NCBI GenBank assembly: GCA_016195045.1
Contig: JACQAJ010000022.1
Coordinates: forward strand, 1 to 39,772
DNA from: Candidatus Azambacteria bacterium
Lineage (GTDB): Bacteria > Patescibacteriota > Minisyncoccia > GWC2-36-17 > JACQAJ01
Length of the DNA: 39,772 bases
Direction: 5' to 3'
This document shows, in pieces, positions 1-39,772 of the stretch. The position numbers and the translations under genes are program-made. The notes under the pieces were generated by a model, which saw only the letters and a program-made list of their open reading frames with translations, had not been told where the DNA came from and did not search any database. Positions within the stretch are counted from its first letter, which is position 1; every line of letters starts with the position of its first letter.

Positions 1-857
1 TTTTCAAAATTATCAAAAACATTCTTTAAATCTTCACCGACGGCTACCTTATCTTTGGGGGTGGTCTTATTCAAAACATTCCTAATCTTATGAACTACAC
101 ATTTTTGAAAATCAGCTTGGGGATAAACTTTTAAAACTTCATCTTCCAGGTATTGAATTCCATCAGCGACAAAAAGATCAATCATGGCTACTCCTCTTTT
201 CTCTTTTAAATCAGTTAATAGTTCACCCCAAAAAGTGGCTGATTCAGTGGGGTTTAGCTCTAAAACTAGTAATTCTCGTTTATTATCTTCTCTGACTCCG
301 TAAGCCACAAAAGCTCCTTCTTTAGCATATTCGTTACCCCGGCGAACAGTGATAAAGATGACATCTCCAAAGACCACTTTGTAGTGTTTTTCTAATTTAG
401 ATTCTTGCCAAGCAATTCGGAATTTATTAAAGGTTTGGGCTAAATTAGAAATCTTGGCGGGCGACATACCTTCTTCAAAAACTTCATCCAGAAAAGATTT
501 AATGTCGTTAGAAGTCATCCCTCGTTTGTAAAGCGATAAGGCTATTTCATCAACTTTTTCTCGGCTGATTTTTAACAGCGCTAACGTGGCTGGGGAGAAT
601 AAACCGGTTCTAGTTCTGGGGACATGAACTAATAACGAGTTTTGAGAAAGACTTTTCAGGGCTCTTCCGTAGTAGCCATTACCAGTGTCAATCTTGGGGT
701 CATCAACCTTTTCGATATACTCATTTCTTTCGATGGTCATCAAGGTTTCAATCGTCGTGGCGATAAAGTTATCCATCGATAAGGAATCGAGGTTAACCCT
801 TAAACTCTTTAAACTTTTTTCTAACAACTCGGTTGTTTTACTATTTTTGTTTCGCAT
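1..857 (-). CDS. IS256-family (Mutator-type) transposase, C-terminal part cut off by window edge
   Basis: Not in the ORF track because there is no stop inside the window. Minus-strand ATG at 857-855. My translation reads MRNKNSKTTELLEKSLKSL..GNGYYGRALKSLSQNSLLVHVPRTRTGLFSP..LYKRGMTSNDIKSFLDEVF..GVAMIDLFVADGIQYLEDEVLKVYPQADFQKCVVHKIRNVL. This follows the conserved block order of IS256 transposases. Confidence 0.85.
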   Translation of the reverse strand, partial: MRNKNSKTTELLEKSLKSLRVNLDSLSMDNFIATTIETLMTIERNEYIEKVDDPKIDTGNGYYGRALKSLSQNSLLVHVPRTRTGLFSPATLALLKISREKVDEIALSLYKRGMTSNDIKSFLDEVFEEGMSPAKISNLAQTFNKFRIAWQESKLEKHYKVVFGDVIFITVRRGNEYAKEGAFVAYGVREDNKRELLVLELNPTESATFWGELLTDLKEKRGVAMIDLFVADGIQYLEDEVLKVYPQADFQKCVVHKIRNVLNKTTPKDKVAVGEDLKNVFDNFE

Positions 858-955
858 AGTTTTATTAATTATTCAATAAATTTTTCCAATTTATTGAAGG
901 TCATTCTATTAATATTCTACTATGCCAAACACAATTTTGTGTAGGGTCTCTCCAA
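1..955 (-). mobile_element. Partial IS256-family insertion sequence (one end inside window)
   Basis: Transposase gene plus about 100 bp of non-coding DNA. Candidate terminal repeat is around 924-953 (minus strand ggagagaccctacacaaaattgtgtttggc). The exact boundary cannot be fixed without the other end. Confidence 0.5.
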
Positions 956-979
956 AATATACTTAGATATCGAAAAGAC

Positions 980-1007
980 TTGACTAAAGTATATCATCGT
1001 ATATAAT
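980..1007 (+). promoter_or_regulatory. Sigma70-like promoter, probably giving a leaderless mRNA for the ATPase gene
   Basis: TTGACT (980-985), 16-nt spacer, TATAAT (1002-1007). The ATG at 1014 lies 6 nt after the -10 box and there is no SD. Confidence 0.4.
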
Positions 1008-1013
1008 AGTCAT

Positions 1014-2003
1014 ATGTGGTTACATAGAGTTCAAGAGGAAAAAATACATAATGACCTTCTTAAAAAGATGGTTTTTATTGTTGGTCCACGACAGGTTGGT
1101 AAGACTTGGCTGGCGAAAAAGATTATGGAAAGATATGGCCATAGTTTATATTTAAACTATGACTCAATCGAGGATAGGACAATGATGGAGACATTCAGAA
1201 AAACTGGAGATTCTTTAGCGGGGCGTTTTTTTGTTCACCATCTACTCCCCTTATCACTCTCGGAACTTAAAGATGATGCTATTACAGATAAAGTTGACCG
1301 ATTGATTGAGCGTAGTGGGTTCCCAGAACCATTTCTCGTAGAGACCAGAGAGGAAGCGGCCCGTTGGCGAAAGCTCTACACTGATTCCCTGGTGCGTGAA
1401 GATATTATTAATTTTGAGACAGTCACCGACATAAAGGCTCTCTATAATGTTTTTGAAATACTTCGTCGTTCTGTTGGTTCGCCTGTGTCATTTTCTAATA
1501 TTGCTCGTGATGTTGGTATCTCACCCGTAACGGTCAAAAAATATATTTCAGTTCTTGAATCGTTGTATATTATATTTTCTATCCGAACATTTTCGGCAAA
1601 AATAAAGCGTTCTATTTTGAAAGAATCTAAGATCTATTTCTACGACACTGGCTTAGTCATTGGCGATCAGGGTGTGGTCTTTGAAAATTTTGTTGCCCTA
1701 TCACTCCTGAAAGACACGGAATTGAGGAATGATATGCAGGGCGCCAATAATGGTCTCTATTACTTGCGAACCAAAGAAGGCAAGGAAGCTGATTTTGTGC
1801 TTGTCAATTCAATGAATGAGCCACAAAAAATGATTGAGGTGAAATATAGCGATATATTGGTAAGTAAAAATCTTCTTTATTTTAAAAATAAATACGGAAT
1901 TCCTGCTGTACAATTAGTAAAAAATATGAGCAAGGTTGGATTTATAGTTGATGGCGTCTCAATATTTCGGGCAGAAGAATTTCTAACGGATATTAATAAT
2001 TAG
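1014..2003 (+). CDS. AAA-family ATPase with DUF4143-like C-terminal domain, apparently internally deleted
   Basis: P-loop GPRQVGKTWLAKK, then the DSLAGR..LLPLSLSEL block. The C-terminal half is typical of AAA_14/DUF4143 proteins. Only about 15 aa separate YLNYD from DSLAGR, where the Walker B segment normally sits. Confidence 0.7.
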   Translation: MWLHRVQEEKIHNDLLKKMVFIVGPRQVGKTWLAKKIMERYGHSLYLNYDSIEDRTMMETFRKTGDSLAGRFFVHHLLPLSLSELKDDAITDKVDRLIERSGFPEPFLVETREEAARWRKLYTDSLVREDIINFETVTDIKALYNVFEILRRSVGSPVSFSNIARDVGISPVTVKKYISVLESLYIIFSIRTFSAKIKRSILKESKIYFYDTGLVIGDQGVVFENFVALSLLKDTELRNDMQGANNGLYYLRTKEGKEADFVLVNSMNEPQKMIEVKYSDILVSKNLLYFKNKYGIPAVQLVKNMSKVGFIVDGVSIFRAEEFLTDINN

Positions 2004-2206
2004 GATCAACTATTTATCCACTTAAAAGCAGAATACTCTCTGGTTTGCCACTGTTCAGACCGCGAGGAGGAAAAGAAAAATGACCGGTTACCAATGGTAC
2101 TTGGGACATCAGAAAATCACTAGTTTTAAAAATTAACGAGTTAACGAATTAACGAGTTTTATTTTCCCAATTCAAGAGATTAATTTACTAAACCATTAAA
2201 TAAAAT

Positions 2207-2231
2207 GGGCACTTCATCAACAGAAGTGCCC
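2207..2231 (-). terminator. Hairpin terminator downstream of the rpoBC-patatin unit
   Basis: gggcacttc / atcaaca / gaagtgccc is a perfect 9-bp GC-rich stem. On the minus strand it is followed by a T-rich run (attttatttaatgg). It starts 4 nt after the patatin stop. Confidence 0.55.
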
Positions 2232-2234
2232 GTA

Positions 2235-2821
2235 CTATCTTCGCGCCTGAGACTCTATAAATCCAATTGCACTGGAAATACCAAGATCAACCAGTTGATT
2301 GATCCGGTCTTCAGAACTATCAAAACTCCACCGCAGCGGTGATGACACCGAAGAACAAATTATCTTTACTTTGGCATTATCTACCCACGACCTACCAACA
2401 AATTCCCGCGACGAATAATTAGAAACAACGACGATTTCATTGTAACCATCTGCCAAAGCTTTTTCTACTGGCAAACGATCTGACAGACCGCCATGAGCGT
2501 ATTTGCGTCCATTAATGAGCACTTTGGGATGTAAATAGGGAACAGCGGCTGAAGCACGGACCTGCAAAAAGAATTCTTCCGATGTCTTTGGCGAAAAATA
2601 ATGAGCGCTACCAGACTGACAATCAGTAGCCACAATCAATATTTTCACCGAAGAGGACAATAAATTTTCAACCGAAAGCCGATACCAGTATAGGCACCCG
2701 CTGAACAACCATACACTGCAGAAAAGTAATTATACCCCAATACCCTACCCAAAGTTGCAACCACCCCTCCACTAAAAGCTCCGGCCAAACCACCCGGACC
2801 AAGAACAAGCGCCCTCTTCAT
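2235..2821 (-). pseudogene. Patatin-like phospholipase, frameshifted
   Basis: Two overlapping ORFs in different frames (2645-2860 and 2235-2708). The N-part has GPGGLAG (oxyanion-hole region) and GCSAG (GxSxG). The C-part has the patatin C-terminal block, but HGG replaces the catalytic DGG. A strong SD (aaggaggtg) precedes the ATG at 2821. Confidence 0.75.
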
Positions 2822-2890
2822 CACAATCACCTCCTTTCTCGTTACTATTAATATAATCAAATACTATCTTTTCAAAACTACTTTGTAAAC

Positions 2891-5800
2891 CTATTTCCGA
2901 AACGACGTTCCCGACGGAATCAACCGACCAATTATAACATTCTCTTTGAGTCCTCTTAATGGATCAACTTTGCCACTTAAGGAAGCATTAATTAAAACTT
3001 TGACAGTTTCTTGGAAAGAAGCAGCGGAGAGAAAACTATTGGCATAGTGAGCTACTTTAGTAATTCCGAGTAATAATTCAGTATATTTTATTTGTTTTTT
3101 CCCGCTTGCCTTTAATTTTTTGTTATTATCGAGAACAATATCTTTTTCGACAATCTCACCAACTGAAAATTCACTATCACCGACCTCTGCTATTTTAACC
3201 CGAGAAAACATCTGTCTAAGAATTACTTCAAGATGTTTATTGTGAATCGCTTCACCTTCACTACTATAAATCTTTTGAACCTCTCCAATTACATAGCTCT
3301 CAACGGCCTCTTTTCCGCTTAATCTAAATAATTCTTTTAAATCAATATGCCCATCAGTTAATTGATGGCCAGCCTTAATCAAATCGCCTTTTTTAACAAG
3401 CACCTTCAAGAAATCTAAAATTTGATATTCAATATTACCCTTAGATGTTTCTTTTTCTTTTTTAGATTTTTTCTTGGCTTTAGTAGTAGTTTGATCAATT
3501 AATTTTGGTTCAATAATGATAGTTTTATTTTTGCCATTAATTTTTACATCAATTACTTTTCCGTTAATTTCAGAAAGCAAAGCCTTGGTTTTTGGTAAAC
3601 GGGCTTCAAATAATTCCACCACCCGAGGAAGACCCCGAGTAATATCGCCGACCCCTGCTACTCCACCGGTATGAAAAGTTCTCATGGTTAACTGAGTACC
3701 TGGTTCACCAATTGATTGAGCGGCAATAATACCAACAGCTTCACCTAATTTTACTAGAGAACTATGTCCTAAATCATAGCCATAACATTTCCGACAAACT
3801 CCAAATTTAGTTTTACATCTTAAAACCGATCTGATTCTGACTGAATCGATAGTACTTTTTTCAATAATCTGAGCAATTTCTTTGGTAACTAATCCCCCTT
3901 TCTCTAAAAGAATTTTTTCTTTCCTTTCTTCTTTAATCTTTATATCATCAAGAGTAATTCTACCTAAGATCTTCAAATACAATGTTTGTCCTAGACTGAT
4001 CGTTTCTTGACGGACAATTATTAATCCCGTTTCTTCCAAACAATCATCTTCACGAACAATTAAATCTTGAGAAACATCAACTAGTCGTCGAGTTAAATAG
4101 CCGGCTTCAGAAGTTTTCAAAGCCGTATCAGCGGTTCCTTTTCTCGCACCATGCGTAGAAATGAAATATTCCAAAACACTCAAACCTTCTTTATAGGAAT
4201 TCAAGATTGGCAAATCAATAATTTCTCCGGAAGGATTTAAAACCAAACCACGAACACCAGTAATTTGATGAAGCTGAACCGAACTTCCTCTGGCTTTAGA
4301 ATTAATGATTGACATAACCGAACTATCTTTACTTAAGGTCGCTGGAACTCTTTTTTGAATATCTTGAATTGCCTCGGTCCAAACCTCAATGACTCGATCA
4401 TAATGTTCATCTTTGGTCAAAAATCCATTTTCAAAATAATCGTCAATTTTTTGAATTTCTAATTTAGCTTTTTTAATAATTTCTGCTTTTTCTATTGGAA
4501 CTTTCAATTCGAACATTGACCAAGTAATACCTGAAAGGGTTGCATATTTAAAACCTAATCTTTTAATAATATCTAATCTTGGCCCAACCGCTTCGAAACC
4601 ACAATGATCAATTAATTGCTCTACTAACTCTGTTAGGGTACCGGAATTCATTTCTTTCTCAGTAAAATTGAAATCTTTTGGTAAGGCTTGACTAAAAATT
4701 ATTCTCCCGACCGAAGTTTCCAGAAACTTATTCTCATCTTTTCTTATATTGGAGTTTAAATAAACTTTGATTTTAGCATTAATATCAATAAAGCCTTGTT
4801 CGTAAGCTACAAAGGCCTCATTTTTAGAAGCATAAATCTTCCCTTCACCTCTAGCATTTTCAACCAGATGAGTTAAGAAATAACAACCCAAAACAATATC
4901 TTTTGAGGGCCTGACAATTGGTTGACCGCTTGATAATTTTAAGAGATTCTTAGACGAAAGCATAATCTCCTGAGCTTCTCTCTGAGCCTCTTCTGTGATT
5001 GGTAGATGGACGGCCATTTGGTCACCATCAAAATCGGCATTAAAAGCCGCGCAGACCAATGGATGAATTTTGATCGCCAAACCTTCGATTAAAACTGGTT
5101 TAAAAGCTTGGATACTTAAACGATGAAGCGTTGGGGCGCGATTAAGCAATACTACTTTATTTTTAATAACACTTTCAAGAATAGCCCAGACCTCATCAAC
5201 ACCTTCTTCGATTAATCGATTGGCAGCTCTGACATTATAAGCTAACTCACTTCTAATAATCTCGCCAATGACGAATGGTTTAAAAAGTTCCAAGGCCATA
5301 TTCTTAGGAATGCCGCACTCATCCATCTTCAGTTCTGAACCAACGACAATAACAGCTCGACCCGAATAATCAACCCGCTTACCTAATAAATTTTGACGAA
5401 AACGTCCTTGTTTACCCTTTAAAACATCAGTTAATGACTTTAATGGTCTCTTAGTTGAAATAATCGTTGTCCCGGTTTTTTTAACCGTATTGTCAATTAA
5501 AGAATCAACAGCTTCTTGAAGCATTCTTTTTTCATTTCTCATAATAACTTCTGGGGCATTGAGTTCAATTAATTTTTTTAACCGATTATTACGATTAATA
5601 ACTCTTCGATAAAGATCATTTAAATCAGCGGAAGCAAAACGACCGCCATCAAGCTGAACCATTGGTCGTAAATCCGGTGGCATCACCGGGAGAATCTGTA
5701 AGATCATAGAAACTGGCTTAATCTTATTAACAATGAAATTTTTAATTAAAGCCGCTCGTGATATTAAACGCGCTTTATTTTGAGCCGAAGCTTCAGGAAT

Positions 5801-6511
5801 AATTTCTTCAAGACCCTTTAATTCTTTCCTTAAATCAATCGATTCAATAATTTTCTTGATCGCTTCAGTCCCTGATTCCACTGAAAAAACTGTTCCATAT
5901 TTTAAACTTAAATTATGATATTCAGTTTCAGTCAAAACTCGGCCAACCTTAATACCATTAAGATCGCCGCTGGCGTCATTCTTTAATTGTTTAAGACGAA
6001 GTTTAACGGTATCATCATTTATTTTAGGAAGTCCTTTAACTTTATTTTTATATTCAAAATCTAAATCAGCGAGAAGCCTCTCTTTAAGTTCAAGATTTAT
6101 TTTTGTAATAATATAGCTAGCAAAATAGACAACAGACTCAAGTTGAAGTTGGGGAATATCGAGAAACAAAGATAATCGAGAAGGAATGGCCCTTAAGAAC
6201 CATAAATGGCAAACTGGCATCGCTAATTTAATATGTCCCATTCGCTCTCTTCTAACAACTGAACGGGTTACCTCAACACCGCAACGATCACAAGTAATAC
6301 CTTTATATTTTATCCTCTTATATTTACCACAATAACATTCCCAATCCCTTGAGGGACCGAATATTTTTTCATCAAAAAGTCCGTCTTTCTCGGGTCGCTG
6401 AGTTCGATAATTGATCGTCTCTGGTTTAGTTACCTCACCATGAGACCAGGATAAGATATCCTCGGCGGAAGCTAATTTCAAACTAATTGCATTGAATTCA
6501 AAAGGTTTCAT
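2891..6511 (-). CDS. rpoC: DNA-directed RNA polymerase subunit beta'
   Basis: 1206 aa. Zn-finger CYCGKYKRIKYKGITCDRCG, catalytic NADFDGDQM, and the conserved trigger-loop/bridge-helix regions are present. Confidence 0.98.
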   Translation of the reverse strand: MKPFEFNAISLKLASAEDILSWSHGEVTKPETINYRTQRPEKDGLFDEKIFGPSRDWECYCGKYKRIKYKGITCDRCGVEVTRSVVRRERMGHIKLAMPVCHLWFLRAIPSRLSLFLDIPQLQLESVVYFASYIITKINLELKERLLADLDFEYKNKVKGLPKINDDTVKLRLKQLKNDASGDLNGIKVGRVLTETEYHNLSLKYGTVFSVESGTEAIKKIIESIDLRKELKGLEEIIPEASAQNKARLISRAALIKNFIVNKIKPVSMILQILPVMPPDLRPMVQLDGGRFASADLNDLYRRVINRNNRLKKLIELNAPEVIMRNEKRMLQEAVDSLIDNTVKKTGTTIISTKRPLKSLTDVLKGKQGRFRQNLLGKRVDYSGRAVIVVGSELKMDECGIPKNMALELFKPFVIGEIIRSELAYNVRAANRLIEEGVDEVWAILESVIKNKVVLLNRAPTLHRLSIQAFKPVLIEGLAIKIHPLVCAAFNADFDGDQMAVHLPITEEAQREAQEIMLSSKNLLKLSSGQPIVRPSKDIVLGCYFLTHLVENARGEGKIYASKNEAFVAYEQGFIDINAKIKVYLNSNIRKDENKFLETSVGRIIFSQALPKDFNFTEKEMNSGTLTELVEQLIDHCGFEAVGPRLDIIKRLGFKYATLSGITWSMFELKVPIEKAEIIKKAKLEIQKIDDYFENGFLTKDEHYDRVIEVWTEAIQDIQKRVPATLSKDSSVMSIINSKARGSSVQLHQITGVRGLVLNPSGEIIDLPILNSYKEGLSVLEYFISTHGARKGTADTALKTSEAGYLTRRLVDVSQDLIVREDDCLEETGLIIVRQETISLGQTLYLKILGRITLDDIKIKEERKEKILLEKGGLVTKEIAQIIEKSTIDSVRIRSVLRCKTKFGVCRKCYGYDLGHSSLVKLGEAVGIIAAQSIGEPGTQLTMRTFHTGGVAGVGDITRGLPRVVELFEARLPKTKALLSEINGKVIDVKINGKNKTIIIEPKLIDQTTTKAKKKSKKEKETSKGNIEYQILDFLKVLVKKGDLIKAGHQLTDGHIDLKELFRLSGKEAVESYVIGEVQKIYSSEGEAIHNKHLEVILRQMFSRVKIAEVGDSEFSVGEIVEKDIVLDNNKKLKASGKKQIKYTELLLGITKVAHYANSFLSAASFQETVKVLINASLSGKVDPLRGLKENVIIGRLIPSGTSFRK

Positions 6512-6590
6512 ACGATTTATGATTTATGATTTATGATTTATGATTTATGAATAATTTAAAATTCTTAAATCAAAAACCTTAAATCTAAAA
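6512..6590. repeat. Heptad-arm hairpin element, family A (rpoB-rpoC spacer)
   Basis: (GATTTAT)x5 at 6514-6548, then gaataatttaaaattc, then degenerate TTAAATC units. It fills the whole 79-nt spacer. Confidence 0.85.
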
Positions 6591-9500
6591 TTACTTGGTT
6601 CCTGATATTTTTTCTAATACTTCTTCCTTGGCCTCTCCTAGGACTGTATTAATCTCCATTCCTGAAATTTTTTCGCTTTTAGTGTTAATAAGTTCGATAC
6701 TTAATCCCAGCGATTTTAATTCATTAATCAAAACCAAAAATGATTCTGGGGTATTCGGATTTTTAATTCTTTCCCCTCTGATAATAGAATCGTAAGCAGA
6801 AGTTCTTCCCAAAACATCGTCGGATTTAATTGTTAAAACTTCTTGCAAAACATGAGTCGCGCCATAAGCTTCAAGAGCCCAAACTTCCATCTCACCAAGC
6901 CTTTGACCCCCTTGTTGAGCCTTGCCACCTAAAGGCTGTTGAGTAATTAACGAATATGGACCAGTTGAACGCATATGAATTTTATCATCGGCCAAATGAT
7001 TAAGTTTAATCATATAAATAACCCCGGTCGTTACCTTAGACATAAATGGCTCGCCAGTTCTTCCGTCATAAAGGGTGACTCGACTATCAACTGGTAACTT
7101 GGCTTTTATTAACTCTTGAACAATCATATCTTCAGTTGGACCAGCCAATGCTGGAGTAATCGCCTGATAACCAAGTCTAGAAGCCGCCCAACCAAGATTA
7201 GTTTCTAAGATTTGTCCTAAATTCATTCTGGAGATAACCCCGAGTGGATTTAAAACAATATCAACCGGCGTTCCATCTTCCAAATAAGGCATATCTTCGG
7301 CTGGCAGAATTTTTGAAATAACCCCTTTGTTACCATGACGACCAGCTAATTTATCCCCCACTGAAATATGTCTTAATTGAGCAATATCAACCTCGATAGA
7401 ACGAATCTTTCCTGGTTCCAGCTTATCACCATATTCCCGAGAAAAAATCTTCGTCCCAATTACCCGACCCTTAATACCATGGGCTAACCTTAATGAAGTA
7501 TCTTTCACTTCTTTGGCTTTCTCACCAAAAATAGAGCGCAAAAGTCTTTCTTCTGGAGTTAAATCACTTTCCCCTTTAGGAGTAATCTTGCCAACTAAAA
7601 GATCCCGGGCCTTAACTTGAGCCCCCATCCTGACAATTCCCTCTTCGTCTAAATCTTTTAATCTTTCCCCGGAAACATTGGAAATATCTGGAGTAGTCAC
7701 TTCGGGTCCCAGCTTAGTATCCCGAACATCACACAGAAAATCTTTGATATGAACCGAAGTAAATAAATCATCTTTTAAAAGTCGATCAGAAAGAACAATG
7801 GCGTCTTCAAAATTATTGCCAAAAAAAGAAACGAAAGCTACTAAAAGATTATGACCTAGAGCTAATTCACCATTATAAGTAGCGGAATTATCAGCCAATA
7901 CTTGACCCTTCTTTATCTCTTGACCAACAGTAACAATTGGTTTCTGAGAAATTAAAGTAAATTTATTACTCTTTTGAAATTTAATGATAGGATAATTTTT
8001 CTTACCATCTTTAGTCATTAAAAGAATATGATTACCATCAACTTCGATAACCTCACCATCTTCATCAGAAATAATTAAACAACCAGAATCATAAACCGCT
8101 TTTTTCTCAAAACCTGTTCCAACCAAGGGCGCCTCTGGTTTAATAGGGGGGACAGCCTGTCTCTGCATGTTTGAACCCATTAAGGCTCGATTAGCATCAT
8201 CATGTTCTAAGAAAGGAATAAGGGCGGTAGCTACTGAAACCATTTGACTAGCAGATACGTCAATAAAATCAACTTTATTCTTATTAATAAGTTTTGGTCG
8301 AGTGTTAATACGAACTTCCAATTCATTGGGCAAAATATAACCACTGGAATCATATTGAACCCCACCATGAGCAATATAATATTGTTCTTCTTCGCTGGCA
8401 GTTAAATAAACTAATTCTCTGATAACTTTAGAATTTTTAACTCTATAATAAGGAGTCTCAATAAAACCAAGATCATTAATTCTGGCAAAAGTCGATAAGT
8501 GATTAATTAAACCAATATTAGGGCCTTCTGGGGTTTGAATTGGACAAATTCTACCATAATGAGAGGAATGAACGTCTCTAACCTCAAAACCAGCCCTTTC
8601 TTTCGTTAAGCCGCCTGGACCCATTGCCGACAGCCGTCGCTTGTGTTCTAACTCGGAAAGAGGATTTTCTTGATCCATGAATTGAGAAAGTTGACTAGAA
8701 GTAAAAAACTCCTTGACCGCTGAAGTCAAAATTCGAGAATTAATTAATTGGGACGGAAGCAAATCTTCTACTCCGATAGTTGAAATCCGATCTTTAATAA
8801 ATTTTTCGAGCCGTTTTAAACCAACTCGAAGTTTATATTGAATCAGTTCCCCGACTGTTTTAACTCTGCGATTACTTAAATGATCAATGTCATCAGCAAC
8901 CGCATTAATATCATTATTTAAAAGGATAATTTTCTTAATAACTTCAACTATATCTTCTTTTTTCAAAACTCTATCTGCCTTTGTAAAACCCTTTTTTAAT
9001 ATCTCGGCGGATGATTTATTATAAAGCTTCATGTCCATTTTGTACCGACCGACTCTGCCGAGGTCATAATAATCGAAGTTTAAAAATGTTCGTTCCTCAA
9101 TAAATTTCTTAGCATTTTCTATAGTAATGCTTAAATCAGATGGCCGTAATCGACGATATATCTCAACATAAGAATCGTCAACTGTTTTAGCGGTATCCTT
9201 TTTCAAAGTTTCTTGAATATAAAAAATACCATTTGAATTAACCCCAGTGTCGACTGACTTAAAAGCATTCTCAATTTCTTCATCCGTAATGAACCCAAAA
9301 ACCCGAAGTAGGGTAGAAGCGCTAATTCTTCTCTTACGATCAATTCTGACATAAATAACACCATCACTATCAGTTTCAAATTCCAACCAACTACCCCGAG
9401 AAGGAATAAGTTTAGCATCAAATAACTTTTTGCCTTTTAATATTTTAGAAGTAAAAAAAACGCCTGAAGAACGAATTAACTGAGAAACTATGACCCGCTC

Positions 9501-9875
9501 AACCCCATTAATAATAAACGTTCCTTGTTTCGTCATGACTGGAAAATCTCCAAAATAAATTTCCTGATCTTTAGAAATTTTTAAATTTTTATTCTCTAAT
9601 CTGAGTTTAACTCGTAAGGGCGCCTCATAAGACAATCCCCTTTCTTTAGCTTTTTCTTCCGTGGTTTTTGGCTCACCAAAAAAATAGTCATCAAAATGAA
9701 GACTGAATTCTTTTTCTGTATAATCACGGATCGGCGATATTTCTTCAAATAGTTCTTTGAGTCCTTCAGTTATAAACCAATGGAATGATTTAATTTGAAC
9801 TTCAGAAAGATTTGGCAATGGAGTAATCTCTTGTGGCAAAGTAGTAAAAACTTTTTGTGGCCGAGATAATAACAT
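6591..9875 (-). CDS. rpoB: DNA-directed RNA polymerase subunit beta
   Basis: 1094 aa with conserved blocks such as GRHGNKGVISKI and GEMEVWALEAYGA. It lies directly upstream of rpoC. Confidence 0.98.
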   Translation of the reverse strand: MLLSRPQKVFTTLPQEITPLPNLSEVQIKSFHWFITEGLKELFEEISPIRDYTEKEFSLHFDDYFFGEPKTTEEKAKERGLSYEAPLRVKLRLENKNLKISKDQEIYFGDFPVMTKQGTFIINGVERVIVSQLIRSSGVFFTSKILKGKKLFDAKLIPSRGSWLEFETDSDGVIYVRIDRKRRISASTLLRVFGFITDEEIENAFKSVDTGVNSNGIFYIQETLKKDTAKTVDDSYVEIYRRLRPSDLSITIENAKKFIEERTFLNFDYYDLGRVGRYKMDMKLYNKSSAEILKKGFTKADRVLKKEDIVEVIKKIILLNNDINAVADDIDHLSNRRVKTVGELIQYKLRVGLKRLEKFIKDRISTIGVEDLLPSQLINSRILTSAVKEFFTSSQLSQFMDQENPLSELEHKRRLSAMGPGGLTKERAGFEVRDVHSSHYGRICPIQTPEGPNIGLINHLSTFARINDLGFIETPYYRVKNSKVIRELVYLTASEEEQYYIAHGGVQYDSSGYILPNELEVRINTRPKLINKNKVDFIDVSASQMVSVATALIPFLEHDDANRALMGSNMQRQAVPPIKPEAPLVGTGFEKKAVYDSGCLIISDEDGEVIEVDGNHILLMTKDGKKNYPIIKFQKSNKFTLISQKPIVTVGQEIKKGQVLADNSATYNGELALGHNLLVAFVSFFGNNFEDAIVLSDRLLKDDLFTSVHIKDFLCDVRDTKLGPEVTTPDISNVSGERLKDLDEEGIVRMGAQVKARDLLVGKITPKGESDLTPEERLLRSIFGEKAKEVKDTSLRLAHGIKGRVIGTKIFSREYGDKLEPGKIRSIEVDIAQLRHISVGDKLAGRHGNKGVISKILPAEDMPYLEDGTPVDIVLNPLGVISRMNLGQILETNLGWAASRLGYQAITPALAGPTEDMIVQELIKAKLPVDSRVTLYDGRTGEPFMSKVTTGVIYMIKLNHLADDKIHMRSTGPYSLITQQPLGGKAQQGGQRLGEMEVWALEAYGATHVLQEVLTIKSDDVLGRTSAYDSIIRGERIKNPNTPESFLVLINELKSLGLSIELINTKSEKISGMEINTVLGEAKEEVLEKISGTK

Positions 9876-10026
9876 ATATTTTTATAGACTTGTCAATAAA
9901 CAAGCCTAATATATACAACAAAAAAATAAAGCCCTGCTTTAGGGGGATTTAATAATTTTTTTTAAATTAGAAACTAGAAAAAATTGATTTTTTACTAAAA
10001 TTGAACTAACCAAACTTAATTCAGTA

Positions 10027-10054
10027 AGTATAAATTTATAAATATTTTTGTCAA
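10027..10054 (-). promoter_or_regulatory. Candidate promoter for rpoBC
   Basis: Minus strand TTGACA (10054-10049), 16-nt spacer, TATACT (10032-10027), about 150 nt upstream of the rpoB ATG. Confidence 0.3.
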
Positions 10055-10201
10055 CTACTATTTTACTGAATAGACAAACCATTTTTTAGAGGCAAATTTT
10101 AATGGGACAGTTCCATACACTATAATGAATTAATAAATTAAGCATATAATAGGTCGGCGCCCTTGTTTGACATAATTACTTTAGAAAGATAGGGTAGTAA
10201 T

Positions 10202-11029
10202 ATGTTTGAAGAAATTATTGAAATTGTTGGTAAACAAAAATGACCTACGAGTATAATTCTCGCTGGCGTACATGGTGATGAAAAATGTGAAGTAGAAGTA
10301 TTGGAAAAAATCTTAACCAACCTTAAAATAGAAAATGGACGAGTTTTTTTAGGTTATGGAAATCCACGAGCCATTAAAGGAAGTCAAAGATTCACAGAGG
10401 CTAATTTGAATAGAATGTTCAAGAAAGATGACTTGCTTTTGGATAATGAAAAGAAGAGTTATGAATATAGACGAGCACAATTTCTAAAAAGATACCTAAA
10501 CAAAGCCGAAGCGCTTTTGGATATTCACGCGAGTCATACACCAACAAGCAAACCTTTTATTATTTGTGAAAGAAATGCGGAAAAGATTACAAAATATTTA
10601 CCTATTGATCTTATTGTGTCTGGTTTTGAAAAGGTACAGCCAGGCGCAACCGATGGCTACATGGATAGTATTGGTAAAATAGGAATTTGTGTTGAGTGTG
10701 GTTATTTAGGTAATCCTAAATCAACAAAAATAGCAGAAGAGATTTTTTTCGCTTTCTTGAAAGCAAGAGAACACGTGACGAACAATCAAACATTAACAAA
10801 AAAAGTATATATACAAATAAATAGTCTTTACATAACTAAGACAGATAATTTTACCCTGTCGAAATCATTTGATGATTTTGAGAGAATATCAAAAGGACAA
10901 GTTATTGGGATTGATGAGGAAGAAAGAGTTGTAGTCAAAAGAGATAGTATAATTACTTTCGCACGTAATCGAAAGCAAATTGGTGAGGAGGCTTTTCTAT
11001 TAGGAAAAGAAAGGGACGATTTTGTGTAA
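10202..11029 (+). pseudogene. Succinylglutamate desuccinylase/aspartoacylase (AstE/AspA, M14-like) family gene interrupted by in-frame TGA
   Basis: The frame from ATG 10202 reads MFEEIIEIVGKQK*PTSIILAGVHGDEKCEVEVLEKIL. The TGA at 10241-10243 lies in frame with ORF 10301-11029. The zinc-ligand HGDE motif sits between the TGA and the ORF-track TTG start. Confidence 0.6.
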
Positions 11030-11239
11030 TCAGTATTTTTTATAAACCCCTAAACCAGAATCATTGGGAATATAGACTTTATATTTATTAAAAACCAACC
11101 CCCCAAAAGGGTCATTCTTTATTTTATCCGGTAAAGTCAAATTATAAGTGATAAAATTACCTAGTGTTGCTAAAGAATAGGAAAAAGGACTAGCAAGTTT
11201 AATATTATTACTGGTTAAGGTCGCTTTTTTTATTGTCAT
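11030..11239 (-). CDS. Hypothetical small protein (69 aa)
   Basis: ORF only. No recognisable motif and no SD. Confidence 0.2.
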   Translation of the reverse strand: MTIKKATLTSNNIKLASPFSYSLATLGNFITYNLTLPDKIKNDPFGGLVFNKYKVYIPNDSGLGVYKKY

Positions 11240-11308
11240 TTTCTTTTTGGCCTTTCTAGTTTGTGTCTTTCCAGTTTATTTAGTTTTTTCAAATATTAGA
11301 TTATAAAG

Positions 11309-12034
11309 TCAGCACAGCGAATGTTTGAGCGCAGATTTTACGATAATTTCAGCACTATCAAATAACGGGATATTCGTGTCATCTTGATTAAATATTAATG
11401 GTAACTCTGTGCAACCAAGAACAATGCTTTCTGCGCCCTGTTCACAAAGATTATCGATTATGGATTGTATGCATCTTTTATCGATATATCCTTGGGTTCC
11501 GGCCATTACATGAATAATTACTTGATTGATCAAATTCTGTTGATGTTTGTTTAGTGACAATACCTTGATTGAATAATTATTAAATATTTTCTGATAAATT
11601 TTCAACTCGTTTGTACTTTCAGAACTAAGAAGACCGACTACTTTATAACCTTTTTCTTTTATAGCTTTTGCAGTTTCTTCAATGATACTCAGGATTGGTA
11701 TTTTCACTAAATTCTGCATTTCTTGATAAAAGTGATGGACAGTATTGCAGGCGATAATAATAAAATTACTCCCAGCATCTTCTAATTTCTTAACACCAGT
11801 AATGAGCTGATCTTTCACTAAAGTAGGATCTACAAAACCGGTTTCATCAAAACCAAACAATGGAAGACTATAAATAAATATCGGGGGGAAGTCAGTATCT
11901 TGCTCTGCATGATACATCTCTTGAGCAATTTTGACTATCTTCAAATAAATATTGGCACTGGCAAGTGGCCCCATTCCACCAAGAATTCCGATCTTCTTTT
12001 TGTTTTGCGTTTTACTAGTACTAGTATTAATCAT
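11309..12034 (-). CDS. Aspartate/glutamate racemase family protein (aspartate racemase-like)
   Basis: GILGGMGPLAS N-terminal motif plus the two catalytic Cys blocks IIACNTVH and LGCTELPL. Confidence 0.8.
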   Translation of the reverse strand: MINTSTSKTQNKKKIGILGGMGPLASANIYLKIVKIAQEMYHAEQDTDFPPIFIYSLPLFGFDETGFVDPTLVKDQLITGVKKLEDAGSNFIIIACNTVHHFYQEMQNLVKIPILSIIEETAKAIKEKGYKVVGLLSSESTNELKIYQKIFNNYSIKVLSLNKHQQNLINQVIIHVMAGTQGYIDKRCIQSIIDNLCEQGAESIVLGCTELPLIFNQDDTNIPLFDSAEIIVKSALKHSLC

Positions 12035-12142
12035 ATTTTTCGAAATTAATTAGGAAATAAAAAGAGTTTTATAAAGGACCCGCTCTTATTATTCAGATTA
12101 TTTATGATAGCTTAGAACCTTTGCAATTATCCATTGTTAAGT

Positions 12143-12185
12143 TTAAAAAATCAAGAGGGTATATACGGAATTCGTACATACCCTC
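12143..12185 (-). terminator. Rho-independent terminator after the 12203-12808 gene
   Basis: 13-bp stem with one mismatch (gagggtatatacg / gaatt / cgtacataccctc, 12155-12185). On the minus strand it is followed by TTTTTT (12150-12145). Confidence 0.65.
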
Positions 12186-12202
12186 AGAATCTTACTTTAT
12201 CT

Positions 12203-12808
12203 TTATTGAAATACCATACTAATTCTCTCATTTTCATCATAGAAGACATTAACTATTGGTAACCTAGTATAGCCAAGGGCACCAAGTATTCGCATAACAT
12301 TTTTTTGTTGATCTTTCCATGACAGCGGCAATATCGTGATTGACAACTGAAACATCGATAACTTGGCTACATAAAGAGAGGCATCGAGGAGATTACAGCT
12401 TGGCCGATCACCAGACATGAGCTGTATATTCTTTTCTGTAAGAAACACTCCTTCTTCTTTACGATGTGTCTTCCCATTCAAGGTATGAAGAATATTCTTA
12501 GCAGGAAGCTCAAGATCTGTTTCAAACATTACTACGTGAGGCGTAAAACCATTATCACCTAAACGTAAAACATATTTATCCACATCGAGCTTAAAGCTTT
12601 TTGGATCAGGATGAAAATTATCAATAAATAGCTGTTTAGCCACAATACCGCCCAATTTTTCGATCTCATCAGAAATACGAGCACCAATCTGAGCAGAAAA
12701 ATCATGTGTCTTATTAGGATCTTCATCCATATAAATATGAGAAGATTCTACACAGACGGATCTTGGTTGATTTTTTTTAAGTATATCTACTATCTTTTCT
12801 ATATACAT
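12203..12808 (-). CDS. Hypothetical protein (201 aa), co-oriented downstream of argS
   Basis: Clean ORF with a strong SD (aaaggaggtaataa before the ATG). I recognise no family. Confidence 0.6.
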   Translation of the reverse strand: MYIEKIVDILKKNQPRSVCVESSHIYMDEDPNKTHDFSAQIGARISDEIEKLGGIVAKQLFIDNFHPDPKSFKLDVDKYVLRLGDNGFTPHVVMFETDLELPAKNILHTLNGKTHRKEEGVFLTEKNIQLMSGDRPSCNLLDASLYVAKLSMFQLSITILPLSWKDQQKNVMRILGALGYTRLPIVNVFYDENERISMVFQ

Positions 12809-12837
12809 TTATTACCTCCTTTTTTTGTTATTTATGA

Positions 12838-12861
12838 GTGCCCAGAATTTCTTCTGGGCAC
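12838..12861 (-). other. Perfect 10-bp hairpin between argS and the downstream gene
   Basis: gtgcccagaa / tttc / ttctgggcac, starting 4 nt after the argS stop. There is no clear U-tract, so it may be a partial terminator or an RNA stability element. Confidence 0.35.
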
Positions 12862-12864
12862 ACT

Positions 12865-14721
12865 TTACATTTCTTCTACCGTCTCAATACCCAGTAGAGT
12901 TAAACCATTACGAATAGCGATAAGAGTTACCTGAACCAACGCTATTCGAGTCTTTTTGATTGACTCATCTTCAGCGTTAAGCACTCGGTGCTTATTATAA
13001 AACTGATTAAAGGCTTGGGCAATCTCAAAAACTTGAGTAGCAATACGCGATGGATCTAATTCTTTCACGGCATACTCAATCGCTTCTGGAAGTTGCATTA
13101 TTTTTTTAGCCAGAATGACTTCTTCGTTATTACCCAATACTGAATAATCAATCTTTCTTATGTCATTTATTTCACTTGTGGAATTTTTTACTGTCCTTAA
13201 GATGGATGCCGATCTGGCATAAGTATATTGACAATAAGGAGCCGTAAATCCATCAATCGCCACTGATTCTTTAGGATCAAAATAAATATCCCGACCAGGC
13301 GATACTCGTAATAAGTGAAATTTTATTGCACCGATCGCAATAATATGGGCTCTTCTTTGAAGTTCTTCTGAGAAGATATCGGGGTGTCTCTTTTTAATTT
13401 CACTCGAGACTATTTCTTCAACCCCCTTAATTAGATTGTCGGCATCGACAACTTTTCCTTCCCGAGATTTCATCTTACCATCTGGTAAATAAACCATCCC
13501 GTATGAAAGATGATAACAATTTTTTGCCCATTGATAACCGAGAGCGCTAAGAACAGTAAAAAGACATTTAAAATGATTGACCTGTTCTGAACCAACAACA
13601 TAAATTGAACGATCTAGATTATTATCTTCCACTTTTTTTACGGCTGTTCCTAGATCTTGGGTAATGTAAACACTTGTTCCGTCACTCCGAAGAACTGTTA
13701 CTCTTTTATTCTGACCGTCTTTCTCTTTTCCAAATTCTTCAGGTAAGAAAAAAACCACTCGGTTCTTTTCATCTCGCGTGAAGACTCCTCTAGAAAGACC
13801 GTTATCAATAATATCCTTACCGAGCAGATAGGTTTGCGATTCATAATAAAAGATATCGAACTCTAGGCCAAAATCATGATAGGTCTTAGCAAAACCATCG
13901 TAGACCCAACCATTCATCTTTTTCCAGAGGTTCATTATCTTTTCATCACCAGCTTCCCATTCTTTGAGCATGATTTGTATTTCGTCAGCCAATGAAGGAT
14001 TATTATTTTCTTCCTGACTATAACGAACATACCATTTCCCAACAAAATGATCACCTTTTAATCCGGTTGATTGCGGTGTCTCTCCTTGCCCCCATTTCTG
14101 CCAAGCCAACATTGACTTACAAATATGGACACCTCGATCATTGACCAGATTACTCTTTAAAACTTGGGACCCAGAAAAGACAAGTAATCTAGCAATCGAC
14201 ATACCAAGTGATCCATTTCTCAAATGTCCAAGATGAAGTGGTTTATTGGTATTAGGTGAAAGATACTCGACCATTACCGTCTGCTTCAATCCAATTTCTG
14301 ATGTTCCAAATAAATTATCTTTTTCCAGAACTTCCGAAAAAATTGATCCAAAATAGATAGAGTTCCGAATTTTGAAATTCACATAAGGACCAACGATACT
14401 AACTTTTTCAATAATATCATCAGCGGGAATGTTAGAGATAAATTGAGTTACGTTAACAATAATCTCATCAAAGGCCTTCTTGAGAGCCTGTCTTTGGGTC
14501 CCCTTTTTTTCTTCCATTACCTCTTTCCTATTCCCCGCTCTTTCTAAGAAACTCGGAATTTCATTCTTTACAACCGAAAAGATCTCGATTGATAAATCTC
14601 CAAATTTAACATCAGGAGGATAAATAACCAATAAATCATTGATCTCTTTCCCTAAAGCTTTTTCAATAGCCACTTGGGTTATATTCAAAACATGCTTTTT
14701 AACCTTATTAATAGTGATCAT
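12865..14721 (-). CDS. argS: Arginine--tRNA ligase
   Basis: 618 aa, class I HIGH-type motif PLHLGHLRNG, MKSREG (KMSKS-like), and the typical ArgRS N-terminal and anticodon-binding domains. Confidence 0.93.
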   Translation of the reverse strand: MITINKVKKHVLNITQVAIEKALGKEINDLLVIYPPDVKFGDLSIEIFSVVKNEIPSFLERAGNRKEVMEEKKGTQRQALKKAFDEIIVNVTQFISNIPADDIIEKVSIVGPYVNFKIRNSIYFGSIFSEVLEKDNLFGTSEIGLKQTVMVEYLSPNTNKPLHLGHLRNGSLGMSIARLLVFSGSQVLKSNLVNDRGVHICKSMLAWQKWGQGETPQSTGLKGDHFVGKWYVRYSQEENNNPSLADEIQIMLKEWEAGDEKIMNLWKKMNGWVYDGFAKTYHDFGLEFDIFYYESQTYLLGKDIIDNGLSRGVFTRDEKNRVVFFLPEEFGKEKDGQNKRVTVLRSDGTSVYITQDLGTAVKKVEDNNLDRSIYVVGSEQVNHFKCLFTVLSALGYQWAKNCYHLSYGMVYLPDGKMKSREGKVVDADNLIKGVEEIVSSEIKKRHPDIFSEELQRRAHIIAIGAIKFHLLRVSPGRDIYFDPKESVAIDGFTAPYCQYTYARSASILRTVKNSTSEINDIRKIDYSVLGNNEEVILAKKIMQLPEAIEYAVKELDPSRIATQVFEIAQAFNQFYNKHRVLNAEDESIKKTRIALVQVTLIAIRNGLTLLGIETVEEM

Positions 14722-14955
14722 TTTTACCTACCTTTCTTGTCAAAGTACTTTTTTACTATGTTTTTAAAAAAACTCTGTAATTAAAAACAAACGACCGAGG
14801 GTCGTTTGACAATATTCTAAATATTTTTTTATTTTAAATATTAACAAACAATCCCCGATATAGATTCCGAGTTCCGTCGACGAATAAGTAAAATTGTCTG
14901 GATTGTCTTCATATATCAAATGTAGACTACAAATTTAAATCTGTCAACGTATTTT

Positions 14956-14984
14956 TTGACAAAGGAGATATTTATTGTTATATT
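14956..14984 (+). promoter_or_regulatory. Candidate promoter for the M20 deacetylase / acetyltransferase pair
   Basis: TTGACA (14956-14961), 17-nt spacer, TATATT (14979-14984). An SD-like ggag lies upstream of ATG 15041. Confidence 0.35.
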
Positions 14985-15040
14985 TTTTATTATAAGTCTA
15001 GGATAGGCCTTTGACATAGGAAAACAGATGGAGAATTAAA

Positions 15041-16201
15041 ATGAATGTATTTGATGTGGTTGAATTAACACGGCAAATGATCATAGAGAATACGATAAGC
15101 GATGCTAGTAATCTTAAGCTCGCAGAATTAATCAAAGATTGGCTTAAGCAATTAGGATTTGATGTTGAATTTCAAATACAGAAATTTAATCAGAATTCCA
15201 TAACTAAGGTTAATTTAATTGCTAGGTTTGGTCCACGAGATCGTGAAGCCTTAATGTTCTCTGGGCATATGGATACTGTTCCCTACGGAGATCTGAATGA
15301 TTGGACAAAAGATCCGTTTACACCAAGACTTTATGATGGAAAACTTGGCGGACTTGGAGCGGTTGACATGAAAGGTTCAATTGCGGCCATGATTTGTGCT
15401 ATTGAACCTTTAGTTAAAGAACCTTTGCGTCGAGAGATCATTTTTGGTCTAACTTTTGATGAAGAGATTGGATTGATTGGGGCAAAATATTTAGTCGAAT
15501 CTAATTTAGTTAAACCGAAATTTATCATAATTGGTGAGCCGACAATGATGAAGCCGGTGCGGATGCATAAGGGTCATATCTATGTTGAAGTTGTTTGTCA
15601 TGGTAGTAGTGGTCATGCTAGTGATCCAGAAAAAGGATTTAATGCTATTAAAGTTGCTAGCGAAGCAATTACAGTAATTCAACAATTTGCTGATGAGCTT
15701 AAGATGAGTAAATGTCTTGAAATTAATCCACCTTATACTACTATCAATATCGGAACTATTCATGGCGGTATAAAACCAAATATAATCCCTTCAAAATGCG
15801 TTATAAATTTTGATATTAGACCGATTCCAGGAATGACATCTCAATCATTGATTTCAGATATCAAAGGTCGATTGGAAAATATTGGAACTTTTGAAAATAG
15901 GCCTTTGGTATCAATGCAAGCTACTCGGATACCAACAGAACCAGTTTCAACTGATCAATCATCAGAAATAATTTTGATTGCGGAAAGGGTTACCGGTGAA
16001 CGAGCTCACGGAGTATCTTATGGTACCGATGGTTCGATACTTCAAAAATTAAGTAGCCAAATTCTTATTTTGGGTCCGGGTAGTATTAATAATGCCCACA
16101 AACCGAATGAATTTGTGGCTATTAATCAACTTGGGCTGGCAGTCAAGCAATTTCGAGAGATCACAAGATTAATTTGCATAACACAGGAGGAAAGATCATG
16201 A
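15041..16201 (+). CDS. M20-family metallopeptidase, acetylornithine deacetylase (ArgE)-like
   Basis: GHMDTVP, GAVDMKG and FDEEIG metal-binding blocks of the ArgE/DapE/ACY1 family. The stop TGA overlaps the next ATG (ATGA). Confidence 0.8.
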   Translation: MNVFDVVELTRQMIIENTISDASNLKLAELIKDWLKQLGFDVEFQIQKFNQNSITKVNLIARFGPRDREALMFSGHMDTVPYGDLNDWTKDPFTPRLYDGKLGGLGAVDMKGSIAAMICAIEPLVKEPLRREIIFGLTFDEEIGLIGAKYLVESNLVKPKFIIIGEPTMMKPVRMHKGHIYVEVVCHGSSGHASDPEKGFNAIKVASEAITVIQQFADELKMSKCLEINPPYTTINIGTIHGGIKPNIIPSKCVINFDIRPIPGMTSQSLISDIKGRLENIGTFENRPLVSMQATRIPTEPVSTDQSSEIILIAERVTGERAHGVSYGTDGSILQKLSSQILILGPGSINNAHKPNEFVAINQLGLAVKQFREITRLICITQEERS

Positions 16202-17397
16202 CATCAACAGAAAATCAAAGGAAATTTAAAGAACTGACTCACCTTAGAGAAGCACTTGGATATATAGAACGATTTAAAGATGACGTATTTGTGATCGCAA
16301 TCGATATTGATTGTTTTATCAAGTGCGACCAACTCACCTTAATTCAGGATATTATGATACTACAGACTTGTGGTATTCATATATTAATCGTCATTGGTAG
16401 CCTTAAGCATCCTAAAAATAAAAGAGAAGAAGAGGTGTTAAGAGAGAAGATTGATGAGGCAAAAGGCCGAATCGCTGATCTCGCCTACGCCATAGACAAT
16501 ACTACAATCAATCTTTTATTCCTTCCGGATCCTTTGGGATATCTTAAATCACCGACTTCCAAAATGAGTAGATCCCAGTGGTCTGAAAGACAACATAATC
16601 ATAGTTCATTTACATTAATCTCTTGTAAAAATTATGAAGATAATATTTTAATCTCTTTGACTCAAGCCGTCGAAAGTGTGATAAAATCTATTGTTATTCA
16701 GAAGTTAATATTTTTATCTGAGTACACTGGTATTTATGGAACCAATAAGACCCTTTTACAGCAAGCTCACCCAAATGAGATTACTGAATTGATTAAAGAT
16801 GGCTGTATTACTGGGACACTTATTGAGATTAGTGAGATTGCAATTAAAGCGGTTAATGATGGTATTCCAAGGGCTCATATAATTAAACCATCGAATCTCT
16901 TGTCAGAGATTTTTGATAAAGATGGTATTGGTACAATGATTTACCGGGGATATTATCAAGAGATTAGACGAGCAAACAAAAATGATATCAGTGGTATTAT
17001 CGATCTGCTTAGCCATTACACCGAAATTGGATTGGTTCGACAAATAAATCTTTCGGGAATTCAAAAAAAACTTCAAGATTTTTTCGTTGCAACAAGAGAC
17101 GGTCGAATTATTGGCTGTGGTTGTATTGAAAATTTCTCACAAGAAAATAAGGGCTTTATTAGTTCGATTGCTGTTAACCCAGACTACATAAGTCAAGGAA
17201 TCGGAAGCAAGATAGTTGCTACGATAACAGAGAATGCGCGGAAATCTGGGATTGAACAGTTAAGTTTAGTTAGTCCCAAAAGTTCTAGCTGGTGGCTTAA
17301 TCAAGAATTTGGTCCTGGTAATTTAGAAGATTTACCAGAAAAAATAAAAACTATTTACAAGAATAGTTTACCAACGGTCTTGATTAAGAGATTATAA
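16198..17397 (+). CDS. Amino-acid N-acetyltransferase (ArgA-like: amino-acid-kinase fold plus C-terminal GNAT)
   Basis: I prefer the start at ATG 16198 (MTSTENQ), which has an aggagg SD. The N-terminal AAK-like domain is degenerate (IVIGS where kinases have HGG). The C-terminal GNAT block is FISSIAVNPDYISQGIGSKIV. Confidence 0.7.
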   Translation: MTSTENQRKFKELTHLREALGYIERFKDDVFVIAIDIDCFIKCDQLTLIQDIMILQTCGIHILIVIGSLKHPKNKREEEVLREKIDEAKGRIADLAYAIDNTTINLLFLPDPLGYLKSPTSKMSRSQWSERQHNHSSFTLISCKNYEDNILISLTQAVESVIKSIVIQKLIFLSEYTGIYGTNKTLLQQAHPNEITELIKDGCITGTLIEISEIAIKAVNDGIPRAHIIKPSNLLSEIFDKDGIGTMIYRGYYQEIRRANKNDISGIIDLLSHYTEIGLVRQINLSGIQKKLQDFFVATRDGRIIGCGCIENFSQENKGFISSIAVNPDYISQGIGSKIVATITENARKSGIEQLSLVSPKSSSWWLNQEFGPGNLEDLPEKIKTIYKNSLPTVLIKRL

Positions 17398-17446
17398 ATG
17401 TTATGTGCAGTGTATGACCCAGTGGCAAGCCGCGGGGTTGTTAATT

Positions 17447-17483
17447 CCCCTTAGCCCTAAAAACGCTAGGGGGAAATTTTTTT
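17447..17483 (+). terminator. Rho-independent terminator after the ArgA-like gene
   Basis: 9-bp stem ccccttagc / gctaggggg (one G-U pair), 9-nt loop, then aaaTTTTTTT. Confidence 0.7.
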
Positions 17484-17601
17484 ATTTGATAATCTCATAA
17501 ACCATACAGGTTCAACCTGTATAGTAAGAATCTATATACAGTGAACTGCGTGCCTAATGCCTAATATTAAAATTTAAAAATTTAATGCTATACTAATCAA
17601 C

Positions 17602-18450
17602 ATGAATAAAATTAATAAATATCTCCTGATCATTGTCTGGTTGAGTATTGGTTTAAATATTTCACCGCCGATCTGGGCTAAAGAATCTTCTGTAGATAAA
17701 GAAGAAAGACCTAAAATCAGAATCCTGATTGTTCCTGGCCATGACAAGGAAAACTATGGCTCTCAGTTTAAAAAAATAAAGGAGGCCAATCTAACTCTGG
17801 CTCTGGCTAATCGCCTACTAAAGTTATTGAAAAATAATAATCGTTTTGAAACCTGGATCACTCGAGATAAACTAGGCTATAAGACAGAATTCAAGAATTA
17901 TTTTTCCGAGAATAAACAAGCAATCAAAGATTTTATTAGCACCCTAAAAAGCAATTATCAAGAATCGATTATTTCCAAAAAAATTGTCCTTGTAAAAAAA
18001 GTTCCTCACGCGAATGCGAAGCCAGTTGTTGTTTCCACTCTTTTCGGTATTAATAAATGGATTGATGAAAATAAAATAGATTTAGTTTTACATATCCATT
18101 TTAATGATTATCCAAGAAAAAAAACTGTTAGAGCTGGAAAATATACTGGCTTTACTGTTTACTATCCGGAAAAACAGCTAATCAATCATGAAATTAGCGC
18201 TAAAATCGCTAATCATCTTTTTAAAGATCTGAAAAAAAAATTCAAACCAAGCAATTACAAAAAAGAGAACGGTGGCTTAGTCGAAGACCAGGTTTTGATT
18301 GCCATGGGAACTAAACAGTCCCTTAATTCCCAAACAGCCACCATCTTAATTGAATATGGTTATATCTACGAACCAAAATTCCAAAAAGAAAAAACCCTCG
18401 ATCAACTAGCCTTAATTACTTATCAGTCGTTAATCAATTACTTTAAGTAA
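17602..18450 (+). CDS. Secreted N-acetylmuramoyl-L-alanine amidase (Amidase_3-like)
   Basis: N-terminal signal-like segment YLLIIVWLSIGLNISPPIWA. Blocks LIVPGHD, KEANL, LHIHFND and LIEYGY are in the order of the Amidase_3 metal ligands. Confidence 0.6.
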   Translation: MNKINKYLLIIVWLSIGLNISPPIWAKESSVDKEERPKIRILIVPGHDKENYGSQFKKIKEANLTLALANRLLKLLKNNNRFETWITRDKLGYKTEFKNYFSENKQAIKDFISTLKSNYQESIISKKIVLVKKVPHANAKPVVVSTLFGINKWIDENKIDLVLHIHFNDYPRKKTVRAGKYTGFTVYYPEKQLINHEISAKIANHLFKDLKKKFKPSNYKKENGGLVEDQVLIAMGTKQSLNSQTATILIEYGYIYEPKFQKEKTLDQLALITYQSLINYFK

Positions 18451-18490
18451 TTAGCTAATAGGAATAATAAATCAAAATTTAAAAATCCAA

Positions 18491-18529
18491 AATAAATAAC
18501 CCGCACTAACTAAGTACGGGATATTTATT
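18491..18529. terminator. Bidirectional hairpin between convergent amidase and RRM genes
   Basis: aataaataacccg / 13-nt loop / cgggatatttatt is a 13-bp stem with one mismatch and A/T-rich arms. It could terminate on either strand. Confidence 0.45.
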
Positions 18530-18548
18530 TGAATCAGTAATCCTAATA

Positions 18549-18899
18549 TTACCAGCTTCTGCGGTTGCGATCTCGATCGCCACCACCAAAACCACCACGA
18601 CCACCGCCACCATTGCCACCACTGAATCCACCGGATCGTGGAGCGCGAACTTCTTGTGGGCGAGCTTCGTTAACTATAAGATTTCGACCGCCGAGATCTT
18701 TGCCATTCCACATTTCAATAGCGGCATTGGCTTCTTCATCGGTAGTCATTTCGACAAAACCAAACCCTTTTGAGCGGTTTGACATTCTGTCAATGATGAT
18801 CACAGCTGATTCAACATTGCCAGCCTTGGAAAAGGCGTCTTTCAATTCTTGTTCAGTAGTCTCATAAGAGAGACCACCAACATATAATTTTTTTGCCAT
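18549..18899 (-). CDS. RRM-type RNA-binding protein with glycine/arginine-rich tail
   Basis: RNP2 KLYVGGL and RNP1 KGFGFVEM, plus a C-terminal GGNGGGGRGGFGGG tail. Confidence 0.9.
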   Translation of the reverse strand: MAKKLYVGGLSYETTEQELKDAFSKAGNVESAVIIIDRMSNRSKGFGFVEMTTDEEANAAIEMWNGKDLGGRNLIVNEARPQEVRAPRSGGFSGGNGGGGRGGFGGGDRDRNRRSW

Positions 18900-19065
18900 A
18901 TTTTTTCTTATTACATCAGACTTTTTAAGGACTGATAAACTAACAAGTAAGTCGACCTATTCTACGTTATCTTTTCAACTTACTTTAGTTATTATGTAAT
19001 GAAGAAAGAGATACATACTTACAGTTTAATGATACTCTTAAACAATTTAAAAGTCAATAGCAAAT

Positions 19066-19169
19066 AAGTGAAAAGTGAAAAGTGAAAAATTATTCACTTT
19101 TAACTTTTAGTTTTTAGTTTTTAGTTTTTAGTTTTTAGTTTTTAGTTTTTAGTTTTTAGTTTTTAGTTT
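19066..19169. repeat. Heptad-arm hairpin element, family F, strongly asymmetric
   Basis: (GTGAAAA)x3 at 19068-19088, ttatt loop, cacttttaactttt, then (AGTTTTT)x8 at 19109-19164 plus a partial unit. The last units encode the pyrH C-terminus and stop codon. Confidence 0.85.
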
Positions 19170-19863
19170 CCAAATTTCCTTTTTTAAAAATATTAAGAAC
19201 TCGAATCGGCAAATGATTCTCATTAGCTAAAACAATAGCGGTATGATCCATAATTTGCAATTTTTGTTTGATAAAATCTGATGAGGAAATTTTCTCGATA
19301 AACTGGTGATCGGAATTAAGTTTAGGATCTTTATCGTAAATTCCATCGACCTTGGTCCCCTTAATAATGAGATCAGCATCAATTTCAATTGCTCGCAAAA
19401 TAGCCGCCGTATCAGTCGTGAAGCGTGGCGCTCCCGTACCACCAGTTAAAATAACCACGTAACCTTTTTCCAAATGCCTCATGGCTCGCCGACGAATATA
19501 GGGCTCGGCAATACTTTGCATGGTTAAGGCACTCATAACCCGAGTTTGTATTTTACGAGTTCTTTCCAAAAAATCTTGTAAAATAATTCCATTAGCCACC
19601 GTAATGATCATGCCCGCTTGATCCGCCACCACAAAACTGGAATCGATCGATTTAATAATTTGTGATCCCCGAATAATATTCCCTCCGCCAATCATAATGG
19701 CAATCTGACATTTCGTGGTTTTGATCGTATTAGAGATTTCGTCAACGATAAACTGAATGGCTTTTTTATCGAATAATATTTTACAAGCATTTTCCGAATC
19801 ACCTGTTGGACCACTCAAAGCCTCACCACTTAATTTTAAAATGACTCTTTTGATGTTTTTCAT
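19156..19863 (-). CDS. pyrH: UMP kinase
   Basis: KRVILKLSGEAL and GGGNIIRG motifs, 235 aa. Confidence 0.93.
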   Translation of the reverse strand: MKNIKRVILKLSGEALSGPTGDSENACKILFDKKAIQFIVDEISNTIKTTKCQIAIMIGGGNIIRGSQIIKSIDSSFVVADQAGMIITVANGIILQDFLERTRKIQTRVMSALTMQSIAEPYIRRRAMRHLEKGYVVILTGGTGAPRFTTDTAAILRAIEIDADLIIKGTKVDGIYDKDPKLNSDHQFIEKISSSDFIKQKLQIMDHTAIVLANENHLPIRVLNIFKKGNLETKN

Positions 19864-19869
19864 ACCAAA

Positions 19870-20109
19870 TTAATTAAAGAAATATTTCTCTAAATCGTTT
19901 TCAGAAATATATTTTTTTGCCTGAACAAATATCTGTCTTAATAAACCCCTATCAATCTCATTATGTAATGGAATTGTTAGAGTTTCTTTTCTATTAAATT
20001 TAATACGGCGAATTTTAACATGACTACCGTGCTGATCTATCTTTTCAAAACCAAAAATATTAAATATTTTTAAGAGCTACTTACCACTAAGAACTTTTAA
20101 TTTAGGCAT
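19870..20109 (-). pseudogene. hicA: HicA-family mRNA interferase toxin with premature TAG at codon 11
   Basis: My translation reads MPKLKVLSGK*LLKIFNIFGFEKIDQHGSHVKIRR..TIPLHNEIDRGLLRQIFVQA. The TAG is at 20079-20077, where HicA proteins usually have Glu. Not in the ORF track. Confidence 0.7.
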
Positions 20110-20326
20110 AGGTAGGAATCTCAAAATTCACAAAAAGTGGTGGTTTTGAAATCAATCCATTTCTAGAAAAAGTTTCATCGGAAAAATGTAATTTTGTCGC
20201 TTCTTTTATATTCTTCACAAGTTCATCCAGGGTTCTTCCTTGGGTAAAAATAGGAAAATCTACTGCGTGAGCAATATATTGTTTTTCTCCCTTAGATATT
20301 GAAAATTGTATAATACAGTTTATATC
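20102..20326 (-). pseudogene. hicB: HicB-like (UPF0150) antitoxin remnant without canonical start codon
   Basis: The open frame reads DINCIIQFSISKGEKQYIAHAVDFPIFTQGRTLDELVKNIKEATKLHF..PTYA*. It is bounded upstream by a TAG, contains no ATG/GTG/TTG before the conserved core, and its stop overlaps the hicA ATG. Confidence 0.5.
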
Positions 20327-20393
20327 CTAGCACTGTATATCCTAATAATCAAATTTTGGTCATAATATAAAGTTGGATTCTAGTTTCTAGTAA

Positions 20394-20942
20394 TTATCGC
20401 CTAATAACCACCACCTCTCCCTTGCCAATCTTAATAATCTTTGACGGCTTAGACTTGGGTCTTCCTCCTTTCAAATAAAAATCAACTTGATCACCGAAGT
20501 ATTGTTTAGCTTGCCTAATATTCTCGGCTGACCGAGAACTCTCTGGATTAGCGCTCGGTGCTACCAAAGGACCAACTACTTTTAAAATTTCGATCAGAGA
20601 TTTTTTCTTAATCAGACGAAAAGCCAGGGTTTGAGTCCCCCGATGGAGATAAGCAAACTTTCTTAATAAACAGGGTAAAATAATACTGACCGGATCAGAT
20701 TGATTCCAGAATTCCAAAAGTTTTTCTCTGGTCTTTTGATTAATCTTGATTCCAAAAAGTTTTAAATCTTCGACTGAAGAAATAAGAATGATCAAAGGCT
20801 TTTTTTTATCTCGCCCCTTAATTTTATAAATTCTCTCAACCGTCTTTTTATTGAGCGCCTGACCAACTAAACCATAAAGAGTATCGGTCAACAAAACGCC
20901 GACGCCACCATCATTTAAAATATTGAGGGTTTGATCATTCAT
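20394..20942 (-). CDS. tsaC: L-threonylcarbamoyladenylate synthase (YrdC/TsaC domain)
   Basis: LTDTLYGLVG, KIKGRDKKKPLIILI and VAPSANPES blocks. The real start is MNDQTL at 20942. The longer ORF-track N-terminus overlaps the LOG gene. Confidence 0.85.
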   Translation of the reverse strand: MNDQTLNILNDGGVGVLLTDTLYGLVGQALNKKTVERIYKIKGRDKKKPLIILISSVEDLKLFGIKINQKTREKLLEFWNQSDPVSIILPCLLRKFAYLHRGTQTLAFRLIKKKSLIEILKVVGPLVAPSANPESSRSAENIRQAKQYFGDQVDFYLKGGRPKSKPSKIIKIGKGEVVVIRR

Positions 20943-20943
20943 T

Positions 20944-21684
20944 CTAAGAAAAATATTTAATATGAGGTGTTTTTTTGATAATTTCAAAAGCCTCTTCGGC
21001 GGTATCGACAATCGTATAAATAAGCTGGTCTTCTTTATCGATGGCCTGAAACTTTCCATAAATAGACTGATCAACCCAAGACAAGAGCGGTTCCCAATAT
21101 TCTTTACCAACACAAATGACTGGAATCTTATTGGGAATTTTATTAGTCTGAAGCAGGGTGACTAATTCAAAAAACTCGTCGAGGGTTCCAAAACCACCAG
21201 GGAAATAAACAAAAGCCTGCGCCGAATAAGAAAGCATGGTTTTTCGGGAAAAAAAATAATGGAAACCAATACTCTTTTTAACATACTGATTAATCCGCTG
21301 TTCAAAAGGAAGTTTAATATTAATCCCGATTGATTCCCCGCCACCCTCAAAAGCCCCACGGTTACCCGCCTCCATAATTCCCGGACCACCGCCCGTAACC
21401 ACCCCATAATCATTCTCGCCCAGTAAAGTACCTAATTGACGAGCGACTTGATACCAATGACTATCCTCAGAAAATCTAGCTGACCCAAAAAAGGTCACTG
21501 TTTTAACCTCGTTAAAATTAGCTAAAAATTGAAAACCATCGACGAATTCCGACATAATCCGAAAAATCCGCCAACTAAATGATTCATGAAATTCTCCCAA
21601 TAAATTACTAGTCGGCAATTTTGAAGCTGGTAGGTTTATCCTACTTTTTAGTTCTCCATTTTTTTTAGAATTTGGTAATTTCAT
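20944..21684 (-). CDS. LOG-family (TIGR00730) Rossmann-fold nucleotide-binding protein
   Basis: VTGGGPGIMEAGNRGA and PGGFGTLDEFFE signature blocks. Confidence 0.85.
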   Translation of the reverse strand: MKLPNSKKNGELKSRINLPASKLPTSNLLGEFHESFSWRIFRIMSEFVDGFQFLANFNEVKTVTFFGSARFSEDSHWYQVARQLGTLLGENDYGVVTGGGPGIMEAGNRGAFEGGGESIGINIKLPFEQRINQYVKKSIGFHYFFSRKTMLSYSAQAFVYFPGGFGTLDEFFELVTLLQTNKIPNKIPVICVGKEYWEPLLSWVDQSIYGKFQAIDKEDQLIYTIVDTAEEAFEIIKKTPHIKYFS

Positions 21685-21793
21685 AATACTAGATCACAAT
21701 TATTAACTCCTATCATGAATAATTTAAATATATTATAGCAAATCAAAAAATAAAAACAAACAAAAATCCCTCCGGTCCAAGAAATAATTGCAA

Positions 21794-21814
21794 CTCCTGA
21801 TGTATAATCAGGAG
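21794..21814 (-). terminator. Weak hairpin downstream of secY
   Basis: ctcctgat / gtata / atcaggag is an 8-bp stem, followed on the minus strand by ttgcaattatttc. Confidence 0.3.
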
Positions 21815-21852
21815 ATATGAATTTCATGAAAAAGTATTAAGAAATAAGTCTA

Positions 21853-23121
21853 TTAAATTCTCTCGTAGTCCGTCATTGAGATTTGAGCTTTAATTTGTTT
21901 GGCGATCTCTAAGATAACCGAAACTAAGATCAATAAAGAGGTTCCCCCAAGAGATAAAGATGAAATACCAGAAACACCTGTAACAATGTATGGTAAAACA
22001 GCAATAATCCCCAAGAAAAGCGCGCCGGACAAAGTGATTCGATTTAAAATAAAATTAATCGTAAAAGCCGTTGGTTGACCGGGGCGAATTCCTGGAATAA
22101 AACCGCCTTGCTTCTGAAGGTTTTCCGACATTTGTTTGGGATCGAAAGTAACCGCCGTATAAAAATAAGTAAAAACCACGACTAAGAAAAAATAACTTGA
22201 TCCATAAATCCAAGGATTTTGGAAAAACCTAACCACTGCGCTCGAGGCCGACAAAAGCCACTGAATCTTAAAAAGACCGATCAAATTAGCAATCACTGAG
22301 GGAAAAAGTAAGACTGAGATCGCAAAAATGATTGGTATCACCCCCGCCATATTTAGTCTCAAGGGTAAATAAGTAGAAACTCCGCCATATAATTTAAAAC
22401 CTCGCACCCTCTTGGCATACTGAATAGGAATATTTCTTTGGGCCTCAGTAATAATAACCACAAAGACAATAGTTAGAAAAGCAATTACTAAAAACATCAG
22501 ATAACCAGAAATATCGGCTTGCGTAAAAGTAGCTAAAACTCGTTTTAATGCCTGGGGAAATCCAGCGATAATACCACCAGCAATCAATAAAGAAATACCA
22601 TTACTAATACCCTTTTCCGAAATTAATTCACCCAACCACATTAAAAAAGAGGTCCCGGCCATAATCACAATCACATTAAGGAAAAGATTAAAATTGGTCA
22701 AATTAATAATATTTTGACTTTCTAAAAGTTTTAATAAACCAAACCCCTGAAGTGCCGCCAACGGCAAAGAAAGAAAACGGGCGTATTGATTAAATTTTTT
22801 TCGACCCGCCTCACCATCTTCTTGATACATCTCTTTCAGGCCCGGAAAAATCATGGTTAAAAGTTGAAAAATAATCGTCGCGGTAATGTAAGGTCCAAGA
22901 CCAAGCATCCCAACCGAAAGATTATTAAGCGCCCCCCCAGAAAAAATATTAAGTAAACCAAAAAACTGATTATTACTCAGGAACCTGATGAGATTTTCTT
23001 TGTCGACTCCTGGAATTGGAATTGAAACGGAAATCCTAAAAATCACCAGCATAGCCAGAGTAAAAATAATTCTATCCCGTAAATTTTTAGTTTTAAATAT
23101 TCTGATGATTGTGTTCCACAT
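21853..23121 (-). CDS. secY: Preprotein translocase subunit SecY
   Basis: 422 aa with a 10-TM pattern and conserved blocks (GLGPYITATIIFQLL, GISLLI). It sits after L15. Confidence 0.95.
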   Translation of the reverse strand: MWNTIIRIFKTKNLRDRIIFTLAMLVIFRISVSIPIPGVDKENLIRFLSNNQFFGLLNIFSGGALNNLSVGMLGLGPYITATIIFQLLTMIFPGLKEMYQEDGEAGRKKFNQYARFLSLPLAALQGFGLLKLLESQNIINLTNFNLFLNVIVIMAGTSFLMWLGELISEKGISNGISLLIAGGIIAGFPQALKRVLATFTQADISGYLMFLVIAFLTIVFVVIITEAQRNIPIQYAKRVRGFKLYGGVSTYLPLRLNMAGVIPIIFAISVLLFPSVIANLIGLFKIQWLLSASSAVVRFFQNPWIYGSSYFFLVVVFTYFYTAVTFDPKQMSENLQKQGGFIPGIRPGQPTAFTINFILNRITLSGALFLGIIAVLPYIVTGVSGISSLSLGGTSLLILVSVILEIAKQIKAQISMTDYERI

Positions 23122-23201
23122 AAACTAGTTGGTAGTTGGTAGTTGGTAGTTGGTAGAAAATCTACCGTTCACTACTCACTACAAACTACTCACTACAAAC
23201 C
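23122..23201. repeat. Heptad-arm hairpin element, family B copy 1 (rplO-secY spacer)
   Basis: (TTGGTAG)x4 at 23129-23156, aaaat loop, then ctaccgttcactactcactacaaactactcactacaaac. The rplO stop (23193-23195) lies inside the right arm. Confidence 0.85.
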
Positions 23202-23630
23202 AACCTTGCCGCCAGCCTTTTCAATACTCGTCTTGACTGACTTAGAAACTGAAACCCCGAAAATATTTAATTTCTTAGTCGACTCTGCTAAACCTAAAAT
23301 TTTAATACTAGGAATTTTCCCAGATACCAAATCTACTAATTTCCTGGCTACCAAACTCTTAGGATTAATATTCTCATTATTCTTAAAATTCTCATTAACT
23401 ATTTTAAGACTGACGATAGCTGGTCTTTCATAAAAACCCTTCATTTTCCAGCCCCGAAGTTTAGGAAATTTTTTTATAAGACCATAAATAGCTGGTCTGA
23501 TTTTTTTACTACCAGATCTTGCTGTTTGACCCTTGGTTCCTCGACCAGAAGTTGTTCCTCTCTTGCCACCTCGGCCAATCCTTTTTTGATCCTTCTTGGG
23601 ATATTTTGGTTTTAATTCATTTATTTGCAT
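23193..23630 (-). CDS. rplO: 50S ribosomal protein L15
   Basis: KRIGRGGKRGTTSGRGTKGQTARSG. Its position is between S5 and SecY. Confidence 0.95.
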   Translation of the reverse strand: MQINELKPKYPKKDQKRIGRGGKRGTTSGRGTKGQTARSGSKKIRPAIYGLIKKFPKLRGWKMKGFYERPAIVSLKIVNENFKNNENINPKSLVARKLVDLVSGKIPSIKILGLAESTKKLNIFGVSVSKSVKTSIEKAGGKVGL

Positions 23631-23669
23631 AATTTTTTCTAGTCATTCTAGATAATTAGTAAACTATAA

Positions 23670-24101
23670 TTATTTTAATATCTTAAATGCTTCTATGGCC
23701 GCCAAAGCATTATTTAATTTATTTTTAGTTTTTGACAAAATCTTGGCGGTCACATTTTCCACTCCCGCTAACTCACAAACAATTCTCACTGGCCCACCAG
23801 CAATAATTCCTCTGCCAATCTTAGCTGGTTTAAAGATCACTCGAGCTGAACTAAATTTGGCCTCTACTTCATAAGGAATTGTTTGATTCTCTCGGGGTAC
23901 TAAAATTAAATTCTTTTTAGCATCCCGAACTGCCTTATCAATCGAAGAAGCTACATCTAAACCATTGGCTAAACCAATCCCAACTTGCCCGTCATGATTC
24001 CCAACCACAATAGCGGTTCGAAAAGAAAAACGTTTACCCCCAGCTACCACCCGAGTCACCCTTCTAATATCTAAAGTTTTTTGATCAAATTCTGTTTTCA
24101 T
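23670..24101 (-). CDS. rpsE: 30S ribosomal protein S5
   Basis: RVTRVVAGGKRFSFRTAIVVGN. The ORF-track start at 24125 is a TTG inside repeat D1, so ATG 24101 (MKTEFDQ) or 24122 is more plausible. Confidence 0.9.
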   Translation of the reverse strand: MKTEFDQKTLDIRRVTRVVAGGKRFSFRTAIVVGNHDGQVGIGLANGLDVASSIDKAVRDAKKNLILVPRENQTIPYEVEAKFSSARVIFKPAKIGRGIIAGGPVRIVCELAGVENVTAKILSKTKNKLNNALAAIEAFKILK

Positions 24102-24195
24102 AAAATTAGTTATAAAGTTCATCAAATTATAAAGTTATAAAGTTCATCGAATTTCTGACTTTATAAACTTTCAACCTTACAAACTTTCAACTTAT
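24102..24195. repeat. Heptad-arm hairpin element, family D copy 1 (rplR-rpsE spacer)
   Basis: AAAGTTN-type units on the left (agttataaagttcatcaaattataaagttataaagttcat) and AACTTTN-type units on the right (gactttataaactttcaaccttacaaactttcaactt). Pairing is imperfect. Confidence 0.7.
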
Positions 24196-24558
24196 CTAAA
24201 AAACCAGCCCTCCTTCTCTCGCTCCATCAGCCAAAGCCTTTACTCGGCCATGATATTTATAACCGCCCTTATCGAAGACTACCCTTTTTATCTTAATTTC
24301 ATTAGCTAAAATAGCAAGCCTCTTTCCTACTTCATAAGCCCTCTTTATTTTCCCGACAATTCCCTGACTATCGATATTCTTTTCTGAAACAGCCATTAAG
24401 ACAGAATGACTGCCGTCATCAATCAATTGGCTGTAAATATAACTATTACTTCTAAAAACACAAAGACGGGGAGTAGCTTGACTACCTTTAATTTTGGCCC
24501 GAATTCGATTGTGGCGCTTATAGCGATTGGCTTTTTTAATTTTTGAATTGTTAATCAT
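24196..24558 (-). CDS. rplR: 50S ribosomal protein L18
   Basis: RLCVFRSNSYIYSQLIDD .. GGYKYHGRVKALADGAREGGL. Confidence 0.93.
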   Translation of the reverse strand: MINNSKIKKANRYKRHNRIRAKIKGSQATPRLCVFRSNSYIYSQLIDDGSHSVLMAVSEKNIDSQGIVGKIKRAYEVGKRLAILANEIKIKRVVFDKGGYKYHGRVKALADGAREGGLVF

Positions 24559-24631
24559 GATAGATTAGAAAATAGTAAGTAGAATAATTTCATAATTTCA
24601 AAACTTCTACTTTCTAGTTACTTTTTTTATT
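24559..24631. repeat. Heptad-arm hairpin element, family H (rplF-rplR spacer)
   Basis: tagaaaatagtaagtagaa (24566-24584) pairs imperfectly with ttctactttctagttactttt (24605-24625). Confidence 0.6.
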
Positions 24632-25180
24632 TTACTTGGCGGCCGTGGCTGCCTTCTTACCAGGTTTAAGTTTTATTACTTCATCTTCATATCGAACACC
24701 GGTACCCTTATATGGTTCTGGTTTTCTCATCTTTCGAATCACGGCCGCAACTTGACCAACCAATTCTTTATCCGCACCAAAGATAGAAATAATATTTTTA
24801 GTAACAACAATTTCGATCCCGTCTGGTACAGAATATTCAATCGGATTAGTAAAACCAAGATTCAAAACTAACTTCTGATTTTCACAGACAGCCCTAAAAC
24901 CAACTCCAACCAATTTTAATTTCTTAGTAAATCCTTCATTAACCCCAATAACCATATTAGCTATTTTAGCCCGATTTAATCCCCAAAAAGCCTTAACACT
25001 ATTTCCACCTCCACCACTTCTAGAAATCGTTATTCTATTATCAACTAATTCAATTTTTAATAGAGGATGAACCAAAAAAGAAAAGCTTCCTAATTTTCCT
25101 TTTACGAAAATTAAATTACCGTCAAGTTTTACCTCAACCCCCGTTGGAACTATAATAATTTTCCTTCCTATTTTAGACAT
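24632..25180 (-). CDS. rplF: 50S ribosomal protein L6
   Basis: The real start is MSKIGRKIIIVP at 25180. The 35 extra N-terminal residues in the ORF track are a read-through of repeat C1. Confidence 0.92.
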   Translation of the reverse strand: MSKIGRKIIIVPTGVEVKLDGNLIFVKGKLGSFSFLVHPLLKIELVDNRITISRSGGGGNSVKAFWGLNRAKIANMVIGVNEGFTKKLKLVGVGFRAVCENQKLVLNLGFTNPIEYSVPDGIEIVVTKNIISIFGADKELVGQVAAVIRKMRKPEPYKGTGVRYEDEVIKLKPGKKAATAAK

Positions 25181-25271
25181 AATATAATCCACGAATAGCA
25201 ACGAATTTATTACGAATGGCGACGAATATTCGTTGCCATTCGTGATTAACATTTGTTGGTATTCGTGTATT
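25181..25271. repeat. ACGAAT nested-palindrome element, family C copy 1 (rpsH-rplF spacer)
   Basis: cacgaatagcaacgaatttattacgaatggcgacgaat | attcgttgccattcgtgattaacatttgttggtattcgtg, with the symmetry centre at 25227/25228. Confidence 0.85.
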
Positions 25272-25661
25272 TTACCAGACTTCACAGATTAGTTCGCCGC
25301 CTAACTTAACCTTCTTGGCTTCTTTATTACTCATTAATCCTTTTGAGGTCGAAATAATCACTAAACCATGTCCTGATCTCACTGATCTAATTTCATCACT
25401 TTTTACATAAAGACGTTGGCTGGGACGGCTCATTCTCCTTAATCCAGTCAAGCTAGGGACCCCATTCTCGTTTAATAATTTTATCTCCAAAAATTTCTTA
25501 ATCTTTCTTCCTTTTCTGGATACAACGCCAACAAATTTATTTTCAGATAAAACTTTGGCGATCTCAAATTTTATTTTAGAATGAGGAATCGAAATAGAAT
25601 CGCGCTTTAAAATATTAGCGTTTCTTATTCTTGTTAACATATCACTGATTGGATCGGTCAT
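25272..25661 (-). CDS. rpsH: 30S ribosomal protein S8
   Basis: MTDPISDMLTRIRNA N-terminus, 129 aa. Confidence 0.95.
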   Translation of the reverse strand: MTDPISDMLTRIRNANILKRDSISIPHSKIKFEIAKVLSENKFVGVVSRKGRKIKKFLEIKLLNENGVPSLTGLRRMSRPSQRLYVKSDEIRSVRSGHGLVIISTSKGLMSNKEAKKVKLGGELICEVW

Positions 25662-25776
25662 AATAATTAGTTTATCAAGTTATAAAGTTGAAAGTTATAA
25701 AGTTAAAAAAACAAATACAAAATTAATTTTCTTTTTACTTTATAACTTGATGAACTTCTACAACTTTTAACTTATT
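25662..25776. repeat. Heptad-arm hairpin element, family D copy 2 (rpsN-rpsH spacer)
   Basis: Fills the spacer from stop to start. It is the reverse complement of the copy at 27011-27120, with about 6 differences in about 110 nt. Confidence 0.85.
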
Positions 25777-25962
25777 TTACCAGCTAGCTTTGGTCATTCC
25801 AGGAATTTTGCCTTCTCTCACTAATTCCCGAAAACAAATCCGACAAATATCAAAATCTCTCATATAGCCATGCGCCCGCCCACAACAAAAACAACGTCGT
25901 ACTAAACGACTTGAAAATTTGGGCTCTTTTTTACTTCTTGCCACGACTGATGTTTTGGCCAT
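25777..25962 (-). CDS. rpsN: 30S ribosomal protein S14, zinc-binding type Z
   Basis: 61 aa, with CFCCGR .. CRICFRE providing four Cys. Confidence 0.93.
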   Translation of the reverse strand: MAKTSVVARSKKEPKFSSRLVRRCFCCGRAHGYMRDFDICRICFRELVREGKIPGMTKASW

Positions 25963-26060
25963 AAACTAGCTTATTAGCTTTTTAGCTTGTAGCTTTTTAG
26001 ATAATTAGATTTTTTAAATTTGATCTAATAAGCTAAAAAGCTACAACCTACGAGCTAATT
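25963..26060. repeat. Hairpin element, family E (rplE-rpsN spacer)
   Basis: ttgtagctttttagataattagat pairs with atctaataagctaaaaagctacaa (23 of 25 positions). The outer arms are TAGCTTT-type 7-9 nt repeats. Confidence 0.8.
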
Positions 26061-26612
26061 TTATTTCTTTCCTTTTTTAATTTCAACTTTCTTTAATGGG
26101 AATCCTAGGGCTCGATATAATTCTACTGCCGTTTCCCGATCACTGGAATTTGTCACAATGGCTACTTCAAAACCAAAAATTAATCTGGAATTAGCCACCT
26201 CAGTAAAAATTATTTGCTCTTTAATACCGATATTCAAATTTCCTGCTTGATCGACATTTTTTAAATCAAGTCCCCTAAAATCACGGGACCGAGGCAAGGC
26301 GATACCAATCAATCTTTCCAAAAAATCATACATTCTTTTTCGTCGCAAAACTATCCGATAACCAATAAGCATTCCCTCTCTAAGTTTAAAACCAGCAATT
26401 GATTTTTTAGCCCTTCGAGGCTCTGGTTTCTGACCAGTAATTAAAGTTAAATCATGTTCAATCTCCTTGACTATCTTATCATCATTTGAATACTTGCCAA
26501 TACCAACATTAACTACTGCCTTAGTCATCCTCGGCACTAAATTTATATTGGAATAATTAAACTTTTTTTTAATTAATGGAATAATTTCTTTTTTATATTT
26601 TTCGGATAACAT
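26061..26612 (-). CDS. rplE: 50S ribosomal protein L5
   Basis: The start is probably MLSEKYKKEIIP at 26612. The ORF-track TTG start at 26627 lies in repeat C2. Confidence 0.93.
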   Translation of the reverse strand: MLSEKYKKEIIPLIKKKFNYSNINLVPRMTKAVVNVGIGKYSNDDKIVKEIEHDLTLITGQKPEPRRAKKSIAGFKLREGMLIGYRIVLRRKRMYDFLERLIGIALPRSRDFRGLDLKNVDQAGNLNIGIKEQIIFTEVANSRLIFGFEVAIVTNSSDRETAVELYRALGFPLKKVEIKKGKK

Positions 26613-26707
26613 AAATTTAATCCACAAATGGCGACGAATTAATTACGAATAGCGGCGAATATTCGTTGCCATTCGTGAATAATATTCGTTGGCATTCGTG
26701 TATAGTT
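26613..26707. repeat. ACGAAT nested-palindrome element, family C copy 2 (rplX-rplE spacer)
   Basis: ccacaaatggcgacgaattaattacgaatagcggcgaat | attcgttgccattcgtgaataatattcgttggcattcgtg, centred at 26660/26661. Confidence 0.85.
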
Positions 26708-27010
26708 TTAGATTTCTGCCTGACATTTTTTACAAATCCTGACTTTCTTATTATCAATAAATTTTACAGACTGTCTTGTTGGTTTTGAGCAATTTGGACA
26801 GACTATCATTGCTCGAGAAGCCGGAAAAGGCATTGAAATTTCTAACCGAGTTCCTTTTTCACCTTGTTTTTTTGGTTTAATATGTTTTTTGACAGTATTA
26901 AGTTTATCAACAATAATCTTGTCTTTTATCGGTAAGACTTTGACAATCTTTCCTTTCTTATTTTTATCCTTACCGGCTAATATTAATACATGATCGCCTT
27001 TTTTTAACAT
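26708..27010 (-). CDS. rplX: 50S ribosomal protein L24 (C-terminal CxxC..CxxC form)
   Basis: The real start is MLKKGDHVLILAGKDK at 27010. The KOW motif is present and the C-terminus reads CPNCSK..CKKC. Confidence 0.92.
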   Translation of the reverse strand: MLKKGDHVLILAGKDKNKKGKIVKVLPIKDKIIVDKLNTVKKHIKPKKQGEKGTRLEISMPFPASRAMIVCPNCSKPTRQSVKFIDNKKVRICKKCQAEI

Positions 27011-27120
27011 AATAAGTTGAAAGTTTATCAAGTTCATCAAGTTATAAAGTAAAAAGAAAATTAATTTTGTATTTATTTTTTAACTTTATAACTTTCAACT
27101 TTATAACTTTATAAACTAAT
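27011..27120. repeat. Heptad-arm hairpin element, family D copy 3 (rplN-rplX spacer), inverted relative to copy 2
   Basis: aataagttgaaagtttatcaagttcatcaagttataaagt / aaaaagaaaattaattttgtatttatttttt / aactttataactttcaactttataactttataaact. Confidence 0.85.
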
Positions 27121-27486
27121 CTAAACTAGATCTTCCGCCATTGAAGCAATCTTAGTGAAACCTTTTTCCTTCACTTCTTTGGCAATGGGACCAAAAATTC
27201 GCGATGCCTTGGGATCCTGACCATCCAAAATAACCACCGCATTCTCACTAAATCTGATATAGGAACCGTCAGACCGACGATAAGATTGTTTTTGTCTAAC
27301 AATCACCGCTTTGTGAACCTCTTTCTTTTTGACTGCCTTTCTTGGAGAAACTTCCCTAACTGAAACTACCACAATATCACCTAATTGACCATAGCGTCTA
27401 ACTGATCCTCCTAAAACCTTAAAACACTGGACCTTAATCGCCCCGCTATTATCAGCTACTTTTAAAATTGAACGTAATTGAATCAC
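27121..27486 (-). CDS. rplN: 50S ribosomal protein L14
   Basis: (M)IQLRSILKVADNSGA, with a GTG start at 27486. Confidence 0.95.
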   Translation of the reverse strand: MIQLRSILKVADNSGAIKVQCFKVLGGSVRRYGQLGDIVVVSVREVSPRKAVKKKEVHKAVIVRQKQSYRRSDGSYIRFSENAVVILDGQDPKASRIFGPIAKEVKEKGFTKIASMAEDLV

Positions 27487-27564
27487 GAATATTTAAAATT
27501 TATGATTTCTGATTTATGATTTATGAATAATTTTGAAATTCTTAAATCTTAAATCTTAAATCTT
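27487..27564. repeat. Heptad-arm hairpin element, family A copy 2 (rpsQ-rplN spacer)
   Basis: tttatgatttctgatttatgatttatgaa / taattttgaaa / ttcttaaatcttaaatcttaaatctt. The rpsQ stop (27556-27558) lies in the right arm. Confidence 0.88.
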
Positions 27565-27804
27565 GCTTACGACTTTCCATCTTTTCTCCTTAGAAATCGG
27601 TCTTGTTTCTTCAATAATAACGTTATCACCAGTCTTATATTCATCTTTTTCATCATGCGCTTTAAATCTGGCGGTTATCTTAAAATACTTTTTATATTTG
27701 GGATGTTTTTTAAGACGATTAACCTCAACAATAACCGTTTTTGTCATTTTATCACTCACAACTATACCTTTTATTTTTCTTTTTTTAATTACAACTTCTG
27801 TCAT
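27556..27804 (-). CDS. rpsQ: 30S ribosomal protein S17
   Basis: KGIVVSDKMTKTVIVEV .. HDEKDEYKTGDNVIIEETRPISKEKRW. I prefer ATG 27804 over the GTG at 27828, which overlaps rpmC. Confidence 0.9.
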   Translation of the reverse strand: MTEVVIKKRKIKGIVVSDKMTKTVIVEVNRLKKHPKYKKYFKITARFKAHDEKDEYKTGDNVIIEETRPISKEKRWKVVSKI

Positions 27805-27814
27805 ATTATTAAAA

Positions 27815-28006
27815 TTACTTTGATTCACCCAAAATAGTTAAAATTCTGGCTATATCTTTTTTTAAATTTTTAACTTCCTTAACATTCTTAGTTTTTTTAA
27901 ATTGATCATGATAGACTATCTCAAAAACTTTCTTCCTATTTTCACTAAGAAGATTAGTTAATTCTGTCTCCGAATTTTGACGTAATTTATTTGGTGTCAT
28001 AATCAT
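27815..28006 (-). CDS. rpmC: 50S ribosomal protein L29
   Basis: 63 aa helical protein between L16 and S17, with an LRQNSETELTNLL-type N-terminus. Confidence 0.85.
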   Translation of the reverse strand: MIMTPNKLRQNSETELTNLLSENRKKVFEIVYHDQFKKTKNVKEVKNLKKDIARILTILGESK

Positions 28007-28034
28007 TTTACATTTTAATTTTTAAATTTTAATT

Positions 28035-28454
28035 TCAATTAATTTCCCGTGTAACAAATTCAGTCTTAAATGGTAACTTTGAAGAAGCTAACCTAAAAGC
28101 TGACTTAGCTACTGATTTTTCTACACCATCAACTTCAAAAATAATTCGACCGGGCTTAATAACGGTCACATAATGATCTGGAGCTCCTTTTCCGTGGCCC
28201 ATCCCTGTTTCACTGCCTTTTTTAGTTACTGGCTTATCAGGAAATACCCTAATCCAAAGCTTACCACTTCTATTAAGAAAATTGGTGGTCGCGCGACGAG
28301 CCGCTTCAATCTGTCTTGCGTTAAGCCAAACTGATCCTAATGCCTTCAAACCAAAACTCCCAAAACTAAGAGAAACTCCTCTCGTTTCAATTTTACGGGA
28401 ACGACTTCTTCCTTTATGCCATTTTCTATATTTTACTTTTTTAGGCGCTAACAT
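28035..28454 (-). CDS. rplP: 50S ribosomal protein L16
   Basis: MLAPKKVKYRKWHKGR N-terminus, 139 aa. Confidence 0.95.
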   Translation of the reverse strand: MLAPKKVKYRKWHKGRSRSRKIETRGVSLSFGSFGLKALGSVWLNARQIEAARRATTNFLNRSGKLWIRVFPDKPVTKKGSETGMGHGKGAPDHYVTVIKPGRIIFEVDGVEKSVAKSAFRLASSKLPFKTEFVTREIN

Positions 28455-28536
28455 AGATTAGTTGATAGTTGGTAGTTGGTAGTTGGTAGAAAATCTACCG
28501 TTCACTACTCACTACAAACTACTCACTACAAACTAA
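28455..28536. repeat. Heptad-arm hairpin element, family B copy 2 (rpsC-rplP spacer)
   Basis: Its 74-nt core differs from copy 1 (23127-23200) at a single position (ttgatag versus ttggtag). Confidence 0.88.
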
Positions 28537-29235
28537 TTATTTAAAGACTTCTCCTTTATATATCCAGACCTTGATACCAATCGTACCATAGGTACAAAAA
28601 GCCACCACATTGGCATAATCCATATTCGCCCTTAAGGTCGATAGAGGAATTTTACCCTTATGAAACATTTCTTTCCGGGCAATTTCTGAACCATCGAGCC
28701 TACCGGAAATTAAAATCTTAATTCCCTCAACACCCTTAACTACCAATACCTTTTCCAGTGTCTGCTTTACTACTCGTCTAAACGGAGTTCTTTTTTCTAT
28801 TTGTTCAGCTATATTACCCCCCACGATCATAGCATAAGCTTCTGGATCTCTGATTTCATCGATTTGTAATTTTACCTCAAATTTATTTAATAGCAACTCT
28901 TTTTCATGGAAACCCAGTGATGGCAAAGTTGACATATCACTTCTCAATTTTTTAAGTATTTTGACTAATTCTTTTCTTAATGTTTCAGATCCAGTGCCAC
29001 CACGTCCAATTATTAAACCAGGTCGAGAAGTTTTAATAATCACATTGATTTGATTGCCATTTCTTTCAATCTCAATACGGTCAACCCCCATCTTTTTTAA
29101 TTTTAGATCAAGATATTGCCTAATTTCATAGTCTTCCCTAAGAAAAATCTTGAATGGCTTCAAGCTAAACCAGCGACTCTGCCAGTCTCTGGTAATTCCT
29201 AATCTCATTGAATACGGATGTGTTTTATTGCCCAT
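28537..29235 (-). CDS. rpsC: 30S ribosomal protein S3
   Basis: MGNKTHPYSMRLGITRDWQSRWF N-terminus with KH and S3-C domains. Confidence 0.95.
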   Translation of the reverse strand: MGNKTHPYSMRLGITRDWQSRWFSLKPFKIFLREDYEIRQYLDLKLKKMGVDRIEIERNGNQINVIIKTSRPGLIIGRGGTGSETLRKELVKILKKLRSDMSTLPSLGFHEKELLLNKFEVKLQIDEIRDPEAYAMIVGGNIAEQIEKRTPFRRVVKQTLEKVLVVKGVEGIKILISGRLDGSEIARKEMFHKGKIPLSTLRANMDYANVVAFCTYGTIGIKVWIYKGEVFK

Positions 29236-29317
29236 GTTGGTAGTTGGTAGTTGGTAGTTGGTAGTTGATAGTTGGTAGATTTCTACAAACTACTCACTAC
29301 AAACTACTCACTAATTT
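29236..29317. repeat. Heptad-arm hairpin element, family B copy 3 (rplV-rpsC spacer)
   Basis: The left arm is expanded to six TTGGTAG/TTGATAG units (29236-29279). The loop is short (attt) and the right arm is ctacaaactactcactacaaactactcacta. Confidence 0.85.
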
Positions 29318-29689
29318 TTATTCTTTCTTTGATTTTTTTATTTTTTTATCTTTTTCTTCTTTACTATTCAAAACCAAGGTCACATGACTGGTCCGTTTCT
29401 TAATCATATTAGATCGTCCCATAGCTCGGGGACGTTGTCTCTTTAAGGCTGGACCCTCATCAATAATAATTTGTTTAATATAAAAATTTTCGTTACTAAG
29501 ATTGAGATTCTTGGCATTAGCAATCGCTGAATTCAAGAGCTTTAGAATTGGCCCACCAGCCTTCTTGACTAAAAACCTTAACTGATTGACTGCTGTTACG
29601 ATACTTTTACCTCGAATTAAATCTGCTACTAGTCTTACCTTCCTAGGCGCCATTCTTAAATGATTTAAACTTGCTTTTACTTCGGACAT
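29318..29689 (-). CDS. rplV: 50S ribosomal protein L22
   Basis: The real start is MSEVKASLNHLRMAPRKVRLV at 29689. The ORF-track N-terminus (MIPKLLYSIFYILLI) is a translated heptad repeat. Confidence 0.92.
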   Translation of the reverse strand: MSEVKASLNHLRMAPRKVRLVADLIRGKSIVTAVNQLRFLVKKAGGPILKLLNSAIANAKNLNLSNENFYIKQIIIDEGPALKRQRPRAMGRSNMIKKRTSHVTLVLNSKEEKDKKIKKSKKE

Positions 29690-29768
29690 AATTAATAGAA
29701 TATAGAATATAGAATATAGAAGTTTGGGGATCATGAAATTATTCCAAATTCTATATTCTATATTCTAT
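29690..29768. repeat. Heptad-arm hairpin element, family G (rpsS-rplV spacer), near-perfect stem
   Basis: tagaatatagaatatagaatatagaa-g-tttgg (29696-29727) pairs with ccaaa-t-ttctatattctatattcta (29744-29767). That gives about 25 bp with one G-T pair and a 16-nt loop. The rpsS stop at 29765-29767 is inside the stem. Confidence 0.9.
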
Positions 29769-30073
29769 GTTTTAGTTTTCCCCGCATCAGCCGCTTTCTT
29801 TTCTATTTCTTTTTGCATTTTACCGCCATGCCTAATAAACTTTCTGGTTAAAGAAAACTCACCTAATCGATGGCCAACCATCTCTTCAGTTACAAAAACC
29901 GGTACATGAGTTTTTCCATTATGAACTCCGAAAGTAAAATTAATCATTAACGGAGAAATTACTGACGCTCTTGACCAGGTTTTGATGATCATCTTATCGT
30001 CAATTTTCATATTACCTATTTTTTTTAATAATTTTGGATCGATAAATGGACCCTTTTTAAGACTTCGTGGCAT
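29765..30073 (-). CDS. rpsS: 30S ribosomal protein S19
   Basis: [19 protein letters not shown] .. [13 protein letters not shown]. Confidence 0.95.
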
Positions 30074-30156
30074 GTTTTAATTTCAGATTTATGATTTATG
30101 ATTTATGATTTATGAATAATTTTGAAATTCTTAAATCTTAAATCTTAAATCTTCTT
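30074..30156. repeat. Heptad-arm hairpin element, family A copy 3 (rplB-rpsS spacer)
   Basis: (GATTTAT)x4, gaataattttgaaattc, then (TTAAATC)x3. It differs from copy 2 at one position over about 66 nt. Confidence 0.88.
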
Positions 30157-30987
30157 TTACTTCTTAGTTCTTCTTTTTACTATATATTTATTTGATATCT
30201 TACTCTTTTTTCTGGTTTTTACTCCAAGGGCTGGTTTACCCCAGGGTGTTTTTGGATACTTTAAACCAATCCCTTGTTTTCCTTCACCTCCGCCATGAGG
30301 ATGATCACAGGGATTCATGACTGAACCCCGGACTGTTGGTCTAATTCCCAGATGACGACTTCGACCCGCCTTACCAAGATTGATAAGAATACTCTCTGGA
30401 TTAGAAACAAGACCAATCGAAGCCCAACAATCACTTTTAACTTTTCTAATTTCAGAAGAGGGCATCGCGAGATGAGTTAAACCACTATCGTGAGCCATGA
30501 TTTTAACACTGCTGCCAGCTGCTCTGGCAAATTTTCCTCCTTGTTTTGGAGTTAACTCAACATTATGAACAAACTGACCAACTGAAATTCTGTATAATGG
30601 CAGACGATTACCAGGATTCAACTCAGCTGTTTCAGAATTAATAATTGAATCCTCAACCTTTAAATTCTGAGGCGCTAAGATATATCTCTTTTCACCATCG
30701 CTATAATTAATTAAGGCAATAAAACCTGTACGATTGGGATCGTATTCTATTGAAATAACCTTACCTGGTATATTACATTTATCCTGTTTAAAATCAATCA
30801 TTCGGAAGTTCCGTTTATGTCCACCGCCTTTATGACGAACTGTTATTTCACCTGATTGTTTCCGTCCCGATCTTTTTCTTTTACCAAAAGTCAGCCCTTT
30901 TTCTGGTTTCATTTTGGTAATATATTTTTTATAATCAACGAAAAGAGTTTGTCTCATCCCTGATGTTTTAAATCTTGCTTTAATCAT
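30157..30987 (-). CDS. rplB: 50S ribosomal protein L2
   Basis: The real start is MIKARFKTSGMRQ at 30987. The conserved MNPCDHPHGGGEGK block is present. The 53 extra residues in the ORF track read through repeat C3 and the rplW 3' end. Confidence 0.93.
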   Translation of the reverse strand: MIKARFKTSGMRQTLFVDYKKYITKMKPEKGLTFGKRKRSGRKQSGEITVRHKGGGHKRNFRMIDFKQDKCNIPGKVISIEYDPNRTGFIALINYSDGEKRYILAPQNLKVEDSIINSETAELNPGNRLPLYRISVGQFVHNVELTPKQGGKFARAAGSSVKIMAHDSGLTHLAMPSSEIRKVKSDCWASIGLVSNPESILINLGKAGRSRHLGIRPTVRGSVMNPCDHPHGGGEGKQGIGLKYPKTPWGKPALGVKTRKKSKISNKYIVKRRTKK

Positions 30988-31076
30988 AAAATAATCCACA
31001 AATAACAACGAATTTATTACGAATGGCGACGAATATTCGTTGCCATTCGTGAATGACATTCGTTGCCATTCGTGTC
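30988..31076. repeat. ACGAAT nested-palindrome element, family C copy 3 (rplW-rplB spacer)
   Basis: It shares an identical 45-nt core, acgaatttattacgaatggcgacgaatattcgttgccattcgtga, with copy 1. Confidence 0.88.
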
Positions 31077-31538
31077 TTAGATACCGAAATCTATTTTTTC
31101 TCCCACTTTTAAAGTCACAACAGCTTTTTTGTGACCTGGTTGCCAACCAATCACTCGGCCTCGCTTTTTTATCTTACCAGCAGTTTTCAAAATATTTACC
31201 CCTACTACCTTAACTTGATAAAGATCTCTGATCGATTTTTTAATTTCATTCTTACTAGCATCATCGATAATCTCAAAAGAATATTTATTAAGATCTTTTA
31301 AAATTGTTGCCTTTTCGGTAATAATGGGATTTCTCAAGGACTGACTAATTCGATTCTTAAAATCTGGGGTACCCAAAACAGGATTACCTTTAATAGTCTC
31401 GCTGCTTTTCCTAACTGAAGTTTTCTTATTTAATTTAGGTTTAGAAATTTTAGAGACAGAAGATTTATCAGTTATTTTCAAGCCAGCAGTATTTTTTGTC
31501 TTTCTAAAACCTGAACTAAATATTGGAAGTTTAAACAT
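31077..31538 (-). CDS. rplW: 50S ribosomal protein L23 with possible ~55-aa Lys/Ser-rich N-terminal extension
   Basis: The conserved core is RNPIITEKATIL .. KKAVVTLKVGEKIDF. The only ATG is at 31538. An internal TTG (..PVLGTPDF) would give a canonical-length protein. Confidence 0.85.
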   Translation of the reverse strand: MFKLPIFSSGFRKTKNTAGLKITDKSSVSKISKPKLNKKTSVRKSSETIKGNPVLGTPDFKNRISQSLRNPIITEKATILKDLNKYSFEIIDDASKNEIKKSIRDLYQVKVVGVNILKTAGKIKKRGRVIGWQPGHKKAVVTLKVGEKIDFGI

Positions 31539-31634
31539 CGCTTCACTCTCTTTACCAATTACGAATTTACCGCAAATTTACGAATTTTTTAAATTATTCG
31601 GATATTCGTGAATGATTCGTAATTCATAAAATTA
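31539..31634. repeat. ACGAAT palindrome element, family C copy 4, divergent (rplD-rplW spacer)
   Basis: aattacgaatttaccgcaaatttacgaatttttt / aaattattcggatattcgtgaatgattcgtaatt. Confidence 0.7.
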
Positions 31635-32279
31635 TTACTTTTCTTTATTAAGATTAATTAGTTTCTCAATCGAATCTTTAGTTAAAATTAAAAACTTATA
31701 ATCAAGCAAATCAATGACATTTAAATTTTTAGCCTCAAGAACTTGAACTTTGGGAAGATTTTTTGATGACCTGATAACTGTTTGATCTGGCATGGCTGTA
31801 ACAACCAAAGCATTGTATTTTAATAATTTTGAACTTTTAAAAATAGCATTAAAGATATTAGCCATTAATTTAGTTTTGGCTTTTTCAGTATATAAATCAT
31901 CAACAATAATTAATTGATTATCCTTAACTTTCCGACTTAAAACCATCAGCATCGCCTTATGCTTCATTTTTCTATTGATCTTTTTCTCAAAATTTCTTTC
32001 TTTTTTAGGACCAAAAGTAACACCGCCGCCCTTCCAAATTGGCGAACGAATAGAACCGTGTCTCGCTCGGCCAGTTCCTTTTTGCTTCCATGGTTTCTTA
32101 CCACCACCACTAACTTCACCGCGACCCTTGGTATGAGCGATCGTCTTACGTCGATTAGACATCATGGAAACATAAATTTGATGAACTAAATCAGAATTAA
32201 ACTTAACGTCAAAAATACCAGTTGGTAAATCAACCGTGCCATTCTTTTCTCCTTTTTTATCTAAAACATCAATCGTCAT
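31635..32279 (-). CDS. rplD: 50S ribosomal protein L4
   Basis: KGRGEVSGGGKKPWKQKGTGRARHGSIRSPIWKGGGVTFGP. Confidence 0.95.
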   Translation of the reverse strand: MTIDVLDKKGEKNGTVDLPTGIFDVKFNSDLVHQIYVSMMSNRRKTIAHTKGRGEVSGGGKKPWKQKGTGRARHGSIRSPIWKGGGVTFGPKKERNFEKKINRKMKHKAMLMVLSRKVKDNQLIIVDDLYTEKAKTKLMANIFNAIFKSSKLLKYNALVVTAMPDQTVIRSSKNLPKVQVLEAKNLNVIDLLDYKFLILTKDSIEKLINLNKEK

Positions 32280-32415
32280 AATTTTAACTTATAGTTTATT
32301 AGTTTATCAAGTAATAGGAAATATAAAAAATTTTTGAGGTCGAGGCTTTCTCTTTTACAAATTACATATAGAAAGCCGAGGCTCACACGAAAATTTTTTA
32401 CATTTCCTATTACTT
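32280..32415. repeat. Composite hairpin element, family I (rplC-rplD spacer)
   Basis: The outer arms are aagtaataggaaatataaaaaattttt (32309-32335) and gaaaattttttacatttcctattactt (32389-32415). The inner stem is ggctttct / agaaagcc. The rplC stop (32410-32412) is in the outer arm. Confidence 0.8.
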
Positions 32416-33051
32416 AAATATTTTTTTCTTAGCTTTTGTTCCTGATTTAGTTATTTCTAATAAGACTCCTTTTCTGCCCGGAACTGCGCCCGAAACAGCT
32501 AATAAATTATTTTCTTGATCTATCTTCATAATTTTTAAATTTTTAACAGTTTTTCTCTCTCCACCCATTCGCCCAGCCATCTTCTTACCCTTAATAACGC
32601 GCTGTGGCCAAGTGGAGCCAATCGAACCGGGCTCACGATGAGAGTGTTTAGTTCCATGAGTTCTGGTAGCTCCAGCAAAACCATGTCTTTTTACAACCCC
32701 CTGAAAACCAAAACTTTTTGAAATACCAGAGACATCAACTGACTCTCCTTCCTTAAATAAAGAAATTAAAATTTCTCTACCTCTTGCCATACCTGATTGA
32801 TCTTCATTAATCCGAAATTCTCTAAGATACCTAAGATTATTTAAATCCTTTAAATGTCCCGCTAGTGGCTTATTCATTTTCTTCCTTTTAAGATCGTAAC
32901 CAACTTGAACAGCCGAATAACCATCATTTTGCTTTGTTTTAACTTGGGTAATGACACTTGGACTCACCTCAATAACCGTTATTGGTGTTACCAAACCAGC
33001 AGCATCAAACATCTGAGTCATTCCTATTTTTTTACCAAGAATAGAATTCAT
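32410..33051 (-). CDS. rplC: 50S ribosomal protein L3
   Basis: ILGKKIGMTQMFD .. FQGVVKRHGFAG. Confidence 0.95.
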   Translation of the reverse strand: MNSILGKKIGMTQMFDAAGLVTPITVIEVSPSVITQVKTKQNDGYSAVQVGYDLKRKKMNKPLAGHLKDLNNLRYLREFRINEDQSGMARGREILISLFKEGESVDVSGISKSFGFQGVVKRHGFAGATRTHGTKHSHREPGSIGSTWPQRVIKGKKMAGRMGGERKTVKNLKIMKIDQENNLLAVSGAVPGRKGVLLEITKSGTKAKKKIFK

Positions 33052-33154
33052 ATATCATCAAACAAAAAATCGAGACTAGCCCGATTTTATTGTCTGGCTT
33101 TCATTTCTACTATCTTATAAGTTATTGGTAGTTATTCATTGAATAATAAAATGA

Positions 33155-33553
33155 TTAGACCTTAATTTCAATATCAACACCAGCTGGTAAACTTAAATTA
33201 GTCAAAGCTTCGATGATTTTCGAACTCGGATTGATAATATCAATTAGTCTTTGGTGAATCCGAATTTCATATTGTTCCCTAGAATTCTTATGAACAAAAG
33301 TAGAACGATTAACCGTGTACTTTTTTATTTGACTAGGTAATGGAACTGGACCAACAATCTCAGCGTCAAATCTTTCGATATTTTCAATAATTTGACGAGT
33401 ACTATTGTCAATAATCTTACTGTCGTAAGATTTTATTTTAATCCTAATTCTTTGCTTAACTTCTGTCTCTTTCGATTTCTCGGTAATCTTAGTAACTATC
33501 TTCTTTTTCGATTCCGCTTTTTCTTTAGTTGTATTTGTTAAAGTATTTACCAT
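33155..33553 (-). CDS. rpsJ: 30S ribosomal protein S10 with Lys/Glu-rich N-terminal extension
   Basis: The core is QRIRIKIKSYDSKIIDNSTRQIIE .. LPAGVDIEIKV. I chose ATG 33553 (MVNTLTN). The ORF track uses the GTG at 33577. Confidence 0.9.
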   Translation of the reverse strand: MVNTLTNTTKEKAESKKKIVTKITEKSKETEVKQRIRIKIKSYDSKIIDNSTRQIIENIERFDAEIVGPVPLPSQIKKYTVNRSTFVHKNSREQYEIRIHQRLIDIINPSSKIIEALTNLSLPAGVDIEIKV

Positions 33554-33590
33554 GTTGATTTTATTAAATAAAACCACGACTAACTGATCA

Positions 33591-34790
33591 CTAAACGAGA
33601 ATTTTAGTCACCACGCCCGCCCCAACCGTTTTTCCTCCTTCTCGAATAGCAAATCGTTGTTTCTCTTCCAGAGCAATTGGTGATATTAATTTAACTTTCA
33701 TATTAACAGTATCGCCCGGCATAACCATCTCGGTACCAGCTGGTAATTCTATTTCTCCAGTCACATCAGTAGTTCTAATATAAAATTGCGGTTTATAGCC
33801 CTTCATAAATGGTGTGTGACGACCGCCTTCTTCTTTGGTTAAGACGTAAATTTCGGACTCAAATTCAGTATGAGGAGTCACACTACCTGGTTTAACAATA
33901 ACTTGACCACGCTGAACATCTTCTTTCTTAATACCTCTCAAAAGAATGCCGGCATTATCTCCAGCCAAACCCTCATCAAGAGATTTATTAAACATTTCAA
34001 TACCCGTGATAATTGTTTTGGTAGTGGGCACAATTCCCACGATTTCTATTTCTTCATTAACTTTAGCTTTACCTCTTTCAATTCTACCAGTCACAACAGT
34101 TCCCCGACCTTCAATAGAAAAAATATCTTCAATCGGCATTAAGAATGGTTGATCAATCTCTCGAACTGGATCAGGAATACCCGCATCAACGGCTTCAATC
34201 AACTCGAGAATTGGCTTGACCCATGGATCATCCTTTGAGGTCGCCTGGAGAGCCTTAACAGCAGAACCCCTGATAACTTTTATAGTATTACCCGGAAAAC
34301 TATATTTATTTAAAAGTTCTCTAACTTCTGATTCAACTAAATCAATCAACTCCGGATCGTCAACCATATCAGTCTTATTCAAAAATACAACAATGGCTGG
34401 CACGGCTACCTGACGAGCCAAGAGAACGTGTTCCCGAGTTTGAGGCATAGGACCATCAGCAGCTGAAACAACTAAAATAGCACCATCCATTTGAGCGGCT
34501 CCAGTAATCATATTTTTAACATAGTCAGCGTGTCCTGGACAATCGATATGGGCATAATGTCTTTTAGCGGTTTGAAACTCCGAGTGATGAATAGCGATCG
34601 TAATCCCCCTCTGTCTTTCTTCTGGAGTATTATCAATTTGATCAACACTTTCGACCTTAGATTTAAAATCACCGCCAACTAAACTTAAACAATGTAAAAT
34701 TGCTGCCGTAAGCGACGTTTTACCGTGATCAACATGACCAATGGTTCCAACATTTACGTGTAACTTATTTCTCTCAAATTTCTCTGCCAT
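33591..34790 (-). CDS. tuf: Elongation factor Tu
   Basis: [22 protein letters not shown] and NKTD GTPase motifs, 399 aa. Confidence 0.98.
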
Positions 34791-34865
34791 TTTTCTTTAA
34801 AGCAACTTCTTGTTAAGCCAGAAGACGTCACTTAATTAATTATTTTTTACGACTTATTAGAGTCC

Positions 34866-34894
34866 ATCTTATTATTTATTATCTTGAATGTCAA
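34866..34894 (-). promoter_or_regulatory. Candidate promoter for tuf / S10 operon
   Basis: Minus strand TTGACA (34894-34889), 17-nt spacer, TAAGAT (34871-34866), about 75 nt upstream of the tuf ATG. Confidence 0.4.
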
Positions 34895-34922
34895 CAATCA
34901 ATCGCTCACAATCAATCGCTCA
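34895..34922. repeat. Perfect tandem 14-mer x2 abutting the candidate tuf -35 box
   Basis: caatcaatcgctca occurs at 34895-34908 and again at 34909-34922. Confidence 0.8.
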
Positions 34923-35092
34923 CCCGAATTCAATAATTAATTGCAACTCCTACTCTATTAGATAATACTTCTCATGGAGTCAGACCGTCAAATCTTCTGA
35001 TCTTGAATCGTGATTTCGACTTTGGTTTCGATAATTTCGAATTTCTTTAAATACCTCTTCTGTTGTTCTTTCTTATCAATAATGTTTTGCTC

Positions 35093-35806
35093 TTATTTTA
35101 ATACCGACTGGTAGTTCTTGAGCAGGAAGACGACCTCTTTTCTCAGATGGGTTTTAACCCATGCCTTTTCCTTTTCACCCGACAGAAGCTCGGCCAGTCC
35201 TCGCAAAATTTCGTTGTCTTTGACCGCTTCGACAACGGGGATGCAATCGGCCATATATTCTTTGATAGTTTTTCCGGTTCGAGCTTTGATTACTTCAGCA
35301 TTGATATCCCAGTGATTTGTACCAAAGAACCAGATATCGTAAATATCACGCATCGCCGTTTCGCTTCGAGTTGTCAGAGCCGCCAGCTTACTGGCAAAGA
35401 GATAATCTTTCTTGCCAGCCAACATAGAGATACCAAGATATTCTTTTATTTCGTAATGCTCTTTGATCTCTGGCATCAGGATTCTCACCTTCACTTCAAC
35501 TTTGACATTGTGGTCGGTATCGCCATAGAAGAGCAGAAAAAAAATAGTGTTTCGTTTAATATAGTCGTCTTTGATATCTCCATACTTTCCTAACATGCCA
35601 TGGATTTTTTCATGGACTAGTTTTTGAGTGGCTTCGTCTGTGGAAAATAGATCGAAATCGAGGTCTACCGAGAAACGTGTCAGGCCATAGAAAAAGTAAG
35701 CACAGGTGCCGCCCTTGAATCCCATGAGAGATGAGATGGAGGTATCAAAATAAATCTCCCGCAATATCTGTCCCATGATCAGTTGATGTTTTTCTTTATT
35801 GAGCAT
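35093..35806 (-). CDS. AbiEii/AbiGii-family nucleotidyltransferase toxin (DUF1814)
   Basis: FKGGTCAYFFYGLTRFSVDLDFDLF signature. It overlaps the upstream antitoxin gene by 11 nt. Confidence 0.85.
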   Translation of the reverse strand: MLNKEKHQLIMGQILREIYFDTSISSLMGFKGGTCAYFFYGLTRFSVDLDFDLFSTDEATQKLVHEKIHGMLGKYGDIKDDYIKRNTIFFLLFYGDTDHNVKVEVKVRILMPEIKEHYEIKEYLGISMLAGKKDYLFASKLAALTTRSETAMRDIYDIWFFGTNHWDINAEVIKARTGKTIKEYMADCIPVVEAVKDNEILRGLAELLSGEKEKAWVKTHLRKEVVFLLKNYQSVLK

Positions 35807-36374
35807 AGTTTTTTTGGTATTGAGCGACTCGCTTTATTAATTGCTTGTTATCGTAAATCTTGGCCAGCTCCAAGCACGTCTCCCAGTTAATAGATCGCAA
35901 GTTGTCAAAATAAAATTTAGGAGATAAATAAATGGTATCAAGAAATGCCCGCTCCGGTGTAGCGATACTGTAATTTTTTTCATTCTTAACGCCAAGTGCA
36001 TTGAAGAGAACGCTATCTTTCAGTTTTCTAAATGTAATTGTATGATTGCCAATCTTTTTTACAGTGGGATAGGGACCGGCTACAAAAATCGAGTCATGAT
36101 GTTGGAAAATAATACCGGCTTCTCGAAGGACTATCTCAAAACTTATGTAGGAGGGAGTATAGATACTCGTTGCCAATTCCTTCGGATTGTAATTTTTATC
36201 TTTTGCAAAAACACCGCGAGTCAGACGGATCAGTGATCCTTCTTTGGCGTAGTATTTAATCTTTGAGATAAGGTTAACTGTATTAGTTTCCTCCCAAATC
36301 AAAGCGATATCCTTTATGGTCAGGATTGTCTTAAGAGATTCGTATAATTTGGCAATAAGATTGTTGGTAGCCAT
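35796..36374 (-). CDS. AbiEi-family type IV antitoxin / transcriptional regulator
   Basis: The N-terminal winged-helix block ends in EGSLIRLTRGVFA. Its position is immediately 5' of the AbiEii gene. Confidence 0.75.
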   Translation of the reverse strand: MATNNLIAKLYESLKTILTIKDIALIWEETNTVNLISKIKYYAKEGSLIRLTRGVFAKDKNYNPKELATSIYTPSYISFEIVLREAGIIFQHHDSIFVAGPYPTVKKIGNHTITFRKLKDSVLFNALGVKNEKNYSIATPERAFLDTIYLSPKFYFDNLRSINWETCLELAKIYDNKQLIKRVAQYQKNYAQ

Positions 36375-36387
36375 ATATCAACATGTT

Positions 36388-36445
36388 TAATGGAAAGGTG
36401 ATATTTCCACCTCTCCATTATATATTATTAAATAAAGGCCGTCAA
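36388..36445 (-). promoter_or_regulatory. abiE promoter with overlapping 13-bp inverted-repeat operator
   Basis: Minus strand TTGACG (36445-36440), 17-nt spacer, TATAAT (36422-36417). The palindrome taatggaaaggtg / atatttc / cacctctccatta (36388-36420) overlaps the -10 box and ends 14 nt before the ATG. Confidence 0.5.
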
Positions 36446-36584
36446 ACGGTATTAGTCCAATACGATAGTTACGACGGAAGGTACTAGCTGTCACGGCTGC
36501 GAAGATTGCACTGATTGCTCCAAAAAGTAAGTGTTCTTCCCCTTCAAGGGACAAGGAGTGTAGTAAGATATTTTTGCTACACTC

Positions 36585-37403
36585 CTACTTTTTTATAAAA
36601 GAAGATTCAATAAAAATATTTTTCGGCTTCATTCCCATAATTTCTTTCCAAGACTTGTTAGGAAAGATTTTACGAAATGATTTGATTATTCTGTAACCAA
36701 TTGAATAACCTGTCCATCTTTTATATTTTTTATTTCCAAAAAAAACATCTCGATATAAATGATATCCTCTTGAATTTAGTGAACTATTTAATAAAGAAAA
36801 AGTTAACTTACATTCTTTTTCATTTAGTGCTTTAGACCACAAAGCTGGTTGCCCACCAATTATTTCTTCTCTAAAATTTTCAGCAAGACCCTCAAAAATC
36901 ATTATATCAAAAAGTGTCTGATTATGTTTATGATAATAAAAAAACACAGAGTGATTTAATTCATGAGCAATTGTTTTTTCCAATGACCTAAGAGAAAATT
37001 TTTCTAATGAAATAAATAGATGAATGGTATTGGTAAACGGAGTAAATCCAGTTACACCTTCAAATGCTTTATTATATGGTGTATTAAGCCAGGAAAAGAT
37101 GAATACAAAAAATGGTAAATTTGGTAATGGTAATTGTTCGTTACATTTTTTTATCGTTAATCGGATAATTCTCTCAATTCTTTCTTGGTTGTAAGTATTT
37201 AATTGTTGATATTTTTTAACAATATCGTCGGTAAACCGATAGGAAAGATATTTAGTTAACTCTGTTTTTTTGCGGTAACCAGCATATCCTATTTTTCTAT
37301 TCAACTTAATACTACCAACAATAATTTTAACAAAAGATTCTTTATTCATTTCAAAGACATTAGGAAAACAAAATTTGATTTTTATAGTATTAGATTGAAT
37401 CAT
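36585..37403 (-). CDS. DUF2268-like predicted Zn-metalloprotease
   Basis: HExxH motif (IAHELNHSV) followed by the FEGLAENF block. I prefer the start at ATG 37403 (MIQSNTIKIKF). The ORF-track start at 37478 abuts the inverted repeat at 37482. Confidence 0.65.
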   Translation of the reverse strand: MIQSNTIKIKFCFPNVFEMNKESFVKIIVGSIKLNRKIGYAGYRKKTELTKYLSYRFTDDIVKKYQQLNTYNQERIERIIRLTIKKCNEQLPLPNLPFFVFIFSWLNTPYNKAFEGVTGFTPFTNTIHLFISLEKFSLRSLEKTIAHELNHSVFFYYHKHNQTLFDIMIFEGLAENFREEIIGGQPALWSKALNEKECKLTFSLLNSSLNSRGYHLYRDVFFGNKKYKRWTGYSIGYRIIKSFRKIFPNKSWKEIMGMKPKNIFIESSFIKK

Positions 37404-37481
37404 ATTAAAATAATAACAAAAAAAATGAGTGTGGTATATAGTTAAATATATCATGTCGTACCAAAATGATAATGTCATAGT

Positions 37482-37709
37482 AAACCAAGACTAGAAATGT
37501 CATACCCTTAATCATTGTGCCATAATTTACCTAGGTCGCAAAAATTTAGTAACCTAGTAAAAATTATGGAACAACAATTAATCACTATGACTCTTGATCA
37601 TCCCTAGAGAAATCAATTAACAAGAAATATTTCACCAAGAAAAAGTCGCACAAATTTAAATTTAAAAAATTCCAAATTTGTCAAGGTATGACATTTCTAG
37701 TCTTGGTTT
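37482..37709. repeat. 228-bp element bounded by perfect 25-bp inverted repeats (MITE-like or invertible segment)
   Basis: aaaccaagactagaaatgtcatacc at 37482-37506 is the exact reverse complement of 37685-37709. There is also an internal nested repeat, ccataattt .. aaattatgg. Confidence 0.8.
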
Positions 37710-38071
37710 GACAGAGACACGGAGACAGACTCGCCTTCAATCATCTATTCTGTGAATAAATCTAAACTTAAAAACTAGTTTTGGAATATCTCAATAAAAC
37801 CAAGCTCTGCGCTTTATGAGTTAATAATCTTTAAAAAACTAAAAAAGATTTTATCAATCATTGGACATTTAGGAGATAAAGACCAGTGACTTATCCCCGA
37901 CTGCAACTCGTTTTTATCATTATCTTACTTATAAATTAACCTACCCAATGTGACAACATTCCGATAAAAAGAAAAAAATCTTCAAAGACCAAAAAGAATT
38001 AAGTAAACACTCGCTCCAGTAAAGCCCAGTCGGTCATTCTAATTGAAATATCTGATACAATAAAGAAGAAT

Positions 38072-38998
38072 TTACTCTGTTTTCAAGCCTTCTTTTTTTT
38101 CTTTAGATATTATTTGTTTTGGTTGATAGTCAGGAGTATACCAACCAATTCCATTATTTTCTCCAGCACGTTGTCGAATACGTGAGGCTGTTGGTTTTGA
38201 AACATTGAATCGTTGCATAATTTCTTTAAGCGGTGTATTAAGTTCGATTTGTACTTCTATCCTTTCCGAGTTACGAATTTCACGATCAATTTCAGCATTT
38301 AAACGAATATTCTTACCAATAGGAATATTATAAGACTGTAAATTACTGATATCAAACCTTTTGTGTACTATTGCTATTGCCGCTTGCAATAACCGACGAG
38401 CTTTTGATTCGGTAATTTCCATTTTCCAGCCTATTTCTAGAGTATTTCTACCTTGTAGATAGAATTCAAAAGCTTGCCATTCAAGCTCTGATTCTACTCG
38501 ATCATCTAAAATAACATCCCGACATTTTTCATAATGTTCTTTAAACCACCCGGCTTCATGATATTTTTCCCAAAAGTTTTCGGCAAGGGCAATGTCATAG
38601 GATTCATCATAATCTTCTCCATGTTCCAAGGAAACTTCTTTATGACTCCGTCCAGCAGTTAATCCATAATTTGTCATAAAATGATATATATGTCTCCCAA
38701 AAGATTGTAAAATCTCAATAAACTGTTCTTTGGGTAAATTTCTATAATCTATCTTATCCCCATTATTTTCTTGTGGACAATGATCTAGGAGAAAAATGGC
38801 TACTTCCTGATATAAATCTTCTGGTAACACCTGATTCAACCATTCATTATAACGTCTAATTTGTGCGCGTAATACCGGAGACAATTCATGTTCAGGAAAT
38901 CTTCTACCAGCTACTTCTTCAATCTTTCCACCCCAAAAAGATTCCTCATTTCCCGAGGGGGGGGTATTTCCGTTTTCTAATTTTATTTCTTCGTTCAT
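38072..38998 (-). CDS. Hypothetical protein with sigma-70 region-4-like HTH plus a second C-terminal HTH
   Basis: LEWQAFEFYLQGRNTLEIGWKMEITESKARRLLQAAIAIV resembles sigma region 4. TPLKEIMQRFNVSKPTASRIRQRA is a second HTH. I recognise no family for the N-terminal half. Confidence 0.55.
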   Translation of the reverse strand: MNEEIKLENGNTPPSGNEESFWGGKIEEVAGRRFPEHELSPVLRAQIRRYNEWLNQVLPEDLYQEVAIFLLDHCPQENNGDKIDYRNLPKEQFIEILQSFGRHIYHFMTNYGLTAGRSHKEVSLEHGEDYDESYDIALAENFWEKYHEAGWFKEHYEKCRDVILDDRVESELEWQAFEFYLQGRNTLEIGWKMEITESKARRLLQAAIAIVHKRFDISNLQSYNIPIGKNIRLNAEIDREIRNSERIEVQIELNTPLKEIMQRFNVSKPTASRIRQRAGENNGIGWYTPDYQPKQIISKEKKEGLKTE

Positions 38999-39147
38999 AA
39001 GTTTTTAAAAATAATTATTGGGATTCGTATTTCTTAATTAAAATTCATGTGTATAGTAATATGATACCATCATTTAAAATTAATAGCAAATCCAAGTCTT
39101 GTCTAATACAAGATGATACCCAAATGAATCTTGATTATAACACAAAA

Positions 39148-39772
39148 TGAAGTGGTCCTGGTTGTCTAGACAGTAATTGTGGATAATTTGTGTTGAACTG
39201 ATGGCGTTAAGATTTTGGATTTTTCTTTCGACCTTTGAAAATTAAAATACATATTAGCAGGGGTTTGTTTATTTAATGACTGGTGCTTTCGTTTATGGTT
39301 ATAAAACAAGAAGTATTCAGTTAGCCCAGTCTTGGCTTCATTAATATTTTGATAAGATTTTAAGTAAACATTTTCATATTTAACCGTTCGCCATAATCGT
39401 TCAGTGAAGATATTATCCAGACAACGACCTCGACCATTCATACTAATTTTAACCTTTTTATCTTGAAGTGGTTTCAGAAATTGTTCTGAAGTAAAATGGG
39501 AACCTTGATCGGAATGGATAATTTCTGGAGTCTCATATTTTAACTGAGCCTGATCGAGAGCTTCAATAATTAATTTAGTATCGTGTCGAGTCGAAGTCAC
39601 CCAGCCAACTATCTCTCGAGTGAAGGCATCGACAACGGTGGCTAGGTAAATAAATCTTCCTAGGAACCAAAGATAAGTGAAATCTGAGACCCAAACTTGA
39701 CTAGGACGATTGATTATTAGACTCTTAATTAAGTTAGGAATCATCGCATTCTTTTGACCTTGGTCAGATTTT
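39148..39772 (-). mobile_element. Partial IS3-family insertion sequence (3' end inside window)
   Basis: The OrfB-type transposase ends at 39166. The sequence tgaagtggtcctggttg starting at 39148 looks like an IS3-family terminus, which begins with 5'-TG. As far as I recall it resembles IS911-type ends. Confidence 0.6.
39166..39772 (-). CDS. IS3-family transposase OrfB (DDE / rve integrase core), 5' end outside window
   Basis: VWVSDFTYL, HSDQGSHFTS and YNHKRKHQSL blocks. The frame stays open upstream of the ORF-track Met to the window edge (..KSDQGQKNAMIPN). Confidence 0.9.
   Translation of the reverse strand, partial: KSDQGQKNAMIPNLIKSLIINRPSQVWVSDFTYLWFLGRFIYLATVVDAFTREIVGWVTSTRHDTKLIIEALDQAQLKYETPEIIHSDQGSHFTSEQFLKPLQDKKVKISMNGRGRCLDNIFTERLWRTVKYENVYLKSYQNINEAKTGLTEYFLFYNHKRKHQSLNKQTPANMYFNFQRSKEKSKILTPSVQHKLSTITV

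Follow-up and report, generated by a model that had tools for sequence, protein, structure and literature searches.

What fills the gene junctions of a ribosomal-protein operon in a streamlined genome? The question is raised by a whole contig of 39,772 nucleotides (the window) from a Candidatus Azambacteria MAG (Patescibacteria/CPR), whose host is an ultra-small groundwater bacterium from a group with very small genomes. Its minus strand, on which all spacers and array elements of the window described below lie, carries the genes in the order tuf-S10-L3-L4-L23-L2-S19-L22-S3-L16-L29-S17-L14-L24-L5-S14-S8-L6-L18-S5-L15-secY, with 21 junctions. After correction of start codons, 17 of these hold spacers of 69-130 nt, and in 16 of the 17 a single imperfect hairpin makes up essentially the whole spacer, which bears out the original prediction of 16 such junctions; the exception, the S10-L3 spacer, has two hairpins, one of them terminator-like. 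The L16-L29 and L29-S17 junctions are compact in the window, and the ends of the contig carry IS256-type and IS3-type genes. Such spacers are strongly enriched at core junctions, 17 of 22 having one, compared with only 1 of the 15 other junctions between co-directional genes in the window (p = 3e-5). We consider it probable that they are copies of several families of non-coding palindromic repeats of ~70-115 nt, with arms made up of short units, mostly of 7 nt, in tandem, and that they are of the STRR, REP or MITE kind; they are best read as STRR-like or REP-like selfish repeats colonising stop-to-start junctions of highly expressed operons.

Architecture of the spacers

The spacers fold far better than shuffled sequence (mean z about -5, against about -0.6 in controls). 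For the 17 spacers plus the one between rpoB and rpoC the mean z is -5.2, with z <= -3 in 16 of 18, compared with -0.54 for control tiles from coding DNA (z <= -3 in 2 of 60; Mann-Whitney p = 4e-10) and -0.69 for tiles from other intergenic DNA (4 of 33; p = 2e-8); the fold tool gave z from -3.8 to -8.3, with 0 of 200 shuffles as stable. No Rfam match was found for the hairpins, and none of the single-hairpin spacers looks like an intrinsic terminator.

According to TRF, period-7 arrays in the window are only intergenic and lie nearly all inside these spacers, one short array being in other intergenic DNA. Their units (GATTTAT/TCTTAAA, TAGTTGG/TCACTAC-ACTACAA and ATAGAAT/TATTCTA) are those named in the original prediction, and mismatches recur as it described, one per heptad. 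Its description of the arms as 7-nt tandem arrays holds for most of them but not for the AAAGTT family, where 7-nt units alternate with 8-nt ones, the TAGCTT family (period 8), the ACGAAT family (period 10-11), or the L3-L4 and L6-L18 spacers, which have no clear unit. Arrays are at most 65 nt long.

Within the window, copies are 89-95% identical in family A, 86-99% in B and 88-91% in E. Family A occupies L2-S19 (30074-30156; GAUUUAA x3 paired with AUAAAUC x4, with an A·A mismatch once per heptad; z -4.9), which is 95% and 90% identical to two other copies, and S17-L14 (27487-27555; z -4.0), where the S17 stop falls in heptad 1. The rpoB-rpoC spacer (6512-6590; 3′ arm with five AUAAAUC units; z -6.4), suggested to hold the same kind of element, does belong to family A, sharing 89-90% identity with the other two copies. 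Family B is found at L22-S3 (29236-29317; GUAGUGA/GUAGUUU paired with CUACCAA x6; z -5.4; 86-87% identical to other B copies), at S3-L16 (28455-28536; dG -28.3, z -5.0) and at L15-secY (23122-23200; z -4.5), where the L15 stop (23193-23195) lies within the 5′ arm; the last two match at 74 of 75 nt. The family-C hairpin at S19-L22 (29690-29764; UAGAAUA/UUCUAUA; z -5.2) has the S19 stop in heptad 1 and several competing pairing registers.

Family D occurs in both orientations: the L14-L24 spacer (27011-27120; AAAGUUAU/AAAGUUG, alternating 7/8 nt, with an asymmetric AU-rich loop; z -3.8) agrees at 105 of 112 nt with the reverse complement of the inverted copy at S14-S8 (25662-25776; z -3.7), an identity of 94% inverted against 78% in the same orientation, while L18-S5 (24102-24195; dG -22.1, z -3.9) holds a family-D-like hairpin 73-76% identical to the D copies. 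Family E, with ACGAAT every 10-11 nt, gives the L23-L2 hairpin (30988-31076; dG -41.7, z -8.3 to -8.5), 89-91% identical to the copies at L24-L5 (26613-26707; dG -29.5, z -4.1) and S8-L6 (25181-25271; dG -33.0, z -6.2), both of which are more stable on the plus strand (-35.5 and -46.5, respectively); the ACGAAT-type hairpin of L4-L23 (31539-31634; dG -20.8, z -2.6) is a divergent relative, 70% identical to L23-L2. Family F is represented at L5-S14 (25963-26060; UAGCUUNU units, period ~8; z -6.9), with arms similar to those of the relative's family G, both described below, and heptads found also in locus L011. The L3-L4 spacer (32280-32409; dG -31.9, z -5.6) consists of a 95-nt palindrome without tandem units, of which no second copy was found among the sequences compared, followed by a family-D half-arm remnant, and L6-L18 (24559-24631; dG -11.8, z -2.1) forms a weak hairpin. 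At the 3′ end of the pyrH-like gene (19066-19169), the predicted element is indeed a heptad array, (AAACUAA)x9.3, which supplies the stop codon and is followed by (UUUUCAC)x3, but it is mostly one-armed with a weak partner; it overlaps the final 14 nt of an AA_kinase ORF.

HutP recognises UAG-N4 repeats and TRAP reads triplet repeats. By analogy, the arrays might be candidate sites for an oligomeric RNA-binding protein reading a trinucleotide every 7 nt, given that UAG recurs at this interval in families B, C, F and G and that an RRM protein gene adjoins one array; we hold this very improbable, as UAG is missing from families A, D and E, units vary widely within one genome and such binding needs no palindrome.

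Spread among junctions and relatives

In a close relative (L025; S3 90% identical to that of the window, coding DNA 76-90% identical in nucleotides), every one of the 13 junctions from L22-S3 through L15-secY is occupied, L16-L29 and L29-S17 included. When spacers of relatives were compared, the same families appeared at non-orthologous junctions: families A, C and D have matches of this kind in L025, the family-C copy at S19-L22 having a related one there at L22-S3. Two further relatives (L036 and L038), with ~89% nucleotide identity to L025, carry a different family at 3 of 7 shared junctions and differ from it by one 7-nt unit length at S8-L6; a family lost from a junction is usually replaced by another rather than by an empty junction. 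Where family and junction are both the same, spacer identity is 95.4%, compared with 85.1% for 4-fold degenerate sites (p = 7e-5), the pattern expected of a young or actively re-seeded family.

Could the arrays have arisen separately at each junction, as heptamer microsatellites growing from the stop-codon region and symmetrised when the polymerase switched templates within a strand, without any copying from one junction to another? Copies and strains do differ by 7-nt lengths, the pyrH expansion is one-armed, the stop codon is often within the first unit, and in many prokaryotes heptanucleotides are the commonest class among long simple repeats (Mrazek 2007, via PMC4679880). Yet identity between copies extends to non-repetitive loops and flanks (90-99%), across unrelated junctions and between inverted copies, and relatives carry the same families at different junctions. 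Origin in place therefore seems improbable, and as sole explanation it is largely refuted by the loop and flank identity. At the level of sequence, near-identical copies at different, inverted and non-orthologous sites show that copies have spread between stop-to-start junctions, and that elements turn over within a few per cent of divergence. Under the repeat-family reading, replication slippage would lengthen and shorten the arms by 7 nt at a time, and the periodic mismatch may go back to one founder mismatch that was multiplied along both arms. For the spacer elements, neither a transposase nor a target-site duplication nor a parent element was found, and the contig-end IS256-type and IS3-type genes have no sequence in common with the spacers. 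Insertion swaps out the entire spacer, with no remnant of an empty site that could be recognised, so that transposition in the strict sense stays putative.

The spread reaches beyond the ribosomal-protein genes. In L025's population, one family also sits at junctions in the atp, groESL, L10-L12, rpoA/alpha, rpoBC and clpB-like operons. Family G, in JGI sample Ga0213870, comprises 39 distinct copies, 37 of them in one orientation, next to atpE/F/H/A/G, groES/EL, L10/L12, rpoA, L17, L13, S9 and L32, and also NusB, S13, S11, S4, rpoC and a ClpB-like AAA+ protein. The elements cluster at junctions inside highly expressed operons, namely those for ribosomal proteins, RNA polymerase, ATP synthase and chaperones. 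Occupancy in Patescibacteria ranges from none to all junctions: hairpins are few in L027 and L028, many but with different heptads in L009, L011 and L017, and absent from Portnoybacteria L001; nine loci from outside the CPR lack them as well. An origin of the spacers in faulty assembly or binning is hardly credible, for although repeats can mislead assemblers in general, nothing specific points to it here: the arrays are short, L025 (ENA) and L026 (JGI) are 99.1% identical, spacers included, and the architecture recurs in independent samples and assemblies (NCBI, ENA, JGI and Logan).

Consequences for the transcript

On the mRNA strand, G·U pairs are about as frequent as A·C pairs (21 and 25, respectively, in the window; 75 and 58 for family G), which places the palindromy at the DNA level, and in several copies the antisense strand gives the more stable fold. 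Pairing begins a median of 1 nt after the stop codon and ends a median of 7 nt before the AUG (n = 32, window and L025), but 3′ gaps in a few spacers reach 19-32 nt, beyond the 0-10 nt originally predicted for both ends. The companion idea that folding would bring stop and start together is weakened, since this is automatic once a palindrome enters a spacer of ~10 nt, an insertion that would account for the closeness of stop, stem and start. Shine-Dalgarno-like runs are missing upstream of all 22 operon genes, as had been predicted for most downstream starts, and also of 19 of 22 other genes, and their lack is hence a genome-wide trait and not a property of hairpin junctions, so that this inference is weakened too.

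Lacking terminator features, the elements are presumably co-transcribed. Their mRNA copies would fold into imperfect hairpins occluding the next start region, so that insertion may be tolerated chiefly at sites where ribosomes pass in close succession and initiation coupled to termination repeatedly melts them, which would explain the bias to highly translated operons. The hairpins might alternatively be putative intercistronic RNA elements adopted by the host, for start sequestration or coupling in equimolar synthesis, or as a 3′-exonuclease barrier or RNase III site shaping mRNA decay. This account, possible but rather doubtful to us, overlaps with the main explanation, a mobile origin being secondary to it, and the two are not mutually exclusive. 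The extreme preference for operons that are essential and highly expressed, in a genome that is streamlined, could equally reflect host benefit, as could the near-saturation of L025, the prevalence of one orientation in family G and a conservation exceeding that of synonymous sites, and the refilling of junctions by other families and the Shine-Dalgarno-poor genome fit it too, as do the same roles proposed for STRR hairpins (PMC2670836). Also in its favour, positions -20 to -1 before the AUG are mostly paired, with a predicted unpaired probability of 0.39 that rises to 0.46 when a ribosome is held on the stop codon (p = 0.015). Against it, this in-silico unmasking is small, there is no G·U excess on the mRNA strand, several copies are more stable antisense, families A and D occur in both orientations, and relatives with compact junctions do entirely without hairpins. 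Among the three roles originally offered, a selfish MITE- or REP-like element at junctions fits the evidence best, the hairpins being multi-copy, present in both orientations and at non-orthologous junctions, patchy in occupancy and free of G·U/A·C asymmetry.

Relation to known elements

Intercistronic hairpins are known as RNase III sites in phage T7 early mRNA and as stabilisers in Rhodobacter puf and E. coli malEFG. These too are imperfect hairpins between cistrons of a polycistronic mRNA and offer a possible working analogy, but each of them is one conserved site defined by experiment, and they neither form repeat families nor consist of heptamers. IS-derived MITEs (Correia, ERIC, RUP, Nezha) resemble them in being non-coding and 70-150 nt long, with inverted-repeat ends, mRNA hairpins and strain insertion polymorphism, and Correia elements are RNase III substrates; the spacer elements differ in having arms of tandem arrays and no target-site duplication, related IS or conserved terminal inverted repeat.

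REP/BIME/REPIN sequences of Proteobacteria, mobilised by RAYT and considered selfish with occasional adopted roles, are likewise short, imperfect, high-copy palindromes lying between co-directional or convergent genes, off promoters, and transcribed within operons (PMC3733652; PMC3116915). Unlike the spacer elements, REPs measure 20-40 bp, bear an unpaired GTAG or CGTC tag and lack tandem-unit arms; family B has GTAG in each heptad, not as an end tag, and no RAYT gene was seen in the window.

The original prediction knew of no described class with this architecture, a claim contradicted by the STRR of cyanobacteria and by heptamers in ribosomal-protein operons of Beggiatoaceae (PMC2670836; PMC4679880). 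The latter, TAACTGA direct repeats of marine Beggiatoaceae, some cyanobacteria and Bacteroidetes (MacGregor 2015, PMC4679880), also contain stop codons in the unit, are intergenic, often directly upstream of starts without ribosome-binding sites, are in some cases located in ribosomal-protein operons, and have a patchy phylogeny; they are, however, a single direct-repeat unit with no predicted structure and 1 of 170 sets inverted (PMC4679880), whereas many units, inverted and hairpin-folding, are found here. In filamentous cyanobacteria, STRR are tandem 7-bp units that are scattered through intergenic DNA in many copies and belong to several families in each genome; their inverted arrays form hairpins between co-transcribed genes (e.g. 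hupS-hupL) and have been proposed to act in transcript stability or translational coupling (PMC2670836). The spacer elements share all these structural traits, so that their architecture is not unprecedented; heptamer palindromic repeats are thus of a kind known from cyanobacteria, though apparently undescribed in Patescibacteria. Some units (near-)coincide with those of Nostoc PCC 7120 (ttgttag, taggggt and ttgtcag; PMC2408588), namely TAGTTGT in L011, TAGGGTA in L033 and TTGTCAG in L003, units too short to establish homology. What sets the present elements apart from STRR, besides their patescibacterial host, is that they fill most S10/spc junctions and those of other core operons, and that entire hairpins, loops included, are the repeated units moving between junctions.

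Hairpins between stop and start codons

The minus strand of the window (39,772 bp, G+C about 34%; a complete contig of an NCBI Candidatus Azambacteria MAG) carries an operon in the order tuf-S10-L3-L4-L23-L2-S19-L22-S3-L16-L29-S17-L14-L24-L5-S14-S8-L6-L18-S5-L15-secY, which lacks L30 and includes S3 (MBI3458810.1), L2 (MBI3458813.1) and SecY (MBI3458797.1); rpoB-rpoC lies further downstream on the same strand. After correction of start codons, 17 of the 21 internal junctions have spacers of 69-130 nt, and 16 of these spacers are essentially a single imperfect hairpin, as many as the original prediction had proposed by inspection. The hairpins also withstood comparison with shuffled controls: relative to dinucleotide shuffles, the 17 spacers and that of rpoB-rpoC have a mean folding z of -5.2, with 16 of 18 at z <= -3, whereas 60 tiles of coding DNA from this operon average -0.54 and 33 tiles from other intergenic regions average -0.69 (Mann-Whitney p = 4e-10 and 2e-8, respectively). 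Seven representative hairpins, when refolded, gave z from -3.8 to -8.3, with equally good shuffles in 0 of 200, and the compact L16-L29 spacer of the window showed no folding.

Tandem Repeats Finder located all period-7 arrays of the window in intergenic DNA, nearly all within these spacers and at 3-9 copies, and recovered the 7-nt units first listed by eye. Most arms are indeed 7-nt arrays, but the AAAGTT family (D) alternates between 7 and 8 nt, the TAGCTT family (F) has a period of 8 and the ACGAAT family (E) one of 10-11 nt, and a clear repeat unit is missing from the hairpins at L3-L4 and L6-L18. Alignment of arm against arm places the mismatches, described earlier as periodic, at a fixed position in each heptad. 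In predicted mRNA folds, a median of 1 nt separates the stop codon from the first pair and 7 nt the last pair from the AUG. Perfect heptad arrays in its arms give the S19-L22 hairpin (29690-29764, minus strand) several competing registers offset by 7-nt shifts (MFE frequency 0.12, centroid empty).

Two sites outside the tuf-secY operon had been assigned to the same kind. The rpoB-rpoC spacer (6512-6590) is a genuine third copy of family A (heptad GATTTAT), while the element at the pyrH 3′ end (19066-19169) does contain a heptad array, (AAACTAA)x9, but is mostly one-armed; the array provides the stop codon of the AA_kinase ORF. A gene for an RRM_1 RNA-binding protein of 116 aa (18549-18899, minus strand) lies directly downstream of it.

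Repeat families and their turnover

Copies within the window are closely alike, with identities of 89-95% among three copies of family A, 86-99% among three of family B (heptad CTACCAA) and 88-91% among three of family E. The L14-L24 spacer matches the S14-S8 spacer over its whole length in reverse complement, at 105 of 112 nt with the asymmetric loop included, and the two are therefore a single element that occupies one junction in one orientation and the other in the opposite one. The non-repetitive loops common to copies contradict microsatellite growth purely in place. Assembly artefact was excluded by four independent data sources.

A search of genome contigs with the window S3 returned relatives at <=56% S3 identity; the closest relative found (L025 in ENA, L026 in JGI) has an S3 90% identical and coding DNA 76-90% identical in nucleotides to that of the window. 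In L025 a hairpin of 59-118 nt occupies every one of the 13 junctions from L22-S3 to L15-secY, among them L16-L29 and L29-S17, two junctions that in the window are compact. Orthologous junctions mostly hold different families: the L22-S3 spacer of the relative matches the S19-L22 element of the window, that of S5-L15 corresponds to the three family-A sites and those of S3-L16 and S14-S8 to family D, and about ten junctions of the relative hold family G, absent from the window, in which (CTAGCNN)n arms surround a variable central hairpin. A second population from the same sample (contigs L036 and L038) is about 89% identical in nucleotides to L025; of the seven shared junctions, three hold another family in it and a fourth differs in length by 7 nt. 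At junctions with one and the same family, spacers are 95.4% identical, compared with 85.1% for the 4-fold degenerate positions in the genes on either side (p = 7e-5). Such fast replacement together with high identity among copies is characteristic of a family under active copying, selective constraint being the alternative reading. We counted 18 elements in the 40-kb window and, by CTAG clustering, 39 distinct family-G copies in the contigs of the relative.

Public gene calls of L025 contain false N-termini (of the type VLFASSCVFM) in L29, S17, L14, L24, L5, S14 and S5 (1544-1570, 1837-1863, 2201-2227, 2681-2707, 3096-3122, 3766-3792 and 5654-5680), encoded by the family-G 3′ tail (GTGCTTTTTGCTAGTAGCTGTGTTTTTATG), and the mechanical ORFs of L2, L22, L24, L5, L6, S5 and S17 in the window likewise extend into elements. 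Gene callers thus misread elements as N-terminal extensions, and the repeats can break assemblies within the marker-gene block used for CPR phylogeny.

Concentration in highly expressed operons

Elements occupy 17 of the 22 internal junctions of tuf-secY and rpoBC and 1 of 15 other co-directional junctions of the window (Fisher p = 3e-5), and all 18 lie at co-directional junctions, in agreement with REP/REPIN elements, which sit between co-directional or convergent genes and avoid promoters. A metagenome scan with the family-G pattern returned 12 contigs from the sample of the relative (JGI Ga0213870), with sites in atpE-F-H-A-G, L10-L7/L12, rpoA-L17-L13-S9-L32-nusB, S13-S11-S4 and the S10/spc cluster, and further ones in groES-groEL, in rpoB-rpoC and upstream of a ClpB-like AAA+ gene; the non-core junctions of these contigs hold other repeats or none. 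Elements thus cluster at junctions inside highly expressed operons rather than being spread over intergenic DNA generally. Ten scan matches outside this sample were attributed to chance, with a short array before an ATG (L048) as a possible exception.

In the nested 203-nt atpA-atpG spacer of contig L033 (354-556), family-G arms enclose a hairpin whose own heptad arms are CTCGAAA/TTTCGGA. On the groESL contig of the relative (L041), non-core intergenic DNA at 1-412, 677-936 and 2493-2612 carries a palindromic repeat richer in G+C, TGTCATCCTGAG...GAAGGATCT...CTCAGGATGACA, which is a second repeat class in that genome.

Palindromes of DNA or of mRNA

Selection at the RNA level can be assessed from wobble pairs, as an A·C pair on the mRNA strand is a G·U pair on the opposite one. 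The mRNA strand has 21 G·U and 25 A·C pairs in the window, and 75 and 58, respectively, in the 39 family-G copies, an outcome without strand asymmetry in either set, and the antisense strand gives the better fold in several family-E copies. Palindromy therefore resides in the duplex, as expected for DNA repeats, and is not tuned to the mRNA. These balanced pairs, the occurrence of families A and D in both orientations and the absence of elements in relatives weigh against the main rival reading, in which the host uses the hairpins for putative roles in coupling, stability or processing. Such use overlaps with an origin as selfish repeats and does not exclude it, and is favoured by the operon bias, the near-saturation of junctions, their being refilled and not emptied, spacer conservation above that of synonymous sites and an orientation bias of family G; on balance, we consider it doubtful.

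Predicted folds leave most of the 20 nt ahead of the start codon paired (unpaired probability 0.39), and holding open the 13 nt that follow the stop codon, which mimics a terminating ribosome, raises this value to 0.46 only (p = 0.015). The observation that downstream genes lack Shine-Dalgarno motifs extends to all 22 operon genes, but is not junction-specific, as none precedes 19 of 22 other genes either. A HutP/TRAP-like protein reading UAG every 7 nt would fit only some families. Heptads as frame-independent stop signals were likewise considered: stops in all three frames occur in 7 of 17 elements in sense and 9 of 17 in antisense (22% expected), and 28 of 42 distinct units contain a stop (52% expected), a weak enrichment that we do not rely on.

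A probable mobile origin and its alternatives

Among the three roles originally proposed, that of a selfish element is favoured: the best-supported reading is that the elements are selfish or neutral palindromic repeats of the STRR/REP/MITE kind. They would copy themselves among stop-to-start junctions and change arm length by slippage in 7-nt steps, as suggested by the 7-nt differences between copies and strains and by the one-armed expansion at pyrH; the periodic mismatch would most simply be a founder mismatch amplified along both arms. The elements span from the stop codon to within a few nucleotides of the start codon, and this closeness of stop, stem and start would result if a palindrome were inserted into a spacer some 10 nt long. 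No target-site duplication flanks the family-E copies or the pair of inverted family-D copies. Both transposase genes of the window, one of IS256 type (Transposase_mut; 3-857, minus strand) and one of IS3 type (rve; 39166-39744, minus strand), are truncated by the contig ends, and neither they nor their flanks are similar to the spacers; no Y1 transposase, the class of the RAYT enzymes that mobilise REP/REPIN elements, was found among the window ORFs.

The bias towards core operons may arise because a hairpin that hides the next start region can persist only where the traffic of ribosomes, and initiation coupled to termination, keep melting it, the alternatives being transcription-linked targeting or a real benefit. 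A stronger form of benefit would make the hairpins putative, host-required punctuation of operons in Shine-Dalgarno-poor Patescibacteria, each hiding the next initiation region, so that cistrons for ribosomal proteins, RNA polymerase, ATP synthase and chaperones would be translated only by ribosomes that had just terminated upstream, or else causing the transcript to be cut or stabilised cistron by cistron, with mobile families continually re-seeding the sites. This would explain why junctions are refilled and not emptied and why spacers are conserved above synonymous sites; we judge this version unlikely.

Distribution across lineages

Few regions of bacterial genomes are as conserved and compact as the S10/spc cluster, and in CPR bacteria the genome as a whole is strongly streamlined. 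One would not expect some 1.5 kb of rapidly replaced repeat palindromes within this cluster, and several other Patescibacteria show similar colonisation. Few elements occur in L027 and L028 (S3 64-65% identical to that of the window), whereas they are numerous, and built on other heptads, in L009 (Torokbacteria), L011 and L017; in a Portnoybacteria locus (L001) and nine non-CPR loci, junctions are compact and arrays absent. Compact junctions thus look ancestral and colonisation lineage-specific. Two other Patescibacteria carry unrelated repeated palindromes of 160-240 nt at several ribosomal-protein junctions (L003, 3166-3379, 4243-4417 and 7099-7338; L012, 6780-6954, 8003-8166 and 10634-10852), so that heptamer hairpins are not the only repeats to have colonised this operon.

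Nested hairpins with CTACCAA/GGTAGTT heptad arms, and also GCGAAAA/TTTTCGC ones, occur in IMG/VR contigs (L058, ~4650-4850; L063, ~6330-6530; L064, ~2300-2420). This suggests that the heptad-hairpin architecture exists outside CPR as well.

Relation to known repeats

The architecture had been thought to belong to no described class, but precedents exist. Hairpins of 7-bp STRR (short tandemly repeated repetitive) sequences are known from filamentous cyanobacteria, the one separating hupS from hupL being an example, and increased transcript stability or translational coupling has been proposed as their role (PMC2670836). The window spacers, too, hold tandem heptanucleotide units (period 7, 3-9 copies, though some families have periods of 8 or 10-11 nt) in inverted arrays able to fold as a hairpin between co-transcribed genes, as at hupS-hupL, and the Nostoc units ttgttag, taggggt and ttgtcag (PMC2408588) equal or resemble units in CPR loci. 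One difference lies in host range, a historical and not a structural criterion: heterocystous/filamentous cyanobacteria for STRR, Candidatus Azambacteria here. In Beggiatoaceae, direct repeats of the heptamer TAACTGA lie within ribosomal-protein operons, ahead of genes that lack ribosome-binding sites (PMC4679880). REP/REPIN elements share location rules with those described here but not anatomy (PMC3733652), being 20-40 bp palindromes with an unpaired GTAG or CGTC end tag; the elements here are 70-115 nt long, and GTAG does occur inside family-B heptads, but a conserved end tag common to all families is absent. IS-derived MITEs are marked by a target-site duplication and by ends in common with an autonomous IS, neither of which was found here, the IS comparison covering the two window IS genes.

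No description of such elements in Patescibacteria was found in the literature searched. On the strength of these comparisons, the IMG/VR hairpins and this literature result, we class the elements as STRR-like; new here are STRR-like repeat hairpins in a new phylum, their unusual density in core operons and the behaviour of whole hairpins as mobile families. To our knowledge, no function of STRR-type heptamer hairpins has been established since 1990, and their architecture in core operons of a distant, Shine-Dalgarno-poor phylum sharpens the question of whether they enforce translational coupling or shape mRNA decay.

The S10-L3 spacer and other features

None of the repeat hairpins qualifies as an intrinsic (Rho-independent) terminator, with a G+C-rich stem and a U run behind it, and transcription through them is therefore expected. 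Promoter-like sites are in slight excess (67 against 45.6 +/- 7.6 expected), which we judge uninformative in AT-rich DNA. Rfam gave no match at gathering score, and a permissive E-value returned weak miRNA-precursor models only, at noise level (E 0.08-0.9).

The sole terminator-like site in a spacer belongs to S10-L3 (33052-33154, minus strand), a different object made of two hairpins, one of which, at the end of the spacer, has a terminator-like stem and a U run (AAAATCGGGCTAGTCTCGATTTT then TTGTTTG). This hairpin has no Rfam match, is conserved in L027 (972-1245) and L028 (975-1182), with S3 64-65% identical, and may be an attenuator or a ribosomal-protein leader before L3. Within the 302-nt region upstream of tuf there is a perfect 14-nt direct repeat, ACAATCAATCGCTC x2.1, at 34894-34923. 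L23 (31077-31538, minus strand) has 150-153 aa in the window and in the close relatives L027, L028 and L029, with an N-terminal extension of about 55 residues whose length is conserved among these relatives.

Follow-up and report, generated by a model that had tools for sequence, protein, structure and literature searches.

Palindromic hairpin elements in the gene junctions of a Candidatus Azambacteria ribosomal protein operon, with one family present in both orientations

Patescibacteria genomes are among the smallest and most streamlined of bacteria. The window analyzed here (the whole stretch of 39,772 nt of contig JACQAJ010000022.1, from an uncultivated, ultra-small bacterium) carries the ribosomal protein genes of a tuf-to-secY region and the rpoB-rpoC pair. 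Two of its spacers, between rpsN and rpsH and between rplN and rplX, hold copies of the same element, here called family A. The flanking genes and all elements discussed below are listed in Table 1. The start of rplX was picked via the orthologue in the relative L081 and other L24 N-termini.

Table 1. Genes next to the family A copies and hairpin elements of the window (positions are those of the window).
Feature	Positions	Strand	Location and remarks
rpsH (S8)	25272..25661	-	Downstream gene of A copy 1; ATG 25661-25659
rpsN (S14, 61-aa zinc type)	25777..25962	-	Upstream gene of A copy 1; TAA 25777-25779
rplX (L24)	26708..27010	-	Downstream gene of A copy 2; ATG 27010-27008
rplN (L14)	27121..27486	-	Upstream gene of A copy 2; TAG 27121-27123
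Family A copy 1	25662..25776	-	Fills rpsN->rpsH spacer, 115 nt; reference strand corresponds to mRNA (minus)
Family A copy 2	27011..27120	+	Fills rplN->rplX spacer, 110 nt; reference strand antisense to mRNA; inverted relative to copy 1
Degenerate family-A-like hairpin	24102..24195	.	rplR->rpsE spacer; AAGTT/AACTT units, loop different, orientation undecidable
A-like terminal fragment ACTTGATAAACTAAT...	32280..32316	-	3' end of rplC->rplD spacer, just upstream of rplD start
Family B copy	23122..23192	-	rplO->secY; units TAGTTTG/TAGTGAG ... CTACCAA, period 7
Family B copy	28455..28536	-	rpsC->rplP; 98.5% identical to rplO->secY copy, co-oriented
Family B copy	29236..29317	-	rplV->rpsC; 86% identity, co-oriented
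Family C copy	25181..25271	-	rpsH->rplF; units ACGAAT/ATTCGT; fold z -6.7
Family C copy	26613..26707	-	rplX->rplE; 88-89% identity, co-oriented
Family C copy	30988..31076	-	rplW->rplB; 91% identity, co-oriented
Family D copy	6512..6590	-	rpoB->rpoC; units GATTTAA ... ATAAATC, period 7
Family D copy	27487..27555	-	rpsQ->rplN
Family D copy	30074..30156	-	rplB->rpsS; 95% identity, co-oriented; fold z -4.9
Single-copy hairpin	25963..26060	-	rplE->rpsN, between the two A copies; units TAGCTTTT / AAAAGCTA
Single-copy hairpin	29690..29764	-	rpsS->rplV; units ATAGAAT / TTCTATA, period 7

A sequence-only reading of this DNA had claimed that the reverse complement of the rpsN-rpsH spacer matches the rplN-rplX spacer with about 6 differences. 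The match was recovered by global alignment and by self-BLAST of the window, the check proposed in that reading (103/111 identical positions, 92.8%; E 3e-40, 161 bits), and also by an inverted-repeat search. The number of differences had been put slightly too low, as the copies differ at 8 positions, comprising substitutions and two 1-nt indels. Aligned in the same orientation, the two spacers reached a score of only 63 vs 172 for the inverted alignment, at ~74% identity. Both copies were described as running from stop to start codon, and the similarity indeed extends to 0-4 nt from the rpsN TAA and rpsH ATG and from the rplN TAG and rplX ATG; copy 1 has four additional nucleotides, TATT, ahead of the ATG. 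The asymmetric, non-palindromic centre of 24 nt (AAAAAGAAAATTAATTTTGTATTT), likewise part of the original claim, shows no difference between the copies. Identities of the arms were 90% and 86% under a model in which the whole element is inverted, and 69% and 63% under one in which only the loop is flipped. Because the centre is identical and the arms also fit inversion, the likeness is not confined to the low-complexity arms, a possibility raised in the reading itself. The pair is one discrete palindromic element present in both orientations, and the arm alignments indicate that the whole element, not the loop alone, was inverted. Its inner-stem pattern occurred twice in the window vs 0.00 times expected from shuffles.

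The family A element spans ~107-111 bp (5'-AATAAGTT ... AAACTAAT-3'), has 15-17% G+C and does not contain GTAG. Its arms consist of tandem 7-8-nt units with the core AAGTT in the 5' arm and AACTT in the 3' arm (period 8/15 for copy 1 by TRF), and enclose a centre of 25-35 nt unrelated to them. The cores pair, while the linkers between the units are often mismatched. The termini (AATAAGTT... and ...AACTTATT) are nearly symmetric, as are the arms, and the terminal inverted repeats AATAAGTT / AACT(A/T)ATT are merely the outermost arm units. For copy 1, the predicted RNA hairpin has -25.0 kcal/mol (z -4.6 vs shuffles), and copy 2 folds in the mRNA sense with -22.3 kcal/mol (z -3.8). The degenerate hairpin between rplR and rpsE (-22.1 kcal/mol, z -3.5) is 72-75% identical to the A copies in either orientation. 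From reading the spacer sequences, the fragment upstream of rplD has a 15-nt end motif in common with copy 1.

The A pair belongs to an operon-wide colonisation by several families, which the sequence-only reading had missed. Imperfect hairpins of 69-130 nt were found in 17 of the 21 tuf-to-secY junctions and in rpoB-rpoC, with z of -3.5 to -6.7 vs shuffles. They are A+T-rich, contain no ORF within their 70-130 nt and cluster in those operons that are expressed most highly. Self-BLAST of the 40-kb window revealed at least four families (A-D) of related copies (~87-98% identity), with 2-3 copies each within this one window. The arms are built from tandem units of 7-8 nt, or 10 nt in one family (periods 7, 8/15-16 and 10/23 by TRF), and every unit array is paired with an inverted array, forming a hairpin with an interrupted stem of 30-40 bp. 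Elements also reshape the ends of genes: the family B copy downstream of rplO provides the rplO stop codon, leaving a shorter rplO tail than in L081, and the last rpsQ codons with the stop (AAGATTTAA) can be read as one more family D repeat unit. Reiterated GTAG was seen in family B only.

Relatives were found via L5 homologues; exact-protein look-ups of rpsH and rpsN of the window matched nothing, and a search of genome contigs for L5 gave no close relative (best 57% identity). In L081 (86% L5 identity), 14 of 14 junctions are filled, about 10 of them by another family (CTAG), and A-like elements lie at rpsN->rpsH and rpsC->rplP. Median spacers are 5-30 nt in typical bacteria and many Patescibacteria. 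In L204/L205 (62% L5 identity), rplN->rplX measures 17 nt, rpsN and rpsH overlap, and about half of the junctions are empty; those of L206 (61%) are mostly empty. The empty sites that had been suggested as a check were thus seen at both A junctions, in relatives distant enough that exact insertion or excision borders are not legible. The rplP->rpmC spacer of the window is 28 nt long, that of L081 110 nt, and different families occupy one and the same junction in close relatives. Families also lie at non-orthologous junctions of different genomes. An A element with a homologous loop lies at atpD->atpC in L084, and a D-like element was found in L026. Elements related to both single-copy hairpins (AAAAGCTA and ATAGAAT families) occur at other junctions of L204, the latter at rplF->rplR in opposite orientation, as well as at rplV->rpsC in L081. 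These comparisons indicate empty sites and turnover among the relatives.

The AAGTT/AACTT inner-stem pattern was detected in at least 120 metagenome contigs and recurs across the phylum. Among the matches listed, 85 of 122 sites were located ≤~45 nt upstream of the start codon of diverse housekeeping genes, and the AAGTT core was kept over contigs of 22-50% GC. At the same junctions, genomes with 55-95% protein identity share it with differing linkers, unit numbers and loops, whereby the search pattern itself fixed 24 of the conserved bases. A hairpin upstream of dnaA is present in L196 and L119, but L210 and L211, which are more closely related, lack it. Orthologous pairs had hinted at a deep conservation of position for A-type hairpins, an idea weakened by these hairpin-less dnaA regions. 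The viral collection yielded only three matches, one of which falls within a 7.6-kb segment, in its large inverted repeats, and no sign of phage carriage. Judged from these matches, the distribution is wide but patchy.

Several known element classes were compared. With MITEs, the elements share a size of <300 bp, lack of coding capacity, multiple copies (2-3 per family in 40 kb) and, in comparison with distant relatives, presence or absence at orthologous sites (rplN->rplX, rpsN/rpsH, rplP->rpmC, dnaA). A target-site duplication was not found at the A copies, whose flanks (GGTAA/TATTATG; AACAT/CTAAAC) have no shared direct repeat; a duplication of 1-2 nt could hide in such A+T-rich DNA. A Pfam scan of the 40-kb window gave no transposase linked to the elements, the only integrase being an rve fragment (39166-39744) with unmatched ends. 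ERIC/IRU sequences of Enterobacteriaceae and Yersinia are ~127-bp imperfect palindromes, intergenic, transcribed, non-coding and present in both orientations, with a reported effect on the stability of flanking mRNA. The window elements resemble them in size, in forming RNA-folding imperfect palindromes between operon genes, in occurring in both orientations and in having no coding capacity. In contrast, ERIC has one conserved consensus without tandem-heptamer arms and is not known from outside Gammaproteobacteria, nor to saturate an operon. No sequence similarity to ERIC was found in the window. Rfam gave 0 matches at gathering score over the whole window, and sub-threshold matches were to miRNA-precursor models only (E 0.08-0.9).

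Correia elements of Neisseria and RUP, BOX and SPRITE of Streptococcus pneumoniae are ~100-150-bp non-autonomous inverted-repeat MITEs near gene ends, and Correia RNA is cut by RNase III. Like the window elements, all of these lie near gene ends and form co-transcribed hairpins; they can supply a stop codon or change gene ends, and show presence/absence polymorphism between relatives. Their terminal inverted repeats are well defined, they have a TA or other target-site duplication, and a parent IS is plausible. In the window, the terminal repeats coincide with the outermost arm units, no duplication was seen at the A copies, and no parent IS turned up in the 40 kb scanned. The arms of the Correia, RUP, BOX and SPRITE elements are not tandem repeats. 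The RNase III sites of the phage T7 early region are long imperfect intercistronic stem-loops, cleavage of which can leave protective hairpins. They may serve as a functional analogy, with their long stems and internal loops between cistrons, but are orientation-specific and do not form mobile multi-copy families. Integron attC sites are imperfect palindromes between cassettes with RYYYAAC ... GTTRRRY cores and an integron integrase nearby. This class was rejected: the order of the cores is reversed in the window (5' ..AAGTT.. / ..AACTT.. 3'), the flanks are a conserved essential operon instead of cassettes, and IntI was not found among the window proteins. Likenesses to LexA boxes and IHF sites were dropped because the consensus does not fit.

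REP/BIME and REPIN-RAYT systems are extragenic palindromes, often intercistronic, which form within-genome families and have been described as stabilising mRNA 3' ends (PMC3116915, PMC3337134, PMC12306157); a REPIN is an inverted doublet of such palindromes. The window elements are likewise intercistronic palindromic hairpins in families that evolve within a genome. However, REPs are 20-40 nt long, G+C-rich, begin with 5' GTAG and depend on a RAYT tyrosine transposase, whereas the window elements are A+T-rich with tandem-unit arms and 70-130 nt in length; family A departs from REPs in both G+C content and the absence of GTAG, and no RAYT (Y1 HUH transposase) was present among the window proteins scanned. 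Period-7 repeats of another kind are TAACTGA of Beggiatoaceae and cyanobacteria and the cyanobacterial STRR heptamers. They lie close to start codons, apparently substituting for the Shine-Dalgarno (SD) sequence, occur inside ribosomal protein operons and are phylogenetically patchy; one inverted case only was reported (PMC4679880). The likeness lies in period-7/8 units a few bases from start codons, in ribosomal protein operons and in patchiness. Those repeats, however, are direct one-strand arrays without a complementary arm, whereas each array of the window has an inverted partner, and the units are unrelated. No description of such Patescibacteria elements was found in the literature, searched both by sequence string and by topic (MITE, REP, hairpin, intergenic), and the heptamer-armed architecture is absent from Rfam; the families are apparently undescribed.

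We consider it moderately probable that the hairpins are MITE- or REP-like non-autonomous palindromic elements that were copied between junctions and are co-transcribed as intercistronic hairpins. The mobile palindromic element favoured by the sequence-only reading is supported by the several families in the window, their sharing at non-orthologous junctions, the empty sites and the patchy presence. The S10/spc and rpoBC junctions, short or overlapping in the ancestor, would have received copies of several families until nearly all were full. Spacers would be filled exactly because a compact operon tolerates insertion only in the few bases between stop and start. The element ends are also rich in stop codons, with TAA or TAG within the terminal units, and a short unpaired A/U-rich tail is left before the ATG. 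Once co-transcribed, the element would fold into an extended imperfect hairpin interrupted by internal loops at regular intervals, and probably acts, at least passively, as an intercistronic processing or stability element. In the inverted family A copy, the whole element was installed in the other orientation. Family A probably tolerates this thanks to its near-symmetric arms and termini, since the flanking stop and start codons face almost identical sequence either way round. Copying may proceed by transposition in trans, or by recombinational or template-switch copying. Copy-to-copy exchange between elements seems to be ongoing: between strains 99.8% identical, 8 of 12 differences fell within two spacers, three of them at 7-nt spacing (p = 9e-4). 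The result is ~100 surplus bases at nearly every junction of the most conserved and most highly expressed operon, despite streamlining. Should the elements be selfish, streamlined epibiont genomes would be open to repeat invasion; the repeats would then also serve for strain typing and account for breaks in assemblies and miscalled gene starts.

A possible but rather unlikely account is that the hairpins are primarily selected cis-acting RNA elements of the polycistronic mRNA, multi-copy through gene conversion among spacers of like function and not through mobility. They might mark sites of processing by RNase III or RNase Y, stabilise 3'/5' ends, or bring stop and start together for re-initiation where SD sites are few; since mobile hairpins may become domesticated, this account overlaps with that of mobile elements. 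It is in line with the stop-to-start span, the short unpaired A/U tail and the concentration in the most highly expressed operons. Constraint is suggested by the following observations. Between L081 and L083 (94% identity), elements diverged by 4.4% and third codon positions by 12.9% (p = 7e-5), an about 3-fold difference, and the CTAG family has four pairs with compensatory changes, few broken pairs and an excess of G.U pairs on the sense strand. A purely selfish reading is inadequate in view of this slow divergence and these features of the CTAG family. In L081, moreover, 12 of 14 spacers fold more stably as the sense strand, with 49 vs 20 G.U pairs, although the L081 copies are one family and not independent. 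Elsewhere, sense and antisense strands did not differ in fold stability; this holds for the window (n = 18, p = 0.84), the A-type hairpins (n = 72, p = 0.66) and operons of other Patescibacteria (n = 70). For the pair, this equality and the missing Rfam match agree with the view that no strand-specific linear motif is involved. The hairpin-preceded ribosomal protein genes have no SD (GGAGG precedes a few other genes of the window), and an SD-like motif was seen at 3 of 81 hairpin-adjacent starts. Replacement of the SD by the hairpin is not specifically supported, however, because SD-like motifs are infrequent in these contigs as a whole (lenient count: 28% vs 21%). Junctions that are empty in the relatives with 61-62% L5 identity, patchiness upstream of dnaA, different families at the same junction and an A pair that works in both orientations also argue against selected cis-acting RNA elements.

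Orientation independence, proposed in the sequence-only reading, holds for family A but not as a general rule. For families B-D of the window and the CTAG family of L081, 15 of 16 copy comparisons were co-oriented with transcription (p = 5e-4). Such a 15:1 bias is not predicted by random MITE insertion and suggests either that the mechanism is strand-specific or that selection acts on the RNA; the co-direction also favours cis-acting RNA elements. Strand-specific copying, coupled to replication or transcription, would account for the bias. It is part of a broader idea that we regard as unlikely: throughout the Patescibacteria, the hairpins could serve as a dedicated system of intercistronic expression instead of being junk DNA, in which a sequence-specific factor reads the cores (e.g., AAGTT every 7-8 nt) and the hairpin between stop and start directs cleavage and stabilisation of the mRNA, or hand-over of terminating ribosomes across the stem. 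In SD-poor, highly streamlined genomes, hand-over to the next start would be a bacterial analogue of ribosome shunting. If functional in this sense, the elements would represent an SD-independent organisation of polycistronic expression in a major, poorly understood bacterial branch.

It is very unlikely that the elements act as double-stranded DNA, that is, as converging arrays of a short site (AAGTT, first on the top and then on the bottom strand) for a nucleoid-associated, recombination or uptake-related protein, with the hairpin incidental. The retention of the core across GC contents and protein identities, its pairing next to mismatched linkers and the equal fold energies of both strands would suit such a role. 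The imposed bases of the search pattern weaken the first of these points, the unrelated units of the other families (GATTTAA, TAGTGAG/CTACCAA, ACGAAT, CTAGCTC) would require several factors, the compensatory CTAG changes maintain pairing, and no candidate protein was found.

Even less probable, and already disfavoured, is a local or independent origin of the A copies, or an in-situ flip by recombination between the element's own arms. The arms are slippage-prone tandem repeats, the 7-nt-spaced strain differences show active slippage or conversion, and hairpin loops between inverted repeats are known to flip. Against it, an independent origin is incompatible with E 3e-40, the asymmetric centre is identical in both copies, the arm-specific mismatches follow the inverted model, and a flip would need a crossover in the last few bases of the element.

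Reading the hairpins as common intrinsic terminators, attenuators or promoters, or their similarity as an assembly artefact, is effectively refuted: a single spacer has a terminator-like stem with a T tract (33066-33088, rpsJ->rplC), and the end of contig L083 folds back on itself, as is typical where palindromes trouble an assembly, but the A-D hairpins lack the T tract that follows the G+C-rich stem of a terminator and are not among the terminator-like sites listed for the window (9 vs 5.8 expected), promoter-like sites (55 vs 39.8 expected) are not concentrated in them, the copies are 87-98% and not 100% identical, and conserved gene order, intact genes and the same hairpin architecture recur in independent assemblies.

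As a side observation, gene callers ran ORFs on through the hairpin arms, which led to miscalled gene starts.

Self-BLASTN of the window recovered the two family A copies (Table) as reverse complements of each other that match at 103 of 111 positions (E 3e-40); the alignment score was 172, compared to a far poorer 63 in the same orientation. The sequence-only reading, that a single element fills two stop-to-start spacers in opposite orientations, was thereby confirmed. It had also placed the non-palindromic centre within the match; the likeness indeed extends beyond the low-complexity arms, as the 24-nt asymmetric centre showed no difference between the copies. The arms were 90% and 86% identical under an inverted model and 69% and 63% under a model in which only the loop is flipped. 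One end of the inverted alignment was the first base past the stop codon, and the other lay 0–4 nt from the start codon. These arm identities and the reach of the alignment to the spacer ends indicate, at the sequence level, that the entire element was inverted and not the loop alone.

In either orientation, family A carries AAGTT units in the 5' arm and AACTT units in the 3' arm, a TAAGTT-type end beside the stop codon and ...AACT(A/T)ATT before the ATG. Since arms and ends are alike both ways, inversion alters little but the loop. The pair is the exception: 15 of 16 copy comparisons within families B, C, D and the CTAG family (found in the close relative contig L081) were co-oriented with transcription, which was the outcome for these families when further copies were checked for both orientations. 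The ATAGAAT family, a second near-symmetric one, was also found both ways, its copies in the window and in the next relative L204 being oppositely oriented in a cross-genome comparison. The strong bias suggests that RNA-level selection is at work or that the mechanism is strand-specific, like HUH transposition of single strands.

Repeat families were defined by self-BLAST of the window and all-against-all spacer comparison. The A pair belongs to one of several such families, and further junctions contain hairpins in single copy. Long imperfect hairpins in spacers of 69–130 nt occupy 17 of 21 tuf-to-secY junctions as well as rpoB–rpoC. Hairpin z-scores ranged from -3.5 to -6.7 against dinucleotide shuffles (eight spacers tested); for family A, the single-stranded DNA folds as well. 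Tandem Repeats Finder resolved the arms into tandem arrays with a period of 7 in B, D, and ATAGAAT, 8/15–16 in A and TAGCTTTT, and 10/23 in C. No Rfam match was obtained for hairpins of the window, and a terminator and promoter scan found them neither terminator-like nor promoter-like. The rpsJ–rplC spacer is the sole operon spacer with a terminator-like stem and T tract, which could be a candidate attenuator; in other bacteria the S10 operon is regulated at the equivalent position. Beyond the S10/spc and rpoBC operons, the window held ordinary intergenic regions only, plus one similar array-hairpin 3' of pyrH. The latter follows the array-plus-hairpin style of the operon elements, yet lies outside ribosomal operons and is strongly asymmetric.

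Features of the window and of two other contigs
Feature	Position	Description
S10/spc ribosomal-protein operon and rpoBC	window	minus strand
Family A copy 1	25662-25776	rpsN–rpsH spacer
Family A copy 2	27011-27120	rplN–rplX spacer
Family A, degenerate third copy	24102-24195	units AAGTT / AACTT
Family A, terminal fragment	32280-32316	
Family B		3 copies; units TAGTTTG/TAGTGAG ... CTACCAA
Family C		3 copies; units ACGAAT ... ATTCGT
Family D		3 copies, one at rpoB–rpoC; units GATTTAA ... ATAAATC
rplO (L15)	23193-23630	C-terminus 22 residues shorter than in L081; ends inside family B element
rpsE (S5)	23670-24101	C-terminus 10 residues shorter than in L081
rpsJ (S10)	33155-33577	ORF N-terminus ~40-50 residues beyond usual
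rplW (L23)	31077-31538	ORF N-terminus ~40-50 residues beyond usual
rpsJ–rplC spacer	33052-33154	terminator-like stem and T tract at 33066-33088
Array between pyrH (upstream) and RRM-protein gene (downstream)	19066-19169	AAGTGAA-unit hairpin (19071-19108), then 9 perfect TTTTAGT copies
Terminal inverted repeat unit	37482-37709	inside 593-nt gap from DUF2268 gene to orf308
AbiEii-type toxin gene and upstream partner ORF	35093-36374	adjoining tuf
Truncated rve (IS3-like) integrase	39166-39744	window end
L207 (IMG/VR contig), A-type hairpins	2729-2779; 10417-10475	flanking 7.6-kb segment
L083 (close relative), contig end	1377-1536	reverse complement of preceding ~160 nt

The elements adjoin or overlap the ends of genes. 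A family B element provides the TAG stop of rplO, and the comparison of L15 and S5 with L081 suggests that elements remodel protein tails. The final rpsQ codons can be read as a D unit, and ORF finders run downstream genes on through the 3' arms. The additional N-termini of S10 and L23 may be genuine extensions rich in lysine, or else the start codons beside the spacers were miscalled.

The best matches to L5 in the genome collection were Patescibacteria with just 45–57% identity, and the named protein matches were Patescibacteria too; the L5 search also returned three close contigs (86–88%). An L30 gene between rpsE and rplO is absent from the window. L081 (7.8 kb, rpsC to secY) has a hairpin of 59–118 nt at 14 of 14 junctions. 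About 10 of these belong to a family other than those of the window, the CTAG family (CTAGCTC ... GCTAG ... GCTGTGTTTTT-ATG), and rpsN–rpsH and rpsC–rplP have A-like arms. Empty sites were found in the next relatives L204/L205 (62% L5 identity), where rplN–rplX measures 17 nt, rpsN and rpsH overlap, and rplE–rpsN is 1 nt; only ~10 of 23 junctions are filled. In L206 (61%), junctions are mostly empty. Across a survey of 80 genome loci, the median spacer was 5–30 nt in most bacteria and many Patescibacteria; the minority with heptamer-armed hairpins of its own in this operon comprised distant Patescibacteria (L002, L007, L009, L011, and L026). The short junctions of relatives and the short survey medians mark filled junctions as the derived state, with occupancy rising from L206 over L204 to the window and L081, which are roughly equal. 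Two of the distant loci, L002 (rplX–rplE, rplE–rpsN, and rpsN–rpsH) and L009 (rplO–secY), share a conserved motif directly 5' of start codons, GGTGCTCAATTTTGTAACC-(short stem-loop GTTCGTG..CACGGAC)-AAAAGTGGC, which is distinct from the heptamer hairpins.

The families were found again at non-orthologous junctions of other genomes: a D-like element at rpsN–rpsH of L026, ATAGAAT at rplF–rplR of L204 and rplV–rpsC of L081, and a AAAAGCTA family at three junctions of L204. For family A, metagenomes were scanned with the 12-bp inner stem alone, any loop being permitted, and at least 120 contigs (L084–L203; 22–50% G+C) contained it. Among the matches listed, AAGTT/AACTT units carry on in the flanks beyond the pattern-imposed bases, and the loops are unrelated. 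Of the sites in these matches, 85 of 122 precede a start codon by no more than ~45 nt; a clear stop-hairpin-start junction was seen at 33, a convergent arrangement at five, and a divergent one at one. The genes 3' of the listed hairpins are diverse housekeeping genes (atpC, ybaB, nifU, pilus ATPases, dnaA, hisS, rpsJ, recA, and secY). One listed contig (L084, atpD–atpC) carries an A element with a loop homologous to that of the window, oriented as copy 1. Several orthologous junctions bear A-type hairpins at 55–95% protein identity, with differing unit numbers and loops. Presence is patchy: the Magasanikbacteria-like L196 and L119 have an A-type hairpin upstream of dnaA, and no such hairpin occurs at that site or within 21 kb in the closer relatives L210 (73% DnaA identity) and L211 (83%). 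Only three viral contigs matched the A-type pattern. In L207, the two hairpins sit within longer inverted repeats (>100 nt, with GCCAGATGCCA motifs), and the segment with its flanking repeats may be a composite mobile element.

The best-supported reading is that of non-autonomous palindromic repeat families, new copies of which would enter the few bases from stop to start codon where an insertion is tolerated. Such elements are necessarily co-transcribed and would then form long stems with interruptions. By analogy to REP, ERIC, and Correia elements and T7 RNase III sites, they may plausibly serve to process or stabilise the mRNA between cistrons. The families behave like MITEs, REP, ERIC, and Correia elements but are set apart by their tandem heptamer/octamer arms. 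No transposase, target-site duplication or parent IS for the elements was found in the 40-kb window.

The main rival, which is compatible with the mobile-repeat account, holds that these are hairpins with a dedicated regulatory role, kept uniform through gene conversion. In its favour, spacers of L081 and L083 (94% identical) diverged slowly, differing by 4.4% versus 12.9% at third codon positions (p = 7e-5) and 3.0% at the first two. Likewise, an alignment of 14 CTAG copies revealed 27 consensus pairs, four with compensatory double changes and few broken. Together, slow divergence and compensatory pairs indicate that the palindrome is under constraint or templated repair. The empty sites in relatives, the turnover of families at a given junction, and the patchy distribution weaken the case for regulatory hairpins, as does the missing strand asymmetry: no mRNA-strand-specific optimisation was detected in the window (n = 18), A-type hairpins (n = 72) or other Patescibacteria operons (n = 70), the test being positive solely in the CTAG family, a single family with non-independent copies. 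L081 and L082 are 99.77% identical; 8 of their 12 differences fall within two spacers, three of these 8 being exactly 7 nt apart (p = 9e-4). The pattern resembles that left by slippage or conversion among units or among copies. The end of L083 pivots on a hairpin element and is a fold-back assembly artefact due to palindromes.

Palindromic intergenic repeats as such are already well known. Neither Rfam nor the literature searches yielded this tandem-unit hairpin architecture, its saturation of r-protein operons, or its spread in Patescibacteria. Among published cases, the TAACTGA direct repeat of Beggiatoaceae (PMC4679880) offers the nearest analogy for heptamer units beside start codons.

Elsewhere in the window, a stretch of 178 nt, itself containing a 21-nt inverted repeat, is bounded by perfect terminal inverted repeats of 25 nt (AAACCAAGACTAGAAATGTCATACC). 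This unit is MITE-like in the classical sense and has no relation to families A–D. The AbiEii-type toxin locus and the rve fragment represent islands of mobile or defence genes that flank the core operons.
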